DNA from: Alphaproteobacteria bacterium
GTDB taxonomy: Bacteria > Pseudomonadota > Alphaproteobacteria > Bin95
Assembly (NCBI GenBank): GCA_964291285.2
Contig: OZ219787.1
Location: 1,504,001 to 1,568,000 of the forward strand
Direction of reading: 5' to 3'
Length of the DNA stretch: 64,000 nucleotides
Made by a program: the position numbers and the translations under genes. Below, one piece after another: positions 1 to 64,000 of this stretch. Numbering within the stretch: position 1 is the stretch's first letter; every line of letters starts with the position of its first letter. Below the pieces are notes generated by a model. It saw only the letters and a program-made list of their open reading frames with translations, was not told the DNA's origin and did not search any database.

Positions 1-1134
1 CGCGAGAGCGACAACCTCGAGAGCGCCTACGCGAAGGCGGCGCTCAGGCAGTTCTACGGCGCGCTCTGGCGCGGCGCCATCGAGGGCTGGAACGCGGAAC
101 GGTTCGAGCAGGCCACCGGGCTCAAGCTTACCTGGGAGGGCAGTCTCAAGGACGACCTGCCGCCGATGCCGAAGTTCCTCAACCGGCTGCTGGCGCTCCC
201 CATCGCCGAGCAGAACCGGCTCTTCGCCGAACTGGAGGAACGCATCGCCGCCAATATCGAGCAGGCGATCGAGGCCGGCAGCTACGAGCGGGGGGTCGAG
301 ACCGTCACCGCCGACTCGCTCACCGTCGCCGGCAGGGAGACGCTCCATGAGCATCCCGGCGCCGGGGCGGCCACCGAACTGGTCGGGATCGTCCGCCGCG
401 ACAGGCTCATGCCGCTCACGGCCGATGCCGCGCTGGAGATCGGAAGCCGCGACCCGGGACCGGACGGGAAGCCCCGCCTCGTGGTCAACGCGCGCTCCAG
501 GCGCGCCGCCGTCCTGCTGCCCGCCCCGTCGCGCATGCTCGACGACGGCGGGGTGCAGGAACGCGTGCAGCTGCTCCGCCCCGCCACACGGGACCGGATG
601 GCCCGGGCCGAGTTCGCCGCTTCCAGCTGGGGGCAGGCCGACGAAGCCCGCTGGCGCATGCTCTGGGACGCCGAGACCGCCGGCCTGCCGTCCCACCGCG
701 AGTCCCGCTTCTGGCTCGCCACCGGCCTGCTGCTGCCCGTCTGGGACCGCCTCCCGGCCGAGAACATGCGCGTCCGCCGGCTCACCCCGGACGACGGCAT
801 GGCCCTCATCGGGCGCGTGCTCGACGCCGGGCAGGTCCGCGCCGTGCGCGCCGGGTTCGGCCTTGACGGCGGACCCGCCATGACCGGCGCGGAGGCCTTC
901 GCGGCGGTGATGGATCGCGGCAACCCGCTCGCGCTCGCCAATGGCTGGCGGCTCGCCCGCCGCCGTCTCATGGGCGCCGACCGGGTCGAGGTCGAGGGGC
1001 CGGCCGATACCGACCTGCCGGCGCTCCGGCGCATGGGCTGCGCGATCGAGATCGTCTCGTTCCGCGCCCGGATATTCGCGCCTCATGCCGGCGCGCTCGA
1101 ACGCATCCTCGAACGCTGGCCGCTCGCCGCCTGA
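1..1134 (+). CDS. Strawberry-notch-like helicase/methylase, C-terminal part (5' end outside window)
   Basis: Frame open from base 1 (RESDNLESAYAKAALRQFY...KFLNRLLALPIAEQN...GLLLPVWDRLP), typical of plasmid/ICE strawberry-notch proteins of Alphaproteobacteria. Confidence 0.8.
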   Translation, partial: RESDNLESAYAKAALRQFYGALWRGAIEGWNAERFEQATGLKLTWEGSLKDDLPPMPKFLNRLLALPIAEQNRLFAELEERIAANIEQAIEAGSYERGVETVTADSLTVAGRETLHEHPGAGAATELVGIVRRDRLMPLTADAALEIGSRDPGPDGKPRLVVNARSRRAAVLLPAPSRMLDDGGVQERVQLLRPATRDRMARAEFAASSWGQADEARWRMLWDAETAGLPSHRESRFWLATGLLLPVWDRLPAENMRVRRLTPDDGMALIGRVLDAGQVRAVRAGFGLDGGPAMTGAEAFAAVMDRGNPLALANGWRLARRRLMGADRVEVEGPADTDLPALRRMGCAIEIVSFRARIFAPHAGALERILERWPLAA

Positions 1135-1294
1135 GCCGCCTTGCGCTATCCGTATCGCCGGCCCCGCCGCCGCCGTCTCGCGCGGGGGGCCGGTACCGTC
1201 TGCGAACCCACACAATGACAGGCTCGCGCCGCCGCCCGCCGGGATCCATGATGGCCGACGGCCGCCGACCCGCCCCGACAAGGAGACCGACCCC

Positions 1295-1564
1295 ATGACC
1301 GCGCAGACCCTGCCGGACTGCCCGAACTTCTGCTTCGCGCCCGCCTGGGACGTCGAAGTCGATGCCCAGCAGATCAGGATCGTCATCGAAGGCCTGGCCG
1401 GCCATGTCCCCACCGCGCTCATCGCCCTCGACCTCGACGATGCTCTCGGCCTGTGCGACAGGTTGAACCGTCGGCTTGGCTTGGACCGCAAGGCCTGGAC
1501 CGCCATGGTTGCCGCCTCCATGCGCGCCGGGGACGGCGATCCCGACAGCGAGCCGTGGCACTGA
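1295..1564 (+). CDS. hypothetical protein
   Basis: AAGGAG RBS before ATG 1295; globular-looking 89 aa. Confidence 0.55.
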   Translation: MTAQTLPDCPNFCFAPAWDVEVDAQQIRIVIEGLAGHVPTALIALDLDDALGLCDRLNRRLGLDRKAWTAMVAASMRAGDGDPDSEPWH

Positions 1565-1878
1565 GGCTGAACCGCCCTCTGATCGTTCCTTTCGCCATGT
1601 CGCCTCCCTTCCGGCGCGACGGAACAGGCGGCCCGACCGTGTTCGTCTTCCTGCTGCGCCGCCGGCCCGTCGCCGTCCGGCGACCCATGGGGGCTCGCAC
1701 ATGGCGGCCATGCTCCGCTGCCGGTCCGCCGCCCTGTGTCGTCACCCGCGCCGTGCGAGCCAGGCGATCCGGATCGGCGGGACGGGCAGCACCGCCGCTG
1801 CCGCCACCGGCCCGGGCAGGCCCGCGAACAGCGTCGCCGGGGCCGTCGCGGGGCCCGGACCGATCCCGGTCGCCCAGG

Positions 1879-1913
1879 TGTAGGTGACGGTCAGGAACTG
1901 CATTTATTTGCTG
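1879..1913 (+). repeat. Solo copy of an IS21-type terminal inverted repeat
   Basis: TGTAGGTGACGGTC-N11-TTATTTGCTG matches the left end of the IS21 element at 9540. Confidence 0.65.
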
Positions 1914-2238
1914 AAGTCGGCAGCCGAGCGCCCCGGATCGGTGTTCCGGCCAGGCAGCAGCAGACCGCGGGGCGCGAGGAACGCGAGCGATGCCGCGGCC
2001 GTCAGCAGCTCCCCCGGACCCGCAAACGCACCGGCGGCCTCCGGCCCGCAAGGAAGCGCCAGCGGCCCGGAGGCCGCGCCATCGATCCCCGCCCGTTCAT
2101 GCGCACCGATGCCCCGGGCAGCGCGGCAATGCAGGCGAGGCCGACCCGTTCGCGCCGCAGAGGTGGAGAGGAGCGCGCGGGGGAGCGAAGCCGTTGACCG
2201 GGAGGGAGTCGCGGCGGACGCAACCGGGGAGATCGGAC

Positions 2239-2775
2239 ATGGCGACATTGCGATATGCGGGGATCGGGGCGCGGGCGACACCGACGGCCGTGCTGGCGGA
2301 TATGGGCGTCATCGCGGGATGGCTGGCCCGGACCGGCTGGCATCTGTCTTCCGGCGGGGCGGACGGGGCCGATGCTGCGTTTGCGGCGGGAGCGTCAGCA
2401 GAGCAGCGGACGATCTGGCTGCCGTGGCGGGGCTATAACGGGCATCGCGGCGCCGACTGCCGGACCCTGTCTCCGGCGGCGATGGCGGCAAGCCTGGAGA
2501 TCGCGGCGCCCCTGCATCCGGCCTGGGAGCGCTGTTCGCCGGCCGTGCGCAAGCTGCATGCCCGGAACGCGGCGGTGGTGCTCGGCGGGACCCTGGAGCG
2601 CCCGGTCGATGCGGTCGTGTGCTGGAGCGAACGCGGCGCGTCAACCGGCGGCACGGGCATGGCCATCCGCATCGCCCGGACCCGCGGCATCCCGGTGCTG
2701 AACCTGGGGTCGATGCCGCCGCGCGCCGTCTGCGAGCGCCTGGCCGCGATCCGCCGCGCCGTCCTCCCGTCGTAG
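2239..2775 (+). CDS. SLOG-superfamily (DprA/YpsA-like) protein
   Basis: YAGIGAR, LSSGGADGAD, LHARN and GGTGMAIRIA motifs. Confidence 0.75.
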   Translation: MATLRYAGIGARATPTAVLADMGVIAGWLARTGWHLSSGGADGADAAFAAGASAEQRTIWLPWRGYNGHRGADCRTLSPAAMAASLEIAAPLHPAWERCSPAVRKLHARNAAVVLGGTLERPVDAVVCWSERGASTGGTGMAIRIARTRGIPVLNLGSMPPRAVCERLAAIRRAVLPS

Positions 2776-2896
2776 AGAGGAGTGAAGCGCCTGCCGGGCG
2801 AGTGTCCGGCAGGGCGGAGGAGAGGACTCCCCGCCGATGCCGGATCGGTGTCCGGCACAGGTTGCCGGGCAGGGCAACGGCAGAGGAGTTCCCGCC

Positions 2897-3160
2897 ATGT
2901 TTCATCCCGATACATCCCTCGACCTTCCGCTCGGCTGCGACCTGCTCGCCGAACTCGGCGTCGACCGCCGCACCGTCCGCGAAATCGCCGAGGACGAGCG
3001 CGCCATCCGCTGTCCCGACCGGGGCGCGGCCTGTCCGGTGCACGGCTTCGCGAGCCTCTTCCCGGAACCGGCGTTCGGGATGTCCCTCCAGAACGCGGCG
3101 GAGCCCCTGGACCCGTGGTCGTCGTTCCCCCCCGGCGGCATGGAGGGGAGGAGGGCCTGA
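2897..3160 (+). CDS. hypothetical protein
   Basis: GAGGAG RBS before ATG 2897. Confidence 0.45.
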   Translation: MFHPDTSLDLPLGCDLLAELGVDRRTVREIAEDERAIRCPDRGAACPVHGFASLFPEPAFGMSLQNAAEPLDPWSSFPPGGMEGRRA

Positions 3161-3252
3161 AGAGATTGAACGGTCGGGGGGTCGGGGGAGTGACCCCGGC
3201 CCCGGTCGTTCGCAACCCATCGTCATGAACGCGAACCTGAAGGAGTATCGCA

Positions 3253-3696
3253 ATGAGCTTCGGACTGAACAAGGTGCAGATCATCGGCCGCCTCGGCGCG
3301 GACGTCACCGTCAACCACCTCGCCTCGGGCGGGCGCGTCGCCAACCTGAGCATCGCGACCGACGAGTCGTTCATCAACAAGCAGACCGGCGAGAAGGTCG
3401 ACAGGACCGAGTGGCACCGGGTCGTGACCTTCCAGGACGGGCTGATCGACATGCTCGGGAAGCACGCCACGAAGGGCCGGCTGGTCTACATCGACGGCAA
3501 GCTCCAGACCCGGCGCTGGTCGAAGCCGGGCGAGGACGGCGACCGCTTCTCGACCGAGATCCTGCTGGTCCCCGGCGGGCGCGTCCAGTTCCTCGACAAG
3601 GCGAACGGCAACGCCGCGCAGCCCGGCCCGGACGCGGCGGACGGCTCCGCGCCGGCCGGCGGCGACCCGATGGACGGGGACGAGATCCCGTTCTAG
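3253..3696 (+). CDS. ssb: single-stranded DNA-binding protein
   Basis: LNKVQIIGRLGAD, TEWHRV, acidic C-terminal DEIPF tail; AAGGAG RBS. Confidence 0.97.
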   Translation: MSFGLNKVQIIGRLGADVTVNHLASGGRVANLSIATDESFINKQTGEKVDRTEWHRVVTFQDGLIDMLGKHATKGRLVYIDGKLQTRRWSKPGEDGDRFSTEILLVPGGRVQFLDKANGNAAQPGPDAADGSAPAGGDPMDGDEIPF

Positions 3697-3720
3697 AGCT
3701 TCCCGTTCTTCCTTCCCCAC

Positions 3721-3752
3721 AGGCCGGCGCCTCGCGCGCCGGCCTTTTTTTT
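3721..3752 (+). terminator. Rho-independent terminator after ssb
   Basis: AGGCCGGCGC/GCGCCGGCCT stem followed by a T8 run. Confidence 0.85.
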
Positions 3753-3884
3753 GCAGCCGAACCGGAGGCGGTCCGTCCGGGCGCCGCGCCCGCGCCTGGC
3801 GCGGGCCGCTCGCCTTCCGGCGCCGTCCGGAGGCGGAGGGCGGCCGGTATCGGGCGTCCCGCTCGACCTGGAAGGAAGTCCCGC

Positions 3885-5036
3885 ATGCAGCACCAACCGT
3901 CTCCCGCCGCCGCCATCGCCGCCGCGCTTGCCGCGCGCGCCGAGGCGGTCTGCCGACGCTATCTGCCCCATGGCCGCCGGCAGGGCCGCTACTGGATCTG
4001 CGGCGACCTCGACGGCGCCCGCGGACGCTCGCTCTTCGTCCGCCTGCGCGGACCCGGCACGCCGGGCAAGTGGACGGATGCGGCAACGGCGCAGCACGGC
4101 GACCTGCTCGACCTGATCCGCTACCGCTCGGGCGCGCCGACGCTGCGCGCGGCGCTCGACGAGGCGTGCGCCTTCCTCGCCCTGGAGCCTGCCCCGGACA
4201 GTGCCCGGACCTGTTCCGGGTATCCGGGAACCCCGGACGCACCCTGGGACGCGACAGAGGCTGCCCGCCGCCTGTGGCGGCGCTGCCGCGCCATCGCCGA
4301 CACCCACGCCGAGCGCTACCTGCATGCCCGGGGTCTCGCGCGCTGCCGTTTCGCGGCGCTGCGCTATCACCCGGAGCTTCGCTACCGCGAAGGCTCCCTG
4401 GTGCGCCGCCTCCCGGCGCTGGTCGCCGCCGTCACCGGCGACGACCCCGGATACCCGGAACAGGTCCGGGCACTGTCCGGGGCAGGCGGCGCCATCCTCG
4501 GTGTGCAGCGCACCTGGCTCGATCCCCGCGCACCCGCCAAGGCGGACGTCGCCGCGCCGCGCAAGGCGCTCGGACGCATCCACGGCCTCGCGGTGCGCTT
4601 CGGCGCGCCTGCCGGCCACGCGCCGCTCGTCGTCGGCGAGGGCATCGAGACGGTGCTCTCGCTGGTCACCGCCGTGCCCGAGATCACGGCCGCCGCCGCG
4701 CTCTCCGCCGGGAGCCTCGGCGCGTTCGCGCCGCCGCCCGGCCTCGCGCGGCTGGTGATCGCGCAGGACAATGACGAGCACGGCGCGCTCGCGGCCGAAC
4801 GCCTCGCCCGGCGCTGCGCGCGGGCCGGCGTCGCCGCCACCGTCATCCTGCCCGCCGGCAACGATTTCAACGACGACCTCGTCGCGCTGGGCCCGGCAAC
4901 GCTCCGCGCCCGCTTCGCGCCGCTGTTCCGCACCGCCGCCTGCGCCTCCCCGGCCGGCGCGGGCTCCCGGTCCGGGGGAGGAAGAGGAGAGCGGAGGGCC
5001 GGGCAAGCCGACCCGAAGAGTGGAGGGAGTCCATGA
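3885..5036 (+). CDS. Toprim-domain DNA primase (plasmid/ICE type) carrying two 14-aa palindrome-derived inserts
   Basis: GKWTDAAT..HGDLLDLI, QRTWL, VGEGIET, IAQDND, DFNDDL motifs. Confidence 0.88.
   Translation: MQHQPSPAAAIAAALAARAEAVCRRYLPHGRRQGRYWICGDLDGARGRSLFVRLRGPGTPGKWTDAATAQHGDLLDLIRYRSGAPTLRAALDEACAFLALEPAPDSARTCSGYPGTPDAPWDATEAARRLWRRCRAIADTHAERYLHARGLARCRFAALRYHPELRYREGSLVRRLPALVAAVTGDDPGYPEQVRALSGAGGAILGVQRTWLDPRAPAKADVAAPRKALGRIHGLAVRFGAPAGHAPLVVGEGIETVLSLVTAVPEITAAAALSAGSLGAFAPPPGLARLVIAQDNDEHGALAAERLARRCARAGVAATVILPAGNDFNDDLVALGPATLRARFAPLFRTAACASPAGAGSRSGGGRGERRAGQADPKSGGSP
4187..4228 (+). repeat. 42-bp nested-palindrome REP-like element, copy 1 (in frame in primase)
   Basis: GCCTGCCCCGGACAGTGCCCGGACCTGTTCCGGGTATCCGGG; exact reverse complement of 4446-4487. 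Confidence 0.9.
4446..4487 (-). repeat. 42-bp nested-palindrome REP-like element, copy 2 (inverted, in frame in primase)
   Basis: Exact reverse complement of 4187-4228. Confidence 0.9.
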
Positions 5037-5389
5037 GAGCCGTCGTCAACCTGAATACCGAGCCGCGGCTGCGCGAGGCGTTCGAATACGCGCATGTCTT
5101 CAACAACACCGTGCTGATCGACCGCCGCACCCGGTGGGGCAATCCGTTCCGAATCGCCCCCGGCCAGGACCGCGCGCAGGCGATCGCCCGCTACCGCGCC
5201 GACCTCTGGCGCCGCATCCGCGCGGGCGAGGTCCCGCTGGAGGAGCTGGCCGAACTCAATGGCTGCTGGCTCGCCTGCTGGTGCGAGCCGCTGCCCTGCC
5301 ACGGCGATGTCCTCGCCCGGGCCGCAGAATGGGCATCCGGGCAGCTGGCGCAGCGCAACACCGGCCGGACGGAAGGAGGCGCGTCATGA
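5033..5389 (+). CDS. DUF4326-like protein
   Basis: IDRRTRWGNPF ... LACWCEPLPCHGDVL signature; ATGA overlap with primase. Confidence 0.85.
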   Translation: MRAVVNLNTEPRLREAFEYAHVFNNTVLIDRRTRWGNPFRIAPGQDRAQAIARYRADLWRRIRAGEVPLEELAELNGCWLACWCEPLPCHGDVLARAAEWASGQLAQRNTGRTEGGAS

Positions 5390-5613
5390 GCACCATCTCC
5401 TTCCGCCGCATCGCCCCCGACGAATCCCGCATCTACCGGGACGGCGACCATGTCGGCGACATCCACGCCTTCGACGACAGCACCCGGCCGGGGCACAGGG
5501 TGTTCGCCATACACCTCGACGAAGACCCGCGCGGCCCCGTCTATCTCCACGACCGCGCCCGCATCCGCGAGACCGCCCGGCAGCGGGTCGACTCCCATCC
5601 CCTGTGGGGTTGA
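5386..5613 (+). CDS. hypothetical protein
   Basis: GGAGG RBS, ATGA overlap with upstream gene. Confidence 0.6.
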   Translation: MSTISFRRIAPDESRIYRDGDHVGDIHAFDDSTRPGHRVFAIHLDEDPRGPVYLHDRARIRETARQRVDSHPLWG

Positions 5614-5985
5614 CGCAAGGGCGGGCAACGGCGCCTCCCGCTCCGGCGCCGTGCCGGCCGAACCGACGATGGGGTCCGTGCAGGGCGAGAGAAATACACC
5701 ACCCCGCTGTGATCTCCAATCGTGTCACACGTGCTCGCGACAGCAACCCCTGCGGGGTCCTCCGGTCGCTCCGCTCCCTGCGGCCCGGCCAAGAAGCTCC
5801 AGGGGCGGACCGTGAAAGTCGACGACCGTGAAGATCGCAGGGCGATCTTCCGCACCACTCGCCGACTTTCCGCACCACTCCGCCCAGGAGCTTCTACGCC
5901 CGGGTGCTTCTGCTGCGCGCGCGTGCCCCGACAGGACATCACAACGGGGATCGGCCCCGAACGTGAAAACCGAAAGGAAAACGAC

Positions 5986-6912
5986 ATGACCTTCGATATC
6001 GAGACCACCGAAACCGCCGCGCAGTCCGCAACCGCGATCGTCTGCGACAACGCCGCTCTCTTCGGCGCAACCCCCGAGCGCGACGAGTTCGACACCCGGG
6101 AGATCTGGGACCAGGACGAGGCCATCACCGCCGTCAACGAAGCCTTCCGCATCCTCAGCCAGGGCGTCGCGCCCGACGGATACCAGATGGCAGACGAACG
6201 CGAGAGCCTGCTCTGGGGCTTCGTCAACATGCTCCACGCCCAGACACAGCGCCTCGACCGCAGCGTCGACAAGCTCACCCCCGAACTCCAGGACCTCCAG
6301 CGCACACAGGACGGCTCCGAGATCAGGTCCCTCGAACTGGAACTCGTGACCGACCGCGCACAGTGCCTCACCGCACGCCGCGACGCCTTCGAGACCCTGC
6401 GCAACGAGGCCGCCGAAGCCTACCGCGCAGACACCGGCGACACTTGGCGGCCCCGGCGCGGCAGCCACGCCAGCCAGACCGGACATCTGACCTCCGCCGC
6501 CATCGACGCCCGCGACTTCGTCCGCGCCCGAAAGGACCGCAAGACACAGGCTCACCTGCCCCAGGGAACCCTCGTCGCCATCGCAGGCGGAAAGGACATC
6601 GCAAACCCGGCGGCGGTCATCGAGCGCCTCGACAAGGTCCGCGCCAGGTATGCCGACCTCGTCCTCGTCCATGGCGGCGGCCCCGGCGTCGAGAAGATCG
6701 CCGCAAGCTGGGCCGAGCGCAACGGCGTCCACCAGGTCGTCTGCAAGCCCGACTGGGACCGCCACGGTCGCGCCGCACCCTTCCGCCGCAACGACGAACT
6801 GCTCAACCTCCTGCCGAAGGGCGTCATCGCCTTCCCCGGCTCCGGCATCACCGAGAACCTCGTCGACAAGGCGAAGCAGCTCGGCATCCCGGTGATGAAG
6901 GTAGCAGCCTGA
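5986..6912 (+). CDS. DUF2493 / YspA-related SLOG domain protein
   Basis: ESLLWGFVN N-terminal region; VAIAGG, LVHGGGPGVE, AAPFRRN, FPGSGIT motifs; AAAGGA RBS. Confidence 0.85.
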   Translation: MTFDIETTETAAQSATAIVCDNAALFGATPERDEFDTREIWDQDEAITAVNEAFRILSQGVAPDGYQMADERESLLWGFVNMLHAQTQRLDRSVDKLTPELQDLQRTQDGSEIRSLELELVTDRAQCLTARRDAFETLRNEAAEAYRADTGDTWRPRRGSHASQTGHLTSAAIDARDFVRARKDRKTQAHLPQGTLVAIAGGKDIANPAAVIERLDKVRARYADLVLVHGGGPGVEKIAASWAERNGVHQVVCKPDWDRHGRAAPFRRNDELLNLLPKGVIAFPGSGITENLVDKAKQLGIPVMKVAA

Positions 6913-7550
6913 CCGCAACGCATCGCGGGCCGTGTCGTCGCTCCGGCTGCGGCACGGTCCGTTTCCTCTTTCGCACATCGATGACGCGGCAACGCCAACC
7001 TCGCGCGCTTCGCGCCGCACTCGTGCTCCGGCTTCGCCGATCGCGCTTGCGTTCCGCGTCCGCGTCACGCGCCGCTGCACCATGCTTCGCCCGGGTGCAT
7101 CGCCGTCCGCGCCGATCCCGGCGCACCGCCCGCCGCACTTCCGCCAGCGTGACTGTCGACGGCACTGCCGGCGCTGCCGCCCGTCCGCTCGGCACGGTGC
7201 TTCGCACCAGTGCCCGCGCTCGCGCCGGCGAGGCCGTCCGCTCACACGCCGCGGCGGCTCCCCTCCGCCGGGTTCCCCGGCGTCGATTTCCCCATCGTGT
7301 ATGCTATCCCTTCCGGCTCTGTCTCGACGGCGGAGCCGCTATTTCGTCACACCCGACGCATCCTTGATGCAGGGAGCGAGGCCCGGCCGGCCTGCATCGG
7401 TCGGCAGTTTTCCGTTGCGTGACAGACGGTTGGGCCTGGCCCGGCCTCTGGCCGCGGTTTCGCGCGCGGGTCGCGTTGTCCGTTCAGGAGCGCCGTTCCG
7501 TTCCCCCGGGACGGACGGCGCCCGAGGGAACAGACAACGGAGACACGCCC

Positions 7551-8687
7551 ATGCGCATCCATGCCCCCGTCAACGAGCGGACGGTCCGCCGCACCTTCAG
7601 GGAGAAGAAACCCGGACGATACGGCCTGACCGTCATCGACAGGGACCTGCCCGCCTTCGGCTTCACCGTCGCCGGGAACGGAACGAAGACCTTCTTCGTC
7701 CGGACCTCACGCCAGTTCGGCGCGCCCAGGGCGATCCTCGGCACGACCGACGACATGACCGCCGCCGAGGCGAGGGAGAAGGCCATTGCCGCCATCGCCG
7801 AAGCCAAAGCCGACCGCGAGACCGGGCCGCTGTTCGCCGACTTCGCGGCCGACTTCATGCGCCGCCAGGGGCGGCGCTGGAAACCCTCCACGAGGAAGGC
7901 CAACGCCCATCTGATCGAGCGCCGCCTCGTGCCCTTCTTCGGCGCGATGCCCGTCGCGAAGATCGACCGCGCCGATGTGCGGCGCTGGTTCGATTCCCTC
8001 AGCGGAACCCCCGGCAGCGCCAACCGGACCCTGCCGGTGCTGTCGGTGATGATGCGGCAGGCGGAGCTGTGGGACCTTCGCCCGCAGGGTTCCAACCCCT
8101 GCCGCAACATGCGGCGCTACAGGACGGCGCCGCGCGAGCGGTTCCTGTCCCTGGACGAGTTGAAGCGCCTCGGCTTCGTGCTCGACCATGCCGAGGACCG
8201 GCAGGCCGCCGCCGCCATCCGCCTGCTGCTGTTCACCGGCGCCCGGTCGTCCGAGATCGCCGGCCTGCAATGGGACTGGATACGGGACACCCGCGCGGTG
8301 TTGCCGGACTCCAAGACCGGACCGAAGGCGCTCCAGCTTCCCCCGCCCGCGCGGGCCGTCCTGAATGGCCTGCCGCGCGAGGGACGCTTCGTCTTCCCGA
8401 ACGGGAAGGGCGACGGCCCGATGACCGGCCTCGGCCTGCGCTGGCAGAAGCTGCGCGGTCTCGCCGGGCTGGACGATGTGCGCATCCACGACTGCCGGCA
8501 TACCTTCGCCTCCCATGCCGTGATGAGCGGCCTCGACCTCTACACCGTCGGCCGCCTGCTCGGCCATGCCGATACCGCCTCCACCGAACGCTACGCCCAT
8601 CTCGCCGACGAGCATGTCCGCGAGGCGGCCGGGCGCATCTCCGGGATCGTCCACGAGGCCATGACCGGGAAGGAGAGCGGGCGATGA
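7551..8687 (+). CDS. tyrosine recombinase/integrase (first of tandem pair A)
   Basis: Arm-binding-like N-terminus; catalytic TGAR, KTG, HDCRH, LGH, RYAH. Confidence 0.93.
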   Translation: MRIHAPVNERTVRRTFREKKPGRYGLTVIDRDLPAFGFTVAGNGTKTFFVRTSRQFGAPRAILGTTDDMTAAEAREKAIAAIAEAKADRETGPLFADFAADFMRRQGRRWKPSTRKANAHLIERRLVPFFGAMPVAKIDRADVRRWFDSLSGTPGSANRTLPVLSVMMRQAELWDLRPQGSNPCRNMRRYRTAPRERFLSLDELKRLGFVLDHAEDRQAAAAIRLLLFTGARSSEIAGLQWDWIRDTRAVLPDSKTGPKALQLPPPARAVLNGLPREGRFVFPNGKGDGPMTGLGLRWQKLRGLAGLDDVRIHDCRHTFASHAVMSGLDLYTVGRLLGHADTASTERYAHLADEHVREAAGRISGIVHEAMTGKESGR

Positions 8688-9920
8688 GCGGCCGCAGGCA
8701 CCGGCTCACCGTGAAGGCCGTCGCCGCCGCCAAGCCGGCGGAACGGGAATACACCCTGTGGGACAATCTGCTGGCGCATTTCGGGGTCAGGGTGCAGCCC
8801 TCCGGCGTCCGGTCCTGGATCGTCCAGACCCGCGTCCGGGGACGCATGCGCAAGATCACCCTCGGGCGCTTCCCCGAACTGCCTCTCGACGCGGCCCGCC
8901 GGGAAGGCGCGGCCGTGCTCGCCCGCCTGTGGAGCGGCGAAGACGTGACGCCGCCGCGCAAGGAGAAGGCGCCGCTGTTCCGGGACTTCGCCGCCCGCTA
9001 CCGCTCGCGGCGGAAACACCGCTGGAAGCCGTCCTCGCTCAAGACCTTCGATAGCTACATGAAGAACCGCCTGATGCCGCATTTCGGCAGGCTCCGGCTC
9101 GACGCCATCGACCATGCGCGGGTCTCGGCGTGGTTCGACGCCGCCAGCGCGGACAGGCCCGGCGCCGCCAACCGCGCCTTCGAGATACTCCGCGCCATGC
9201 TCGGGACGGCCCGGCAGTGGGGCGACATCGGCGAGCATGTCCCCGATGCCTGCGCCAACATCGTGAAGAACCCCCGCAAGCCTGTCGCGCGTTACCTCAG
9301 CCGCGAAGAGCTGGAGCGCCTCGGCGCGGTGCTGGATCGGCACCGGGAGCAGCACCCCTGGCCGGTGGCGGCCATCCGGCTGTTGACGCTCACCGGGGCG
9401 CGGCTCTCCGAAGTCATCAACCTCAGGTGGGACGAGATCGGAGAGCTGGGCGGAGACGGCGCGAGCGCACGCATCGAAGACTCCAAGACCGGCCCGCGCA
9501 CCATCTGGCTCGGACCCGAAGCGGCAAGGCTGGTCGAGGTGTAGGTGACGGTCGTAAAAGGCGCTTATTTGCTGGCGTTGCGCGTTTTTGCGGGGCGTGA
9601 TGATCGCAGTGATTGTGGTGCGGCGGTGTTTGTGACGGGGGCCTGGGACGGAAGGAGGGCGTAGCCCGACTGGAGTCGCCGGCCCCCGTCGCGTTGATAT
9701 TTTCGCCTGCCGAGGGGAGGGTGTCCTGGCGCTGTCGGCGGGGGTCGCCGGGCTGCGCGAGGGGGTAGACTGGGGCTGCTGAGAACGATGCGGCGCCGGC
9801 CCCGTTTGCTAGGTGGCAACGACCGGCGCCGCACCCCCCGAGCCATGCAAGGCACGGCCCGTATGCGCAGTATCGTAGGCGTTCGGGCGTGGGTCCACCC
9901 CGTTCTCATCGGTCTTTGCG

Positions 9921-10355
9921 ATGAGGAACGCCGCCCGCCTGTTCACCTGCGCTTCGTGCCATCGCCAGGTTGTGCTGTGCCGGCGGTGCGACCACGGCAA
10001 CATCTACTGCTCGCGTCCGTGCAGCGGCCGGGCGCGGCGGCGCTCGCTGCGCCTTGCCGGGCGTCGCTACCAGAACAGCCGGCGGGGCCGTCACAAGCAT
10101 GCCGAACGCCAGCGGCGCTACCGCGAGCGCCGTCGCGTCCGTGCGCCTGAGGAGGGGCGCCGTGCGCAGAAAGTGACGCATCACCCTTTGACCCGTTCAC
10201 CGCGCCGTCCTGTTGTGGCGGGCATGCCGGCGGGGCGCTCGGGAAGGAGGCCCTTCGGACCCGACCGTCCCGCCGGAGTGTTCCGCTGCGATCACTGCGG
10301 GCGGTTCTGCGCCCGGGCGGTCTATCCGGGCCTGCGCCCGGCGCGAAGGGAGTGA
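9921..10355 (+). CDS. Cys-rich (Zn-binding), Arg-rich IS21 accessory protein
   Basis: CxxC..CxxC..CxxxC and C-terminal CxxC; ends 1 nt before the istA ATG. Confidence 0.7.
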   Translation: MRNAARLFTCASCHRQVVLCRRCDHGNIYCSRPCSGRARRRSLRLAGRRYQNSRRGRHKHAERQRRYRERRRVRAPEEGRRAQKVTHHPLTRSPRRPVVAGMPAGRSGRRPFGPDRPAGVFRCDHCGRFCARAVYPGLRPARRE

Positions 10356-10356
10356 G

Positions 10357-11862
10357 ATGGCGATCGACCAGCAGACCCGGGCCGAGATCCTGCGGCTGTA
10401 TTTTGCCGAGAAGTGGCGGATCGGCACGATCGCGCGCCAGCTCGGCGTCCACCACGGCACGGTCGAGCGCGCGGTGGCGGCCGCCGGGGCGCCCACGCCT
10501 GAGAAGCGGCGCAGATCTTCGATGATCGATCCGTTCCTGCCCTTCGTCCGCCAGACCCTGGCGGTCTGGCCGAAGTTGCCCTCCAGCCGGCTCTACCGGA
10601 TGGCGGTCGAGCGCGGTTACCGGGGGTGCGAGAGCCACTTCCGGCGCATGATCGCGCCCGAGCGTCCGCGGCCGGTGGCCGAGGCCTATCTGCGCCTCAA
10701 GGCCCTGCCCGGCGAGCAGGCCCAGGTCGACTGGGCCCACTTCGGCAAGGTGAGGATCGGGCGTGCGGAGCGCCCGCTGATGGCCTTCGTGATGGTGCTC
10801 GGCCACTCGCGCCGCCTCTTCCTGCGCTTCTACCTCAACGCCGGGATGGACAACTTCCTGCGCGGCCATGTCGAGGCCTTCGAGGCTTGGCAGGGCGTGC
10901 CCCGCGAGCTCTGGTACGACAATCTGAAGAGCGTCGTGCTGGAGCGGCGCGGCGACGCCATCCGCTTCAATCCCCGGCTTCTCGACTTCGCAGGCGCCTA
11001 CCGCTTCCTGCCGAAGCCGGTCGCGGTCGCCCGAGGCAACGAGAAGGGCCGCGTCGAGCGGGCCATACGCTATGTGCGCGACAGCTTCTTCGCCGCCCGC
11101 GCCTGGCGTGACCTCGACGATCTCAACGCCCAGGCCCGGGAGTGGTGCGAGGGCGTCGCCGCCGACCGCCCCTGGCCGGACGACCGCTCCCTCACCGTGA
11201 GCGAGGCCTTCGAGCGCGAGCGCGGCTCCCTGATGGCGCTGCCCGACGACCGTCCCCCCGTCGACGAGAGGGTCGAGGTCAGGATCGCCAAGACCCCCTA
11301 TGCCAGGTTCGACCTCAATGACTACAGCGTCCCGCATACCCATGTCCGGCGCACCCTCACCGTGGCCGCGACGCTGGAAGAGGTGCGCATCCTCGACGGC
11401 ATGGAGGTCATCGCCCGCCATCCGCGCAGCTTCGACAAGGCGGCCCGCATCGAGAACCCCGAACACATTGAGGAGCTGGTCAGGCGCAAGCGTCACGCCC
11501 GCAGCCTGCGCGGGCAGAGCCGGCTGCTCCAGGCCGCGCCCAACAGCGAGCGCCTGATCGCCGAGGCCGCCCCCCGCGGCGCTTATATCGGCGCCACCGT
11601 CGCCGCCCTGCTGCGCCTGCTCGACCAATACGGCGCCGCCGAGCTCGAAGCCGCCATCGACGAGGCCCTCGAACGCGGCGTCCCCCATCCCAATGCCGTG
11701 CGCCTCAGCCTCACACGGCGGCGCGAACTGCAGGACAGGCCGCCGCCGATCCCCATCGACCTGCCCAGGGACCCGCGCGTGCGCGACATCGCCGTGCGCG
11801 ATCACGATCTCGGCGGATACGACGGGCTGGCCGGCTACCATGAAAAGGACAGCGAAGAATGA
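10357..11862 (+). CDS. istA: IS21 transposase IstA
   Basis: PGEQAQVDW, YDNLKS, KGRVER motifs. Confidence 0.95.
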   Translation: MAIDQQTRAEILRLYFAEKWRIGTIARQLGVHHGTVERAVAAAGAPTPEKRRRSSMIDPFLPFVRQTLAVWPKLPSSRLYRMAVERGYRGCESHFRRMIAPERPRPVAEAYLRLKALPGEQAQVDWAHFGKVRIGRAERPLMAFVMVLGHSRRLFLRFYLNAGMDNFLRGHVEAFEAWQGVPRELWYDNLKSVVLERRGDAIRFNPRLLDFAGAYRFLPKPVAVARGNEKGRVERAIRYVRDSFFAARAWRDLDDLNAQAREWCEGVAADRPWPDDRSLTVSEAFERERGSLMALPDDRPPVDERVEVRIAKTPYARFDLNDYSVPHTHVRRTLTVAATLEEVRILDGMEVIARHPRSFDKAARIENPEHIEELVRRKRHARSLRGQSRLLQAAPNSERLIAEAAPRGAYIGATVAALLRLLDQYGAAELEAAIDEALERGVPHPNAVRLSLTRRRELQDRPPPIPIDLPRDPRVRDIAVRDHDLGGYDGLAGYHEKDSEE

Positions 11863-12653
11863 CCGACACCCTCATGAACCGCGCCCGCGCGCTGGGCCTG
11901 CACGGCCTCCTCGCCCATTGGGGCGAAGTCGCGGAGCGCGACTGGCTCGCCTCCCTGATCGCGTGGGAAGAAGATGAGAAGCGCGCCCGAAGCCTCAAAC
12001 GCCGCCTCGCCGACGCCCGCCTCGGACAGTTCAAGCCGCTCGCAGACTTCGACTGGGACTGGCCAAGGCGCTGCGACCGCATGGCCGTCGAGGACCTCAT
12101 GACCCTCGACTTCCTCAAGGAGGCCGCAAACCTCGTACTGGTCGGACCCAACGGCGTCGGAAAGTCCACCATCGCCGCCAATATCGCCCACCGCGCCGTC
12201 CTCGAAGGCCACATCGTGCGCTTCGCAACCGCCGCCAGCCTGCTCGGCGAACTCGCCGCCATCGACTCCGACACCCTGCTCCAGCGCAGGCTGCGCTTCT
12301 ACGCCCGACAGCACCTGCTGGTCATCGACGAAGTCGGATATCTCTCCTACTCCAACCGCCACGCCGACCTGCTGTTCAACATCGTCTCAAGCCGCAGCCA
12401 GCAGAACTCAACCATAATCACCACGAACCGCCCCTTCGCCGAGTGGAGCGAGGCCTTCCCAAACGCCGCCTGCCTGGTCGCCCTCGTCGACCGGCTCGTC
12501 CACAACGCCGAGATCGTCGCCATCGACGGCGACTCCTGGCGCCGCAAGGAAGCCGAGGAACGTCAGAAGCAGCGCAGCGCCGAACGCCGCCGCCGGCGCG
12601 GACCGAAAGCCGGGCAAAGCACTGGAAAGGCGAACCCGGTCCCGTCGCCATAG
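11859..12653 (+). CDS. istB: IS21 helper ATPase IstB
   Basis: GPNGVGKS Walker A, LLVIDEVGY Walker B, ITTN, VDRLVH, GDSWR. Confidence 0.95.
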   Translation: MTDTLMNRARALGLHGLLAHWGEVAERDWLASLIAWEEDEKRARSLKRRLADARLGQFKPLADFDWDWPRRCDRMAVEDLMTLDFLKEAANLVLVGPNGVGKSTIAANIAHRAVLEGHIVRFATAASLLGELAAIDSDTLLQRRLRFYARQHLLVIDEVGYLSYSNRHADLLFNIVSSRSQQNSTIITTNRPFAEWSEAFPNAACLVALVDRLVHNAEIVAIDGDSWRRKEAEERQKQRSAERRRRRGPKAGQSTGKANPVPSP

Positions 12654-12655
12654 CC

Positions 12656-13528
12656 ATGCATCCCTCCCGCCCCCGCGAGCGGCGGGTGCGGGCCGAGAGC
12701 CTGCGGGGCTATCCCCTCGAACCCGTCGCCCGAGCCCTCGGCTACCGCAGCGATCCCGACAATGCCGTGCGCTGGAGACGGCCAGGATCGGTCCTCTCCA
12801 TCAACCGCTTCATGTTCTACGACCATCTGCGCGCAGAGGAGGGAGCCGGGGCTATCGAACTGGCGGTCCATGCGCTCGGATGCACCCCGCCGGACGCCAT
12901 CGACTTCCTCGCCGAACTGTCCGACCTCTCAATGCCCCCAGGCGGCCGCCGGCAGGCGCCGGCCAAGGACCCCCGCTGGCCCAACCTCCGGCGATACCTC
13001 GTCGAGCGGCGCGGCCTCGCGGACGCGCTCGTCACCCTGTGCCGCGACCTCGGCCTGGTCCATGCCGACCCTCACGGCAACCCCGTGTTCGTCCGCCGAA
13101 ACGCCGCCGGCGAGGCTACCGGCATCGAAACCGTCACCGCTGACCGCAAAACGACCGCGGGCGGCGGCTTCTGGATGTCCTGGGAGACCGAATGGCCACA
13201 CGCCGTCATCCTGGCCGGCAACGCCCTCGACGCACTCTCCATCCTCTCCCTCCACCTCGGCCCGGTAAAACGCACCGAATGCGCCACCGTCTCCACCGGC
13301 GCCGTCGCCACCAAAGTCCCCAAATGGATCGAGGCATGGAACCCGCGCCTCATCTTCTGTGCATACGACGCCACCACAAACGGCGATCACGCCGCAAGGC
13401 GCCTCGCCCGCAACGACACCAGAATCGTCCGGCTGCGACCCGCACTCGACAACCGGGACTGGAACGACATGCTCATCCGCGACCGAGCCGGCGAACCAAT
13501 CGAAACCGATGACCAACAGATCAACTGA
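12656..13528 (+). CDS. DUF3991/Toprim-like passenger protein, probably degenerate
   Basis: GAIELAVH, YLVERRGL, GNALDALS, CAYD, DWND motifs; lies inside the IS21 IRs. Confidence 0.7.
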   Translation: MHPSRPRERRVRAESLRGYPLEPVARALGYRSDPDNAVRWRRPGSVLSINRFMFYDHLRAEEGAGAIELAVHALGCTPPDAIDFLAELSDLSMPPGGRRQAPAKDPRWPNLRRYLVERRGLADALVTLCRDLGLVHADPHGNPVFVRRNAAGEATGIETVTADRKTTAGGGFWMSWETEWPHAVILAGNALDALSILSLHLGPVKRTECATVSTGAVATKVPKWIEAWNPRLIFCAYDATTNGDHAARRLARNDTRIVRLRPALDNRDWNDMLIRDRAGEPIETDDQQIN

Positions 13529-14314
13529 AAAACCGCAACCGGCCGAAAAATGTCAGCGAATAGGCGCGCTCTGTAACCGTCGCTAACACGAGGCGCTGCC
13601 GCGACCGGATGGCCGGGAGCGAGTGTTCCCCGAGACCCTCACATCGGCAAGGCTTTACACCTTCTGGTGCGGTATCCGCGACGAGGCGGGGCTTCCGGGC
13701 CTTCGTATCCACGACTGCCGCCATACCTGGGCCTCGCAGGGCGTCATGAACGGCGTCGGGCTCACCACCGTCGGACGGCTGCTCGGACACCGCAAGCGGG
13801 AGACCACCGCGATCTACGCCCATCTCGACGATGGCGCGCTGCGCGACGCCGCCGCCCAGGCCGCGGCCGTCATCGCGCGAGCGATGGGGTACAAGGCGGA
13901 AGCGCCTCCGCTGCCGGACGAGGCGGCGCACGGCGATGCATCGGCCGACATACCTGCGCCGTCCAGGCCCGGTGCGTCGGCATCACCGGAGGGAGGGCGA
14001 TCCTCCCTCCGGGGCAGGACCGGGGATCCGGAGCGATCGGATGCAAGCATCCGCCGTAGACCGCAGGGTATCGGGATCTGAGTTTGCGGCGGGCATGGAG
14101 CTGATCGGGGACCCTCAGGCGGAGTCTTGCCGTGAAAATGGTTGGGAATCAGGCGCACGAAAACCCCTCCCCGCCAAAGCACTGCTCCCGAGGCGTCCGA
14201 TACTCGCCATCTGCGGCGCCCGTCTTGCGAACCGTGACCGGTAGGCAACCCCGTAAAAGCCCGAAGTCCCGCCCGCGCGGCCGGCACCTGTTTTCATGAT
14301 ACGGGGTGGCCGAC

Positions 14315-15992
14315 GGGCGTGAGTCTGACATGGCGATGCCGGGACCGGTCGGCTGATGTGGCTCATGCGGCGCGCCTGGCGGCGTAGCCAAGGCAGTTGT
14401 TGTCGTTGGCCGGGGTATCAGCATCGCTCATGAGGCCTGCCCATGCGCGGTCGAAGCGCCCGGATTTGATGAGGGCGCGTACGGTGAGGACGGCCTGCGC
14501 GCCGGCGATGCGCCATCGCATGCCGGAGCGCTTCATCCTCTGTGCGACGAGGGTTTTGTTTGCGGCCTCGACAACGCCGGAGCCGATGGTGATGCCGCGG
14601 TCGCTGAGGTTGCGGTATCGCATGCGCTTGCGGTGCTTGCGGAAGAAGGCGAGTTCGCGCTCGATGACGGTGCGCGCGGTGCGGTTGCCGCCTGCCTTGT
14701 CGCGCAGGTAGCGCAGCGCCCGGATCACCTTGGCGCTGCCGTGCGGGTCGTGTCGCAGGGTATGGCGGCAAGTCTCGAACCAGCGGGGATCGACGGCATG
14801 GTCGGAGGCTGTGCGGAGATGCTCGCAGGCGTGCCAGAAGTCGACGGCCACGGCCTCGGGCGAGAGGCTCTCCAGGAAGGTCCAGTTGTCGGGGGCGCCC
14901 CCCGCCTTCGCAGGGGCAGGCTCTGGCGACGGCGACTATGGCGATGTCGGGCCGGGCCTGGCGGATATGCGCGACCTCGCTTGCGAGTTGCGCCTTCAGC
15001 GTGGGCTTGCCGCTCTCCGGCATGCGGGCGAAGTAGAGGGTCTTGAGCCGTTCGCCTTGGGCGTCGTGGAAGGAGACCGTGCCGCAGGCGGCCTCGCGCC
15101 AGCAGGCCTCGTCGCGCCCGTCCTCGCCGGCACGCAGCGCCACCATGACGCCGTCGAGCGAGACCGAGGCGCTGACTGCCTCGGATGGGATGTCTTCCGT
15201 GTTGCGGATACTGTCCAGCGCCTGCGGCCCCAGGCCCTCCCAGCGCTCATGCATGGTCCGGGCGAGCCGCTGCAAGCTGCTCGCCGACGGCACCATGGCG
15301 CCCATCTCCGAGAAGAACTCTTCCGCTTCCCTGGCCGTGCCGTGGCCCATCATCATCAGCCCGAGCCGCGCGGCCGGGCGCGTCAGCCAGTCGTTCACCA
15401 GCCCCAGGCTCTCGTCCACCGGCACGAACGAGGGGCCGCCCACGCCGTGGCGATAACGCGCCCGCCTGTAGGTCACCGGGCCGAGCGCGCTCATGATCGT
15501 CTTCGGCGTCGCCGCCACACGGAACCGGCGTTGCCCGGCCCGCTCGACCCGCTCAGCCCCGTCGTCGAGGCGCTCGATCCACGACCCCAGAACCTCGCAG
15601 CCCAGCGCGTTCACCTTCGCCTGCACACGCCGCTCCATCTCTTCGAACGCCGCCGGGCAGGGCTCCACAGGAAGCGGCGCGCGGCACACAGTCGCCAATC
15701 CCGTCAACGCCTCCAGAACCCGAGCCGGCAAGCCCGACAGATCGATGGACGAAGACTGCGCAGGCTGCGACACTGGCATGGGACCGCTCCCGAGGTTGAT
15801 GTGGCAACAGCATCCTACCCTGCCTCTGGCGGGGCGGAGCGGTCCCGCACAACGGCCCCGCCATCGTGCGATCGTGACAAATGCCGGCCCTCCAACCCCC
15901 GATTGTCACCAAACCCCGTAATCGGGAACCCGAAACAAAGGCAAAATCTCAATATATCAACCGGTTACGATAGCCATACCGGACTTGCACCC
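14315..15992 (-). mobile_element. ISKra4/ISLre2-like (Mutator/IS256 superfamily) IS nested in the MITE
   Basis: IRs GGGCGTGAGTCTGACATGGC / rc GGGTGCAAGTCCGGTATGGC; 8-bp TSD TGGCCGAC at 14307-14314 and 15993-16000. Confidence 0.85.
14363..15779 (-). pseudogene. ISKra4/UPF0236-like transposase, frameshifted by a REP-like insert near 14900-14924
   Basis: SLDG, DFWHACEHL, IGSGVVEAANK, RMKRSGMRW motifs split between two frames at the insert. Confidence 0.85.
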
Positions 15993-16253
15993 TGGCCGAC
16001 CCGCCCGGCAATGGACGTTTGTGCGCCCGATCTCCATAATTTTCACGACAAATCACAGGCGGTCTACGCTAGAGGCTTACGTTGAAGCGCGCTCACAAGG
16101 GAACCTCCCACAAGCTCTCCGGGACCCTTGTTCTCCCCTAAGCGCCGGTTAACGCAGCCCGCATCTTCCGGGCCGTGGGGCGCGACAGGGGCCTTGGATA
16201 GCCGGGAAGGCCGGCGCGGCGCTCTACGGCGATTTGCGGCGGCGCGCCGGCGG

Positions 16254-17003
16254 TCAGGCGAATTTCAGGATTGCGACGGCCAGCGCGATCATGCCGAAGA
16301 TTGCAAGCAGCATCGCCCGGTCGCGCTGCGCCAGTTCCTTCGATAGCCGCTCAATATCGGTCTTGTATTCCGCCGCCTTCGATGCCGGCCGCCCGTTCTC
16401 CGATGACGAGGCGCCGTTCCGATGGCCGCCTCGCGGCTCGGCTTGCGCCGGCAGGGCGGTGAGCTTGTCGGCCCTTGCCCGGCTTGCGGCAGCGAGGATC
16501 GGTTCCGTGTGACGCGGCGGGGCGCTGGCAGTAGGATTCCAGGGCCTCGGCCTCCTGATCGGTTCCGTGTGACGCGGCGGGGCGGGTTCTTCTGCCGGCA
16601 GTGCTGCCCGGACGGGCGCAGCATGGACGCCGTCTGCATAGTCTTCACGGACGGACAGACGGTCCAGACGGTCGAGGATATCCAGCAAGCGGTTCCTGGC
16701 GACGGTATCTTCCATTCCATCAACCAGCGTTTCGACCCACGCCGCCAGTCTCCGAGCGTTGTGCGGGTGATATTGCTTGTTCCATTGAGAACATATATAC
16801 CATCGATCATTATAAAGGTACGGATAGTACCTTTTTTGGTACTTCCCGTCTCTATCTCTGCGGATCAGTGTATAGCTGAGCTTTAAGCCCAAGGGATTTT
16901 TAGTGGTCAACAAAAAATTGATTGTTTCGTTGTCCAGCGTTCCGGGAAAGTCCTCGAGAACGGTTCGCATAAAATATTGCACAATCTTCTGAAGCGTGTC
17001 CAT
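16254..17003 (-). CDS. hypothetical protein, apparently chimeric (AT-rich N-terminal domain, Pro/Arg linker, coiled coil plus C-terminal TM helix)
   Basis: GGAGG RBS before ATG 17003; C-terminus YKTDIERLSKELAQRDRAMLLAIFGMIALAVAILKFA. Confidence 0.55.
   Translation of the reverse strand: MDTLQKIVQYFMRTVLEDFPGTLDNETINFLLTTKNPLGLKLSYTLIRRDRDGKYQKRYYPYLYNDRWYICSQWNKQYHPHNARRLAAWVETLVDGMEDTVARNRLLDILDRLDRLSVREDYADGVHAAPVRAALPAEEPAPPRHTEPIRRPRPWNPTASAPPRHTEPILAAASRARADKLTALPAQAEPRGGHRNGASSSENGRPASKAAEYKTDIERLSKELAQRDRAMLLAIFGMIALAVAILKFA
16422..16640 (+). pseudogene. P4-type primase zinc-ribbon remnant
   Basis: LRRQGGELVGPCPACGSEDRF...GGFFCRQC; no downstream primase domain. Confidence 0.6.
16497..16584. 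repeat. Two perfect 28-bp direct repeats separated by a 32-bp spacer
   Basis: GATCGGTTCCGTGTGACGCGGCGGGGCG at 16497-16524 and 16557-16584. Confidence 0.9.
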
Positions 17004-17081
17004 AGCGTTCCTCCAAGGGGCTGGGCAGACGGGGATTTTGCACCCGAACATTTGCGTACCATCTCACTTCTCAAATTCACC

Positions 17082-18353
17082 TCAACAGATAGTGAATTTC
17101 TGAGGTAGCTGAGCAGATTCGCTTCCGAGAGCCAACCTATAGGAGTACAGAAGCTTCCGCCGGTCTACCTCGATACCGCTCATGTATGTCAGGAGGCGTC
17201 CGGCCAACGGTGCACCTTTCGCAATCATTCTTTTCCGCTCTGTATCCCAAATTATCCCCCTAAATGGCGGTAGCGCCATATCCAACGGAAAGTTATGTGC
17301 TCTCTCAAAAGCTGCATTTAAATCCTTCGACTTTGCTATCATTGCCATGGCATTGGCGAACGCTATTTGTCCAACCGGGCGAAAGAGTACATTTCGTACT
17401 TCAGGACTCCGCGCGATTTGGGCGATTCCACTATTGGGGCCCTCTTCTAGGTATCGCTGCAATTCTACATTTAGCTTCGCCATGCTACAAAAATATTGCA
17501 GAACTCGATTATAGTAATAGTCAATACGTGCCTCAGAAAGGCGTATGTTAATCGCTTCTTTGACCTCTACTCTCTCCTCCACGCTGGCCGCCAACGCATT
17601 GGAAAGAAGTCGCTTGATTACCGTATAGAGTGTCGCTATAGAAAACAGTGCATCAGAATCAGCAGGAATTGTTGACGTAAAACTCTTGATATCAACTTGA
17701 CCATGTGAAAACCACTTATGATCATCAACCAAGCGTCGCGCTAGAATGGCGGGCAGATCGATTTCATCGAGAATTATTATGTCCTTGAGGCCAACTGGCA
17801 CAGCGCGCTTATTTAAGTCAATAAACAATCTCCGGGTTCTTTGAATTCCTGTATCGGTATTCAAGTGAGGCACAAACAGGACAGTAAGTATATCACCCGA
17901 TGCGTTACCACCGTTCTCAAGTGCTCTTTTAATTCCAGAAACACGGTGCTGGCCATCGAGAGCAAACAGACGCTCGGTGCCTGTCAATTCCAGGAAGCCG
18001 ACACGCTCCTGCTCCGCGAGGTATCCGATATTCTCCATGTTAAAATCAGGTCGAGCTGTGATTCCGAAAGGATGCCAAACCGGTTCTCCCCCATATATAC
18101 CCACAACGATGGCATTGAAGAAGCGGGAGTCAGTTTCTTTCAGGTAGTTCGCGATTGCATCCTGCCGATTTCGTTTTCCAGAACCTGAGTCTTGCAATTG
18201 TCGCTGAATCAAGTTGCCTAGATTTCGGTTCTTATGCAGTAAATGGGCGAAACCAATGCGATCTTTGACTTCAGACAACGGCATTATTGCTGCATAGTAA
18301 ACCCAATCTCCAAATTGGCCTTGAAGGGCTGGCAATAGGATCGGTGTAGTCAT
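17082..18353 (-). CDS. DGQHR-domain (DndB-like) protein
   Basis: IQR, RFFNAIVVG, ALDGQHR, RRLFIDLNK motifs; ATGA-coupled to the upstream gene. Confidence 0.88.
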   Translation of the reverse strand: MTTPILLPALQGQFGDWVYYAAIMPLSEVKDRIGFAHLLHKNRNLGNLIQRQLQDSGSGKRNRQDAIANYLKETDSRFFNAIVVGIYGGEPVWHPFGITARPDFNMENIGYLAEQERVGFLELTGTERLFALDGQHRVSGIKRALENGGNASGDILTVLFVPHLNTDTGIQRTRRLFIDLNKRAVPVGLKDIIILDEIDLPAILARRLVDDHKWFSHGQVDIKSFTSTIPADSDALFSIATLYTVIKRLLSNALAASVEERVEVKEAINIRLSEARIDYYYNRVLQYFCSMAKLNVELQRYLEEGPNSGIAQIARSPEVRNVLFRPVGQIAFANAMAMIAKSKDLNAAFERAHNFPLDMALPPFRGIIWDTERKRMIAKGAPLAGRLLTYMSGIEVDRRKLLYSYRLALGSESAQLPQKFTIC

Positions 18354-18838
18354 TGCCACGCACTCCTGGCATCGCGAACCTCAGCGGAGAAGTCTCTACG
18401 GCTATAGGGTGGCATCATGGCATCATTGAAGTCTTTTTCAAGTTTAGAAATATCAAGGGTAGTTGTGTCAATCTCCGACCAGATAAGCATTAATTCGCCT
18501 TCAAACACATGTAAGAATCGTCGGACGGGAGTCCGGCCCGAACTCGAGTCCTTTTCAGAAAAATATTTCATGCAACGTCTTCGAAGCGAAACTCTGGAGA
18601 TTCCACCATATAGGGAAAGTCCGAGAGGCGGAAGACAAGTGAGATCATGTCCGACGTGAAAACAATATACGCCGGGTCTGTCGCTGATCTTGGATACTTC
18701 GTCAGGTTCGAAGGGTGTGAAATGCCAGTTAGGTTGGTATTGGGCACAAAACAGCCGCCAGCGATCCGGGAACAGTGCAATTCGGACGGTTCGCAAGTCG
18801 AGTTCCGCAAGCTGGTCGATAAATGGGTGCAGGGACAT
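18350..18838 (-). CDS. GIY-YIG-like endonuclease
   Basis: PGVY...LYGG.S..SLRRR...LEKDF....PPY pattern. Confidence 0.55.
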   Translation of the reverse strand: MSLHPFIDQLAELDLRTVRIALFPDRWRLFCAQYQPNWHFTPFEPDEVSKISDRPGVYCFHVGHDLTCLPPLGLSLYGGISRVSLRRRCMKYFSEKDSSSGRTPVRRFLHVFEGELMLIWSEIDTTTLDISKLEKDFNDAMMPPYSRRDFSAEVRDARSAWQ

Positions 18839-18930
18839 CAGGCTATCTCAGCTCTCAGCGGGAATTTGCGTTCTTTCATGTGCAATCCGCACACAGTCGC
18901 GAAAGCAGGAGACGGTAGGTGGCTGTTGGT

Positions 18931-20463
18931 TCATGGGGTCCAGCATAGGACTTTCTGGGTGCGGGCCTCTGAGCGTATCCGGCAAAGCGCTTCGCCCACT
19001 TGCAGGCCGGTCAGGGAGACGGTGCTGCCGAAGATGCGCTTCGTCGGACCCGGTCTGGCTTGGGTATTGAAGGCTAGGGTCATGCCCATATTGTCCAAGT
19101 AGCCATCCTCGGCACCATCGAAGTCGTCAGGGGATTGCGATATCAACATGAGGGACCCACCCTTCGATCGACTCATTCGGACGAGATTGCCAAGAGCCGG
19201 AAGCTTTGTCGACAGGATTACATGGGCTTCGTCGAGCATGGTCAGATGGCGGAGCTCGCGCGCACCCTGGTTGTCGGTGGGTGCGTCTGGTTGAGAGTTG
19301 ATCCAACGGTCCAAGGCATCAAGGGTCAAGTTGATGATAAGTCGCCGCATTTCCGGGGATCCGTCTTGTGGAAGCTGGATGATCCAGCTTCTTGCAAAGA
19401 ACGCGGCTGGGGAAAGGTCGGGCTTGAAGAGGGCGAACTGGGTCAGTTCGTTCAACGTCGCCGTCAACTCATCGGCTTTCCGCCCACGATCCTCGTACTC
19501 CGATTCCACTGCCATCGCGACGTCCGGCAGATTTGCTGGGGCATCCGCCGAACTGTGACGAAGGACGGATGCGACTGCTTCCCTCAGCGCTTCTGACTGG
19601 ACGCCGCTGGGCTTGCGTACCTTCACCGCGGCGATCGAGTCCCGAATGCGGGCGGCGGCGGTTTTGATGGATGTGTCATCACTGGACGAAACATGCAGCA
19701 CGTCCAATGGGATTGCCATCTCCGGGGGGATGATTGACGTGGCTCCGAAGCTCTGCGTGAAGCTGTCGATGAGGTCGCCCTTGAAGTCGAATGCCAGGAG
19801 CGGAAGCTCGCAGTGTCGGCGCAATGTGCGCAGCATGTGGACGGCGGTCCTGGTTTTGCCGGAACCGACACCGCCCATGATGGCTATGTGGGGGCTGCCG
19901 CCTGCCCCGTTCACCGAAAACGTGACATGCTCGTTCGACCTGAGATCACGAGCGATTTCGCCCACGGGCAATCGGACTTCTCCAGCGTAGGTGGACGCCG
20001 CGGCATCTGGCGGGGCATCGTCGCGCCGATCACCGTCTCCAGCAAAGCTCGCGAGTTCAGCGAGGCGCGCGACAAAGCCCCCCATCTGCTGGTCGCCGTC
20101 GCTCCAGTCCTGCCTGAGAAGCAACGCACCCCTGTGCCAATGGCGTGTGACCAATTCTTGCAGGACCCTCTTGGTCATTTCAGTGTCGCGGCTGTGCTGC
20201 GTGATGAGAGCCAACCATGCGGCAGCGTGTGCGTCCTCTCCGAAGAGTTGCATGCCGCGCAACGGGATCGCCATGTCCTCGCTGTCTTCATCCTTCAATT
20301 CAGGTGGCTGCTCAGGGAGTGACAGCGATCTACCCACGGCCAGCCGGGCGGCGACATATCGATGCTTCCAACCCAACTTCGCGGTGAGGTCGGCGCAAAT
20401 GTTGTCCGCGGTTCGGGTCGTCCGAAATGTCGATGTCGCAAGATCCAGAATGCCGATAACCAT
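18931..20463 (-). CDS. DndE-like domain fused to a HerA/FtsK (DUF87)-like ATPase
   Basis: N-terminus ARLAVGRSL...RHWHRGALLL resembles DndE; C-terminal PHIAIMGGVGSGKT Walker A, FDFKGD, MLDEAH Walker B, SRSKG, LISQS. Confidence 0.75.
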   Translation of the reverse strand: MVIGILDLATSTFRTTRTADNICADLTAKLGWKHRYVAARLAVGRSLSLPEQPPELKDEDSEDMAIPLRGMQLFGEDAHAAAWLALITQHSRDTEMTKRVLQELVTRHWHRGALLLRQDWSDGDQQMGGFVARLAELASFAGDGDRRDDAPPDAAASTYAGEVRLPVGEIARDLRSNEHVTFSVNGAGGSPHIAIMGGVGSGKTRTAVHMLRTLRRHCELPLLAFDFKGDLIDSFTQSFGATSIIPPEMAIPLDVLHVSSSDDTSIKTAAARIRDSIAAVKVRKPSGVQSEALREAVASVLRHSSADAPANLPDVAMAVESEYEDRGRKADELTATLNELTQFALFKPDLSPAAFFARSWIIQLPQDGSPEMRRLIINLTLDALDRWINSQPDAPTDNQGARELRHLTMLDEAHVILSTKLPALGNLVRMSRSKGGSLMLISQSPDDFDGAEDGYLDNMGMTLAFNTQARPGPTKRIFGSTVSLTGLQVGEALCRIRSEARTQKVLCWTP

Positions 20464-20465
20464 CT

Positions 20466-22541
20466 CTATATGTGCTCCGGATCGAGCCTGTGGACGCTCG
20501 TTACGGCTATGCCCTTGTCGGTGCGGACCTTCAATTCGAAGGCAGCCACCAAACGCTCTCTGATCGCATCGAGTTTGTCGTCGATGATCTCTTCGTCAGT
20601 GGACAGGAGAATTACCTGGCCCGGTCGGTCCGTGAACGTGTTGAGGACGCCGATCCTTTGCGCCCGGCTCAGCCGCGCTAAGGGTGTGTCCACAACGAAC
20701 GGAAATATTCGGCCGCTGACTCTTGTAATCGCCGTAATGAGAGCCTGAGTAAACACTTGGCTGGCGCCCGCGGACTTGTCGACCTCGTGCAGATCCTCAT
20801 CGTCTCCGGTCAGCATTCTCACCTCGCAGTCAGGGGTGATTTCGATCCGGTTCACCCGATCCGACAGGTGAGCCATCGCCTTCCAGGCCCGAGTCATTTC
20901 CTTGGCGACCTCGCCAATCTCGCTCGGTAACGCGTCTTTGAGGACGTTCTGGATGAGGTCTGCGTATCGATCAGCGTAGTCAGCCCGCCGTAATGCGGGC
21001 GCGCTGGCACCTTGGCGTGACATGTAGCGTCCGAGTTCCGCTCGCTTCTGGGCAAGTTCCGCTTCCTTGCCCTGGATGGCACGATCAGCCTCATTTCTCT
21101 GGGACTTGTAGTGCCCCATCTGTTCGGAGAGCTCCCTCAATCGCATCGTAAGCCGCTCGACTTCCGGCGCCGTCGACTCGAGCTCCTGCCATTCACGCTT
21201 CACGGAATCGGCGCGTTCGACGGCGATACGGAATCGTTCCTCCTGGCCGGCGACTTCTCCTTCGGTGTGATTGTCCAGCGACAGCAGGCGTTCGATCGCC
21301 CGGTCGCGCATCGTGCCATTGAGAGACGGATGGCGATAGTTCTCGGGACAGCCCTCCGGAGCCGGATGCCACAGGGCGTCCCAAGCCTCTTTGCCTGCTT
21401 CGACAACGGCGAGGCGATGGCCTTCATCGAGTGGAGGGTCGAGCGCCGAGACACGACGCCCAAGTTCGAGGGCGAAGCGGTCGAGATTCTGAGCGCCTTC
21501 GTTGCGACCTGCCTCCCATCGCTCACGTTTTGCTTCCGCCTCCAGCCGTTCGCGTGTGCGCTTCCGGAGTTCGGGACCCGCAACCGCCAGCGCGACATCT
21601 TCCTGGATGAGGGCCAGCAGTGCGTCCATGGCGCGCTGCGCTTCGTCCCGATGCCGTTGTTCGGCCTGCATGAGCTTTCCGACCATTGCGGTCGTGCCTT
21701 CGCCACGGCCGCCGATGGCTTGGGTCAGCTCGTCGATCTCGGCTGTAAGTCCGGGCAGAACCGTCGCCGCCTCGTTGAGGCGATCCTGCTCCTTGACTAT
21801 GGCTTCCGAAATCTCGGCGACATCGGCCTCCACCTTCATGACTGTGCTGTCGGTCGGTGCGGCCGCAGAGGTGCGTCGTTGTTGCGCATAGGTCTCGAGT
21901 GAAGACTTCAGGTTCCGCAGGATGGGGAGACCGAGCAGGCCCTCGATCCCGAGACGGACTTGTTCGCCCATTTCGCGATTTGCATAGCGCTGCACCTGTT
22001 CGCCGTCGAAGAGAAAGAACTCGGCGAGACTGGGGTGCAGGAAGCGTTGCGCTATCCAGTCACGGAACCATCCGTCACGATTCTCGATTCCGGATGGGGG
22101 TATGACGGGTTCCCTGGCCAAGCCGTGAAAAATGGTGAGGTCATCGTCGCTCGGCTTATGTTGACGGTTCTGGCGAAAATGCCAGATCCGCGTGAGCTCG
22201 ATCGGATCTCCGCTGTCGTCCTCGACCTCAATCGACACGGAGCATTTTGCCGGCCCGGTCTCTGTGGCCCGATAGTGAAGGGTGTTGCTGAGAAACTGGC
22301 TGTAGCTGGCCTTGAAGCGGTCGACGGCGTCGCCATGGGCGACTGCCCGGGCGCGGGGCACGAGGACCAGCCCGTCGCGTCCGAACAATCCCAGCGTTAT
22401 GGCCTCAAAGAAAGAAGTCTTCCCGTACTCGTTGGGCGCCCTGATAAGTATGACATTCCGGTGGCCATGCGGGGTTGGAAAGTCAAAGCGAGCATGCCTG
22501 TAGGAGCGCCAATTGATCAATTCGACCGAACGGAGGTGCAT
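20466..22541 (-). CDS. dndD: DNA sulfur modification protein DndD (SMC-like ABC ATPase)
   Basis: NWRSY, PNEYGKTS, FFLFDGEQ, coiled coil, SAG signature, VVDTPLARL; adjacent to dndC. Confidence 0.85.
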   Translation of the reverse strand: MHLRSVELINWRSYRHARFDFPTPHGHRNVILIRAPNEYGKTSFFEAITLGLFGRDGLVLVPRARAVAHGDAVDRFKASYSQFLSNTLHYRATETGPAKCSVSIEVEDDSGDPIELTRIWHFRQNRQHKPSDDDLTIFHGLAREPVIPPSGIENRDGWFRDWIAQRFLHPSLAEFFLFDGEQVQRYANREMGEQVRLGIEGLLGLPILRNLKSSLETYAQQRRTSAAAPTDSTVMKVEADVAEISEAIVKEQDRLNEAATVLPGLTAEIDELTQAIGGRGEGTTAMVGKLMQAEQRHRDEAQRAMDALLALIQEDVALAVAGPELRKRTRERLEAEAKRERWEAGRNEGAQNLDRFALELGRRVSALDPPLDEGHRLAVVEAGKEAWDALWHPAPEGCPENYRHPSLNGTMRDRAIERLLSLDNHTEGEVAGQEERFRIAVERADSVKREWQELESTAPEVERLTMRLRELSEQMGHYKSQRNEADRAIQGKEAELAQKRAELGRYMSRQGASAPALRRADYADRYADLIQNVLKDALPSEIGEVAKEMTRAWKAMAHLSDRVNRIEITPDCEVRMLTGDDEDLHEVDKSAGASQVFTQALITAITRVSGRIFPFVVDTPLARLSRAQRIGVLNTFTDRPGQVILLSTDEEIIDDKLDAIRERLVAAFELKVRTDKGIAVTSVHRLDPEHI

Positions 22542-22756
22542 TAATCTTCCGTTTCGGGCTCGATGTTGTCAAAAATCTCGTTAAACGCTTCCGTTATCCC
22601 GCGTTTTCGAAGCTTGCCCTGCTGATCCATCTCTATAGCGATCAACTGTTCGAGCACACCTAGATCAAGGTCTGCTTCCCTGCACTTCGAACGGACGAGC
22701 TTTCTGCCTGCTTCACTACGAAGGAGTACGACATCGCCATGGCCGCTCGGCATCAC
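22541..22756 (-). CDS. small protein associated with Dnd modification
   Basis: 71 aa, coupled to both dndC and dndD; LEQLIAIE...RKRGI resembles the C-terminal segment of canonical DndC. Confidence 0.7.
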   Translation of the reverse strand: MMPSGHGDVVLLRSEAGRKLVRSKCREADLDLGVLEQLIAIEMDQQGKLRKRGITEAFNEIFDNIEPETED

Positions 22757-24000
22757 GCGCCTCCGGTGGCCACGGTGCGCTGCGCTTCCGCATTTCGTTC
22801 TGCACTGACAATCACATCCTCCACCCAGAGCTCCCGTATGCGTTCGATTTCGGATCGGGCAATCAAGACCATTTCCGATTGTGCTTGGAGCGCTAGCAAT
22901 CGATCAAGAATTTCGCGTCTGGTTGCCATGTTGAACGGACCGGGCACGAATACACCCTTCTTGGTGATCGTGACGCGCCCATTGCGGCGCCGGGCAAGAC
23001 GGCGCGAGGGGTCATTGCGAATCTCCACGAGCCAGTCGCGAAACTTGAGCAGCGGCATGAATTGATCGAAACCGGAATCGACGAAGCCCGCCAGGCTCTT
23101 GTCCTTCTCGACGACCGTGCACGTCCAGCACCCGAAACGAGAAGACCTCGTGCCACACGAAGGCACGTCGGCCGTGGAAGTCACGACTGGGCATTCGCCG
23201 CCGCCCGCGTCCCGATAGAGCTGGATCAATCGATCGTGGCTGCCGCCCCAGGGAGGTTTGTTCTCTGCGAGAAATTCCCAAACATCGTCGGTGTCGAGTT
23301 CGAGGATAGGTCGAAACACCAAACAGCCCGGAAGATCGTTGTGCCGGTTCAGTCGCGAACCGTTATCGTAGCGTGCCGCCACGCCCGCCCGCGTGGCGCT
23401 CTCTTTTCTGCGCACGCCAAGGAGAAGGATCACTTCGCCCGAGGTGTTCGCCTGCTTCCGAATGTAGTTGCTGGTCGGCTGGATCTTCATTCGATCGGTG
23501 CACCAGCGGAAGTTGCGGTTGGGTGAGGCATAGCCGCGGCCGATCAGATTGACCCAGAATGTCTGATTCGGTTCGGGCGTGGTCGTGGCAACAACCACGG
23601 GCAAGTCGAATGCCCGTGCTGCCTTCTCGATCTCCGCGAGGCCGATCCTGACATGTTCCATAACCAACGGACTCTCGACGAGCGTGTCGTTCGCGACGAC
23701 ATGGACGGCCCGCGTTCGTTCGCTGCGTGGCAAAGAGACCAAGTGCTCGACAACGAGGTGCGCGACGAGGGTACTGTCCTTGCCGCCGGAGAATCCGACT
23801 ATCCATGGCTTGCCATGAGGCTCAGCGTATTCCTCCTGAATCTGTTGTCGGATGAAGGCAAGGGTGTCGTCGGAGGCGGATTGGGGAGGGTACGTCGGGG
23901 ACCGCGTGTCCATGTTGCTGGACGACGCCGGAGGCTCTGATGCGACGATATGCAACATCCTGTCGAGGCGGTTCTGAGCCGGGAGGGTATCCACACTCAT
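22753..24000 (-). CDS. dndC: DNA phosphorothioation sulfurtransferase DndC (PAPS reductase family)
   Basis: GFSGGKDST, NDTLVE, FRWCTDRMKI, LGVR..ES, GECP, SRFGCWTCTVV. Confidence 0.93.
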   Translation of the reverse strand: MSVDTLPAQNRLDRMLHIVASEPPASSSNMDTRSPTYPPQSASDDTLAFIRQQIQEEYAEPHGKPWIVGFSGGKDSTLVAHLVVEHLVSLPRSERTRAVHVVANDTLVESPLVMEHVRIGLAEIEKAARAFDLPVVVATTTPEPNQTFWVNLIGRGYASPNRNFRWCTDRMKIQPTSNYIRKQANTSGEVILLLGVRRKESATRAGVAARYDNGSRLNRHNDLPGCLVFRPILELDTDDVWEFLAENKPPWGGSHDRLIQLYRDAGGGECPVVTSTADVPSCGTRSSRFGCWTCTVVEKDKSLAGFVDSGFDQFMPLLKFRDWLVEIRNDPSRRLARRRNGRVTITKKGVFVPGPFNMATRREILDRLLALQAQSEMVLIARSEIERIRELWVEDVIVSAERNAEAQRTVATGGA

Positions 24001-24344
24001 GCGCGTGCCGTCGGCGACAGGACAGGGCCCCGAAGCTGACCGTCCCGCCCCTGAAGTGTGTACGGAGTGTCAGCGCTTGATCGTCTCGTGGCGGCCACGA
24101 TCATTTGTTCGGCCAAGTCCAGGCTGTCGCGATGGCAACCGTCAGCCGCCCGGATCTTGTCATCGGCGGCTTCGAGGTGGATTTCCTTGGTTGCAGCACG
24201 CCCTTCGAAGACAGGCGCGCTTCGATTGCGAGAGAACCCGTATGCCCGGTCGAGGATTCGCGCACGTTCAACTTTGACCTCTCTGCATGTGAAGCCGCGT
24301 TTCACATACGTGAGTTCGGCGAGCAGTTTACACGACGCCCTCAT
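23997..24344 (-). CDS. hypothetical ORF upstream of dndC
   Basis: ATGA overlap with the dndC start; no recognisable motif. Confidence 0.3.
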   Translation of the reverse strand: MRASCKLLAELTYVKRGFTCREVKVERARILDRAYGFSRNRSAPVFEGRAATKEIHLEAADDKIRAADGCHRDSLDLAEQMIVAATRRSSADTPYTLQGRDGQLRGPVLSPTARA

Positions 24345-24651
24345 CTAGAAGCAACCTCAACTGCCGGATTTAGGATCAACAGGCATCTCGACCATATGGT
24401 GAGGCGTGTGCGCTGTTTGGAAGTTCTTTCTGAGCAAGGCATTGCGGAGGGTCTGGATTTTTCTTACCCCGTCAGGATGGCTGATTTCCGGGGTTTTTGC
24501 GGTTTGGAGGGAAAGGTTTTGTGGATTTCCACCCCATGGCCGTGCGCGGGCTGGTTTTCGGGCGCGTCGCGTTGAGGCGCGGGACTGAGTAGAAGGTGTC
24601 GCCATCGGGCCTGCGGCCCTTGTTCCATCCACCGGCGCTGGTTGGGAGAAC

Positions 24652-25989
24652 ATGATGGCGACAGCGGAGAAGTTAGCCTTTTCGTGGTGGTCTGTGGAGG
24701 GCCTTGCGGACCTTGAGCGTCTGCGTGTGGTGCTCGACACGCTTCCCGACGAGAAGGTTGTGGCTGCGCTTGAGGCGGGTCGCGGTCGCGGGCGGAACGA
24801 CTATCCGGTACGGGCGATGTGGCGTGCGTTGATCGCGGGGATCGTGTTCCAGCATGCCTCGATGCAGTCGCTGCTGCGTGAGCTGGGCCGCAACCCGGCA
24901 TTGCTTGAGATTTGCGGGTTCGAGGCGCTGCCCTTGCAGGGTGCGCCGGTGGTGGCGCTTTGCGCGGGGCGGGTGGTGAGGTATCCGGCGCCGTTGCGCT
25001 CGACGGTGCCGGGCGCCTGGAACTTCTCGCGGTTCCTGGGGCGCGTGGTGCGCCTTGAGGACGAGCGCGGCCTTGTGTCGGGGATGATCGGGCGTCTGCG
25101 CGCCTCGCTGTTCGAGGAGTTGCCGGACTTCGGTCGCCATCTCGGGTATGACGGCAAGGCGGTGGCGAGCCACTCGACGGGCCGGGTTGCCGGGGCCAGG
25201 GGGCAGACCTCGGACCCCGATGCGGACTGGGGCAGGCACGAGACGGGCGGGGTGAACGCGAAGACCGGCGCGGTGTGGAAGAAGGTGAAGTCGTGGTTCG
25301 GCTACGGGCTGCACCTGATCGCCGACACGGACCACGAGGTTCCTGTGGCCTTCGAGGTGACGCGGGCGTCGGCATCGGAACCCGGGGTGCTGTCCGGGAT
25401 GCTGGAGGAGTTGTTCGCCGAGGCGCCGGAGATGGCCGGGCGCTGCGCCGATTTCAGCGCCGACCGCGGTCTCGACAACGCCCGCCTGAAGGCGCGGCTG
25501 TGGGACAGGTGGCATATCCGCCCGCTGATCGACACGCGCCTGATGTGGCGGGTCGAGAAGAAGGAGCCGGGCCATGACCCGGCCCGGCCGATCACGCGAC
25601 CGCTGTTCCCCGGGCGCGCCGACGTCATCGTTCATGACGAACGCGGCCGGGTGTCCTGCGTGTGCCCGCAGACCGGCGAGGTCCGCGCCATGGCCTTCCA
25701 GGGGTTCGAGGTCGGGCGCGGCGTCTGCGGCACGCTCAAATACCGCTGCCCCGCAGCCGCCTTCGGCTTCGAGTGCAAGGGACGCCGGGCCTGCCATCGG
25801 GCGGGTGGGGTGAAGTCCGGCGAATACGGCCGCATCCTGCGCGTCGACCTCGACAGCCATGACCGGCGTATCTTCACGCCCACGCCCTGGGGCAGCCCGT
25901 CATGGCGGCGCGGATACAACCGGCGCACCGCCATGGAGCGGATCAACGCCCGCCTCGACCGCAGCTTCAACTTCGAGACCCATTACATC
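24652..25989 (+). pseudogene. IS1182/IS5-like DDE transposase (DUF772-type N-terminus), 3' end truncated by IS66
   Basis: GRNDYP, YDGK, DPDADWG, FGYGLHL, SADRGLD, YNRRTAMERINARL; the frame runs into the IS66 end at 25990. Confidence 0.8.
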
Positions 25990-26018
25990 GTAAGCGGTGC
26001 GGGGGAGGCACCCGGCTT

Positions 26019-27638
26019 TCAGCTTGACGGCGTCTGGAAGTTCCAGGGCAGGAGTTCGTCGATGCGGCTGTTGGGATGACCTGCCGCGATCTTTTCGAGC
26101 GTGATCTTGAGCCAGGCGTAGGGCTCGACACCGTTCATCTTCGCCGTCTCGATGAGCGAGCCGATGCGGCCCCAGGAGCGCGCGCCCTCGTCGTGGCCGG
26201 CGAACAACGCATTTTTCGCGGTGAGCTTGATCGGCCGGATCCGATTTTCGACGAAGTTGCTGTCCATCTCGACGCGCCCGTCGTGCAGGAAGACCAGCAG
26301 CCCGTCCCACTGGTTGGCGATGTAGGTCAACTTCTCGCCGAGGCGGGACTTGGGCGAGACGCGCGAGCGCTGCTCGTCGAGCCACACCCCGAAGGCGTTC
26401 ACCAGCGGCGCGGACCCGGTCCAGCGGACGAACTGGCGCGTCGCCGGCTCCTCACCCCGGATCCTGTCCTCGATCCTGTAGAGCTGCGCGATGCGCTCCA
26501 GTCCGGCCTTCGCGATCGGCGAGCGGCTGCTGTCGAACACCGTCTCAAGGCCGCGCCTGGCGTGTGCCCAACAGGCACAGAGCGTCAGCGCCCCGCCCGG
26601 GCGATCCGCCCGGCCGAGCCGGTTGTGGCCGGCATAGCCGTCGACCTGCACCGATCCCTGGAAGCCCTCGAGGAGCTTCTCGCCATGCTTGCCGCTGCGC
26701 CCGGGCGCATACTCATACGCCACCCCCGGCGGGTCCGCCCCGGACCAGGCCCGCTGGTCGCGCACCATGGTCCACAGATAGCCGGTTTTGGTCTTGCCCC
26801 GGCCCGGGTCGAGAACCCGAACCGTGGTTTCGTCCAGACCCAGGGTGCTCGACGTCTTCAGCGCCGTCTTCAGGCGCTCATACACGGGGCGCAAGTGGAA
26901 CGCCGCCTTGCCGACCCAGCCGGCCAGCGTCGAGCGGTCCAGTTGCAGCCCCGAGCGGGCATAGATCCGGGCCTGGCGGTACAGCGGAAGGTGGTCGGCA
27001 TATTTGGAGATCAGGACATGGGCGATGGCGCCTTCGGTCGGCAGCCCACCCTCGATCAGCCGCGCCGGCGCCGGCGCCTGGGTAACGCCTTCCTCGCACT
27101 TGCGGCAGGCGTATTTCGGGCGCACCGTGACGATCACCCGCAACTGCGCCGGCACGATGTCGAGCCTCTCGGCGCGGTCCTCGCCGATCTTCACCATCTC
27201 CCCGCAGCCGCAGGGGCACAGCGTGCTCTCCGGCTCGATCACCTGCTCGATCCGTTCCAGGTGCTCCGGCAAATGGCCGAGATTGCGCTCCGGGCGGGGC
27301 TTCCTCGGTGCGCGCGGCGGCGACGGATTGTCGGCCGCGGCCTGTGCTTCCCCCTCCGCAGACGCGCCCTCCAGCTCCTCGAACGCCAGCTGGCGCTCGT
27401 CCGCCGACAGCTTCTCCGACCTCTTGCCATACACAAGGCGGACCAGTTCGAGGTTCAGATGCTCCAGACGGCGGATGCGCGCCGACAGCGCCTCATTCTC
27501 ACCCGCGAGGCAGACCTTCTCTTCCGTCAGCGTCCTGTTCTCGGTGCGAAGCGTCTCCAGCGCCGCAAGCGCCTGCCTCGCAGCAGACGCCTGTTCGGGC
27601 GTCAGCGTGTCGAGGTCCATCTCCGCAAGCGCTGCCAT
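26019..27638 (-). CDS. tnpC: IS66 transposase TnpC
   Basis: GKRSEK, CPCGC, KYADHLPLYRQ, DET, DGYAG, CWAHARR, ELLPWN. Confidence 0.95.
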   Translation of the reverse strand: MAALAEMDLDTLTPEQASAARQALAALETLRTENRTLTEEKVCLAGENEALSARIRRLEHLNLELVRLVYGKRSEKLSADERQLAFEELEGASAEGEAQAAADNPSPPRAPRKPRPERNLGHLPEHLERIEQVIEPESTLCPCGCGEMVKIGEDRAERLDIVPAQLRVIVTVRPKYACRKCEEGVTQAPAPARLIEGGLPTEGAIAHVLISKYADHLPLYRQARIYARSGLQLDRSTLAGWVGKAAFHLRPVYERLKTALKTSSTLGLDETTVRVLDPGRGKTKTGYLWTMVRDQRAWSGADPPGVAYEYAPGRSGKHGEKLLEGFQGSVQVDGYAGHNRLGRADRPGGALTLCACWAHARRGLETVFDSSRSPIAKAGLERIAQLYRIEDRIRGEEPATRQFVRWTGSAPLVNAFGVWLDEQRSRVSPKSRLGEKLTYIANQWDGLLVFLHDGRVEMDSNFVENRIRPIKLTAKNALFAGHDEGARSWGRIGSLIETAKMNGVEPYAWLKITLEKIAAGHPNSRIDELLPWNFQTPSS

Positions 27639-27689
27639 GGCCCGCTCGATAGCACAGTGTCGGGGAGCCGGGGGCCCCGATCCGCTGAG

Positions 27690-28043
27690 TCATTCCGCCT
27701 CAGCCGGGGCCCGGACGGACAGCGCCCGAACACGACGCCAGTCCAGCCCGCAGAACAGCGCCTCGAACTGTGCATGGTTCAGCGTCATGACACCGTCGCG
27801 GATCGCAGGCCACACGAAGCCCTGATCCTCCAGACGCTTGTAGACCATCACCAACCCGGTCCCGTCATGGAAGACGAGCTTCAGCCTGTCGCTTCGTTTT
27901 GCCCTGAAGAGGAAGACCGTTCCCGTGAACGGGTCCTTGCGCAACACGCTCTTCACATGCGCAACAAGGCCGTCGTGCTGCTTCCTGAAGTCCACGGGCT
28001 TCGTCGCAACGACGATCCGCACACGGTTCGATGGGAAGATCAT
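27690..28043 (-). CDS. tnpB: IS66 accessory protein TnpB
   Basis: VDFRK..DGL, YKRLE..GFVWP. Confidence 0.93.
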   Translation of the reverse strand: MIFPSNRVRIVVATKPVDFRKQHDGLVAHVKSVLRKDPFTGTVFLFRAKRSDRLKLVFHDGTGLVMVYKRLEDQGFVWPAIRDGVMTLNHAQFEALFCGLDWRRVRALSVRAPAEAE

Positions 28044-28438
28044 GACGCCGCGTTCAGCGCAGAAACGATCTCCGCCAACCGTCCCGCCGGCACGGCCGCG
28101 TCCAGACGGACCGTAACCCTGTCCATAACGACTTCCAGACGCGCGCCGCTCGCCTCACCGACACCGCTACCCTCCGCCCGGACAACCAGCGGCGCAAACG
28201 CCACTTCCGCCGCAGGCAAAACAAGCCGACCTTCCCGCGCCAGGCGACGCCAGCCCGTCAACTGGTTCGCATGGACGCCATGTCTGCGCGCAACCTCGCG
28301 AACCGTCGCACCCGGCTCCAGCGTCTCCGCCACAATCCGCGCCTTCAAATCATCCGGCCAGCGACGACAACCGCCTCCAACCGGAAGCACTTCTACGCTC
28401 CTGAGTGTCTCAACTGAGCCCAACATTGTGAAACTCAC
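28040..28438 (-). CDS. tnpA: IS66 TnpA (HTH)
   Basis: RRWPDDLKARIVAET..VARRHG..ANQL..WR. Confidence 0.9.
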   Translation of the reverse strand: MSFTMLGSVETLRSVEVLPVGGGCRRWPDDLKARIVAETLEPGATVREVARRHGVHANQLTGWRRLAREGRLVLPAAEVAFAPLVVRAEGSGVGEASGARLEVVMDRVTVRLDAAVPAGRLAEIVSALNAAS

Positions 28439-29097
28439 CTCCTGCTCAAATCACAGAAGGGGAATCCCAAATCACGCCTTCAACTGGAAGGTGGCTCAGC
28501 CGCCCCGCTTACCATTCAAACAGGTGAACCGTGAGGACATTGGGGCACTGCCAATCACGGTTCCGTCCCTCCACGAGCAACGACGGATTGCGGAATTCCT
28601 GGACAAGGCGGACGCGCTACGGGTCAAACGCCAGGCCGCGCTCGTCCAACTCGACACGCTCACGCAGTCCATCTTCATCGACATGTTCGGAGACCCTGCC
28701 AGCAATACAAAGAGGTGGCCTGTCGCGTTGCTGAGAGAAGCCACCGCGCGGATTCAGATCGGCCCCTTTGGATCGCTCTTGCACCAACAGGACTACGTGA
28801 AGGGAGGGATCCCCCTTGTAAACCCCAAACACATTCAACAACGGGCAATCCAGCCTGACCCTTCGGAGACGCTCAGCGCTCGGAAATTTGCTGAACTCGA
28901 CACCTATCATTTGCGGGCCGGTGACGTGGTAATGGGACGCCGAGGTGAAATGGGGCGCTGCGCAATTGTCAACGAGGGCAGCGGCCCGCTGTTGTGTGGT
29001 ACAGGATCGCTGTTCGTTCGACCGGACAATGAACACACCACAAGCCTCTTTCTGCTTTTTCTTCTTTCGAGTGTGGCACTAAGCTCGACTTTGTGCA

Positions 29098-30480
29098 TTA
29101 TGCTGCGAAGCAGAGGGCGTACTGCATCCGCCTTATCTTGTCGGGCGGAATTATGTTTGGTTCCCGGTGTGGCGGGGAGCGCGATAAATTGTTTCCAAGC
29201 CAGAGTTGGCATCGTATGGCCGCGATTGCATCGGAGAATGTGACGCTGGTTTTCTGGTACCAGGCGGCGGCGTAGGACAGGTGGTTTGTCGAGAGCACGT
29301 CTGTGGCCCAGAGGCAGACGAGGCTGTAGAGCCCGCAGAGGACGGGGGTGGTTCGTGCGATCGCCGCGTGTGACCACTGGCGTTGTGTTTCGAGCCCGAG
29401 ATGGGCGCGCAGTTCCTGGAAGGTGACCTCGACCTGCCAGCGCCGCACGAAGGTGGCGATGATCTTGGCCGGCTCCATGTTGGTGTCGGTGCAGAAGAAC
29501 GCCTGCGGGTCCCGCTCGCCTTCCGGGTCTCGCACCAGCACCCATCGGATGGCCTTGGGAGGTGTGCCGGGACGATACCAGAGCGCGGTATCGGAGATGA
29601 TCTGGAGTGTCTTTTCCTTCGAACTTCCGTACCAGCGCGGAAGCGTGATGCTTGTCCAGCGGGCATCGGGGTCGTCAAGGCGGGTCTGGAGCTTGGGCAG
29701 GGGCGGCCCCTTTTGCCGGGGTCGACCGCGTTTGTTCGGGTCGCGCGGCGGCGGGGGCGCGAAGAGGTTGGCATCGAGCCTCAGCCTGCTGATGAGGGTT
29801 GCGCGCTGTCCGATGCGCCAGGCGAGTTCGTGGGTTCCGAAACTGCTGTCGGCGACGAAGACGATCGCGCGTTGCGGGACCCAGCGAAGGATTTGAAGCA
29901 TGCCCTGTCGCGCCCAGTCGGTGAGTTGCTTGTGACGCCGGCCTTGCCTGGCGGCGAAGCGTTCGGACGGGGCCAGGATGGTCAGGAAGGGCAGGGCCCT
30001 GATGCCCGGCGACCAGGGCAGCGGGACAAGCAGCATGAAGCTGAGCCAGCGCAGCCCGCTGGTCTTGACGAAATGGCCATGGCTGGAACGCACCGGGTCG
30101 CGATAGATGCCGCGCGCCTTGATACGCGCGCCCCAGCGGCGCTCGATGGTGTCATCGAGCCCGATGATGATCGGTCCCTGCCCGGCAAGCCGCGCCACCA
30201 GCACGAGCACGAGCCGGCGTGAAAGGTCACGCGGGTCCCAGCGGGCGCGATTGAGAACCTGATGGTAGGACGAGAATGTCTCGCACATCGCCCGCCCGGT
30301 CACCCGCAGGCAGGCCGACACGGTTCTCTTGCCCGGCGCCAGCAACGCTCCCATGACCAGAACCGCCACCAGCCGCCAGGTCGGGGATGAGAAGGCGCCT
30401 CGAAAGGGCTCCAGCCAGTCGATCAGGAACGGCGGAACCGGATCGCCGATGGCGCTCGAAGGGTCGTCGAAATGTGTCAT
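29098..30480 (-). CDS. IS701-family transposase
   Basis: LDDTIERRWG, GIYRDPVRSS, VADSSF, RRWQVEVTFQE. Confidence 0.9.
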   Translation of the reverse strand: MTHFDDPSSAIGDPVPPFLIDWLEPFRGAFSSPTWRLVAVLVMGALLAPGKRTVSACLRVTGRAMCETFSSYHQVLNRARWDPRDLSRRLVLVLVARLAGQGPIIIGLDDTIERRWGARIKARGIYRDPVRSSHGHFVKTSGLRWLSFMLLVPLPWSPGIRALPFLTILAPSERFAARQGRRHKQLTDWARQGMLQILRWVPQRAIVFVADSSFGTHELAWRIGQRATLISRLRLDANLFAPPPPRDPNKRGRPRQKGPPLPKLQTRLDDPDARWTSITLPRWYGSSKEKTLQIISDTALWYRPGTPPKAIRWVLVRDPEGERDPQAFFCTDTNMEPAKIIATFVRRWQVEVTFQELRAHLGLETQRQWSHAAIARTTPVLCGLYSLVCLWATDVLSTNHLSYAAAWYQKTSVTFSDAIAAIRCQLWLGNNLSRSPPHREPNIIPPDKIRRMQYALCFAA

Positions 30481-30589
30481 GACGACCTTCGAATCCAGAA
30501 GCATCCGGCATGCAAGGGCGCCCGCATGCGACCGGGTGAATCAGCATCGCTGCAGCGACAGAAGCCATCCAATCCGATATCACTGCTTC

Positions 30590-30877
30590 ATGGCCGCATC
30601 CGACCCCTGTCTGGCGCGCATCGAAGCGTTCAACAAATCCAGGGGCGGGGGCGTGACGGTCACCAGGGTGCGCGGCGGCTACAATCTGTATCTCACGGCC
30701 ACGCAGGCACCGATCGCAAGGCTCCAGCCGAAAGGCTCAGGTGACAAGATGAGGGTGCGCTACTGGTCCTGGCGCCAGTCCTGGCAGGACGTCGGAGACA
30801 TGGGGGGCATCGTGCTCCCGCTCGAACAGGCCCTCGACGAAATCGCCAAAAACGAGATCTTCTGGACATGGACGTGA
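30590..30877 (+). CDS. DUF3024-like small passenger protein
   Basis: PIARL...YW..RQSW...LEQALDEI....FW pattern; inside the IS701 IRs, divergent from the transposase. Confidence 0.55.
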   Translation: MAASDPCLARIEAFNKSRGGGVTVTRVRGGYNLYLTATQAPIARLQPKGSGDKMRVRYWSWRQSWQDVGDMGGIVLPLEQALDEIAKNEIFWTWT

Positions 30878-31128
30878 GGTAATTTTGTACAAAGTCGAGC
30901 TAAGAGCACGGTTAGAGCGCTTGTCGCTGGGACAGACCCTCCCAAATGTCAACTCTCAGATTGTCGAAAGCCTCGAAGTTCCCTTGCCACCCCTTGCTTT
31001 GCAACTTGAGTTCGCCGAACGAGTCGAGGGTGTGCACCGGCTCGCCAATGCGCAAACACAAGCCGCCAATCAACTGAGCTCGTTGTTCGCGTCCCTTCAA
31101 CAGCGTGCCTTCCGAGGAGAGCTGTAGC

Positions 31129-31977
31129 ATGCGCAGCGACTTCGTCGGCGTGTGGTCGGAATTGTTGCGGGAGGTCTGGCTTCCGCTGATCGATGAGCCG
31201 CTGCGAGAAGGCGAGGACGACGTTCCGCAGGACATCTTCTGCGAGCTGTACCGGGAGGTCGCCAGTGCGCTGAAGGATCAGCCATCGATCGAAGCGCTGG
31301 CCGACGTCATCGATGACCCGGTTCAAAGCCGGGAGGCATTCGAAAAGACGACCAGGGCCGACCTCGTAGGCGAAGGAGCGGTGGTGACGTTCCTGGAGGC
31401 GGTACACCCGGTACTCGATGACTTGCGCGGCGACGAGCTCTCGAACCGCTACTTCAACCTGTTATCTGGCTTCATCGACAAGTTCAATCTCCGCTACGAT
31501 CTGCGACGTCCCTGCATTCTGTGCCCGACTTTGCCCGGAGTATTTGCAAGCCTCGTAAATGATTTGAGGGCTCTTACCAACCAGGACCCTCACCTCGACG
31601 CGCTTATGAAGGAGTTCGAGGAGTCAGTCCGGGACCTGCGCATTGATTGCTCGGACCGACGAATAAAGACCGTCATCCAGAAGCAAGTGAACCTTCTTGA
31701 GGCGATCGGTGGTGCGGCGCCGGCCGTCACCGGAAACACGCTGGGTGTGATTTGCGATCAGGTCGGTACGTGGCCGCACGAGAAGCTCAAGGAGGCGATG
31801 AAGAACCTGTACGGCTTCGCTTCGGACTACCCAGGTATTCGCCACGGTGGGACACCCGAATCCGCGCTGCGTGCTGTAGACATGCGCGACATGGTGGCAA
31901 TGTCGGTCCTGCTTGCTGGCTTTACGCCATATCTTGCCCACGGGCTCGACGCCGATGTCGTGTATCGGGGGGCATGA
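31129..31977 (+). CDS. AbiJ-like protein with a putative HEPN-type C-terminus
   Basis: C-terminal NLYGFASDYPGIRHG resembles the AbiJ-family LYGYxSD..GIRH motif; sits between hsdS and hsdR. Confidence 0.55.
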   Translation: MRSDFVGVWSELLREVWLPLIDEPLREGEDDVPQDIFCELYREVASALKDQPSIEALADVIDDPVQSREAFEKTTRADLVGEGAVVTFLEAVHPVLDDLRGDELSNRYFNLLSGFIDKFNLRYDLRRPCILCPTLPGVFASLVNDLRALTNQDPHLDALMKEFEESVRDLRIDCSDRRIKTVIQKQVNLLEAIGGAAPAVTGNTLGVICDQVGTWPHEKLKEAMKNLYGFASDYPGIRHGGTPESALRAVDMRDMVAMSVLLAGFTPYLAHGLDADVVYRGA

Positions 31978-31978
31978 G

Positions 31979-34900
31979 ATGAGCCAGTTCGCGTTCCTCC
32001 AGCGCGAATGGCCGGCGGTGTTCGACGCTGCATCGAGAGCCGAGGCCGCCGTCCATGCCGACCCGCGGACGGCCTGCTTCTACGCCCGCCGCGCATTGGA
32101 GCTAGCGGTGAACTGGGCCTACAAGCACGACGCGGCGCTCCGGCTGCCCTATCGGGACAACCTTTCGGCCCTGATCCACGAGCCGAGCTTCAAGCAGGCC
32201 GCTGGCGATGCGGTGTTCAGCAAGGCCAGGGTCATCAACACGCTGGGCAATCGCGCGGTGCACGGCTATCGCGCAGTGCCGGAAGCTGACGCGCTGGCGG
32301 CGCTGCGCGAACTCTTCCACGTGACCTATTGGTTTGCCCGAACCTACGCCCGCGCCGCGCGCCCAGCGCCTGGACTTACGTTTGATCCTGCGGCGCTGCC
32401 CCGCCCTGCGGTGACCAGTCGGAAGACTGCGGAGCAATTGCGGGCGCTCGAGGGCGGACTCCGGGAGCGCGACGAGAAGCTCACGACGCTGCTCGCGGAC
32501 AAGGGTGCTCTCGACGAGGAGCTCAAGCGCCTGCGGTCCGAGGTGGCCGAGGCCAAGAAGGAAGCGGCCGCTCAACCGGACACGCACGACTACTCCGAAG
32601 CGGAGACTCGCGACTACTTCATAGATCTGTTGCTGAAAGAAGCCGGCTGGCCGCTCAATCAGGATCGCGATCGCGAGTTCGAGGTCAGCGGGATGCCGAA
32701 TGCCACGGGCCAAGGCTTCGTGGATTACGTCCTTTGGGGTGACGACGGCAAGCCACTTGGGCTCGTCGAGGCCAAGCGCACGCGCCGGGATGCCCGCGTC
32801 GGGCAGCGGCAGGCCGAACTCTACGCCGATTGCCTAGAATGCCAATTCGGGCAGCGGCCGATCATTTTCTACTCGAACGGCTATGAGCATTGGATCTGGG
32901 ACGACATACGCTATCCGCCGCGCAGCGTGCAAGGCTTCTACAAGAAGGAGGAGCTGGAGCTCCTGATCCAAAGGCGGGAGACGCGGCGCTCGCTGGCGGA
33001 AGCCACGATTAATTCGGAGATCGTCGAGCGCCACTACCAGACGCGTGCTATTCGCCGCATTGGGGAGGCCTTCGAGCGCGACCACGACCGCAAGGCCCTG
33101 CTCGTGATGGCGACGGGTGCTGGCAAGACACGCACGGTGATCGCGCTCTCCGACCTGCTCATGCGTTGCAACTGGGCCAAGCGCGTGCTTTTCCTCGCCG
33201 ACCGGGTAGCGCTGGTGAATCAGGCGGTCAATGCCTTCAAGCGTCACTTACCCGATGCCTCACCCGTCAACTTGGTTACCGAGAGAAACGTCGAGGGACG
33301 AGTCTACGTCTCGACCTATCCGACCATGATGGGGCTCATCGACGAGGCGAGAGATGGCGAGCGTCGCTTCGGGGTGGGTCATTTCGACCTGGTGATTATC
33401 GACGAGGCACACCGCTCGGTATTCCAGAAGTACCGCGCCATCTTCGACTACTTTGATTCGCTGCTGGTCGGGCTCACGGCGACTCCCAAGGATGAAGTAG
33501 ACCGCAATACCTACAGCTTGTTCGAACTGGAGAACGGAGTGCCGACCGACGCTTACTCCTTGGAGGAGGCTGTGCGTGACGGCTACCTCGTGCCCCCCAA
33601 GGCCGTCTCGGTGCCGCTCAAGTTCCAGCGCGAGGGCATCACGTACAACGAGTTGTCGGAGGACGAAAAGGACCAGTGGGACGCGCTGGAATGGGACGAC
33701 GACGGCACTGTGCCCGACCGGGTCGCGGCCGAGGCGGTCAACAAGTGGCTGTTCAATAGGGACACCGTGGACAAGGTGCTGGAGCACCTTATGACCCGTG
33801 GCCTCGCGGTCGCCGGCGGCGACCAGCTTGCCAAGACAATCCTTTTCGCCAAGAACCAGGAGCATGCGGAGTTCATCGCCGAGCGCTTCAACGCCAACTA
33901 TCCGCACTACAAAGGCGCGTTCGGACGTGTCATTACCTTCAAGACGGAGTACGCGCAGAGCCTCATCGATAACTTCTCGAACAAGGAGAAAGACCCACAC
34001 CTCGCGATTTCGGTGGACATGCTCGACACCGGCATCGACATCCCCGAGGTCGTGAACCTGGTTTTCTTCAAGCTGGTGCGCTCGAAGACCAAATTCTGGC
34101 AGATGGTGGGACGCGGCACGCGGCTCTGTCCTGATCTGTTCGGCCCAGACCAAGACAAGGAATTATTCTATATCTTCGACTATTGCCAAAACCTCGAATA
34201 TTTCAGCCAAGACATCCCGGCTACCGATGGCTCGGTCATCGAACCGCTCGGCAAGCGCCTGTTCAATGCGCGGTTGGAATTGATTGCGACATTGGACCAT
34301 CATGCTTGGGAAGGCGAATCGGATGAGCTCAAAGAGCCCGCGTCCTCCTACGGCGATCCAGAAACGAACGCCGCGGTTCGTCGATCTCTCGCCGATCTCT
34401 TGCACCGCGAAGTCGTGGCGATGAATGTGAACAACTTCGTGGTGCGCCCACAGCGGCGACTCGTCGAGAAATATGCGAAGCCTGAAGTCTGGGTGTCACT
34501 GCCGGCAGAGGCCCTGACTGAGCTCTCGAACGAATTAGCCGGACTGCCTTCGGAGTTAGACCCGGAGAAGGAGGAGGCCAAGCGGTTCGACCTGCTCGTG
34601 CTGAATCTGCAGCTCAGCCTCCTGCGACACGAGCCCGGCTTTGCCCGGCTGTGCGACCGGGTCAAGCAAATTGCCGCACTGCTTGAGGAAAAAGCCGCTA
34701 TCCCGATGGTGCAGGCCCAGATGGCGCTCATCCAGGACATACAGGCCGACGAGTGGTGGCAGGACGTCACTGTCCCGATGCTGGAAGTCATGCGTCGCCG
34801 GCTCCGGAGCCTGGTCCAGTTTATCGACAAGCAACAACGTAGGCCGGTCTACACGGATTTCGAGGACCTCATGGGCGGTGAGACAGCCGTGGACCTGCCC

Positions 34901-35392
34901 GGCCTCGCCCCCGGCACGGACTACGCGAAGTTCTTGGCCAAGGTACGTGCATTTCTTCGCGACCACATGGACCATGTCGCCATTGCAAAACTGAGATTGA
35001 ACAGACCGCTCACGGCGACCGACCTCTCAGAGCTGGAGCGGATGCTCATCGAGAGTGGCCTCGGCGGGGCGAGCGAGCTTCAACGTGCGGCAGAGGAGTC
35101 CCAGGGACTCGGATTGTTCGTGCGGTCGTTGGTAGGCATGGATCGCAGTGCTGCTAAGGAGGCCATGAAGACGTTCCTTGTGGGTAAGTCACTCTCGGCC
35201 AACCAGATCGAGTTCGTGAACCTCATCGTCGATCACCTTACGGAGCACGGCATTGTCGCTCCTGATCGTCTCTACGAATCCCCGTTCACCGACATCACGC
35301 CTCACGGACCGGATGGCTTGTTTCGGCCTGAGGAATTGGATGAATTGATGCAGGTGCTCAAGACTCTGCGAGACGCAGCCATTGCGGCATGA
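31979..35392 (+). CDS. hsdR: Type I restriction enzyme R subunit (EcoKI/EcoAI-like, DUF4145 N-terminus)
   Basis: VDY...VEAKR nuclease, MATGAGKT, DEAHRS, GLTATP, TGID, QMVGRGTR, LYESPF. Confidence 0.95.
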   Translation: MSQFAFLQREWPAVFDAASRAEAAVHADPRTACFYARRALELAVNWAYKHDAALRLPYRDNLSALIHEPSFKQAAGDAVFSKARVINTLGNRAVHGYRAVPEADALAALRELFHVTYWFARTYARAARPAPGLTFDPAALPRPAVTSRKTAEQLRALEGGLRERDEKLTTLLADKGALDEELKRLRSEVAEAKKEAAAQPDTHDYSEAETRDYFIDLLLKEAGWPLNQDRDREFEVSGMPNATGQGFVDYVLWGDDGKPLGLVEAKRTRRDARVGQRQAELYADCLECQFGQRPIIFYSNGYEHWIWDDIRYPPRSVQGFYKKEELELLIQRRETRRSLAEATINSEIVERHYQTRAIRRIGEAFERDHDRKALLVMATGAGKTRTVIALSDLLMRCNWAKRVLFLADRVALVNQAVNAFKRHLPDASPVNLVTERNVEGRVYVSTYPTMMGLIDEARDGERRFGVGHFDLVIIDEAHRSVFQKYRAIFDYFDSLLVGLTATPKDEVDRNTYSLFELENGVPTDAYSLEEAVRDGYLVPPKAVSVPLKFQREGITYNELSEDEKDQWDALEWDDDGTVPDRVAAEAVNKWLFNRDTVDKVLEHLMTRGLAVAGGDQLAKTILFAKNQEHAEFIAERFNANYPHYKGAFGRVITFKTEYAQSLIDNFSNKEKDPHLAISVDMLDTGIDIPEVVNLVFFKLVRSKTKFWQMVGRGTRLCPDLFGPDQDKELFYIFDYCQNLEYFSQDIPATDGSVIEPLGKRLFNARLELIATLDHHAWEGESDELKEPASSYGDPETNAAVRRSLADLLHREVVAMNVNNFVVRPQRRLVEKYAKPEVWVSLPAEALTELSNELAGLPSELDPEKEEAKRFDLLVLNLQLSLLRHEPGFARLCDRVKQIAALLEEKAAIPMVQAQMALIQDIQADEWWQDVTVPMLEVMRRRLRSLVQFIDKQQRRPVYTDFEDLMGGETAVDLPGLAPGTDYAKFLAKVRAFLRDHMDHVAIAKLRLNRPLTATDLSELERMLIESGLGGASELQRAAEESQGLGLFVRSLVGMDRSAAKEAMKTFLVGKSLSANQIEFVNLIVDHLTEHGIVAPDRLYESPFTDITPHGPDGLFRPEELDELMQVLKTLRDAAIAA

Positions 35393-36342
35393 CCGCGATG
35401 CCGACGCCGGACGTAGGCCTTCGCGGGGACAGGGGTGTTCATATGGAGACGGCCTGGCGGAGCGCCCTGGGCAAGGATTGCCGGGGCAGCCGCCCGCGAT
35501 GCATCCGGCTTGTGGATGGGACGAGAGGCGAGGTTGCAGCCCGACTGACTGGCCTTGTCGGTCTTCCGGAAGTGGTGGTCACGGAAAGAGACTTCTGGAT
35601 GCCCTACGGGAAACCGGTGTGGGCGAACGGGCAGTGGGATAAGAAACCTGCGGCAGAGACCCGGCTTGACCGTGACGCCGGCTTCCTCGCCCCGGAATTG
35701 CGGCGACGGCTCCAACGCTGGTGGCTGGAGGTTCCGAAGGGAGCGAATACTCCGAACTGGGATCTGGCCGCCACTTGCCGGATCGAAGGAAGAAAAGGCC
35801 TGCTCCTCGTGGAAGCTAAGGCTCACACGAACGAGCTGTCGGATGCCGGCAAGTCGACGTCGGCCAAGGAGAACGGGCGGCGGAACCACAAGCGGATCGG
35901 TTCAGCGATCGAGGAGGCTCGAAGTGGTCTCGGACGCCTGCCGGGCGGATCATGGGGCCTCTCCCGGGACGCTTGCTATCAGCTGTCCAACCGGTTCGCA
36001 TGGTCCTGGGAGCTGGCCATGCTCGGAGTGCCTGTCGTTCTGGTCTATCTCGGCTTCCTGAACGCCGAAGACATGGCGAGGGATGGCACGCCGTTCCGGT
36101 CGGGGGATGATTGGGCCACCGCCATGAAGAAGCACGCACGAGGGATCGTGCCCGAAACCTGCTGGGGACGGCGGCTGGTCCTGAACGGTACGCCCTTCAT
36201 ACCATTAATCCGAGCATTGCATGTACCGTTGACGCCGAACGTGCAGCAGCCGCCCTCCTCGTGGAAACACTCCGCCGTCGAGGACGACGACGTCAGATTG
36301 CGTCCCCCGGCGACCATGGCACCCTCTTGCGATCGTTCCTAG
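35389..36342 (+). CDS. PD-(D/E)XK restriction-endonuclease-like protein
   Basis: PNWDL...LLVEAKAH..E and YQL motifs; ATGA overlap with hsdR. Confidence 0.6.
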   Translation: MTAMPTPDVGLRGDRGVHMETAWRSALGKDCRGSRPRCIRLVDGTRGEVAARLTGLVGLPEVVVTERDFWMPYGKPVWANGQWDKKPAAETRLDRDAGFLAPELRRRLQRWWLEVPKGANTPNWDLAATCRIEGRKGLLLVEAKAHTNELSDAGKSTSAKENGRRNHKRIGSAIEEARSGLGRLPGGSWGLSRDACYQLSNRFAWSWELAMLGVPVVLVYLGFLNAEDMARDGTPFRSGDDWATAMKKHARGIVPETCWGRRLVLNGTPFIPLIRALHVPLTPNVQQPPSSWKHSAVEDDDVRLRPPATMAPSCDRS

Positions 36343-36412
36343 ACTCGACTAATTTGCCAACCGGTGCTACTCAAAAGCGTCCATGAGCCCAGCGATGAGG
36401 AACGATAATATC

Positions 36413-36616
36413 ATGGATCACATCCTATTGGCACGTGCAACGCGCAAGCCATATGCTGAATCTCCCGAGATTGAAGCCGGCGTCCGCTACGACAGCGAAA
36501 AAGGGTACTGGCTGTCAGGCGCGGAGCCTCTAGTTTCAACTGACAACTTCCTTGCGACTGACCCCACCACAAAGAAATGTGATGTGGAAACCGGCGAAGA
36601 CCAGAAAGGCGAATGA
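36413..36616 (+). CDS. graspetide (ATP-grasp RiPP) precursor peptide
   Basis: GAGGAA RBS; C-terminal Thr/Lys plus Asp/Glu core TTKKCDVETGEDQKGE; ATGA-coupled to the ligase (alternative start 36383). Confidence 0.8.
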   Translation: MDHILLARATRKPYAESPEIEAGVRYDSEKGYWLSGAEPLVSTDNFLATDPTTKKCDVETGEDQKGE

Positions 36617-37554
36617 CACCTCGCGTCCTTATCCTATCTGGCCTCTATGATTTTTCGACCGACTTAGTCGTACTCGAGCTGGAAAGGGCGCGTGTTCCAT
36701 ATCTAAGGGTCAACCGCGAACATCTCTCTGAGCACCTGTTTGCCCTTGATCCCATTGCAGAAGAGCTCCGGGTTACAGGCCCGTCCGGTCGATCTATAGT
36801 TGGCCCTGACTTGGCTTCGGTATGGTTCCGACAGCCGGTTTTTTTGCGAAATACTCCATCTACACCACTATCTCCGTATGAGCAACTTGAGCGTTCCCAA
36901 TGGACAGCATTCATGAGGGCTCTCTGCGTTTTCCAGAATGCTCATTGGGTGAATCATCCTGCTGCTACCTATATCGCAGAGTCTAAACCATATCAGCTGT
37001 CAGTGGCTTCCCGATGCGGCTTTCAGGTTCCTAAGACATTTGCTACCAATGACGTCTCTATAGTTCACACCGAATTCCCAGATCAGCTAATAGTAAAATC
37101 CTTGGATACCGTTTTGCTAAGGGATGGCGACGATTGTCTATTTACATATACCACTGTTGCGGATGGATCTACTCTATCCGCTGCTGAGGTAAAGCCTGTT
37201 CCAATGCTTGCACAGAGATACCTGAAGGACAAAAGCGACTTGCGAGTCACTGTTATCGGTGATACAATCTTCGCAGTACGAATTTTGTCTGATGGCGATG
37301 GGATCGTTGGGGATTGGCGAACCCTACCAAAGGAACAACTACAGTATGTTGATATGGAGCTCGACGAAAACACAAAAAAATCATGTTTTGCCCTTACCAG
37401 TGTTCTCAATCTGTCATTTGCGGCGATTGACTTAGTGGATACGCCGCATGGTATCTTTTTCGTTGAGATAAATCCGACAGGTGAATGGGGATGGTTATCA
37501 AAAAAAGATAGGCGCATAGATGTAGCAATAGCGTCTGCATTAGCTTGCCCATAA
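36613..37554 (+). CDS. MvdC/MvdD-like ATP-grasp peptide ligase
   Basis: ESKPYQL, VPKT, IVKSL, DLRVTVIG, DWR, AIDL, FVEINPTGEWGWL. Confidence 0.9.
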   Translation: MTPRVLILSGLYDFSTDLVVLELERARVPYLRVNREHLSEHLFALDPIAEELRVTGPSGRSIVGPDLASVWFRQPVFLRNTPSTPLSPYEQLERSQWTAFMRALCVFQNAHWVNHPAATYIAESKPYQLSVASRCGFQVPKTFATNDVSIVHTEFPDQLIVKSLDTVLLRDGDDCLFTYTTVADGSTLSAAEVKPVPMLAQRYLKDKSDLRVTVIGDTIFAVRILSDGDGIVGDWRTLPKEQLQYVDMELDENTKKSCFALTSVLNLSFAAIDLVDTPHGIFFVEINPTGEWGWLSKKDRRIDVAIASALACP

Positions 37555-37563
37555 TGCGGTAAC

Positions 37564-38238
37564 ATGGGACATCCATTTGCAGCTCGATGCGTTGAAGAAT
37601 TGGTTCCGTTTCTTCAGTATTTCCGCGCCAAAAAGAAGTTGCTTGAAAAATGTTCACAGCAGGACATATTGTTATCGGAAGAATTTACGGAGTACAAAAC
37701 ACTTGACGAGGAGACTCTTGCGGAAAGAATAAAAGATGAGCGTATTCGCGCAATTGCGCTTGACGAAAAGACATTCAAATTCACTATGGCTTTTACTATA
37801 ACTTTTGCAGTGTTTGCACTTGCAGTGTCTTTAGTTGTCCGTGGAAACCACCCAGAGTATGTCATTGTAGCGGCAGCGCCAGGAGTACTTTACCTCTTCG
37901 GAGCGGGGTTTCTAGCCCTTGGAGCAATGAGGACATTGCCATCGTATGGATACGGTACACATTTCAAGCTTCTTGTCAGAGAGCGCAAGGTTGCAGCGTT
38001 GGCGGAGGCGTTGGCTCGTCAGGAAACCATGAATCTGGTGCGACACGTGAGAAACGAAACGTCGCTTATGGCGGCACGAAATGGCTTCGTATGGATTGGC
38101 GCCTGTTTAGTCGTGTTGGTAATCGCGGCAGTCCTAGAAGTATCGGGGTTGAACGAAATGCTGCAAGGACCGTCGGGGCCGAGCCGGTGTTGGACTAGCA
38201 ATAACTGGGTCGGCGACGAGGCCGGGAGCATGACATGA
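37564..38238 (+). CDS. 3-TM membrane protein
   Basis: Three hydrophobic stretches (FTMAF..LVV; YVIV..LGAM; GFVW..AVL); 9 nt after the ligase stop. Confidence 0.75.
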   Translation: MGHPFAARCVEELVPFLQYFRAKKKLLEKCSQQDILLSEEFTEYKTLDEETLAERIKDERIRAIALDEKTFKFTMAFTITFAVFALAVSLVVRGNHPEYVIVAAAPGVLYLFGAGFLALGAMRTLPSYGYGTHFKLLVRERKVAALAEALARQETMNLVRHVRNETSLMAARNGFVWIGACLVVLVIAAVLEVSGLNEMLQGPSGPSRCWTSNNWVGDEAGSMT

Positions 38239-38309
38239 CGGAGAACCGGAGTAAGGGGAACGAAGACAGCCTTTGGCACAAGGTTGATAAAGCTGAGGCG
38301 GTCGCGTTT

Positions 38310-39761
38310 GGTCGTGTCCCCAGGGGTGGTGTAGGAGCTGAAGCTTCCGGTGGTAGCTGTGGGTAAGTGGCCCGCCGCCGCGACCGTCTGGAGTCAGGCG
38401 GCGGCGGGCCACTTACCCACAGCGGAGGCCATCGCGGTGCCGGTTAGGGTTGGGCTGTCACAGTCCACCTGACCGGAGGAGTACCACGATGACCACCACC
38501 GACATGATGACCCTGCGGGCGCTGTTGGAGAAGAGTTCCGACGCCGACCTGCTTCGCGAGATGATCGGGTTCACGGCCGCGCGTCTGATGGCGCTTGAGG
38601 TTGAGGGCCTTGCGGGCGCCGCGCACGGCGAGCGCTCGCCGGACCGGATCACGCAGCGCAACGGCTACCGGGACCGGGTCTGGGAGACGCGGGCCGGCAC
38701 GGTCGAACTGAAGATCCCGAAGCTGCGCAAGGGGAGCTACTTCCCGGGCTTCCTTGAACCGCGGCGGATGGCGGAGAAGGCGCTGACGGCGGTGATCCAG
38801 GAGGCCTACATCAAGGGCGTATCGACCCGCTCGGTGGACGACCTGGTGCAGGCGATGGGCATGTCGGGCATCTCCAAGAGCCAGGTGTCGCGGCTGTGCG
38901 GCGAGATCGACGACAAGATCCGCGACTTCCTCGACCGGCCGCTGGAGGGCGACTGGCCGTATCTCTGGCTTGACGCGACCTATGTGAAGATGCGCGAGGC
39001 CGGGCGCGTCGTCTCGGTCGCGGTCACCATCGCGGTGGCGGTCAACGATCAGGGCCGGCGCGAGGTGCTCGGCATGGCGATCGGCGCGTCCGAGGCCGAG
39101 ACCTTCTGGACCGACTTCCTGCGCTCGCTCGCCCGCCGCGGCCTGCGCGGCGTCAAGCTGGTGATCTCCGACGACCACAAGGGCCTGAAGGCCGCCGCCA
39201 CCCGCATCTTCGGCGCCACCTGGCAGAGATGCCGCGTCCACTTCATGCGCAACCTGCTCGCCCATGCCGGCAAGCAGGGCCGGCGCGTCGTCTCCGCCTT
39301 CGTCACTACCGCCTTCGCCCAGGAGGATGCAGACAGCGCCTCCGCCCAGTGGCGCCAGGTCGCCGACCAGCTCAGGCCCAAGGCGCCAAAGCTCGCCGCC
39401 ATCATGGACGAGGCCGAGCACGATGTTCTCGCCTACATGACCTTCCCGGCCGCGCACCGCGCCAAGCTGCACTCGACAAACCCGCTCGAACGCCTCCACG
39501 GCGAGATCAAGCGGCGCACAAACACCGTCGGCATCTTCCCCAACGAGGACGCCATCACCCGGCTGATCGGCGCAATCCTGCTCGAGCAGAACGATGAATG
39601 GGCAGTCCAGAGAGCCAGATACATGACACTGGAATCCATCGCTCCCGTGAGCGACAATACAACCGTCAAGTTGCCCGCCGTGGCAGCCTGAGCGTTCCGG
39701 CCCTACCCGCCGGACACCGCTACGGACGCCAGGCTCTTACACCACCCGCGGGGGCACGATC
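38310..39761 (+). mobile_element. IS256-family element
   Basis: IRs GGTCGTGTCCCCAGGGGTGGTGTA / rc GATCGTGCCCCCGCGGGTGGTGTA; 8-bp TSD TCGCGTTT at 38302-38309 and 39762-39769. Confidence 0.95.
38489..39691 (+). CDS. IS256 transposase
   Basis: [41 protein letters not shown]. Confidence 0.96.
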
Positions 39762-40727
39762 TCGCGTTTCGACGAAGGATGGGTAGAGTGGGGAATAGGT
39801 TGAGGTCGCACTTGGTTCGTCTTGCGAAGGTGCAGGAGGAGGCGGGTGGCGGCGTGGCAGGACACCTGAGTGGCGGTGCAACGCTTATAAGGTCAGGAGA
39901 CCGAAGGGGTCTGCTGACGGCGGCACATAACGTAGTGTGCAAATTTCCAAGAAAAACGACGTCGTTTATTGGTCAATCTATGGAGGTATTGGTAGGAACA
40001 TTTCGGCCAAATCAGATGGCCGTGGTTACAGTGGACTTATCAGGTGCGGTAATAGAGGGGGGAATATATGAACGAGGGGATGAAAGGGAGATCGGGCCAG
40101 ACATAGCTTGGATTCCATTGGATGACGACTCGGCAAATAGAATTGAAAAATATGGACGAGTCTTCTTTAACTTGCACGAGGGTAGATTTCCGGGGATTGT
40201 GGACAAGGATAGTACAGCCGTCGAAACAAATGGTGGCATGTATGTTGGATATTTAGTTACCGGGTTTAGCGGAGTGCGGGAAGAAATTGTTCGACATGAG
40301 CATGGGCCAGGTATTTTGGAGCTTGCTCAGGATGTATATCCATATGAGGATCGGTGGAGGGCTGGAGGGTGGGATTATGAAATTAGAGTTATTGAGGACG
40401 GTAGCGAGGTCGATGATGAGAATTTCATTTTAGATTTGAGTCTTCCGCAAGCTGTCCGAAGTAGGATCCCGACTCGGGTGGAGAGATTGGGTGGTCTAAG
40501 CGGTGGTGGGTTATGGATATTTGGGGAAGACAAGGATTTGAGACAATATGTGGATCTGGTCGGAGTGGTATGGTACCAGAGCGGCAGTCATGAGCACGAC
40601 ACTTCGCTTCGTATTGTGAACCATGGAAGGGCGAGTATAGATCGCATCATCGGCGGCAAGAGGACAGGGTGATAGGGGAACTGGTTCATACGGGAGCGGT
40701 TATGGCTAATCGGCCGCCCTCACCCAT

Positions 40728-41903
40728 TTAGTTGCTGTGCAAACCACCCGCCATCGCCGCGGCGATGGTCGTTCCGACGCGCTCCGCTGCGCTCTCGACT
40801 TCGCGGTCTCCGACGTGGGCATACCGCAGCGTCATGGTCGGCTGCGTATGACCAAGCATTCTGGCGACGGTCGGCAGGGGAACGCCCCGGGCCACGGCCT
40901 GGCTCGCTACGGTATGGCGCAAATCGTGCAGGCGCACATCCTCGATCTCGGCTTCTCGCCGCGCGCGTTGCCAAAGCCCGAGATTACGCGACTGCGGCCT
41001 CGCCGGGTCCCTGGGCGAGGGAAAGACGAAGGCGCTTCCCGTTCGCGGCTGGCGGGCGATGATGGCCTGCGCCGCCTCGCTCAGCCAGACCGTGCGCGGC
41101 CCGGTTTTGGCCTCGGCCAATCTGAGCATGTCGCTATCGACCTCCGACCATCTGAGCGTCAGGATTTCACTCTTCCGGCAGCCGGTCAGCAAAAGCAGGC
41201 GGACGACGTCGGCCTGCGGCAGGCGCGAGGGCCGTTTCTCCACCAGCCGGTCCAGGGTCCGGTGAAGCCGGGCTATCTCTTCCGCGGACAGGAAGCGGGT
41301 CATCTTCCGGCCCGGGTTCGGCCTGACACCTGCAAGCGGATCGGTCCCGACATGGCCGGCGATTTTCGCGGCACTGACGATCTGGCGCAACACGACAAGC
41401 GCGATGTTGGCCGTGCCCGGCGTCTTGCGGCTCATGTTGTCGAACCAGCGTTCAACATGAGGCCTGCCGATGCGGTCGAGGCGAAGCGCCCCGAAGGCGG
41501 GCAGAAGCCGGGTCCGGATCATGCGGTCCACACGCTCGCCCCAGCCTTGGCTGTAATGGCCCCGGCGTGCCGGCAGCCAGTCCTCCATGACGAAATCCCG
41601 GAAAAGGGGGACGGCAGCCCGGCCGGCAGGGTCTCCGGAGCAAAGCGGATGCGAGCCGTCCAGCAGGGACCGGCATGTGATCCGGGCTTCTGCCACCGTG
41701 GTCAGCGCGGCCGCGCCGATGGTCGTCCGCACCGGCCTGCCGTTCACGGTCCCATGCCAGACGAAACTGCGATGCCCGGAAGGACGGACCCGCACGCCCA
41801 GCCCGGCAACGCGAATGTCCCTGACGATGTATTCGGTACTGCCGGGACGCAGTTTCCTGACAGCGGCGTCCGTCAGGCGGACCTTCTTCGCCTTGCCCGT
41901 CAT
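40728..41903 (-). CDS. tyrosine recombinase/integrase (second of tandem pair B)
   Basis: Arm-binding N-terminus (GLGVRVRPSG); TGCR, KTG, HDLRH, LGH, RYAH. Confidence 0.93.
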   Translation of the reverse strand: MTGKAKKVRLTDAAVRKLRPGSTEYIVRDIRVAGLGVRVRPSGHRSFVWHGTVNGRPVRTTIGAAALTTVAEARITCRSLLDGSHPLCSGDPAGRAAVPLFRDFVMEDWLPARRGHYSQGWGERVDRMIRTRLLPAFGALRLDRIGRPHVERWFDNMSRKTPGTANIALVVLRQIVSAAKIAGHVGTDPLAGVRPNPGRKMTRFLSAEEIARLHRTLDRLVEKRPSRLPQADVVRLLLLTGCRKSEILTLRWSEVDSDMLRLAEAKTGPRTVWLSEAAQAIIARQPRTGSAFVFPSPRDPARPQSRNLGLWQRARREAEIEDVRLHDLRHTVASQAVARGVPLPTVARMLGHTQPTMTLRYAHVGDREVESAAERVGTTIAAAMAGGLHSN

Positions 41904-43027
41904 GACTGCGCGCCCGAGAGCAACGGCGCCAGCGCCTCGACCGTCTCCCGGACCGTGGCGTCCGAGAGATGCGCGTATTTCAGCGTCGTCGCCGCGTTGT
42001 CATGGCCCAGCAGCCGCCCCACCGTGCGGATCGTCTCGCCGCTCGACAGCGCCATGCTGGCGTAGCTGTGCCGCGTGTCATGAAGGCGCATGTCGTCAAG
42101 GCCTGCCTCGGCGCGCAGCTGTATCCAGAAGGCGTCCAGCCAGCCCCATGGCGTGCTCCAGCCTCCAATAGGGAACACGAAGCGCGACGAACGCGGCAGG
42201 CCATCGAGGACCTCCCGCGCCGCTTCGCACAACCAGACCGTGCGGGGACCGGTCTTCGAATCGGCCAGATAGAGCCTGCCGTCGCGGTAGAAGCGCCATT
42301 CGAGGGTGACGATCTCCGACTTCCGGCAGCCGGTCAGCAGCAGCAGGCGCAAGGCCGCAACCCGGAACGGTTGCCGGGCCTCATGCCGGTCCAGCGCCAT
42401 GCCAAGGCGGCGGTATTCCTCCGGCGACAGGAATCGCTCCGACCGCTTCTGCCGGTAACGCCGGATGCCCTTGCAGGGATTGCCGCCGTCGGGCCGATAC
42501 CCCCACGCCTCGGCCTGCTGCATGATGACGGAAAGAATAGGCGCCGAACGGTTGGCTGCCGCTGGTGTCGCATGGAGGGAGCGGAACCAGCGCTGCACCT
42601 CCTCCCGGTCGATCTCGGCGACAGGCCGGCCCGCGAAGAAGGGCAGGATCTGGTTTTGCAGATAGCGGCGGTTGACGGCGAGCGTGCGCGGCTTCCAGCG
42701 CCTGCCGTAGCGGGTGAAGACCTCCTCGGCGACGGTCTCGAACAGCGCGTCTCCGGATACCTCCGCTTCGACATCCCTGTCGTCCCGGAGCGCGGCCAGC
42801 ATGGTCCGGGCGCGGGCACGCGCCTCGGCCTCGGTCATGACCGCCGCATCGCCGACGATCTTCCAGACCCGGTGGCCCCGGTGCTGGCTGTGGATGAAGT
42901 AGCGTTTCGTGCCCGAAGGCATGATGCGGACGCCGTATCCCTTCAGTTCGGCGTCCCTGACATTGCGGACGGTCTTGCGGGGCCGGAGGGTATCGACCCG
43001 GCGCTGGGTGAGGCGGATGGCTGCCAC
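41900..43027 (-). CDS. tyrosine recombinase/integrase (first of tandem pair B)
   Basis: GYGVRIMPSG arm domain; TGCR, KTG, HDTRH, LGH, KYAH; GTG start inferred; ATGA overlap with partner. Confidence 0.92.
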   Translation of the reverse strand: MAAIRLTQRRVDTLRPRKTVRNVRDAELKGYGVRIMPSGTKRYFIHSQHRGHRVWKIVGDAAVMTEAEARARARTMLAALRDDRDVEAEVSGDALFETVAEEVFTRYGRRWKPRTLAVNRRYLQNQILPFFAGRPVAEIDREEVQRWFRSLHATPAAANRSAPILSVIMQQAEAWGYRPDGGNPCKGIRRYRQKRSERFLSPEEYRRLGMALDRHEARQPFRVAALRLLLLTGCRKSEIVTLEWRFYRDGRLYLADSKTGPRTVWLCEAAREVLDGLPRSSRFVFPIGGWSTPWGWLDAFWIQLRAEAGLDDMRLHDTRHSYASMALSSGETIRTVGRLLGHDNAATTLKYAHLSDATVRETVEALAPLLSGAQS

Positions 43028-43261
43028 GATTGCGGTTCCCCGATCAGTTGCACGGTGTGCAAAGCCGGATTCGCTCCAACGCCCCGGTTGCACCGGAAAC
43101 GGGAAAATTCCACAATCATGTCAGATGGTTAGCACCGCAGGTGCGGCGAGATGTGTGTGTGCGTTAGGCTCGGGGACGGGGACAGGCGGGGTCCGGGGGG
43201 ATGATTGAGATTGCGAACGAGTCTGCTTCAGCCCGAACGGAATGCGCCCTTGTCCATCCCC

Positions 43262-43471
43262 CTACGCCGCCTTCCGTGCGCCTTCCTTCTTCGGAAGATT
43301 GAACAGGCGGGCAGCGTTTCGGCCGAGGATGTTGCGCTTCTGGTCTTCGGTGAGGAACGGGATGTCGTAGATCGCGCGCGGTGCCGAACTGAATATCTCC
43401 AGCCTTGCCACATCGCAGCGCCGACACAGCGCGGCCAGTTCTTCCTTCTTGTCGGCGGTGACGGCTTGCAT
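43262..43471 (-). pseudogene. Fusion remnant: minimal nucleotidyltransferase N-terminus plus amidohydrolase C-terminus
   Basis: KKEELAALCRR.DVARLEIFSSA (MNT-like) joined to IYDIPFLTEDQKRNILGRNAARLF (amidohydrolase-like end). Confidence 0.55.
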
Positions 43472-43592
43472 GGCGCCGACCTCCCGCAATTGTGAAACGC
43501 AGGGCCCCCTGCAGCTTCGGACCGTACGTACTGCAAGCCGGGACGCAAGCATCGCACTGGCCCGGCAATTGGAACGATGAACTCCCTGCACC

Positions 43593-44459
43593 CTACACGG
43601 GCCGGTCGCCCTCTATCTGGATGCGGCGCATGTCTCGGCGGTAGCCGGAATAGTCGTTGATGGCGGCGTGCTTGAGGCAGCGATTGTCCCAGAGCGTCAA
43701 GGTGCCCGGCTCCCAGGAGACGCGGCAGGTTAGCTCCACGCGCTCGCCCGCGGCGTAGAGATAGTCCAGCAGCGGCGTGCTCTCGGCCTCGGTCATGCCC
43801 TCGAAGCGGATGGTGTAGGCGCGGTTGACAAAGAGGCCCTTGCGCCCGGTGTCGGGATGAGTGCGGACCACCGGGTGCAGGCTCTCGGTCGGCCGCCAGG
43901 CGTCGTCCTCGCGGTTCCTGGTCGAGCGCAGCGCGTTGAAGTTCGTCGCCGGCCCGGCGACGCGGGTGTCGTTATGCACGGCGCGCATGTCCGAAAGCGT
44001 GGCCTTCATGCCGTCCGACAGGAGGTCCCAGGCGCCCTGCTGGTCCGCGAACAGCGTGTCGCCGCCGGCGGGCGGCACCTCGAGGGCATAGAGCGCCGAG
44101 CCGAGCGGCGGCTTCTCCAGGCAGGTGGTGTCGGTGTGCCAGTTTTCGCCGACCGCCGCCTTGTCGTCGGGCTCCTTGCGGATCGCGATGACCTCGGGAT
44201 GCTTGCCGTCGGCGATCAGGTTCGGATGCACGATCAGCGGGCCGAAGCGCAGGCCGAAGGCCATCAGCGCTTCCTCGTCCATCTTCTGGTCGCGGAAGCA
44301 GAGCACCTTGTGGCGCAGGAAAGTCTCCCGCACCGCCGCGAAGCCTTCACCGTCGAGCGCCGTGAGGTCGATGCCCCGCACCTCGGCCCCGCAGGACCCG
44401 GAAAGCGGCTTCACCTGCATATCCGCCAATCCCTGAATTCCATCCGGCATGTCACGCAT
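43593..44459 (-). CDS. TauD/TfdA family 2OG-Fe(II) dioxygenase
   Basis: WHTD, GGDTLFA, HPVVRTHP, WDNR..H, R motifs. Confidence 0.93.
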   Translation of the reverse strand: MRDMPDGIQGLADMQVKPLSGSCGAEVRGIDLTALDGEGFAAVRETFLRHKVLCFRDQKMDEEALMAFGLRFGPLIVHPNLIADGKHPEVIAIRKEPDDKAAVGENWHTDTTCLEKPPLGSALYALEVPPAGGDTLFADQQGAWDLLSDGMKATLSDMRAVHNDTRVAGPATNFNALRSTRNREDDAWRPTESLHPVVRTHPDTGRKGLFVNRAYTIRFEGMTEAESTPLLDYLYAAGERVELTCRVSWEPGTLTLWDNRCLKHAAINDYSGYRRDMRRIQIEGDRPV

Positions 44460-45789
44460 CCTCCGTCTCGCGGCGAAGATACCACGGCGTCTTCCCCGGA
44501 TCGCGCCGTTTGCGGCGGGCCGGTTTGGGAGCCGGTTCCGGCTTGGGCGGGGCCTTCGCCTCCGGCTTCGTCCCGGCCCTGGCCTTCGGAGCGGCGCGCG
44601 CCCTGGGCTTTACCTCCGGCTTCGGCGCGGGCGGCTCGTCCTTCTTCGCGGCGGCGCGGCGGCTCGGCCGCTTCGGCGCGGGTGCCGCTGCGCTCTCAGC
44701 AGCGGGCGCGGCGCGGAAGGCCTCCAGCGCGTCGAGGTCGAAGGAGAAGCCGAGGCCCGGCCTGTCGGGAATCCGGGCCCGGCCGTCCTCGAATTCGATC
44801 GTCTCGCCGAACAGCCGGGCCGACCAGGGCATGTATTCCAACAGGTCGCAATTATGGAGCGCGCCGCAAAGCTGCAGCGACGCCTCGGAATAAAGGTGCG
44901 GCGAGACCGGCAGGTCCCAGGCCTGCGCCATGTGCCCGACACGCATGAACTCGGTGACGCCGCCGACGCGCCCGAGGTCCGGCATCAGCACGTCCGCCGC
45001 CTTCGCCTCGATCAGCGGGCGGAAGCCGTAGCGGGTGTATTCGGTCTCTCCGGTGGCGATGGGCGTGTCGAGCGCGGCGGCGAGCGCGGCGTGGCCGGCG
45101 ACATTGTACGCCGGCACCGGCTCCTCGAACCAGTCGAGGCCGACCGGCTCCAGGGCGCGGCCGAGCCGGAGCGCGTGCCTGACGTCGAGGCCCTGGTTTG
45201 CGTCCGCCATCAGCCGGATATCGGGGCCGACGGCGTCGCGAATCGCCTCGGCGCGCTCGACATCCTCCTGCCAGCGCGGCTTGCCGAGCCGCATCTTCAT
45301 GGCGCGGAAGCCCTGCTTCAGGAACGTCTTCGCCTCGGCGACGAGCTCGTCCCGCGAGCGCGAGAGCCAGAGCCCGCCGCTGTGATAGGCCGGCACGGCG
45401 TCGCGGCAGGAGCCGAGCAGGCGGTGGGCCGGCTGGCCGAGCGCCTTGCCGCGCGCATCCCAGAGCGCCATGTCGAGCGCGGAGAGCGCGAACAGCGGCA
45501 CGCCCTTGTGGCCGACGAAGTTCACCTCGGTCCAGAGCCTGTGCCAGATGCCCTCGATCCGGTGCGCGTCCTCGCCGACGAGCGACTGGCCGAGGACGGC
45601 GGTCATCGCTTCCAGCGGCGCCAGGTGCCTCGCCGGGAGCGAGAAGAGGTGGCCCTCCCCGGTCACCCCCGCCTCGGTATCGACGAAGACCAGCACATAG
45701 CCGATCGAACGGATATCGTGGACCGCGGTGATGACGGGCTCCTCCAGCGGCACGTCCACCGTCATCGTGCGAATACCGGTAATCTTCAT
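44452..45789 (-). CDS. mandelate racemase/muconate lactonizing enzyme family protein with a Pro/Ala/Lys-rich tail
   Basis: DMALWD, KMR, MADAN, WFEEP, TGE, GGVT, SPH, PGLG. Confidence 0.9.
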   Translation of the reverse strand: MKITGIRTMTVDVPLEEPVITAVHDIRSIGYVLVFVDTEAGVTGEGHLFSLPARHLAPLEAMTAVLGQSLVGEDAHRIEGIWHRLWTEVNFVGHKGVPLFALSALDMALWDARGKALGQPAHRLLGSCRDAVPAYHSGGLWLSRSRDELVAEAKTFLKQGFRAMKMRLGKPRWQEDVERAEAIRDAVGPDIRLMADANQGLDVRHALRLGRALEPVGLDWFEEPVPAYNVAGHAALAAALDTPIATGETEYTRYGFRPLIEAKAADVLMPDLGRVGGVTEFMRVGHMAQAWDLPVSPHLYSEASLQLCGALHNCDLLEYMPWSARLFGETIEFEDGRARIPDRPGLGFSFDLDALEAFRAAPAAESAAAPAPKRPSRRAAAKKDEPPAPKPEVKPRARAAPKARAGTKPEAKAPPKPEPAPKPARRKRRDPGKTPWYLRRETEDA

Positions 45790-45972
45790 CCCTGCTTTTG
45801 CCTCCGGGAAAACGCCGGGCCCCCAACCCGTCTCAGCCTCCCAGCCTAGCTTGACAGGGCGGGGGAGGGGAAGCGGCCGGACAGCGCGGTCACGAAACAT
45901 CCAGATCGAAGACGGGAATATCCATGGCGCGGGCGGTGGCAGTCTTGTCAATCGCGCTCAATCCGGGGGCAG

Positions 45973-46821
45973 TCAGGAGCCCGCAGGCTCCACCGCGATA
46001 TTGTCGATCAGCCTTGCGCGGCCGAGACGGGCGGCGGCGAGCAGACGGGCGGGGCGGTCGAGGCGCTGCATGGGCGCGAGGTCTTCCGCGTCGCGAAGCT
46101 CGACATAATCGACGGCGGAGAAGCCGGCTGCGGCGATCTCCGCGGCGGCCTCGGCGAGGCAGCGCGCATCCTCGCCGTTCCGCAGGCGCCGGGCGGCCAT
46201 GACGAGCGCGCGGTGGAGCGCCGGGGCGCATGCGCGTTCCTCCGGGCCGAGCAGGGCGTTGCGGGAGGAGAGCGCGAGGCCGTCCGGGTCGCGCACGGTC
46301 GGGCAGCCGACGATCTCGACAGGGAGGTCGAGGTCGCCGACCATGCGGCGGACCGCGGCGAGCTGCTGGTAGTCCTTCTCGCCGAAGAAGGCGAAGTCCG
46401 CACCGGTCTGGATCAGCAGCTTGGAGACGACCGTCGCCACGCCGTCGAAATGGCCCGGCCGGTCCGCGCCGCAAAGGCCCTCGGTGACGCCGGAGACGGA
46501 GATGTTCGTCGCGAATCCCGCCGGGTACATGACTTCCGGCGGCGGCGCGAAAAGCAGGTCGACGCCATAAGGGGCGAGCTTCCCGCGGTCGTCCTCCTCG
46601 GTGCGCGGATAGCGGACGAGGTCCGCCGCGTCGTTGAACTGCTTCGGGTTGACGAAGAGTGTGACGATGGTGCGGTCGGCGCGCCCGCGGCTGGCGGCAA
46701 CGAGGCTCAGGTGCCCGGCGTGGAGCGCGCCCATGGTGGGCACGACGCCGATGCTGCAGCCCGACCGGCGCCAGGCGCTGGCGAGGCGGCGAAGGTCCTG
46801 CACGGTGCGGGAGGTGAGCAT
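45973..46821 (-). CDS. panC: pantoate--beta-alanine ligase
   Basis: [44 protein letters not shown]. Confidence 0.97.
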
Positions 46822-46873
46822 GGCGCGGGAACAGTCCCGCAAACCGTCTGGCCCGGCAAGCGGGGATGTGGGA

Positions 46874-48067
46874 ATGTCGCCGCCCATGGAACCGCGACCC
46901 GTCGTCCGGCTCCTGCCCGGCCGGCAGAAGCGCCTCCGGGCGGGGCATCCCTGGGCCTACGCCAACGAGATCGAGATGTCGGCCGACGCGCGCGCGCTGC
47001 CGCCGGGAACGCTCGTGCGGCTGGAGAGCGCCGACGGACAGGCGCTGGGCGCGGCGATGTTCAACCCCCGCGCGCTCGCGGCCGTGCGCCGCCTCGATCC
47101 AGACCCGGACCGGGAGATCGGTGCGGACTGGCTGGCGGCGCGGCTGAAGGCGGCGCTGGCGCTCCGGCAACGGCTCGGCCTCGCGCCCTGGTGCCGGGCG
47201 GTCCACGCGGAGGCGGACGGGCTGCCGGGCCTCATCGTCGATCTGTTCGGCGCCGTGGCGGTGGCGCAGCTCAACAGCGCCGGCATGGCGCGGCTGGAAG
47301 CGCCGCTGGTCGAAGCCGTGCGCGAAGTGCTGCGGCCGGATGCACTGGTCCTCCGCAACGACAGCGCCCAGCGCGGCCTCGAGGGGCTGGAGACGGAGAC
47401 CCGGCTGGTCTTCGGCGAGGTCTCCGGGCCGGTCGATCTGGTCGAGGGCGGCTGCCGCTTCCTCTGCGACCCGCTCGGCGGGCAGAAGACCGGCTGGTTC
47501 CACGACCAGCGCGACAACCGCGCCTTCGCGGCGGGCCTGGCGGACGGCGCGCGGGTGCTGGACCTCTACGCCTATCTCGGCGGATTCGGCATCCGGGCGG
47601 CCGCCGGCGGCGCGCGGGAGGCCATGCTGGTGGACCGCTCCCGGCCCGCCCTGGAGCTTGCCGCCCGCTCTGCCGGGCTGAACGGCGTCGGCGAACGGGT
47701 CCGCGCCGAGCGCGCCGATGTCTTCGCCTTCCTGGAGGCGGCGGCGTCTGAACGCTTCGACCTCGTGGTCGCCGACCCGCCGGCCTTCGTGCGCTCGCGC
47801 AAGGACCTGGGCGCGGGGCTGCGCGGCTACCGCAAGCTCGCCCGCCTCGCCGCGGGGCTGGTGGCGCCGGGCGGTTTCCTGCTGGCGGCGTCGTGCTCGC
47901 ACAATGTGACGCCCGAAGCCTTCGCGCTGGAGGTCGCGCGCGGCCTCGGGCAGGCCGGCCGCACGGGCCGCGTGCTCCGCACGGCCGGCGCCGCCCCCGA
48001 CCATCCGGTGCATCCCATGCTGCCGGAGTCGGCCTACCTCAAGGCGATGGCGTTGCAGCTGGATTGA
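46874..48067 (+). CDS. RlmI-like class I SAM-dependent rRNA methyltransferase
   Basis: GHPWAY PUA domain, [28 protein letters not shown]. Confidence 0.9.
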
Positions 48068-48329
48068 GTCACGGGTAGCGTTTAGATTCTCTCGTTGCAC
48101 CGCTTTCAGAACCGTATCGCCATGCTTCGTCCGATCTCCTCTCTGCTCGCTGCTGCCGTGTTATTCTGCTCAGCACTGGCATCGGCCCAAGAGGTTACCG
48201 GCTATGATCGGTTTAACCTGTGGAACGACTGCGGGCCTATGAATCTGGTAGTCGAGAGCTTACCAAAGGGGGCTGCTGACATTGGATTGGAAGAAGAGGC
48301 GATAGCAACATCCGTGCGCAGTAGGCTTA

Positions 48330-49204
48330 GGCCCTGTGGACGTATTGACTCAGGAGCGTGTTCAGGGATTCCCGTGCGAGGATTTGTCTGAATCATGAGG
48401 CGTCGGCGATTCGGGGGTTTCGTTGATGTCGACGAAGATGACGAATGGAGACTGGGAGGTTGCGCTGGAGGTTTTCCGGCTTTGCCTTCCGAGGCGGGGT
48501 GCGAAGGCGAAGGACGACCGTCTGTTTCTGGAGGCGCTGCACTTCTTTGCGGTTCACAACATCACCTGGCGGGCGCTGCCGGAGCGGTTCGGGCACTGGA
48601 ATACGGTATGGCGGCGTTTTCACCGTCTGAGCCGTTCAGGGGTGTTCGAGGACTTTTTCGCCACGCTGGCGGATTTGAGCAGCACGGCGCACCTGGTTCA
48701 GATGTTCGATTCGACCGTGACCCGCGCGCATGTATCGGCGGCCGGCGCAAAAGGGGGCAGCAGGGTCAGGCGCTTGGACGCTCGCGGGGCGGTTTCAGCA
48801 CCAAAATCCACCTGAAGACCGATTTCGACGGCCTGCCGATCGCCTTCGACCTGACCGGCGGCGAGGCAGCCGACAGTCCGCATTTCGAGACCCTGATGGA
48901 CATCGGCCCCGATGTCCGGCCCCGCGCCATCGTCGCCGACAAGGGCTATGACAGCGCCGGAAACCGCCAACTCGCCCGGAAAAGAGGCGCCCTGACCGTC
49001 ATTCCCTACCGGAAGAACATCAAAAACAGGCCAAAGCGCTTCGCAAGCGCGCTCTACAGAGGACGGGCGCGCATCGAACAGGCCGTCGGCAAGCTCAAAC
49101 GCTTCAAACGCATCGCCCTGCGCTGCGAAAAGACCGCCACAAACTTCAGCTCCTTCGTCGCACTCGCCGCTGCCTTCATCTTGATCAAATCCGTCCACAG
49201 GACC
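48330..49204 (+). mobile_element. IS5-family element (IS427-like group)
   Basis: IRs GGCCCTGTGGACGTATTGA / rc GGTCCTGTGGACGGATTTGA; TA duplication. Confidence 0.9.
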
Positions 49205-49207
49205 TAG
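48426..49207 (+). CDS. IS5 transposase, orfA/orfB joined by a probable -1 frameshift
   Basis: WRALPERFG.W, DST; slippery AAAAGGGGG at 48749-48757; GRSRGGFSTKIH, ADKGYD, R.RIE. Confidence 0.88.
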
Positions 49208-49503
49208 GGCGGCGCGGATTTACAGTTCTACGGCCGAGCCGTATCTTTATGTGAACGTAAACATTGTTGGCCCGGCATTTGGAATTGGAGTCTATTACAA
49301 CAAAGTATTACTGGATGCTGCATCGGGAGAATACAACTATGCCAAGACTTGGCAATCTGGCAGTACTGGGACGCATGGTAGGAATTCGAATTACGTCTTG
49401 TCATCGGTATCACAGCACACGGATCGATTCGTTGACGAATATCTCCGTGTAAATGACGAGGCGTGCAAGCGCTGATTGGGGACATGGTGGCAACATAAGC
49501 CAC

Positions 49504-50103
49504 TCAGTCCAGAATCTCGAAATGGGCTTCCGTCGGCTCGCGCCCCACGCCGTTGATCGGCAGGATGTCCTGCGGGCAGGCGGAGAAGACGACGACGACA
49601 TCGAGATCGGCCTCGAACAGCACATAATCGCCCGGCTTGGTGACGGGCGCGGCGAAGGTCAAGCCGCCGCCTTCCTCCCAGGGAATGTGCATGAACAGGT
49701 TGAGCGGCGACGGCGTCTCCGGCGGCGTCAGGCCGAGTTCGTAGAGGGCGGCGGCGAGATTGTCCGTGCAATTGTCGTGGTACTCCGTGCAGCCGAGCAG
49801 GCCGTAGCGGTAGTTGTCGCAGGCCGCCATCAGCGTGTCGTGGACGCCGGGCGAGGTGTCCTCGATGAGGGTGAGGATCGGCCGGCGCCGGTTGCTGTAG
49901 AGCGCGTCGCCGACCTCCGGGCGCATTTTCGTCAAGGTCGCGCGAGTGTGCTCCATCGACATGAACTCGCGCAGGTCGCGCCGCGCGAAAGCCCAGGTGT
50001 CCACCACCTGCTCGCCGTGCGTGTTGACGACCTTCACCTTCTGCCCCTTGCGCGCGAACGCCGCCTTGCCGCTGCGCGCGGGGATGGTCCGAAGCCCGGA
50101 CAT
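49504..50103 (-). CDS. urea carboxylase-associated family protein (DUF1989)
   Basis: QVVDTWAF, HDTLMAAC, CTDNL, LNLFM, SACPQD. Confidence 0.88.
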   Translation of the reverse strand: MSGLRTIPARSGKAAFARKGQKVKVVNTHGEQVVDTWAFARRDLREFMSMEHTRATLTKMRPEVGDALYSNRRRPILTLIEDTSPGVHDTLMAACDNYRYGLLGCTEYHDNCTDNLAAALYELGLTPPETPSPLNLFMHIPWEEGGGLTFAAPVTKPGDYVLFEADLDVVVVFSACPQDILPINGVGREPTEAHFEILD

Positions 50104-50255
50104 GACGCGCCTCCCATGCTCGCCGGAACCGGCAGGATGAAACGCGCGGCCAGCCGGGGTCAAGCCGCCGGCTGGGGCCCCGCGCGCTTTCGCAGCGTTG
50201 ACCGGCGGCGGCGGGCGTGGCGTATTGGCGCCCTTGCCGCATGGGGGAGGAAACC

Positions 50256-51302
50256 ATGCCAAGGGACCGTGAAACGGATTTGCCGCGCTACGCCGCGCCG
50301 GCGCGGCCGCTCGGGGCCTATCCGCGTCTGCGCGCCCGGCGCAACCGCCGCGCCGGGTGGACGCGCGCCCTGGTCGCCGAAAGCCGCCTCGGGCCGCAGG
50401 ATTTCATCTGGCCGCTCTTCGTCGTCGACGGCGAGGGCGTGTCGCAGCCCGTGCCCTCCATGCCGGGCGTGTGCCGCTGGTCGGTGGAATTGCTGGTCGA
50501 GCGGGTGCAGAAGGCGCGGGACGCCGGCATTCCGGCCGTTGCGCTCTTCCCCTATGTCAATCCCGCGCTCAAGACGCATGACGGTGAACACGCGCTCGAC
50601 TCGGAGAACATCGTCTGCCGCGCGATCCGGGCGGTGAAGGCGGCCATGCCGGAGATGGGCGTCGTCTGCGACGTGGCGCTCGACCCGTTCACCACCCACG
50701 GCCAGGACGGCATCGTGCGCGACGGGCGCATCCTGAACGACGAGACCGTGCACGTGCTCTGCGAGCAGGCGCGGGTGCAGGTCGAGGCCGGCTGCGACGT
50801 GATCGCGCCCTCCGACATGATGGACGGGCGCGTGGGCGCAATTCGCGACACGCTCGATGCCGCAGGGCATGAGGACGCCTCGATCCTCGCCTATTCCGCC
50901 AAATACGCCTCGGCCTTCTACGGGCCCTTCCGGGATGCGGTCGGCTCCGCCGGCGCGCTCGGCGCGGCCGACAAGAAGACCTACCAGATGGACCCGGCGA
51001 ACACGGAGGAGGCGCTCCGCGAAATCGCGGCCGACCTCGCCGAAGGTGCCGACATGGTGATGGTCAAGCCGGGCCTGGCCTATCTCGATGTCATCCACCG
51101 GGTGAAGGAGCTCTTCGGCGCGCCGACCGTCGCCTACAACGTCTCCGGCGAATACTCGATGCTCAAGGCGGCGGGCGAGCGCGGCTGGCTCGACTACGAC
51201 CTCGTGCTGCTGGAGAGCCTGATGGCCTTCAAGCGCGCCGGCGCCGACGCCATCCTCACCTACGCCGCCATGGAGGCCTGCGAGCTTCTGGCGGCCAGGT
51301 GA
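50256..51302 (+). CDS. hemB: porphobilinogen synthase
   Basis: DVALDPFTTHGQDG, PSDMMDGR, SAFYGPFRDA, MVKPG, SGEYSM. Confidence 0.97.
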   Translation: MPRDRETDLPRYAAPARPLGAYPRLRARRNRRAGWTRALVAESRLGPQDFIWPLFVVDGEGVSQPVPSMPGVCRWSVELLVERVQKARDAGIPAVALFPYVNPALKTHDGEHALDSENIVCRAIRAVKAAMPEMGVVCDVALDPFTTHGQDGIVRDGRILNDETVHVLCEQARVQVEAGCDVIAPSDMMDGRVGAIRDTLDAAGHEDASILAYSAKYASAFYGPFRDAVGSAGALGAADKKTYQMDPANTEEALREIAADLAEGADMVMVKPGLAYLDVIHRVKELFGAPTVAYNVSGEYSMLKAAGERGWLDYDLVLLESLMAFKRAGADAILTYAAMEACELLAAR

Positions 51303-51320
51303 TTTGACGAACGCCCTCCC

Positions 51321-51638
51321 TTACGGGTGCGGACCCCAGGGGGCGGCGAGGAGGAGCTGGTTCTGCTGCGTCATGATGAGCGGGCGGATCTTGCCGGCGA
51401 AGGTCCTGAACGCCTCGTCCGCGTAGAGCGTTGACCAGTGCCGGCGGCGGTCGGCGTCGTCGTCGAACTTCCAGAGATGGACGAGCTGGTTCAGCGCGCC
51501 CGCATCGGACTGGAAATAGCCCACCAGCTTGTCGCTGTGCGGCTCCAGCGCCGGCCAGCCATATTTCGAATACACCTCGACCGCCTCGCCCATCTTGCCG
51601 ACATAGAGCGTGTAGGTGCGCAGTTCGTAGAGAGCCAT
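51321..51638 (-). CDS. NIPSNAP family protein
   Basis: YELRTY, LVGYF, LNQLVHLW. Confidence 0.88.
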   Translation of the reverse strand: MALYELRTYTLYVGKMGEAVEVYSKYGWPALEPHSDKLVGYFQSDAGALNQLVHLWKFDDDADRRRHWSTLYADEAFRTFAGKIRPLIMTQQNQLLLAAPWGPHP

Positions 51639-51668
51639 TGCCGATTTCCTTCCCTTTTCCGTCTCCGC

Positions 51669-52553
51669 TCAGCCGCCGACGACCTTCACGTCGGCATTGC
51701 GTTCGATCGTGCGGATCAACTCGTTCACGTCCTCGCCGCCGCCATGCTCGTTGACGGCCTGCTGGAACAGGTTGCGCGCCACATTGGCCATGAACATCGG
51801 CGCGCCACTGTCCGCGCCGAGCTGGGTTGCGAGGCGCACGTCCTTCAACATGAGCTCCAGCGCGAAATTGGACTTGCCGGACCCGTCGACGAGGCGCGGC
51901 AGGGTGAACTCGGTCGTGTAGCTGCGCGCGGAGCCCTTGTGCAGCACCTCGGCGCAGGCGGCGAGGCTGAGGCCGTTCTTCACCCCCATCGCCACGGCTT
52001 CGAAGGTGGCGGCGCGCACGCTCGCGGCGATGACATTGTTGACGAGCTTCATGGCGTGGCCCGCGCCCACATCGCCGCAATGGAAGACATTGGGGCTGAT
52101 CGCCTCGAAGGTGGAACGCATGCGCGCGAATTGGGCCTCCGTGCCGCCGGCCATGATGGCGATGGTGCCGGCGAGCGCGCCGTGCGGGCCGCCCGAGACC
52201 GGCGCGTCGATCAGCTCCAGCCCGCGCTCCGCCAGCTCCGCCGCCATGGCGCGGGTGGCGTTCGGGTCGCCGGTCGTCTGGTCCACGATGATGCCGCCCG
52301 GCGCCATGCCCGCGGCCAGCCCGCCCTCGCCGAAAATGGCGTCGCGCACCTCGTTCGAGGTCGGCAGGCAGAGCAGCACCGCGTCGCAGGCCTGCCCGAG
52401 CGCCTCCAGGCTCTGCGCCGGCTGCGCGCCCGCCGGCGCCATGTCCTGCAACGCCTCGGGCCGGAGGTCGAAGGCCCTGAGCTTGCGGCTCAGCAGCAGC
52501 CGCCGCGCGAGCGCCCCGCCCATATTGCCGAGGCCGGCATATCCGAGTTCCAT
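51669..52553 (-). CDS. 3-hydroxyisobutyrate dehydrogenase-family NAD(P)-dependent oxidoreductase
   Basis: GLGNMG, DAPVSGG, KLVNN, LMLKD. Confidence 0.92.
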   Translation of the reverse strand: MELGYAGLGNMGGALARRLLLSRKLRAFDLRPEALQDMAPAGAQPAQSLEALGQACDAVLLCLPTSNEVRDAIFGEGGLAAGMAPGGIIVDQTTGDPNATRAMAAELAERGLELIDAPVSGGPHGALAGTIAIMAGGTEAQFARMRSTFEAISPNVFHCGDVGAGHAMKLVNNVIAASVRAATFEAVAMGVKNGLSLAACAEVLHKGSARSYTTEFTLPRLVDGSGKSNFALELMLKDVRLATQLGADSGAPMFMANVARNLFQQAVNEHGGGEDVNELIRTIERNADVKVVGG

Positions 52554-52632
52554 GAAACGCGCTCCCTCTCTTCCGTAATGCCCCTGCGAGCGAGAATAGT
52601 GCAGCCGCGAGCTGATTGCACAACGCCGGTCG

Positions 52633-54414
52633 TCAGCGCTTCTTCGGCAGGTCCAGGCGCACCGACAGCTCTTTCAGCCGGGGAGCCTCGACCGGGGCGG
52701 GGGCGCCCATCATCAGGTCCTGGCCCTGCTGGTTCATCGGGAAGGCGATCACCTCGCGGATGTTGGGCTCGTCGGCGAGCAGCATCACGATGCGGTCGAT
52801 GCCGGGGGCCGACCCGCCGTGCGGCGGCGCGCCGAATTCGAGCGCCGAGAGCATGCCGCCGAAGCGCGACTCGACCACGTCCGGCCCGTAGCCGGCGATC
52901 TCGAACGCCTTGTACATGATGGCCGGGTCGTGGTTGCGGATGGCCCCGGACGAGAGCTCGACGCCGTTGCAGACGATGTCGTATTGGAAGGCCTTGATCT
53001 CCAGCGGGTCCATGCTTTCCAGCGCTTCCAGCCCGCCCTGCGGCATGGAGAAGGGGTTGTGGCTGAAGCCGACCCGGCCGGTGGCCGCGTCCTGTTCGTA
53101 CATCGGGAAATCGACGATCCAGCAGAAGCGGAACGCGCCTTTCTCCAGCAGGTCGAGGTCTTCGCCGAGCTTCGTGCGGGCCGCGCCGGCAAGCTCTGCG
53201 GCCTTGTCCGGCTTGTCCGCGGCGAAGAACACGGCGTCGCCCGGGCCCGCGCCCGTCGCCTCGCGCAGCGCCTCGACGCGCGGCTCGTCCAGGAAACGGG
53301 CGATGGGCCCCCGCGCACCGCTCTCGTCGAGCGTGACATAGGCGAGGCCGCCGGCGCCCCGCTCGCGGGCCCAGTCCTGCATCCGGTCGAAATAGCTGCG
53401 CGGCTGCGCGGCCCCGCCGGGGGCCGGAATGGCGCGCACCACGCCGCCCCGCTCAATGCCGCGCTCGAAGATCGAGAAGCCCGAACCCCGGAATATCTCC
53501 GTGGCCTCGGCGATCTCTATGGGATTGCGGAGGTCCGGCTTGTCGGAGCCGTATTTCAGCATGGCCTCGTCGAAGCCGATGCGCGGGAAGGGCGGCGGCG
53601 TGACCTCGCGGCCGTCCGCAAACTCCTCGAACACGCCGGCCAGAACCGGCTCGATGGCGGCGAACACATCCTCCTGCGTCACGAACGCCATCTCGAAGTC
53701 GAGCTGGTAGAACTCGCCGGGCGAGCGGTCGGCGCGCGCGTCCTCATCGCGGAAGCAGGGCGCGATCTGGAAATAGCGGTCGAAGCCCGCGATCATCAGC
53801 AACTGCTTGAACTGCTGCGGCGCCTGCGGCAGGGCGTAGAAATTGCCGGGATGCAGCCGCGAGGGCACCAGGAAGTCGCGCGCGCCCTCGGGGCTTTCCG
53901 CGGTCAGGATGGGCGTCTGGAACTCGCGGAAGCCCTGCTCGATCATCCGCCGGCGGATCGAGGCGATGATGTCGGAGCGCAGCGCGATATTGCGCTGCAT
54001 CTTGTCGCGGCGCAGATCGAGGAAGCGGTAGCGCAGCCGCACCTCCTCGCCGTAATCCTCCTCGCTGTTCACCTGGAGCGGCAGCGGCTCGGCCGCGCCC
54101 TGCACGGCGATCTCGCGGATCGAGACCTCGACCTCGCCGGTCGGCAGCGCCGGGTTGACCGTCTCGGCGTCGCGCTCGACGCATTCGCCGGTGATCGTGA
54201 GCACGGTTTCGTTGCGCGCCGCGTCCAGCACCGCAAAGGTCTCCGCACGGCTCGAATCGACCACGCATTGCGTCAGCCCGTAGCGATCCCGCAGGTCCAC
54301 GAACAGGAGGCCGCCATGGTCGCGCTTGCGGTGGACCCAGCCGGAGAGGCGGACGGTGCTGCCGACATCGGTGCGGCGCAGCGCGCCGCAATCGTGTGTG
54401 CGATAGGGGTGCAT
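52633..54414 (-). CDS. aspS: aspartate--tRNA ligase
   Basis: [45 protein letters not shown]. Confidence 0.98.
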
Positions 54415-54505
54415 GGGATTCGGGCTCGTCTCGCGAAGGTCGCGCGGGAATGGGATGAGAGGGCTGGCTTGTCAAGCCGCGTAGCGCACCTTATGAGCCC
54501 GCCCC

Positions 54506-55681
54506 ATGCCTTCTTCGACATTGCCGACCCCCGACCCGGACCCCATCGAGACACAGGCCGAGCTGGAGGCGTTCTGCGCCCGGCTGCAGGACGCGGACTA
54601 TGTGACGGTCGATACCGAATTCATGCGGGAATCGACCTACTGGCCGCGGCTCTGCCTGATCCAGCTTGCGGACGCGGAAGCCGCCCGGGCGGTCGATACG
54701 CTCGCGTCCGGACTCGACCTCAAGCCCGTCTGGCGGTTGCTGGCTTCGCCCGTGCCCAAGGTCATGCACGCCGCGCGCCAGGACATCGAGATCTTCTTCC
54801 ATATGGGCGGGGTCATTCCCGAGCCGCTGCTCGACACGCAAGTGGGCGCCATGGTCTGCGGCTTCGGCGACCAGGCGGCCTATGACACGCTGGTAAAGCA
54901 CTTCGCCGGGCGGCGGCTCGACAAGCGCGCCCGGTTCGCCGACTGGTCGCGCCGCCCCCTTCCCGAACGGCAGATCGACTATGCGCTCGCCGATGTCGTC
55001 TGGCTGCGCGCCGTCTACGAGGGTTTGGCGGGGGAACTCCGCCGCAACGGCCGCGCCGACTGGGTGGAGGAGGAAGAGGCCGTGCTGCTGGACCCCGAGA
55101 CCTACCGACTCGACCCCGAGCATGCCTGGAAGCGCCTCAAGACCCGTAGCGGCGACTCAGCCTATCTTGCAGTCATCCGCGCGGTTGCGGCCTGGCGGGA
55201 GCGCGAGGCCCAGCGGCTCGACCTGCCGCGCAACCGCGTGCTGCGCGACGACGCCCTGCTCGATGTGGCGGCCCAGGCGCCGGCGGACGCGGACGCGCTG
55301 GCCCATTGCCGGGGCGTGACGCGCGGCATGGCGACCGGGCGGCTCGGTCCGGGCCTGCTGGCGGCCGTGGCCGAGGGCAAGGCCGTGCCGCCGGAAGACC
55401 GCCCGCAGCCGGCGCCGCAGAGGGAACGGCCTCGAGGCGTCGGTCCCGCGATGGAGCTGCTGCGCGTGCTGCTCAAGGCGCGCGTGGAGCACGAGGGCGT
55501 GGCGCAGAAACTGGTCGCCAGCAGCGAAGACCTGGAAGACCTGGCGGGCGGCGCAGAGGACGGGCCCCTGCTCAGGGGATGGCGTAGGGAGCTGTTCGGC
55601 GCGGACGCCCAGCGCCTGCTTCGGGGCGAACTGGCGCTGACCTTGAAGCGGGGCCGGGTGGAGGTGTCAGAGCTCCCGTAG
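54506..55681 (+). CDS. rnd: ribonuclease D
   Basis: DTEF, LCLIQ, HAARQD, DW..RPL, YALADV, HRDC region, GWRR. Confidence 0.95.
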   Translation: MPSSTLPTPDPDPIETQAELEAFCARLQDADYVTVDTEFMRESTYWPRLCLIQLADAEAARAVDTLASGLDLKPVWRLLASPVPKVMHAARQDIEIFFHMGGVIPEPLLDTQVGAMVCGFGDQAAYDTLVKHFAGRRLDKRARFADWSRRPLPERQIDYALADVVWLRAVYEGLAGELRRNGRADWVEEEEAVLLDPETYRLDPEHAWKRLKTRSGDSAYLAVIRAVAAWREREAQRLDLPRNRVLRDDALLDVAAQAPADADALAHCRGVTRGMATGRLGPGLLAAVAEGKAVPPEDRPQPAPQRERPRGVGPAMELLRVLLKARVEHEGVAQKLVASSEDLEDLAGGAEDGPLLRGWRRELFGADAQRLLRGELALTLKRGRVEVSELP

Positions 55682-57127
55682 CTCCGCCGAGACGTCGAGC
55701 GCTGCGGCGAGCGCAGCCAGGCGGCGCTCGACTTCCGGGCTCATGAAATCCCGGTGGACGAAGAGCGTGAGCGTCCTGGATTTCCGCCTGAGCCGCGCGC
55801 CCTCGATGCCGGGCGCGAGGGTCATGGCCAGCCGGAGCGCGAGGCCCACCGAGAGCGCCCTGTCGCGGGCATCCTCCGCTATCAGCGTGCGCGCAGGCCC
55901 AGTCCAGTCCCGGTCGATGCGCCCGTCATAGCGCGCGGCCATGACGAGGCCGAGAAAGGCGCGTTCCGGGTGCTCGATAGCGACGGCGGGCAGGCGGAAG
56001 GCCCGCATAAAGGCGTGCTCCGCGCGATAGGACGGATGCTCCATGCCGGCGATATCGACGAGGCGGCAAGCCGCTTCCGCGATGCGCTCCTCGGCGGGCG
56101 AGAGGCCCAGGCCCAGCGCGGAGACCCAGGCCATGAGGGTGTCCGGAGTCATGCGCTGGCGGGCGCCGCTGCGCCCGATGCGGGTGCAGACAGCGAGCAG
56201 AGGGTCCCGTCTGCGCTGCTTTTTGCGTTGGCGGTGCAGCATCAGGCCTTCGCGCAGGCCGGCGCTTGAAAAGACGACCCGCTCTGGCCCGGTCCGATCG
56301 ATCAGCTGCAACATGATTTCGGCCGCCGCCGGCAGGTGCGGCCGGCGGCGCGGAGAGACCGGGGTAAGCTCGGCCAGGCTGCCGCTGCTCATCCGGGTCA
56401 ACATGCCGCAGAATGCGCGCGCCTCCCGCGCCGGCACCGCATATTGGTGGATGATGTCGAGGGGATGGCGGCTGTGGGTCAGGTGAAGCCGTGCCCAGGC
56501 CCGCCACGACCCGCCGATGCAGAAAAGGCTGCCCGGCGGACCGGAGCGCTGCAGCCAGCCCGCGCCGTCCAGGCTTGCAGCGACATGCCGGGCGGTTTCC
56601 TTGCGGCTCCCATTGTCGGCGAGGCGAAGCACGCCCAACGGAAAACTGTCGTTGTCGGCGGCGCGGCCGCCCCCGACGCGCACGAGTTCGAGGCTGCCGC
56701 CGCCGAGGTCGGCCACGACGCCAGCCGCATCGGGAATGGCGCCGAGGACCCCCCGCGCGCCCGCCATCGCTTCGTCAGCGCCGCTCAGGATCTCGATGGT
56801 CCGTCCGCTCGCTTGCTCCAGATGGCGGGCGAACTCGGCCCCGTCGCTGGCGTCGCGCATCGCGGCGGTTGCATAGGCCTCGAACCGGTCCACCTGCAGC
56901 AGCGCGGCGATATTGATGAACCGCAGAAAAGCCTGCTCGGCAAGCGCGCAGCCCGCCGGGTTCAGCCTGCCGGTGCGGTTCAAGTCCGCGCCGAGCTGGC
57001 AGGTCGCCTTGTCGTTGAAGAGCGGGCGGAAGCTGTCCAGCCGGTTGCCATAGACAACCAGCCGCACGGAATTGGAGCCGATATCGACAATGCCGACCCG
57101 GCGCGAGGCCCGCGTCTGCTGTGACAC
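55667..57127 (-). CDS. ppx: Ppx/GppA exopolyphosphatase
   Basis: DIGSNSVRL, TAAMR, DLGGGSLE, GLREG. Confidence 0.93.
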   Translation of the reverse strand: MSQQTRASRRVGIVDIGSNSVRLVVYGNRLDSFRPLFNDKATCQLGADLNRTGRLNPAGCALAEQAFLRFINIAALLQVDRFEAYATAAMRDASDGAEFARHLEQASGRTIEILSGADEAMAGARGVLGAIPDAAGVVADLGGGSLELVRVGGGRAADNDSFPLGVLRLADNGSRKETARHVAASLDGAGWLQRSGPPGSLFCIGGSWRAWARLHLTHSRHPLDIIHQYAVPAREARAFCGMLTRMSSGSLAELTPVSPRRRPHLPAAAEIMLQLIDRTGPERVVFSSAGLREGLMLHRQRKKQRRRDPLLAVCTRIGRSGARQRMTPDTLMAWVSALGLGLSPAEERIAEAACRLVDIAGMEHPSYRAEHAFMRAFRLPAVAIEHPERAFLGLVMAARYDGRIDRDWTGPARTLIAEDARDRALSVGLALRLAMTLAPGIEGARLRRKSRTLTLFVHRDFMSPEVERRLAALAAALDVSAELREL

Positions 57128-57143
57128 TGGCGCGAAATCCGGG

Positions 57144-59285
57144 CTAAACGGGTGCGGGCAAGGGTTCGGGCTTCTTGGCCGAGCGCTCCAGCGCGCTCCC
57201 GCGTCCGGAAAGGCTCGGGTTCGTCATAAAATACTGGTGCGCGGAGAAGGGCACCAGGCCTGCCTCCGTGCGGGTATAGCTGCCGTCCGGGCCCAGCACC
57301 CAGCTCTGCGCCGTGTCGTTCAGATTGGCGACCATGATCTGGTCCAGTATCTGCTGGTGGACGGTCGGGTTGTCGATCGGCACGAATGCCTCAACGCGGC
57401 GGTAGAGGTTGCGCGGCATCCAGTCCGCCGAACTGATGAACACCCTGGCATGGGGAGAGGGCAGACCGCGGCCGGCGCCGAAGCAGGCAACGCGCGCATG
57501 TTCCAGAAATCGCCCGACAATGCTCTTGACCCGGATATTGTCCGACAGGCCCGGAACGCCCGGCCGCAGGCAGCAAATGCCGCGAACGACGAGGTCGATC
57601 TCCACGCCCGCAGCGGATGCGCGGTAGAGCGCGTCCACGACTTCGGGATCGACCAGCGCATTCATCTTGGCCCAGATCTGCGCCGGGCGCCCGGCCCGGG
57701 CGTGGGCGATTTCGTCTTCGATCAGCTCCAGCAGCCGGGGCGCCAGCGACAGCGGGGAGACGGCGATCCTGTCGAAGCGCTCAGGCTCCGCATAGCCGGT
57801 CGTGTAGTTGAAGAGGAGGGTTGCGTCGTTGCAGAGCGCCCGGTCCGTCGTGAAGAAGGACAGGTCCGTGTAGATGCGCGCATTGACCGGATGGTAGTTG
57901 CCGGTGCCGTAATGGGCGTAGCTGCGCAGCCCGTCGGCCTCGCGGCGGACGACGAGCGAGAGCTTGCAATGCGTCTTGAGGTCGATGAACCCATAAACCA
58001 CCAGCGCGCCGGCGCGCTCCAGGTTCCGGGCCCAGCGGATGTTGGCCTCCTCGTCGAACCGCGCCTTGAGCTCCACCAGCGCGGTGACCGACTTGCCGGC
58101 CTCCGCTGCCTCGATCAGCGCCGCGACGATGGGCGAGTCCTCCGAGGTCCGGTAGAGCGTTTGCTTGATCGCCACCACGTCCGGATCGCGCGCCGCCTGG
58201 CGCAGGAAGCGCACGACGACATCGAAGCTCTCATAGGGGTGGTGGACGACGATGTCCTTGGCGCGGATGGCGGCGAAGCAGTCGCCGCCGAAATCGCGGA
58301 TGCGCTCCGGGAAGCGGGGCTCGAAGGGCTGAAACAGAAGGTCCGGCCGCCGCCCGTCGATGAGCTGATCCATGTCGCCAAGGCCGACGGGGCCTTCCAG
58401 TGTGAACACGTCGCCGATCTCGGCTCCGAGCCGCCTTGTGAGCGCTATCGCGAGCGCCTGCGGCATCCTCGAATCGATGGACAGCTGCACCACATTGCCG
58501 CGCCGCCGCCGCCTGAGCGCCGACTCGAACAGGCGGACCAGGTCCTCCGCCTCCTCCTCGATCTCCATCTCGCTGTCGCGGATGACGCGGTAGGAGCCGG
58601 CCCCGCGCAACTCGAACCTCGGGAAGAGACGCCCGAGGAAAAGCGCGATCATGTCCTCTATGGCCAGATAGCGCCGCGCCGGGCCAGGCAGCGCGACGAA
58701 GCGGTCCAGCTTGCCGGGAATCGGCACCAGCGCCTCGAAGTCGCGCCCGTCCGACGGGCTGTGGAGGTCCACTGCCAGCCCGAAGCCTGAATTGGGAATG
58801 AACGGGAAGGGATGCGCCGGATCGACCGTGAGCGGCGTCAGCACCGGAAACACGTCGCTCATGAAATAGGTTTCGAGCCAGTTCCGGTCCTCCCCGGAGA
58901 GGGTGCGGCCGTCCACGAGGTCGATGCCCGCCCGGCGCAGCTCCGGCTGCAGGCGCCGCCAGCAGGCCTGCTGGCCGGCCACCAGGGTGCGGGCACGGCT
59001 GTCTATGGCTTCCAGCTGTTGCGCCGGTGTCAGCCCGTCGGCGCTCGGCGTGCGCACGCCAGCGGCCTCCTGGCCCTTCAGGCCGGCCACGCGGACCATG
59101 TAGAACTCGTCGAGATTCTGTGCGGAGATGGAGAGGAAGCGCAGCCGCTCCAGAAGCGGGTGGGCCGGGTTCGACGCCTCTTCCAGCACGCGCTCGTTGA
59201 AGGCCAGCCAAGACACCTCGCGGTTGATGAACCGCGCCGGCGACTCCAACTCCGACCACTCGAATGCGCCACCGTCTATCGGCAT
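57144..59285 (-). CDS. ppk1: polyphosphate kinase 1
   Basis: [41 protein letters not shown]. Confidence 0.97.
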
Positions 59286-59459
59286 GGTCCTGCGCGGCTC
59301 CTTTCGGCCCCGAACGCGCATCCCGCTTCTCCGGCAACCCGGAATTCCAGCGGAGTTATACACCAACTCTCGCGCGGTTACGCCCGGAGGCGACGCAGGC
59401 CGTGACATCGGCGAGAAATCCGGGCTAGCTTGTGCGCTCCGATCCGGATGGGAATGATT

Positions 59460-60476
59460 ATGGCTGGTGTTTCCCGGGCCAACGGCCACCGCTTCAAGGG
59501 CTTTCAGACGGCCGAAAGCGGCGTGCCGGAGAAGCTGCGGCCCGACCCGGCCGAATGGTCCTTCGACCTCGACGAGGCGCTGAGGGCGGTGTTCGGCTAT
59601 CACGCCGATATTCCGGACGACGCCTTCACGGCCTCGACGCTGGGCAATGAGCGCGAGGGCAACGCCGTCCTGATCGACGAGAAAGGCCATCTACTGACCA
59701 TCGGCTATCTGGCGACCGAGGCCGACGAGGTGACGCTGACCGACGTCGAAGGCGCGCAGTGTCCGGCGCGCGTGGTCGGCTACGACCAGGTGACCGGCCT
59801 CGGACTCCTGCGCGCCGACCGGCCGCTGGACTGCCGGCCGATGACGCTCGGCAGCGTGGACGACCTCAGCGTGGGCGACAATGCGGTCGCGGCGGCGGGC
59901 GGCGGGCGCGATTTCGCCATGGTGGTGTCGGTGGTCTCCAAGCGGGAATTCGCCGGCTACTGGGAATACCTGCTGGACGAGGCGGTGTTCACCTCGCCCC
60001 CGCATCCCCGCTGGAGCGGCGCGGCACTGATAACCCGGCAGGGCGTGCTGGTGGCGGTCGGGTCGCTCTATGTGCAGGACAGCCTGCCGGGAGAGCAGAC
60101 GCGGCCCGGCAACATGTTCGTGCCCGTGGAGTTGCTGCACCCGATCTTCGAGGAGCTGGCCGCCTCGGGCCATGCCGCGCGCCCGCCGCGTCCCTGGCTC
60201 GGCATGTTCGGCGCCGAGGTCGAGGACCGGGTGGTCATAGCGGGCCTCACCGACGACGGGCCGGCCGACGATGCCGGGCTCAAGGTCGGCGACCTGGTGC
60301 TGGGCGTCGCCGGCGAGCCGGTCGGGGGGCTGTCGGATTTCTACCGCGCCGTATGGGCGCTCGGGCCGGCCGGAGTGGAAGTGCCCCTGGACGTCTATCG
60401 CGACGGGGAACTGGTCCATGTCGCGGTGCATTCCGCGGACCGCCGCTCCTTCCTGAAGATTCCCAACCGACACTGA
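59460..60476 (+). CDS. S1C/HtrA-like protease family protein with PDZ domain
   Basis: Trypsin-like fold (LLTIGY, WSGAAL) plus PWLG...GPA..AGL PDZ. Confidence 0.85.
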
Positions 60477-60489
60477 CCGGGTTTCGGCG

Positions 60490-60900
60490 ATGAATGAATC
60501 CGAACGCATATATCTGCTGGAACGCCTGGAGCGCCTGGGCGCGGAGGACGATGCCGAGGCGCTGCAGGCGGCGCGGGAACTCGCGGCGCGCATCTCCGAC
60601 GGCGGCCTGGACTGGGACGAGTTGATCGCTCCGGAAGACCCGCCGGAAGGCGATTTCACCGAGGTCGACTTCGACCCTGAAGAAGAGGGCGAAGACGATG
60701 TCCAAGACGGTCCGCCGCTGGAAGGCGACGGTTCGGCCGAGGTCCAGCTCCTGCAGAAGCTGCTGGAGCGCAAGGGCGCATCGCGCGCGCTGAAGGAAGA
60801 GCTGCAGGAGATGCGCCGCGATGCGGCGTCCGAGGAGGGGCTTTCCGATATGGACCGGCGCTATATCCAGGCACTGGCGAAGAGGCTATCCGTCAGGTGA
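60490..60900 (+). CDS. hypothetical protein (acidic)
   Basis: 136-aa ORF with plausible codon usage. Confidence 0.7.
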   Translation: MNESERIYLLERLERLGAEDDAEALQAARELAARISDGGLDWDELIAPEDPPEGDFTEVDFDPEEEGEDDVQDGPPLEGDGSAEVQLLQKLLERKGASRALKEELQEMRRDAASEEGLSDMDRRYIQALAKRLSVR

Positions 60901-61608
60901 CGCCCCTCCGGGGGCGACAGGCGCGACCTCCGCCTCGGCGGGGCCCAGACGCTGCGCCAGATCCTCCATGCGGTTCCGCACCATGCCGAGCCAGGGCGCG
61001 TCGGGTTCGGAGGCGGCCTCCAGGCCCCGCCAGAGCGCAAGCGCGCCGGCCTCGTCGCCGGATTGCAGGCGCTCGACAGCGAGGTAGTGCCAGGCCTTGG
61101 GTTGCCCTGCTTCCCGCCTGAGTGCGGCTCGGAAGGCGGCAAGCGCTTCCGGCGTGACCACGCCGGCCGAGGCCGAGGCCCGTGCTTCGCCGTAATCCGC
61201 GAGGAGGCCGGCCGGCGCGCCGTCCAGGCCGCCTTCCGCCTGCACTGCGCGGGCGAGCGCGTCCGCGGTTTCCTGCGTCCTCCCGAGGCCGCGCCAGGCC
61301 CCGGCGAGCACCCGCCAGCCGCGCGCATCCCCCGGATTCGTTTCGAGATGGGCCTCGAGGCGCGCGGCGAGGCTGAGCAGTTCTGCATGCTGCGCGGTTT
61401 CGTCGCCGCGCCCGCCGATGGGCATGTCCGGCAGGCCCGGCCGGCCGATCCAGAGATAGAGAGCGAAGGCGAGCGCGACGGGCGCAGCGGCAAGCATGGC
61501 AGCCGGCAGCGCGCCCATGCCAGCCCGCGCCAGCGGCCGCAGCACCAGCAGAGCCGTGGCCGCGGCCAGCGCGCCGACCGCAAGCCAGAGCCAGAGGCTC
61601 CCGGTCAC
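60886..61608 (-). CDS. ccmI: CcmI/CycH-like TPR cytochrome c biogenesis protein
   Basis: YLWIGRPGLPD, NPGDARGW TPR; downstream of ccmH. Confidence 0.8.
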   Translation of the reverse strand: MTGSLWLWLAVGALAAATALLVLRPLARAGMGALPAAMLAAAPVALAFALYLWIGRPGLPDMPIGGRGDETAQHAELLSLAARLEAHLETNPGDARGWRVLAGAWRGLGRTQETADALARAVQAEGGLDGAPAGLLADYGEARASASAGVVTPEALAAFRAALRREAGQPKAWHYLAVERLQSGDEAGALALWRGLEAASEPDAPWLGMVRNRMEDLAQRLGPAEAEVAPVAPGGASPDG

Positions 61609-62000
61609 TCCCGCCGCCGAAAGTAGCGCAGCGCCAGCAACAGGGCGACGATGGCGAAGCCCGCCGGCGCGAACCACAACGCCCAGGTTGCAGGCTTGAG
61701 CGGCGGCTCGAGCAACACATAGTCGCCGTAGCGCTCTGTCAGATAGCCGATCGCCTCCTCGTCGCTGTCGCCGGCGAGCAGCCTCGCGCGCAGCGACCGG
61801 CGGAGGTCCCTTGCGAGGTCGGCGCCCGAATCGTCTATCGACTGGTTCTGGCAGACCACGCAGCGCAACCCCTTGGCGAGCGCACGGGCGCGGGCCTCGA
61901 GCGCGGGGTCCGCGAGCATCTCGCTCGCGTCGAGCGCTGCCTGGGCCGGCGCGGACAGTAGCGCCAGAAGAAGCGCCAGTATTGCCACAGGCCGCGTCAT
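61605..62000 (-). CDS. ccmH: cytochrome c biogenesis protein CcmH
   Basis: LRCVVCQNQSI, RYGDYVLLEPP. Confidence 0.93.
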   Translation of the reverse strand: MTRPVAILALLLALLSAPAQAALDASEMLADPALEARARALAKGLRCVVCQNQSIDDSGADLARDLRRSLRARLLAGDSDEEAIGYLTERYGDYVLLEPPLKPATWALWFAPAGFAIVALLLALRYFRRRE

Positions 62001-62494
62001 CGCCCCAACGCCGGCAGCAGGTCGCGGCGCACGGCGTCGGGCGTCAGCGGGCCGGTATGCTTGAACGCCACGACGCCACCCGCGTCGAGCACGAAGGTCT
62101 CGGGCACGCCCGTTACGCCCCACTCGACCCCGGCCCCGCCGTCCTCGTCGTAGCCGACCTTGCGGTATGGGTTGCCGAGTTCGGCGAGGAAAGCGTTCGC
62201 GGCCTCGGGTCTGTCCTTGTAGGCGATGCCGTAAATGGTGACTCCTTGCTCCTCCGCCAGATGCGTGAGTAGGGGATGCTCCGCGCGGCAGGGCACACAC
62301 CAAGACGCGAAGATATTGACGAGCGCCGGGCCTTCGAGGTCGGCCATCGCGAGGCCGTCCACAGCGAAAGCCGGCGCGGGCCGCCCGACCAGCGGCGAGG
62401 GAATGCGCGTCGGGTCGCCCCCGAGGCCGACATAAAGCCAGACGGCGAGCGCGGCGAAGACCGCCAGTGGCACCAGGAACAGCAGGCGACGCAT
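61997..62494 (-). CDS. ccmG: DsbE/CcmG thiol:disulfide interchange protein
   Basis: FASWCVPC, GVPETF. Confidence 0.93.
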   Translation of the reverse strand: MRRLLFLVPLAVFAALAVWLYVGLGGDPTRIPSPLVGRPAPAFAVDGLAMADLEGPALVNIFASWCVPCRAEHPLLTHLAEEQGVTIYGIAYKDRPEAANAFLAELGNPYRKVGYDEDGGAGVEWGVTGVPETFVLDAGGVVAFKHTGPLTPDAVRRDLLPALGR

Positions 62495-63999
62495 CAGGCC
62501 GCCGCCGGGTGCCGGCGCCGCCGCGCCGGAACGGCGAGGCGCAGGCGACGGTCGCTGAGCGAGATCAGCGCGCCGAGCGCCATGACGATGGCACCGATCC
62601 AGATCCAGGGCACCAGCGGGTTGTGGTAAAGGCGGACCGTGCGGCCCGTTTGCGGATCGTCCTCGCCAATTACCGCATAGAGGTCGGCCAGGAAGGTCGT
62701 GCGGATCGCCGCCTCCGTGGTGTGCTGGCGCTCGACCGGATAAAAGCGCCGTTCGGGCGCGAGGACGGCCGCCGGCGCGCCGTCGCGCAGCACGGAGAGC
62801 GTGGCGCGGTCCGCCCGGTAGTTCGACCCCTCGACGCGGGCGGTCCCGTCATAGCGGATGGTGTAACCGGCGATGCGGGCACTGTCCCCCGGTTTCATCG
62901 CAAGGATGAGTTCGGACTGGAAACACTGCGAAGCGGTGATGCCGGCGACGGCTACGGCCACGCCCAGATGCGCAAGGCCGCCGCCCCAGGCGGCACGCGG
63001 CATGGCGCGGGCCCGCCGCCAGGCTTCCCCCGCAGCCACTCGGCCGACGCGCAGGCGCTCGCCCCACTCGACCAGAGCGCCAAGCCCGATCCAGGCCGCG
63101 GCGGCAAGTCCTAGCGCCGCAAGCGTCTCTCCGTATGCAAACGCCGCACCGGCGGCGAGCGCAGCCCCGAGGGCCGCCAGCCAAAGCCGCCCGAGTGCGC
63201 CCGCGACGTCGCCGCGCTTCCAGGCGAGCATCGGCCCTATCGCCATCGCCACCAGCGCCGGAGCAACCAGCGGCACGAAGGTTGCGGTGAAATAGGGCGG
63301 CCCGACCGAGACCTTGCCGGCGTTGAGCGCATCGAGAAACAGCGGATAGAGCGTGCCGAGCAGCACGGTCGCGCAGGCGGTGATCAGCACGAGATTGTTC
63401 AGCAGCAGCGCGCCCTCCCGCGAGACCGGACGGAACGGCGCGCCTCTGCCGAGCGCCGGCGCCCGCCACGCATAGAGGGTGAGCGCGCCGCCCGTCGCGA
63501 CGCCGAGCAGCAGGAGGATGAAGACGCCGCGCTCGGGGTCGGTCGCAAAGGCATGCACGGAGGTCAGCACGCCCGAGCGCACCAGGAACGCGCCGAGCAG
63601 GCTCAGCGAAAAGGCGAGGATGGCAAGCAGCACGGTCCACGACCTGAGCGCCTCACGCCGCTCGGCCGCGATGGCGGAATGCAGCAACGCCGTGGCCGCG
63701 AGCCAGGGCATGAAGGAGGCGTTTTCCACCGGATCCCAGAACCAGAAGCCGCCCCAGCCAAGCTCGTAATAGGCCCACCAGCTTCCCAGCGCGATGCCGG
63801 CGGTCAGCCCTGCCCAGGCCGCGAGCGTCCAGGGCCGCACCCAGCGCGCCCAGGCCCGGTCCACCCGTCCTTCGATGAGGGCCGCAACGGCGAAGGAGAA
63901 GGCGACCGACAGGCCGACATAGCCGAAATAGAGAAGCGGCGGATGGAAGGCGAGGCCGGGGTCCTGCAGCAGCGGGTTCAGGCCGGCGCCGTCCAGCGG
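62494..63999 (-). CDS. ccmF: heme lyase CcmF (5' end outside window)
   Basis: GLNPLLQ..HPP, WAYYELGWGGFWFWDPVEN, SVHAFA. Confidence 0.96.
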   Translation of the reverse strand, partial: PLDGAGLNPLLQDPGLAFHPPLLYFGYVGLSVAFSFAVAALIEGRVDRAWARWVRPWTLAAWAGLTAGIALGSWWAYYELGWGGFWFWDPVENASFMPWLAATALLHSAIAAERREALRSWTVLLAILAFSLSLLGAFLVRSGVLTSVHAFATDPERGVFILLLLGVATGGALTLYAWRAPALGRGAPFRPVSREGALLLNNLVLITACATVLLGTLYPLFLDALNAGKVSVGPPYFTATFVPLVAPALVAMAIGPMLAWKRGDVAGALGRLWLAALGAALAAGAAFAYGETLAALGLAAAAWIGLGALVEWGERLRVGRVAAGEAWRRARAMPRAAWGGGLAHLGVAVAVAGITASQCFQSELILAMKPGDSARIAGYTIRYDGTARVEGSNYRADRATLSVLRDGAPAAVLAPERRFYPVERQHTTEAAIRTTFLADLYAVIGEDDPQTGRTVRLYHNPLVPWIWIGAIVMALGALISLSDRRLRLAVPARRRRHPAAA

Positions 64000-64000
64000 C

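Follow-up and report, generated by a model that had tools for sequence, protein, structure and literature searches.

The window analysed here, a stretch of 64,000 nucleotides on one contig (C3) of a 6.1-Mb alphaproteobacterial genome, carries six genes between positions 17082 and 24000, all in the same direction on the minus strand and, according to an ORF check, all without internal stops. The original prediction had described six co-oriented, intact genes and had named them from the sequence by eye; both statements are borne out, the frames being open at these coordinates and every identity, including that of the GIY-YIG protein, being confirmed by profile scores and fold comparison. The features, read from DndC, are as follows:

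22753..24000, minus strand: DndC, a PP-loop/PAPS-reductase-type sulfurtransferase of 415 aa (TIGR03183, PADLOC)
22541..22756, minus strand: Sp-DndD-like small protein of 71 aa (PF20306 below cut-off, PADLOC DndC profiles)
20466..22541, minus strand: DndD-related coiled-coil ABC ATPase of 691 aa (TIGR03185 below cut-off, PADLOC PbeC)
18931..20463, minus strand: DndE::HerA/FtsK-type ATPase fusion of 510 aa (PF08870, TrwB_AAD_bind, DUF87, HerA_C)
18839..18930, minus strand: 92-nt stretch separating the core module from the add-on pair (homology stop, GC shift)
18350..18838, minus strand: GIY-YIG-fold nuclease of 162 aa (AlphaFold2 model and fold comparison)
17082..18359, minus strand: DGQHR-domain ParB/Srx-like protein of 425 aa (TIGR03187)

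In the same order, the junctions are a 4-nt overlap, a 1-nt overlap, a 2-nt gap (placing the DndD-like gene 2 nt upstream of the fusion gene), a 92-nt gap and a 10-nt overlap, by which the GIY-YIG nuclease is translationally coupled to the DGQHR protein. The locus comprises two modules: the first holds DndC, the small protein, the DndD-related ATPase and the DndE::ATPase, and the second (17082-18838) holds the nuclease and the DGQHR protein.

DndC qualifies as an equivalog, scoring 371.5 bits with TIGR03183 against a cut-off of 290.4, and its translation contains an SGGKDS PP-loop and a Cys-rich CX..CX8CX2C stretch. The alignment spans profile positions 3-364 of 447 only, that with the PADLOC profile PDLC02662 (404 bits) spans positions 7-374 of 481, and the C-terminal ~100 positions of the longer DndC profiles are missing from the window protein. 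The small protein encoded next, whose true start is likely the ATG one codon in, matches Pfam PF20306 (Sp-DndD) at 21.9 bits (E 2e-4), under the 27.2 cut-off, and 9 of 33 aligned family members match this model at E<=0.01 (best E 5.1e-7). PADLOC DndC profiles are matched by the same 33 proteins more frequently (PDLC02661 in 18, PDLC02662 in 15), with no other PADLOC family matched; the alignment of the window protein covers positions 406-455 in the two profiles, which are 468 and 481 positions long (best E 2.6e-5), and no match was obtained with the C-terminus of TIGR03183. Judged by the two PADLOC profiles only, the small protein appears to correspond to the C-terminal end of longer forms of DndC. 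An ORF lies between DndC and DndD in 61 of the related loci described below, and in 58 of them it was read by eye as the small protein.

The DndD-like protein aligns with TIGR03185 over its full length at 198.1 bits, under the 245.85 cut-off, and hence falls short of a DndD equivalog; AAA_23 also matches, and the PADLOC label is "PbeC" (PDLC02736, 689.6 bits, positions 1-682 of 685). A CxC-type ATPase, bearing the Pbe CxC zinc hook at the coiled-coil apex, was considered and ruled out, with neither CxC nor CxxC occurring in the coiled-coil region of any of 61 aligned homologues, the window protein included. The homologues share a conserved apex motif, LWxPxPxxC..Y.H. In the fusion protein, a DndE domain (PF08870, 32.7 bits against a cut-off of 25), which is a double ribbon-helix-helix, occupies residues 13-119, and a HerA/FtsK/TrwB-type P-loop domain (TrwB_AAD_bind, DUF87, HerA_C) occupies residues ~190-470. 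The score with TIGR03184 (21.4 bits against 71.85) is below that of a DndE equivalog. The C-terminus matches positions 1347-1648 of 1715 of the PADLOC DndH profile (E 3e-11), and among solved structures DptH (7es4, E 1.6e-4) is the best match. The fusion family gave 776 matches, and the Walker A GGVGSGKT, the Walker B LDEAH and the R...SQS sensor/finger region do not vary among 23 sequences.

A DndE-HerA/FtsK fusion beside a DndD-related ATPase has been described by Rakesh, Aravind and Krishnan (NAR 2024; PMC10853773), citing Krishnan (NAR 2020), in passages which use the term "DndD-related" for the partner ATPase, assign the fusion to HerA/FtsK clade-3 and place its ATPase in one clade with the DndH/DptH motors. 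Since the fusion is already in print, the proposal that the locus represents a new Dnd subtype fails on novelty, and a Pfam family (Sp-DndD, PF20306) likewise exists for the small protein. From its sequence, the first module is assigned to this known clade-3 subtype, with DndE fused to HerA/FtsK, and is predicted to write phosphorothioate (PT) marks. It shares with the published form the DndE and HerA/FtsK domains in one polypeptide, the adjacent DndD-related ATPase, DndC and, probably, an Sp-DndD-type protein; unlike the window, the sentence on the fusion in that source includes neither a GIY-YIG/DGQHR pair nor any connection of the small protein to the DndC tail. A literature search found no experimental study of the DndE-HerA/FtsK subtype. 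PbeABCD/CxC systems resemble the cluster in that PbeC is the best PADLOC label of the ABC ATPase and in having a small protein and a DndE-type partner, whereas the window lacks a CxC hook and an HKD-helicase PbeA gene in the operon, and possesses DndC.

The 162-aa product found no above-threshold match in Pfam, NCBIfam or PADLOC, its score with the Pfam GIY-YIG model PF01541 being 14.8 bits, below the threshold of 22.6; two relatives do pass this threshold, a family member in locus L091 (26.8 bits) and the second-locus protein of L081 (23.1 bits). The protein was modelled with AlphaFold2 (pLDDT 81.5), and the fold was compared using VIA-align and Foldseek. VIA-align matched the model to T4 EndoII (2wsh; Z 9.4, rmsd 2.6, 106 residues) and to the UvrC N-domain (1yd2/1yd3; Z 9.0, rmsd 2.0, 87/90 residues), its top 13 rows being GIY-YIG enzymes without exception and unrelated rows having Z <=3.8, while the first 14 among the Foldseek matches listed were every one a GIY-YIG enzyme (probability 0.95-1.0). 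Across 88 homologues of 22-64% identity, Y58, Y77, G79, R88 and Y92 are invariant and E134 is at least 90% conserved; their counterparts in UvrC are, by spacing, presumably Y19, Y29, R39, Y43 and E76. The modelled protein thus has a GIY-YIG fold with the catalytic residues kept, and nuclease activity is predicted. A conserved N-terminal extension of ~50 residues is also present, and the family comprises 620 clusters at E<=1e-3, the best 150 of the 620 being 96-237 aa in length.

The last gene had been interpreted as a DndB moved to the end of the operon. This reading is rejected, as the DndB equivalog model TIGR03233 gives 56.8 bits against a cut-off of 328 and only the DGQHR domain model passes (TIGR03187, 108.3 bits against 58.85). 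The protein is a member of the DndB Pfam family (81.7 bits) and is a DndB paralogue with a ParB/Srx fold, from a subfamily of DGQHR proteins that is accompanied by a GIY-YIG partner of its own. The DGQHR motif, at residues 135-139, is invariant. VIA comparison of the N-domain (11-190) gave Z scores of 7.5 for ParB, 7.2 for Noc, 6.3 for sulfiredoxin, 5.2 for SspE and 3.6 for DndI, the likeness to the last two being modest; the helical C-terminal domain matched no known fold. A single polypeptide fusing GIY-YIG and DGQHR was searched for and none was found.

The cluster departs from the canonical DndABCDE plus DndFGH arrangement of Salmonella enterica Cerro 87 and Streptomyces lividans, as had been noted originally. 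Both contain a DndC equivalog, a coiled-coil ABC ATPase, a DndE domain and a DGQHR-family protein, but the window cluster lacks DndA and a true DndB upstream, its DndD is below cut-off, its DndE is fused to a motor and its DndC tail is a separate gene. DndH is likewise missing from the 6.1-Mb genome, where a search with the ~1700-aa PADLOC profile PDLC02684 returned as its sole match the ATPase domain of the window fusion itself, in agreement, for DndH, with the original statement. The claimed absence of dndA holds for the window, where no class-V aminotransferase of the DndA family (PF00266) was found, but not for the genome: its four PF00266 (Aminotran_5) matches lie on contigs C1, C2 and C4, and a DndA-like cysteine desulfurase at C1:902942-904030 adjoins a second dndC.

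A census of 78 related loci, selected by the fusion gene, showed that the gene order recurs in most. Where the sequence upstream of the fusion gene extends for 3.6 kb or more (69 loci), DndD adjoins the fusion in 60, and DndC and DndD occur in order in 55. Downstream, the picture is different: the GIY-YIG/DGQHR pair is present in 9 of the 65 loci with enough downstream DNA, and in 49 of these 65 the downstream flank is devoid of DGQHR-like genes, so that two modules replace the one-unit operon that had been proposed, and the pair is an optional add-on to the core. In seven of the 65, a small membrane protein (165-201 aa, with about four membrane-spanning segments read by eye) and a DndB-like protein take the place of the pair, as if one effector had been swapped for another. 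No further gene family occurs downstream in more than seven loci; considering this together with the 49 loci mentioned, the core may be an epigenetic writer only. Where the nuclease does occur, a profile search found the DGQHR gene adjoining in 10 of 11 loci, the eleventh (L030) retaining at a contig end a DGQHR fragment seen with tblastn.

Nucleotide comparisons also bear on the junction between the modules. L001 and L003 match all six genes in a single uninterrupted alignment at 80-83% identity, which, with the low dN/dS values given below, shows that the arrangement is not one of chance. In three loci without the pair (L005, L006, L009) homology to the window ends at 18917-18935, around the fusion stop codon at 18931. 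In L002 the aligned block starts at window position 17356, within the DGQHR gene, with identities of 85-91% in the core and 64-65% in the pair, and third-position GC in the window is 0.70 in the core versus 0.45-0.49 in the pair.

The pair has also been found outside the fusion-selected loci, by searching for the nuclease family in two samples of 401 genomes and for the DGQHR protein in plasmids. In all seven contexts examined, from five other genomes and two plasmid types, it lies within 10 kb of PT-system genes. SspABCD-like genes are near it in L092, L095 (Roseobacter litoralis pROLI83) and L097, with the pair directly following an SspD-like gene on the same strand in L095 and L097 and convergent in L092. 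Dnd/Pbe-like genes are beside it in L090 and L096, while in L091 and L094 (a Rhizobium pTi plasmid) its neighbour is a DndH-like protein of 1771-1809 aa, and no PT writer gene from the search panel was found within the stretch examined. The same genome carries, on contig C1, a second, divergent GIY-YIG and DGQHR pair beside the DndA-like gene, DndC and a GmrSD/SspE-like gene. Adjacency to PT genes in seven of seven contexts, with this further case on C1, favours a functional link over a chance neighbourhood. The pair may constitute the missing restriction arm of PT systems, and may do so without depending on the core.

A further resemblance is that to SspABCD-SspE and IscS-DndBCDE-DndI, which share with the pair a ParB/Srx domain, a DGQ(H/Q)R motif, a coupled nuclease and a terminal position in a PT writer operon. 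DndI and SspE have been reported as ParB-like DGQQR NTPases fused to a nuclease, with an NTPase activity that is stimulated by PT DNA (PMC11662687, in the passages on these proteins). They differ from the window system in that their nuclease is of the HNH/DUF1524 type and fused, whereas that of the window is a GIY-YIG enzyme on a separate polypeptide, and profile searches found no HNH (DUF1524) domain in the window proteins; furthermore, the DGQHR protein belongs to the DndB family and not to DUF262/GmrSD_N, and its C-terminal domain has no counterpart among known folds. Taken together, we favour, with a probability of about 0.58, the reading that the locus brings together two portable modules, on an island gained by horizontal transfer: a PT writer and a two-polypeptide analogue of SspE/DndI serving as reader and effector. 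The joining of modification and effector functions in one operon, also part of the original prediction, is in this sense a reasonable though unproven proposal.

In such a system, the DndE ribbon-helix-helix domains would read the target sequence, and the complex would be moved or clamped on DNA by the hexameric-type motor of the fusion together with the coiled-coil ABC ATPase. Sulfur would be inserted by DndC, having been supplied by a cysteine desulfurase whose gene lies in another part of the genome, and the small protein, as a detached DndC tail, would probably bridge DndC to its partners. By analogy with SspE and DndI, the ParB-like DGQHR NTPase may bind the GIY-YIG nuclease, sense PT-marked self DNA and restrain its partner, so that unmarked invading DNA, such as that of phages, would be nicked or cut.

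A point counter to the sensor role comes from the closest relative with a name of its own, canonical DndB, which has been reported as an ATP-dependent negative regulator (PMC10853773, PMC4507180). The DGQHR protein could accordingly be a DndB-type regulator of PT level or timing, acting via DNA binding or ATP use, with the GIY-YIG protein nicking DNA to aid or tune modification or repair, in which case the operon would be a writer with its governor and would not restrict. Membership in the DndB Pfam family and the absence of the pair from most core loci, as expected of a dispensable regulator, agree with this reading. We nevertheless regard it as unlikely. The DGQHR gene closes the operon and is translationally coupled to that of a predicted nuclease in which the catalytic residues are kept, and its DndB equivalog score is far under the cut-off; in other contexts, the pair comes after SspD-like genes, or adjoins a gene of DndH type where the region examined yielded no writer. 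The membrane-protein partner of the seven variant loci is also hard to square with a modification helper.

The relationship of the fused ATPase to DndH/DptH, its nearest solved and profile relatives, permits another reading, in which the four-gene core would be a complete defence whose DndE-fused motor blocks or pumps unmodified DNA, the pair being an unrelated defence neighbour on the island. The core does occur without the pair in most loci, and the two differ in base composition and divergence history. However, profile searches found no nuclease or other effector domain in the core, the pair adjoins PT genes in every independent context, and no terminator-like site was found on the minus strand of the 92-nt gap, which leaves this reading decidedly improbable when compared to that of a writer with its reader and effector.

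It is possible, although we hold this only tentatively, that the pair and its membrane/DndB-like sibling form a portable PT-reading effector cassette, a two-polypeptide counterpart of SspE/DndI, serving at least three kinds of writer: HerA/FtsK-fusion Dnd, SspABCD and Dnd/Pbe. Were this the case, the six-gene operon would amount to a PT-based restriction-modification system complete in itself, a family whose sole annotation is "hypothetical protein" would be a new PT-dependent nuclease arm, and the DGQHR class as a whole, including canonical DndB, may sense PT instead of acting as simple repressors.

The island itself has flanks full of transposases and integrases, and the fusion gene was found in none of 60 relatives. 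An IS66 transposase lies at 26019-27638, and in the neighbouring type I R-M locus hsdS is reduced to a fragment (~28.5-29.1 kb) and no hsdM was found, while hsdR (31913-35392) is still full length. The operon has thus stayed intact beside a decayed R-M locus, as originally stated. These surroundings would suit an operon carried along inactive on a decaying island riddled with IS elements, with no role in the host, a reading that we consider very improbable, since six frames are open and catalytic motifs are retained. Among listed RNA runs, none contains the sequence, a result that speaks neither for nor against this reading. The six genes are under purifying selection, with dN/dS values, in comparison to two relatives, of 0.06-0.22 wherever dS is unsaturated (0.11-0.21 for DndC and 0.11-0.22 for the small protein).

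Six open reading frames on the minus strand, each without an internal stop, occupy 17082-24000 of the window. From DndC onwards, neighbouring genes overlap by 4 nt and 1 nt, are then separated by 2 nt and 92 nt, and overlap again by 10 nt at the last junction. The genes are:

22753-24000, minus strand, DndC (TIGR03183, 371.5 bits; cut-off 290.4)
22541-22756, minus strand, small protein of 71 aa with a weak match to Pfam Sp-DndD
20466-22541, minus strand, DndD-related ABC ATPase (TIGR03185, 198 bits, below the cut-off of 245.85; PADLOC label "PbeC", 689.6 bits)
18931-20463, minus strand, DndE fusion of 510 aa (DndE at residues 13-119, HerA/FtsK/TrwB-type P-loop at about 190-470)
18350-18838, minus strand, 162-aa protein without a family match at E<=0.01 in the first profile searches, GIY-YIG by fold
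17082-18359, minus strand, DGQHR-domain protein of 425 aa

Values of dN/dS lie between 0.06 and 0.22 for all operon genes with unsaturated dS. A look-up of RNA runs containing the sequence gave none. A promoter and terminator scan of 16000-25000, judged uninformative, placed promoter-like matches within the AT-richer last two genes (nuclease and DGQHR) and no terminator-like site between the operon genes on the minus strand. The two adjoining open reading frames (16254-17051 and 23997-24344) were considered as members of the system and rejected, given that both lack a family match, that the former has no counterpart in related fusion loci and that no conserved gene family stands out upstream of these loci.

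The first four genes most likely constitute a phosphorothioate (PT) writer of the DndE-HerA/FtsK fusion subtype, and we infer that PT writing is their function. In such a core, DndE would act as the sequence reader, tethered to a DNA motor. The subtype is already catalogued in PMC10853773 (Rakesh, Aravind and Krishnan, NAR 2024, citing Krishnan et al. 2020), and the core therefore does not represent the distinct new Dnd subtype that had been proposed in the original prediction; a title and abstract search found no published experiment on the fusion subtype. That article reports PT modification components in 4287 taxa as against DndFGH in 1798, with many PT writers encoded without DndFGH. As a compact and intact test case of a PT-writer subtype, the locus bears on what reads the sulfur mark without DndFGH. 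Across the window's own genome (6.1 Mb, five contigs), the sole match to the DndH profile is the ATPase domain of the fusion, and the four class-V aminotransferases are all encoded outside the window.

Assignment of the DndD-like protein to the PbeC/CxC type was rejected because the CxC motif is absent. A conserved LWxPxPxxC..Y.H motif is found at the apex of the protein (residues about 390-405), in the position held by the zinc hook in CxC-type relatives, with the Cys present in 45 of 61 homologues and the His in every row displayed; this motif may constitute a different kind of hook. As for the small protein, 18 of 33 family members match the PADLOC DndC profile PDLC02661 and 15 match PDLC02662 (best E 2.6e-5), 9 match Pfam Sp-DndD, and other PADLOC families are unmatched among these 33. 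In the two DndC profiles (468 and 481 positions), the small protein of the window covers positions 406-455, while the window DndC ends at about position 374 of 481 of the PADLOC DndC profile, so that the small protein appears to be the counterpart of the tail of longer DndC proteins. This assignment draws on two profiles only, since no match of the small protein to TIGR03183 was detected. In 61 loci, DndC and DndD are separated by an open reading frame, which in 58 of them was read by eye as the small protein.

Comparison with related loci has shown that the operon is composed of two modules, a conserved core and an optional downstream pair, rather than a single evolved unit. Relatives of the DndE fusion, about 510 aa long, number 776, and scanning of one genome per species gave 122 stretches encoding a relative, which were reduced to 78 distinct loci; by their record titles, many of these come from sponge- or coral-associated metagenome-assembled genomes and others from cultured Xanthomonas, Stenotrophomonas, Rhodobacter and Paracoccus. 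In 69 loci the sequence extends 3.6 kb or more upstream of the fusion; a DndD-like gene adjoins the fusion in 60 of these, and DndC and DndD occur in order in 55, the rest being mostly interrupted or partial. Among the 65 with at least 2 kb downstream, a GIY-YIG gene is found in 9 and a DGQHR-like gene in 16, with no further downstream gene family shared by more than 7 loci. The modules are sharply delimited: nucleotide homology of the window to three loci lacking the pair (L005, L006 and L009) stops at 18917-18935, near the fusion stop codon at 18931, third-position GC falls from 0.70 in the core to 0.45-0.49 in the pair, and nucleotide identity to a related locus, L002, is 85-91% in the core and only 64-65% in the pair. 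In five loci (L026, L027, L028, L071 and L074), a convergent class-I SAM methyltransferase of 353-386 aa (Methyltransf_25/11/23), outside the recognised DNA methylase families, lies just 3' of the Dnd core (for example L027:10547-11611, minus strand), with larger relatives in L041, L046 and L069.

The fold of the first protein of the pair is, according to its structural model, that of a GIY-YIG nuclease. From an alignment of 28 sequences, AlphaFold2 gave a model with a pLDDT of 81.5; the first 14 among the Foldseek matches listed are all GIY-YIG enzymes, and in VIA-align the model scored Z 9.4 with T4 EndoII and, at an rmsd of 2.0 across 87/90 residues, Z 9.0 with the N-domain of UvrC, unrelated rows being at Z 3.8 or below. 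Searched against 1.84 billion representatives, the family profile matched 620 clusters at E<=1e-3, with lengths of 96-237 aa in the best 150 of the 620. Residues Y58, Y77, G79, R88 and Y92 are invariant in 88 members (22-64% identity), and E134 is nearly so. On contig C1 of the window's own genome, at about 784 kb (L093: 8620-9438), an open reading frame whose match is confined to the first two thirds of the family profile adjoins a TrwC relaxase and a DDE transposase, without a DGQHR gene, and may be a remnant.

The DGQHR protein was compared by fold over its N-terminal domain (residues 11-190), where VIA-align gave Z 6-7.5 to ParB, Noc, KorB and sulfiredoxin, Z 5.2 to SspE and Z 3.6 to DndI; Foldseek on the model alone was weak (best E 0.055), usable scores coming from the VIA re-alignment only. 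The helical C-terminal half (residues 190-425) has no clear fold match. In SspE/DndI, according to PMC11662687, a ParB-like DGQQR NTPase stimulated by PT DNA is fused to an HNH nuclease, whereas here the ParB-like domain and a GIY-YIG nuclease are carried by two polypeptides. The pair would thus most likely be a PT-linked reader/effector working like SspE/DndI, its logic split between a GIY-YIG nuclease and a ParB-like DGQHR sensor, and we infer that the two proteins bind each other, sense PT and carry out restriction. The main rival reading is that the DGQHR protein has a DndB-like regulatory role. It scores 108 bits against TIGR03187 and 56.8 bits against the DndB equivalog model, the cut-off of which is 328, and PMC10853773 discusses DndB itself as a possible co-effector.

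An exchange of partners fits the reading of the DGQHR protein as a sensor with exchangeable effectors. In the remaining 7 of the 16 DGQHR-like loci (L042, L051, L062, L070, L074, L076 and L077), the place of the GIY-YIG protein is taken by a protein of 165-201 aa, encoded directly 5' of the DndB-like gene and downstream of the Dnd core (for example L051:10561-12272). These partners appear from their sequences to be membrane proteins, with about four membrane segments read by eye; the possibility that they are diverged nucleases was rejected, as the profile of the window nuclease left them unmatched. The accompanying DndB-like proteins are just 19-22% identical to the window DGQHR protein. A search of longer proteins for a fused GIY-YIG-DGQHR protein, which is weak evidence, found none.

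The pair has also been found beside other PT systems. Two samples of 401 genomes held 3 and 2 carriers of the nuclease family besides the window's own genome, and a protein search with the DGQHR protein returned five plasmid records. In both plasmids examined, the small gene belongs to the nuclease family (E 4.5e-60 and 2.4e-44) and is annotated as "hypothetical protein" (L094, L095). The nuclease gene immediately adjoins a DGQHR gene in 7 of 7 contexts, with PT-system genes within 10 kb:

L092, L095 (Roseobacter litoralis pROLI83) and L097: SspABCD-like genes (cysteine desulfurase, DUF4007 protein, large ATPase, PAPS reductase), the pair lying directly 3' of the operon on the same strand in L095 and L097 and convergent in L092
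L090 and L096: Dnd/Pbe-like genes near the pair
L091 and L094 (Rhizobium pTi plasmid): DndH-like protein of 1771-1809 aa with a C-terminal FtsK domain

Recurring beside Dnd, Ssp and DndH-like genes, the nuclease family and its DGQHR partner constitute a candidate PT reader. A PT-sensing pair would be a fourth kind of PT-dependent effector after SspE/DndI, DndFGH/SspFGH and Pbe, and nuclease and membrane effectors would then be exchangeable on a ParB-like sensor; if the pair does not sense PT, the locus adds one more ordinary example to an already catalogued Dnd subtype. URI/GIY-YIG nucleases are named among the genes edging Dnd neighbourhoods in PMC10853773, the supplements of which may list the gene order or the pair; no account of the pair, or of the pair as a PT effector, was found by title or abstract.

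Within the Rhizobium sp. K1/93 plasmid pTiK1_93 (L094: 8495-19225), three genes lie downstream of the pair on its strand, encoding two hypothetical proteins (589 aa and 513 aa) and a "DNA translocase FtsK" of 1809 aa, which together look like a DndFGH-like trio. SIR2 and PIN genes lie upstream, and no PT writer from the gene panel was found in the fetched stretch. A second and divergent GIY-YIG and DGQHR pair is encoded elsewhere in the window's own genome, within a PT-like locus on contig C1, at about 897-905 kb (L081: 7364-14639). Its 114-aa GIY-YIG protein (PF01541, 23.1 bits; cut-off 22.6) is encoded 15 nt 5' of the DGQHR gene, and the neighbours of this convergent pair are a DndA-like cysteine desulfurase, a DndC (331 bits) and a 670-aa GmrSD_N+GmrSD_C (SspE/DndI-like) protein, with neither DndD nor DndE recognised at the locus. 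A third paralogue of the DGQHR protein shares 34% identity with that of the window and is located at C1:653774-655009 (L082: 6765-8075), flanked by IS5- and IS701-family transposases, with no adjoining GIY-YIG partner detected.

The fusion gene was not found in any of the 60 relatives searched (16 from the genus, 20 from the family and 24 from the class), which, together with base composition and flanking integrases and IS elements, indicates that the operon was horizontally acquired. The window has a GC content of 0.68-0.75, with a poorer region of 0.50-0.66 from about 16 to 44 kb; no tRNA gene was found in the window as an island border. Components characteristic of integrative or conjugative elements occupy 166-15779 and 40728-43093, among them a Strawberry-notch-like helicase end, a DUF4326 protein and a YAcAr/SLOG protein, as well as:

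2619-5036, DUF7146+Toprim protein
7419-8687, 40728-41903 and 41900-43093, three full tyrosine recombinases, with a fragment at 13623-14081
10213-12653, IS21 pair

A type I restriction-modification locus (24652-35392), in which hsdM was not found, is split by mobile elements:

24652-26079, DUF772/DDE transposase
26019-27638, minus strand, IS66 transposase
about 28.5-29.1 kb, hsdS-like fragment, the sole hsdS remains
29098-30504, minus strand, DDE_5 transposase
31913-35392, full-length hsdR (PADLOC REase_I, 570 bits)

Beside a Mutator-family transposase, a gene group of very low third-position GC (0.42-0.56) is found at 36383-38238 and 39779-40672, comprising three open reading frames without a Pfam or PADLOC match and a RimK-like ATP-grasp protein at 36613-37554.

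Follow-up and report, generated by a model that had tools for sequence, protein, structure and literature searches.

Although the structures of graspetides are known, to our knowledge their biological roles beyond protease inhibition mostly are not. Lee et al. reportedly sorted graspetides in 2020 into groups that include group 7, and Kaweewan, Nakagawa and Kodani are said to have described the marinomonasin cluster of Marinomonas fungiae in 2021. One report describes marinomonasin and the group 7 peptide Gra-3 as each being dehydrated three times in E. coli, with the three dehydrations of two group 7 members falling within a C-terminal fragment (PMC9576775). The literature consulted holds no report of an activity for group 7, and term searches of two group-survey papers, like our literature searches, returned no passage on a membrane partner or defence-island context. 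Here, we show that the group 7 pair travels with one membrane protein outside described families (in all loci with downstream sequence), and that this unit moves between phyla, often landing among restriction, BREX, Hma, Thoeris-like, PD-T7-4, and IetAS genes.

The locus lies in a 64-kb window, the whole stretch of alphaproteobacterial DNA that was analysed, and comprises four tightly packed genes of low GC content on the same (+) strand, between hsdR and two integrase genes (Table 1). ATGA overlaps occur at 36613/36616 and 38235/38238, and a 9-nt gap (37555-37563) separates the ligase gene from the gene of a three-transmembrane (3-TM) protein. The ORF listing confirms these coordinates as given in the first-pass annotation, which had also described the cassette as more AT-rich than its host; indeed, the four genes have a GC content of 0.47-0.53, whereas hsdR, a 317-aa ORF, and the integrases reach 0.61-0.68 and the window averages 0.659. 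The cassette had further been placed directly behind hsdR and a PD-(D/E)XK gene. The first of these stands (PADLOC REase_I, 2e-171). The second is the 317-aa ORF upstream of the cassette (35389-36342), which matches no Pfam, NCBIfam, or PADLOC family at E≤0.01; an ExK-like motif seen by eye is the sole basis of its label. The defence-island setting holds as well: the window contains DndB/C/D/E-like genes (a Dnd/Pbe cluster), a type I restriction-modification (R-M) system, and the two integrases. The layout of the cassette is nonrandom, since its first three genes occur in identical order across related loci (n = 51; TM gene in 47).

Table 1. Features of the cassette, numbered from the first letter of the window
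Feature	Coordinates	Strand	Remarks
Graspetide precursor, 67 aa	36413..36616	+	ORF; homologues upstream of ligase in 51/51 loci
ATP-grasp macrocyclase (graspetide synthetase), 313 aa	36613..37554	+	Start overlaps precursor stop (ATGA)
3-TM membrane protein, 224 aa	37564..38238	+	Helices about 74-92, 100-118, 175-193
Protease gene 5' part, 25 codons	38235..38309	+	Start overlaps TM gene stop (ATGA)
IS256-family element, 1452 bp	38310..39761	+	Transposase 38450..39691; terminal inverted repeats; GC 0.677 (host-like)
Protease gene 3' part, 300 codons	39770..40672	+	In frame with 5' part
ORFs listed	36383..36616 (77 aa); 36613..37554 (313 aa); 37564..38238 (224 aa); 38235..38366; 39779..40672 (297 aa)	+	

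The precursor most likely starts at the ATG at 36413 rather than at 36383, the 77-aa start proposed earlier, because 46 homologous precursors are 62-70 aa long and begin with M-x-x-H-(I/V/L)-L. This ATG is preceded by GAGGA and gives a 67-aa product. The ORF sequence confirms that the precursor ends in the donor/acceptor core TTKKCDVETGEDQKGE, and the hallmarks of a graspetide are present in that the small gene adjoins a ligase gene and its core supplies Thr/Ser/Lys donors and Asp/Glu acceptors. The leader is conserved (HILL..RKPY..P.....YD...GYW..PLV), as is the small protein over its full length, with Glu as the last residue in 45 of the 51 loci. The core peptide is near-invariant across phyla in these loci, 48 of which retain the motif (T/S)KKxDxETGEDxK, and the precursor stop and ligase start share a 4-nt overlap in 40.

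By sequence comparison, the ligase is homologous to ATP-grasp macrocyclases of the MdnB/MdnC/PsnB type. Its profile matches the PDB entries 7m4s (AMdnB, 2e-34), 7mgv (CdnC), 9bou, and 5ig8 over the full length and 5ig9 and 7drm in part. The NCBIfam models GRASP_SAV_5884 (2.8e-52), MvdC (2.3e-35), and MvdD (3.5e-25) are all matched under their curated cut-offs (178 bits against 350 for the best score, 122 against 425 for MvdC, and 89 against 475 for MvdD), and RimK (5e-6) is the sole Pfam match. Source records name the homologues of the ligase “RimK-like protein.” We found 1233 such homologues, the best 120 of which are 57-93% identical. The ligase falls under all NCBIfam maturase cut-offs; membership rests on the precursor motif and published group labels. 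At the very C terminus, behind the leader pattern HILL...YD..GYW, the window core conforms to the consensus (T/S)KKxDxETGEDxKGE, and it has a single substitution in 16 residues relative to the M. fungiae precursor. That precursor and 301 occurrences of ETGEDQKGE are found in a group 7-labelled data set (Carter 2026 supplement, PMC13097080), and the precursor family carries the label “cluster171, 2020_Lee gr_07” (Makarova 2022 supplement, PMC8939145). The ligase is 47-65% identical to ligases of group 7 data set species or same-species records (M. fungiae, Vibrio sagamiensis, and Martelella), a placement by pairwise identity and not by a tree or similarity network. Judged by these likenesses, the precursor and ligase belong to a known RiPP class, graspetide group 7 (marinomonasin type), and are not new. 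The cassette had been called graspetide-like, which the maturase models, solved synthetases, and donor/acceptor core bear out, but in place of an unspecified type it has a published group.

Across the 51 related loci, which span many phyla, the precursor lies directly 5' of the ligase in every case. The TM gene follows directly 3' of the ligase in 47 loci (45 of 51 by tblastn, then L046 and L048 by blastp clustering), which are all those with downstream sequence; the remaining four end, or are cut by an insertion sequence (IS), ahead of it. All-against-all clustering of 620 ORFs places the next commonest gene family in four loci at most. The conserved unit is thus three genes: precursor, ligase, and 3-TM protein. 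ORF clustering and flank annotation revealed no ABC exporter, as had been claimed, and no leader peptidase in this unit, nor is there an ATPase or other export energy source within the three genes. GNAT genes are present in only two loci (L020 and L025) and an SMR gene in one (L043).

The third core gene encodes a family-specific membrane protein, found only with the group 7 ligase family. Three hydrophobic segments are present in 26 of 33 homologues, and the AF2 model is a confident one, with a pLDDT of 88.4 and a pTM of 0.78. On the basis of hydropathy and K/R distribution, the protein is predicted to be N-in, with its conserved motifs all cytoplasmic. It has no relative in Pfam, NCBIfam, PADLOC, PDB sequences, or Foldseek-PDB, and the Pfam, PDB sequence, and Foldseek-PDB searches linked it to no known transporter, immunity protein, or pore. 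In the ESM Atlas, a weak lead (score 0.90, rank 12) goes to a cluster where PycTM is found in 11% of members.

The triad is found on plasmids (L030, L052, and L053), conjugative elements (L002 and L047), and a prophage (L028), as well as beside integrases or resolvases; it is present in two plasmid loci, one adjoining AbiEii/AbiEi. We tentatively favour, at somewhat less than even confidence, the reading that the three core genes form a graspetide group 7 operon that spreads horizontally and would act as follows. The ribosome would make the 67-aa precursor, whose conserved N-terminal two thirds would serve as the leader bound by the ATP-grasp ligase. With ATP, the ligase would couple Thr/Ser/Lys to Asp/Glu side chains in the core TKKxDxETGEDxKGE, and the product would be a tricyclic knot with three water losses, as shown for the two relatives in E. 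coli. The 3-TM protein may serve as a dedicated partner to which the cyclised peptide passes at the membrane; if so, it most likely releases the peptide or protects the producer, although the lack of both an energy source in the unit and a likeness to transporters, immunity proteins, or pores in our searches argues against such a role. Because the unit is carried by plasmids, integrative elements, a prophage, and defence islands, it probably serves conflict with phages or competitors rather than housekeeping. Against release, so invariant a core would be uncommon in a secreted weapon and accords no less well with an internal partner.

A possible but doubtful alternative is that the triad is a peptide-based anti-phage (abortive-infection) system in which an intracellular cyclised peptide would control the 3-TM protein as a membrane-damaging effector. 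The peptide could keep the effector shut until infection removes the peptide, or the ligase product could activate the effector (cf. Pycsar and CBASS); defence neighbours would modulate the triad, and variable fourth genes, here a protease, would be add-ons. In raw counts without a matched background control, made from our own crude gene calls with PADLOC applied to 94 of 292 flanking ORFs, 14 of 49 loci have restriction or named defence genes no more than 3.5 kb away, 4 more have toxin-antitoxin (TA) toxins alone (18/49 together), and a further 12 have mobile genes alone (integrase, transposase, resolvase, conjugation, or phage). Defence or mobile genes thus flank the cassette in 30/49 loci, again uncontrolled, which is partly favourable to the co-location proposed at the outset, while the 19 loci with neither within 3.5 kb speak against an anti-phage role and against the favoured reading alike. 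Several defence genes lie immediately next to the cassette and share its strand (HmaB in L003, a type ISP enzyme in L005, PD-T7-4 in L020, and IetA in L046), HmaC lies just 5' of it in L013, and the window cassette sits between type I R-M genes and integrases, adjoining the Dnd/Pbe cluster. An anti-phage role would also suit a conserved unit devoid of exporter and leader peptidase, the cytoplasmic conserved face predicted for the TM protein, the near-invariant core, the weak PycTM lead, and the IS-cut or decayed core genes of L007, L049, and L050, as is often seen with costly accessory genes. However, PADLOC at E≤0.01 matched none of the four cassette proteins, the protease included, and no sensor domain is evident. 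PMC9576775 reports that two relatives undergo modification in phage-free E. coli, so infection gating of the ligase is not apparent, and our literature searches found no paper tying the group 7 family to defence.

It is unlikely that the triad is instead a TA-like addiction module that stabilises mobile elements, with the membrane protein as toxin, the matured peptide as labile antidote, and no phage involved. The occurrence on mobile elements described above, the compact and translationally coupled operon, and the TA toxins that are common neighbours (L009, L040, L041, and L045) are consistent with such a module, but this neighbourhood evidence suits the other readings equally. Three genes and an ATP-consuming maturation would be elaborate for an antidote, and toxicity of the TM protein is an assumption only.

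In a protease-centred model drawn from the first-pass annotation, all four genes form one system whose cyclised peptide would block or set off the linked serine protease in the manner of microviridin and thereby cause abortive infection. The fourth gene is one 325-codon frame interrupted by an IS256-family element, which is single copy in the window and has on either side TCGCGTTT, an exact 8-bp duplication of the target (38302-38309 and 39762-39769). The transposase of the element matches Pfam Transposase_mut (1.6e-121) and NCBIfam transpos_IS256 (1.5e-103). The 25-codon head is identical at 17/25 positions to residues 1-25 of an intact 326-aa relative (P0122), and the GC content of the protease gene (0.50-0.53) resembles that of the cassette rather than that of the element. 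The motifs TAAHN (His), PDIAWIP (Asp), and GGLSGG (Ser), together with transitive homology, point to a trypsin-like serine protease. The Asp and Ser are invariant and the His nearly so among 15 protease sequences; T50, H53, and D111 never vary among 132 remote sequences, at least 90% of which have S244. Pfam Trypsin_2 is matched by 34 of these 132 profile-found relatives, and the window protease and its 14 close relatives match zero Pfam models even at E≤1. With a pLDDT of 44.6, the AF2 model is of too low a quality to reveal two beta-barrels, and no relative was found in the PDB. No signal peptide is evident in the sequence of the 3' part, and the protease appears to be cytoplasmic. An ESM Atlas lead was also obtained for the 3' part. 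The fourth gene may have reached this genome together with the core, translationally coupled to the membrane gene, before the IS256-family insertion knocked it out and left the three core genes intact.

The overlap of the protease start with the TM stop, the cassette-like GC content, and the predicted cytoplasmic, trypsin-like product all accord with a four-gene system, as does the statement in a preprint that every graspetide with a characterised function inhibits proteases. Against it, the protease is absent from 51/51 related loci by tblastn and none is annotated in the two plasmid loci, so the family as a whole cannot be explained by a peptide that blocks or sets off this protease. The protease family has 28 members among 5.8 billion proteins, none of them named, compared with at least 1233 ligase homologues, and here it is the protease that is IS disrupted while the core is intact. 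Of the two partners whose conservation had been predicted, the TM protein is conserved and the protease is not, and we regard the protease-centred model as improbable, more so than an addiction module.

Least credible, and very improbable, is that the system is no RiPP and that a RimK- or Pup-type ligase extends or tags the C-terminal carboxylate of the small protein: the “RimK-like” name in the sources, the sole Pfam match, and a small protein conserved throughout with its terminal Glu would fit, but every best-scoring model and solved relative is a side-chain macrocyclase, and PMC9576775 places three dehydrations in the C-terminal fragment of two members.

If the defence reading is true, a ribosomal cyclic peptide would join the kinds of molecules used in bacterial immunity, and the triad would be a widespread unrecognised immune module whose knotted peptide would switch or plug a membrane effector inside the cell. 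Should that reading fail, the membrane protein would remain a candidate for a new RiPP export or immunity component. In either case, the purpose of the peptide can now be reduced to a simple bench question.

Compared with known systems, the window protease resembles PA-clan peptidases (Trypsin_2) in its conserved His, Asp, and Ser in canonical order but belongs to a rare, apparently cytoplasmic family without a direct Pfam match. The likeness to Pycsar PycTM and CBASS TM effectors is one of possible working only, namely a small multi-TM protein beside an enzyme with a small product, set in defence islands; the window TM protein showed no relation to them in sequence or fold, and here a ribosomal peptide would take the part of the “signal.” Microviridin systems (MdnA with MdnB/MdnC; MvdC/MvdD) share a leader-recognising ATP-grasp ligase, side-chain esters or amides in a C-terminal core, and ligase structures matched by our profile (5ig8/5ig9 and AMdnB 7m4s), but they have two ligases, whereas the window system has one, a different core motif, and no ABC transporter or GNAT in the unit. 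The M. fungiae marinomonasin cluster (L021) shares the precursor family, with 15/16 core residues identical, the ligase family (50% identity), and the gene order, including a 3-TM gene (L021:6939-7664). Its neighbours are ordinary looking (e.g., SUKH_5, ABM, and MAPEG), whereas the window copy has an additional IS-split protease gene and a defence island.

The conserved unit comprises three genes, not four. Scanning one genome per species yielded 51 related loci, which span Alpha-, Gamma- and Deltaproteobacteria, Acidobacteria, Chloroflexota, Rhodothermales, Bacteroidales, Bacillales, Clostridia, Saccharibacteria, and others. A homolog of the small precursor ORF lies directly upstream of the ATP-grasp ligase in all 51, with the same 4-nt precursor/ligase overlap as in the window at 40 loci. 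The membrane (TM) protein is encoded directly 3' of the ligase at 45 of 51 loci by tblastn, and blastp clustering added two Clostridial loci; in the remaining four, the sequence ends, or an ISL3 element cuts, before the TM gene position. When 620 crude ORF calls were compared all against all, only the ligase, membrane-protein, and precursor families proved widely common, the next most common occurring at 4 loci. The protease, the 317-aa ORF, and hsdR were each found by tblastn at 0 of the 51 loci. The conserved neighbors proposed in the first-pass annotation are thus upheld for the TM partner (47 of 51 loci) and not for the protease. We also observed disrupted copies: the TM gene at L007:6966-9372 is interrupted by an inserted ORF (474 aa) without family assignment, an ISL3 transposase cuts the ligase at L050:3367-5388, and both precursor and ligase have decayed in Morganella psychrotolerans (L049:5806-7449).

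The 313-aa ligase matches the ATP-grasp RiPP maturase models GRASP_SAV_5884 (2.8e-52), MvdC (2.3e-35), and MvdD (3.5e-25), all under the curated cut-offs. A profile built from 20 homologs gave full-length matches to the solved graspetide synthetases AMdnB, CdnC, 9bou, and 5ig8 and partial matches to 5ig9 and PsnB. Conservation is good within this large family, which numbers 1,233 homologs at E<=1e-3; the best 120 of these are 57 to 93% identical and about 318 aa long, and the named ones are called "RimK-like." The phage collection held only two distant ligase matches (29 to 33% identity), which probably belong to other graspetide groups. Precursors carry (T/S)KKxDxETGEDxK at the extreme C-terminus at 48 of 51 loci. 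Since 46 precursor homologs are 62 to 70 aa long and begin M-x-x-H-(I/V/L)-L, the window precursor most likely starts at ATG 36413, which would give a 67-aa peptide.

The membrane protein belongs to no described family. An AF2 model from 33 homologs is all-helical and confident (pLDDT 88.4, pTM 0.78), and hydropathy identifies three hydrophobic segments in 26 of the 33. Lys and Arg residues number 11 to 21 before TM1 (32 of 33 homologs), 0 to 3 in the short first loop, and 5 to 11 in the second loop of about 55 residues, a distribution that predicts a cytoplasmic location for both the N-terminus and loop 2. All of the conserved motifs (EEIFPF, RLKEEHxRAxxIDEKTxK, LPxYGYGT, and QExxNxxRxxRNExAYQCLRNG) fall on this predicted cytoplasmic side, and no catalytic-looking residue set is conserved. 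Sequence searches of Pfam, NCBIfam, PADLOC, and the PDB found no relatives; the 33 homologs gave only scattered chance-level matches to Pfam at E<=1, and Foldseek with the confident model found nothing in the PDB at E<=0.001. The ESM Atlas search retrieved unnamed clusters plus a single weak lead, to a cluster where 11% of the members have PycTM. The phage collection contained no match, and no longer fused forms were found, which is weak evidence. The LPxYGYGT loop after TM2 is nearly invariant, its two glycines being kept in at least 90% of the 33 homologs, and superficially resembles GYG, the signature of K+ channel filters. The Clostridial TM proteins (L046:1472-2335 and L048:3627-4508) are just 14 to 15% identical to the window protein and carry an extra C-terminal tail of 85 to 98 residues past TM3; the precursors at these two loci keep the core TKKxDIETGEDKKGE.

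Within the window, the four co-oriented genes reported in the first-pass annotation are present in the ORF listing, with both ATGA overlaps and the 9-nt gap. They are AT-rich, as had been stated, with GC of 0.47 to 0.53 versus 0.659 for the whole window and 0.61 to 0.68 for hsdR, the 317-aa ORF, and the integrases. The defense-island setting is real: Dnd/Pbe-like and hsdS/hsdR genes precede the cassette, and integrases follow it. The order is transposases, IS-split hsdS pieces, a PDC-S32-like ORF, hsdR (correctly named; PADLOC REase_I, 2e-171), the cassette, and two integrases. The 317-aa ORF matches no family, so its PD-(D/E)XK label is tentative. A DDE_5 transposase lies between two hsdS-like pieces, on the opposite strand, and a type I specificity gene (26076-31127) appears to be broken by IS insertion. 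The type I restriction-modification system may therefore be nonfunctional, while hsdR looks intact. A 290-aa ORF between the hsdS remnant and hsdR has a weak match to the PADLOC candidate PDC-S32 (1.2e-8) and no Pfam family. A tRNA scan found no tRNA genes in the window.

Features of the defense island and the cassette in the window
Feature	Position	Strand	Remark
Small ORF, Dnd/Pbe-like cluster	16254..17051		no assignment
Dnd/Pbe-like DNA phosphorothioation cluster	17082-24000 (17.1-24.0 kb)	-	low GC, 0.47-0.63
DndB-like	17082..18359	-	
Small ORF, Dnd/Pbe-like cluster	18350..18838	-	no assignment
DndE + HerA/DndH-like ATPase	18931..20463	-	
DndD/PbeC	20466..22541	-	PADLOC 1e-207
DndC	22753..24000	-	2e-121
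ORF with hsdS-like end	26076..29243		match at residues 814-1003
DDE_5 transposase	29098..30504		
hsdS-like remnant	30885..31127		80 aa
PDC-S32-like ORF	31105-31977		
317-aa ORF	35389..36342		
ORF 1, precursor	36383..36616	+	longer start
ORF 2, ATP-grasp ligase	36613..37554	+	313 aa
ORF 3, membrane protein	37564..38238	+	224 aa
LPxYGYGT loop	37933-37956		residues ~124-131
ORF 4, protease gene	38235.., resumes 39779..40672	+	two pieces
IS256-family element	38310-39761		imperfect terminal inverted repeats, exact 8-bp duplication
Inverted repeat	38356-38423		perfect, 26 nt, 16-nt loop
Two tandem tyrosine integrases	40728..43093	-	4-nt overlap; island end

The fourth gene is a 325-codon frame for a putative trypsin-like serine protease, split by the IS256-family element, which is present in a single copy within the window. 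The two halves are in frame without any other stop, and the head of 25 codons aligns with the beginning of P0122, an intact 326-aa relative that is 82% identical overall. The perfect inverted repeat sits within the element at its left end, immediately 5' of the transposase start, where a strong hairpin could form and perhaps regulate transposase expression. Of 5.8 billion proteins, 28 belong to this rare protease family; all are unnamed, and the TAAHN, PDIAWIP, and GGLSGG motifs are conserved. At E<=1, Pfam still offers no model that matches the window protein or its 14 close relatives. Searching 1.84 billion representatives with a profile yielded 287 relatives. In a set of 132 proteins, consisting of the window protein and 131 of 147 newly listed matches (16 short ones dropped), 34 match Trypsin_2, 5 match Trypsin, and 1 matches Peptidase_S32; T50, H53, and D111 do not vary, and at least 90% retain S244. 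The ESM Atlas gives the same trypsin-like lead. The trypsin-like fold is putative, the AF2 model being poor (pLDDT 44.6); Foldseek with this model found nothing in the PDB at E<=0.001, PDB sequence searches returned nothing usable, and the plasmid collection held no match. This gene has low GC like the rest of the cassette, and its start codon overlaps the stop codon of the TM gene. It was probably acquired together with the cassette, as a fourth gene specific to this lineage. A role as leader peptidase of the whole family is rejected because the protease is absent from all 51 other loci, and it may serve as one in the window lineage only.

From 49 loci, we compared 292 flanking ORFs (100 aa or longer, no more than 3.5 kb away) with Pfam and scanned 94 of them (those of at least 150 aa without a Pfam match, plus 13 with one) against PADLOC. 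Restriction or named defense genes occur within 3.5 kb at 14 of 49 loci, a count that, like those below, comes from crude gene calls with no matched control and indicates a tendency, not a tested enrichment. They are a C5 methylase (L001), three Uma2 genes with HmaB (L003; 3e-105), a methylase-Mrr fusion (L004), a type ISP enzyme as the next gene (L005), a methylase (L007), HEC-01A/B with HicB (L010), HmaC just upstream (L013; E=0), BrxL (L014; 8e-289), PD-T7-4 as the next gene (L020; 6e-78), a ThsB-like TIR gene with DUF4145 (L027), a mad8-like gene (L029), two ThsB-like TIR genes with SLOG on a plasmid (L030), a BamHI restriction-modification system (L034), and IetA as the next gene (L046; 4e-95). 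Four further loci have toxin-antitoxin toxins only (PIN at L009, MqsR at L040, SymE with CDI toxins at L041, and MazF at L045), and 12 have mobile-element genes only, among them a T4SS coupling protein, a mer transposon with IS110, integrases, resolvases, prophage lysozyme and terminase, and ArdC with TraG. None of these markers is present at 19 of 49 loci. The co-location with defense genes anticipated in the first reading appears in part, as a tendency. A Martelella plasmid copy adjoins AbiEii/AbiEi. Hma genes adjoin the cassette at L003:7593-10592 (HmaB) and L013:1850-5221 (HmaC), and HEC-01A/B lie nearby at L010:2953-4772; HEC names are given to candidates lying within Hma loci. An Hma-embedded passenger is what the triad itself may be.

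As established by others for its relatives, the ligase would bind the conserved precursor leader and make three side-chain links in the invariant core. The membrane protein, with its conserved face predicted to be cytoplasmic, would be a dedicated partner of the peptide product. We tentatively favor membrane-level release or producer protection by the TM protein, which we consider slightly likelier than a defense switch. That next-ranked reading, in which the peptide acts inside the cell to switch a membrane effector during phage defense, draws on the restriction, defense, and mobile neighborhoods, on a unit without exporter or peptidase, and on a core that is near-invariant across phyla; however, PADLOC gives no match, no sensor domain is evident, relatives are modified in E. 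coli without phage, and many neighborhoods are ordinary, and we regard it as rather unlikely. Two plasmid records carry the triad (annotated as hypothetical, RimK-like, and hypothetical). A plasmid-addiction role for the triad seems improbable. The earlier model of a cyclised peptide acting on the linked protease fails as a description of the family because the protease is found at none of the 51 other loci; it could hold only as a local elaboration, and very improbably so.

Returning to the triad as a known type of peptide system, the Carter et al. 2026 supplement (PMC13097080) assigns precursors ending ETGEDQKGE, a string that occurs 301 times, to graspetide group 7. The group 7 set there includes a Marinomonas fungiae precursor identical to that of our M. 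fungiae locus (L021), from whose core the window core differs at 1 of 16 residues. The same precursor family appears as cluster171, "2020_Lee gr_07," in the Makarova et al. 2022 supplement (PMC8939145), and Ayikpoe et al. 2022 (PMC9576775) describe marinomonasin and group 7 Gra-3 (from a Bacillus) as each being dehydrated three times in E. coli. Literature searches and term searches of PMC8939145 and PMC13097080 found neither a strictly conserved trio that includes a membrane protein from no described family nor the frequent placement of the triad in defense islands or mobile elements. Makarova et al. (PMC8939145) do refer to an "uncharacterized membrane protein (cluster 40)" whose role is unclear and which may be the window TM family. 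The precursor-ligase pair is thus already catalogued, with a characterized member, and what the window contributes is a new group 7 member with an unusual, broken fourth gene.
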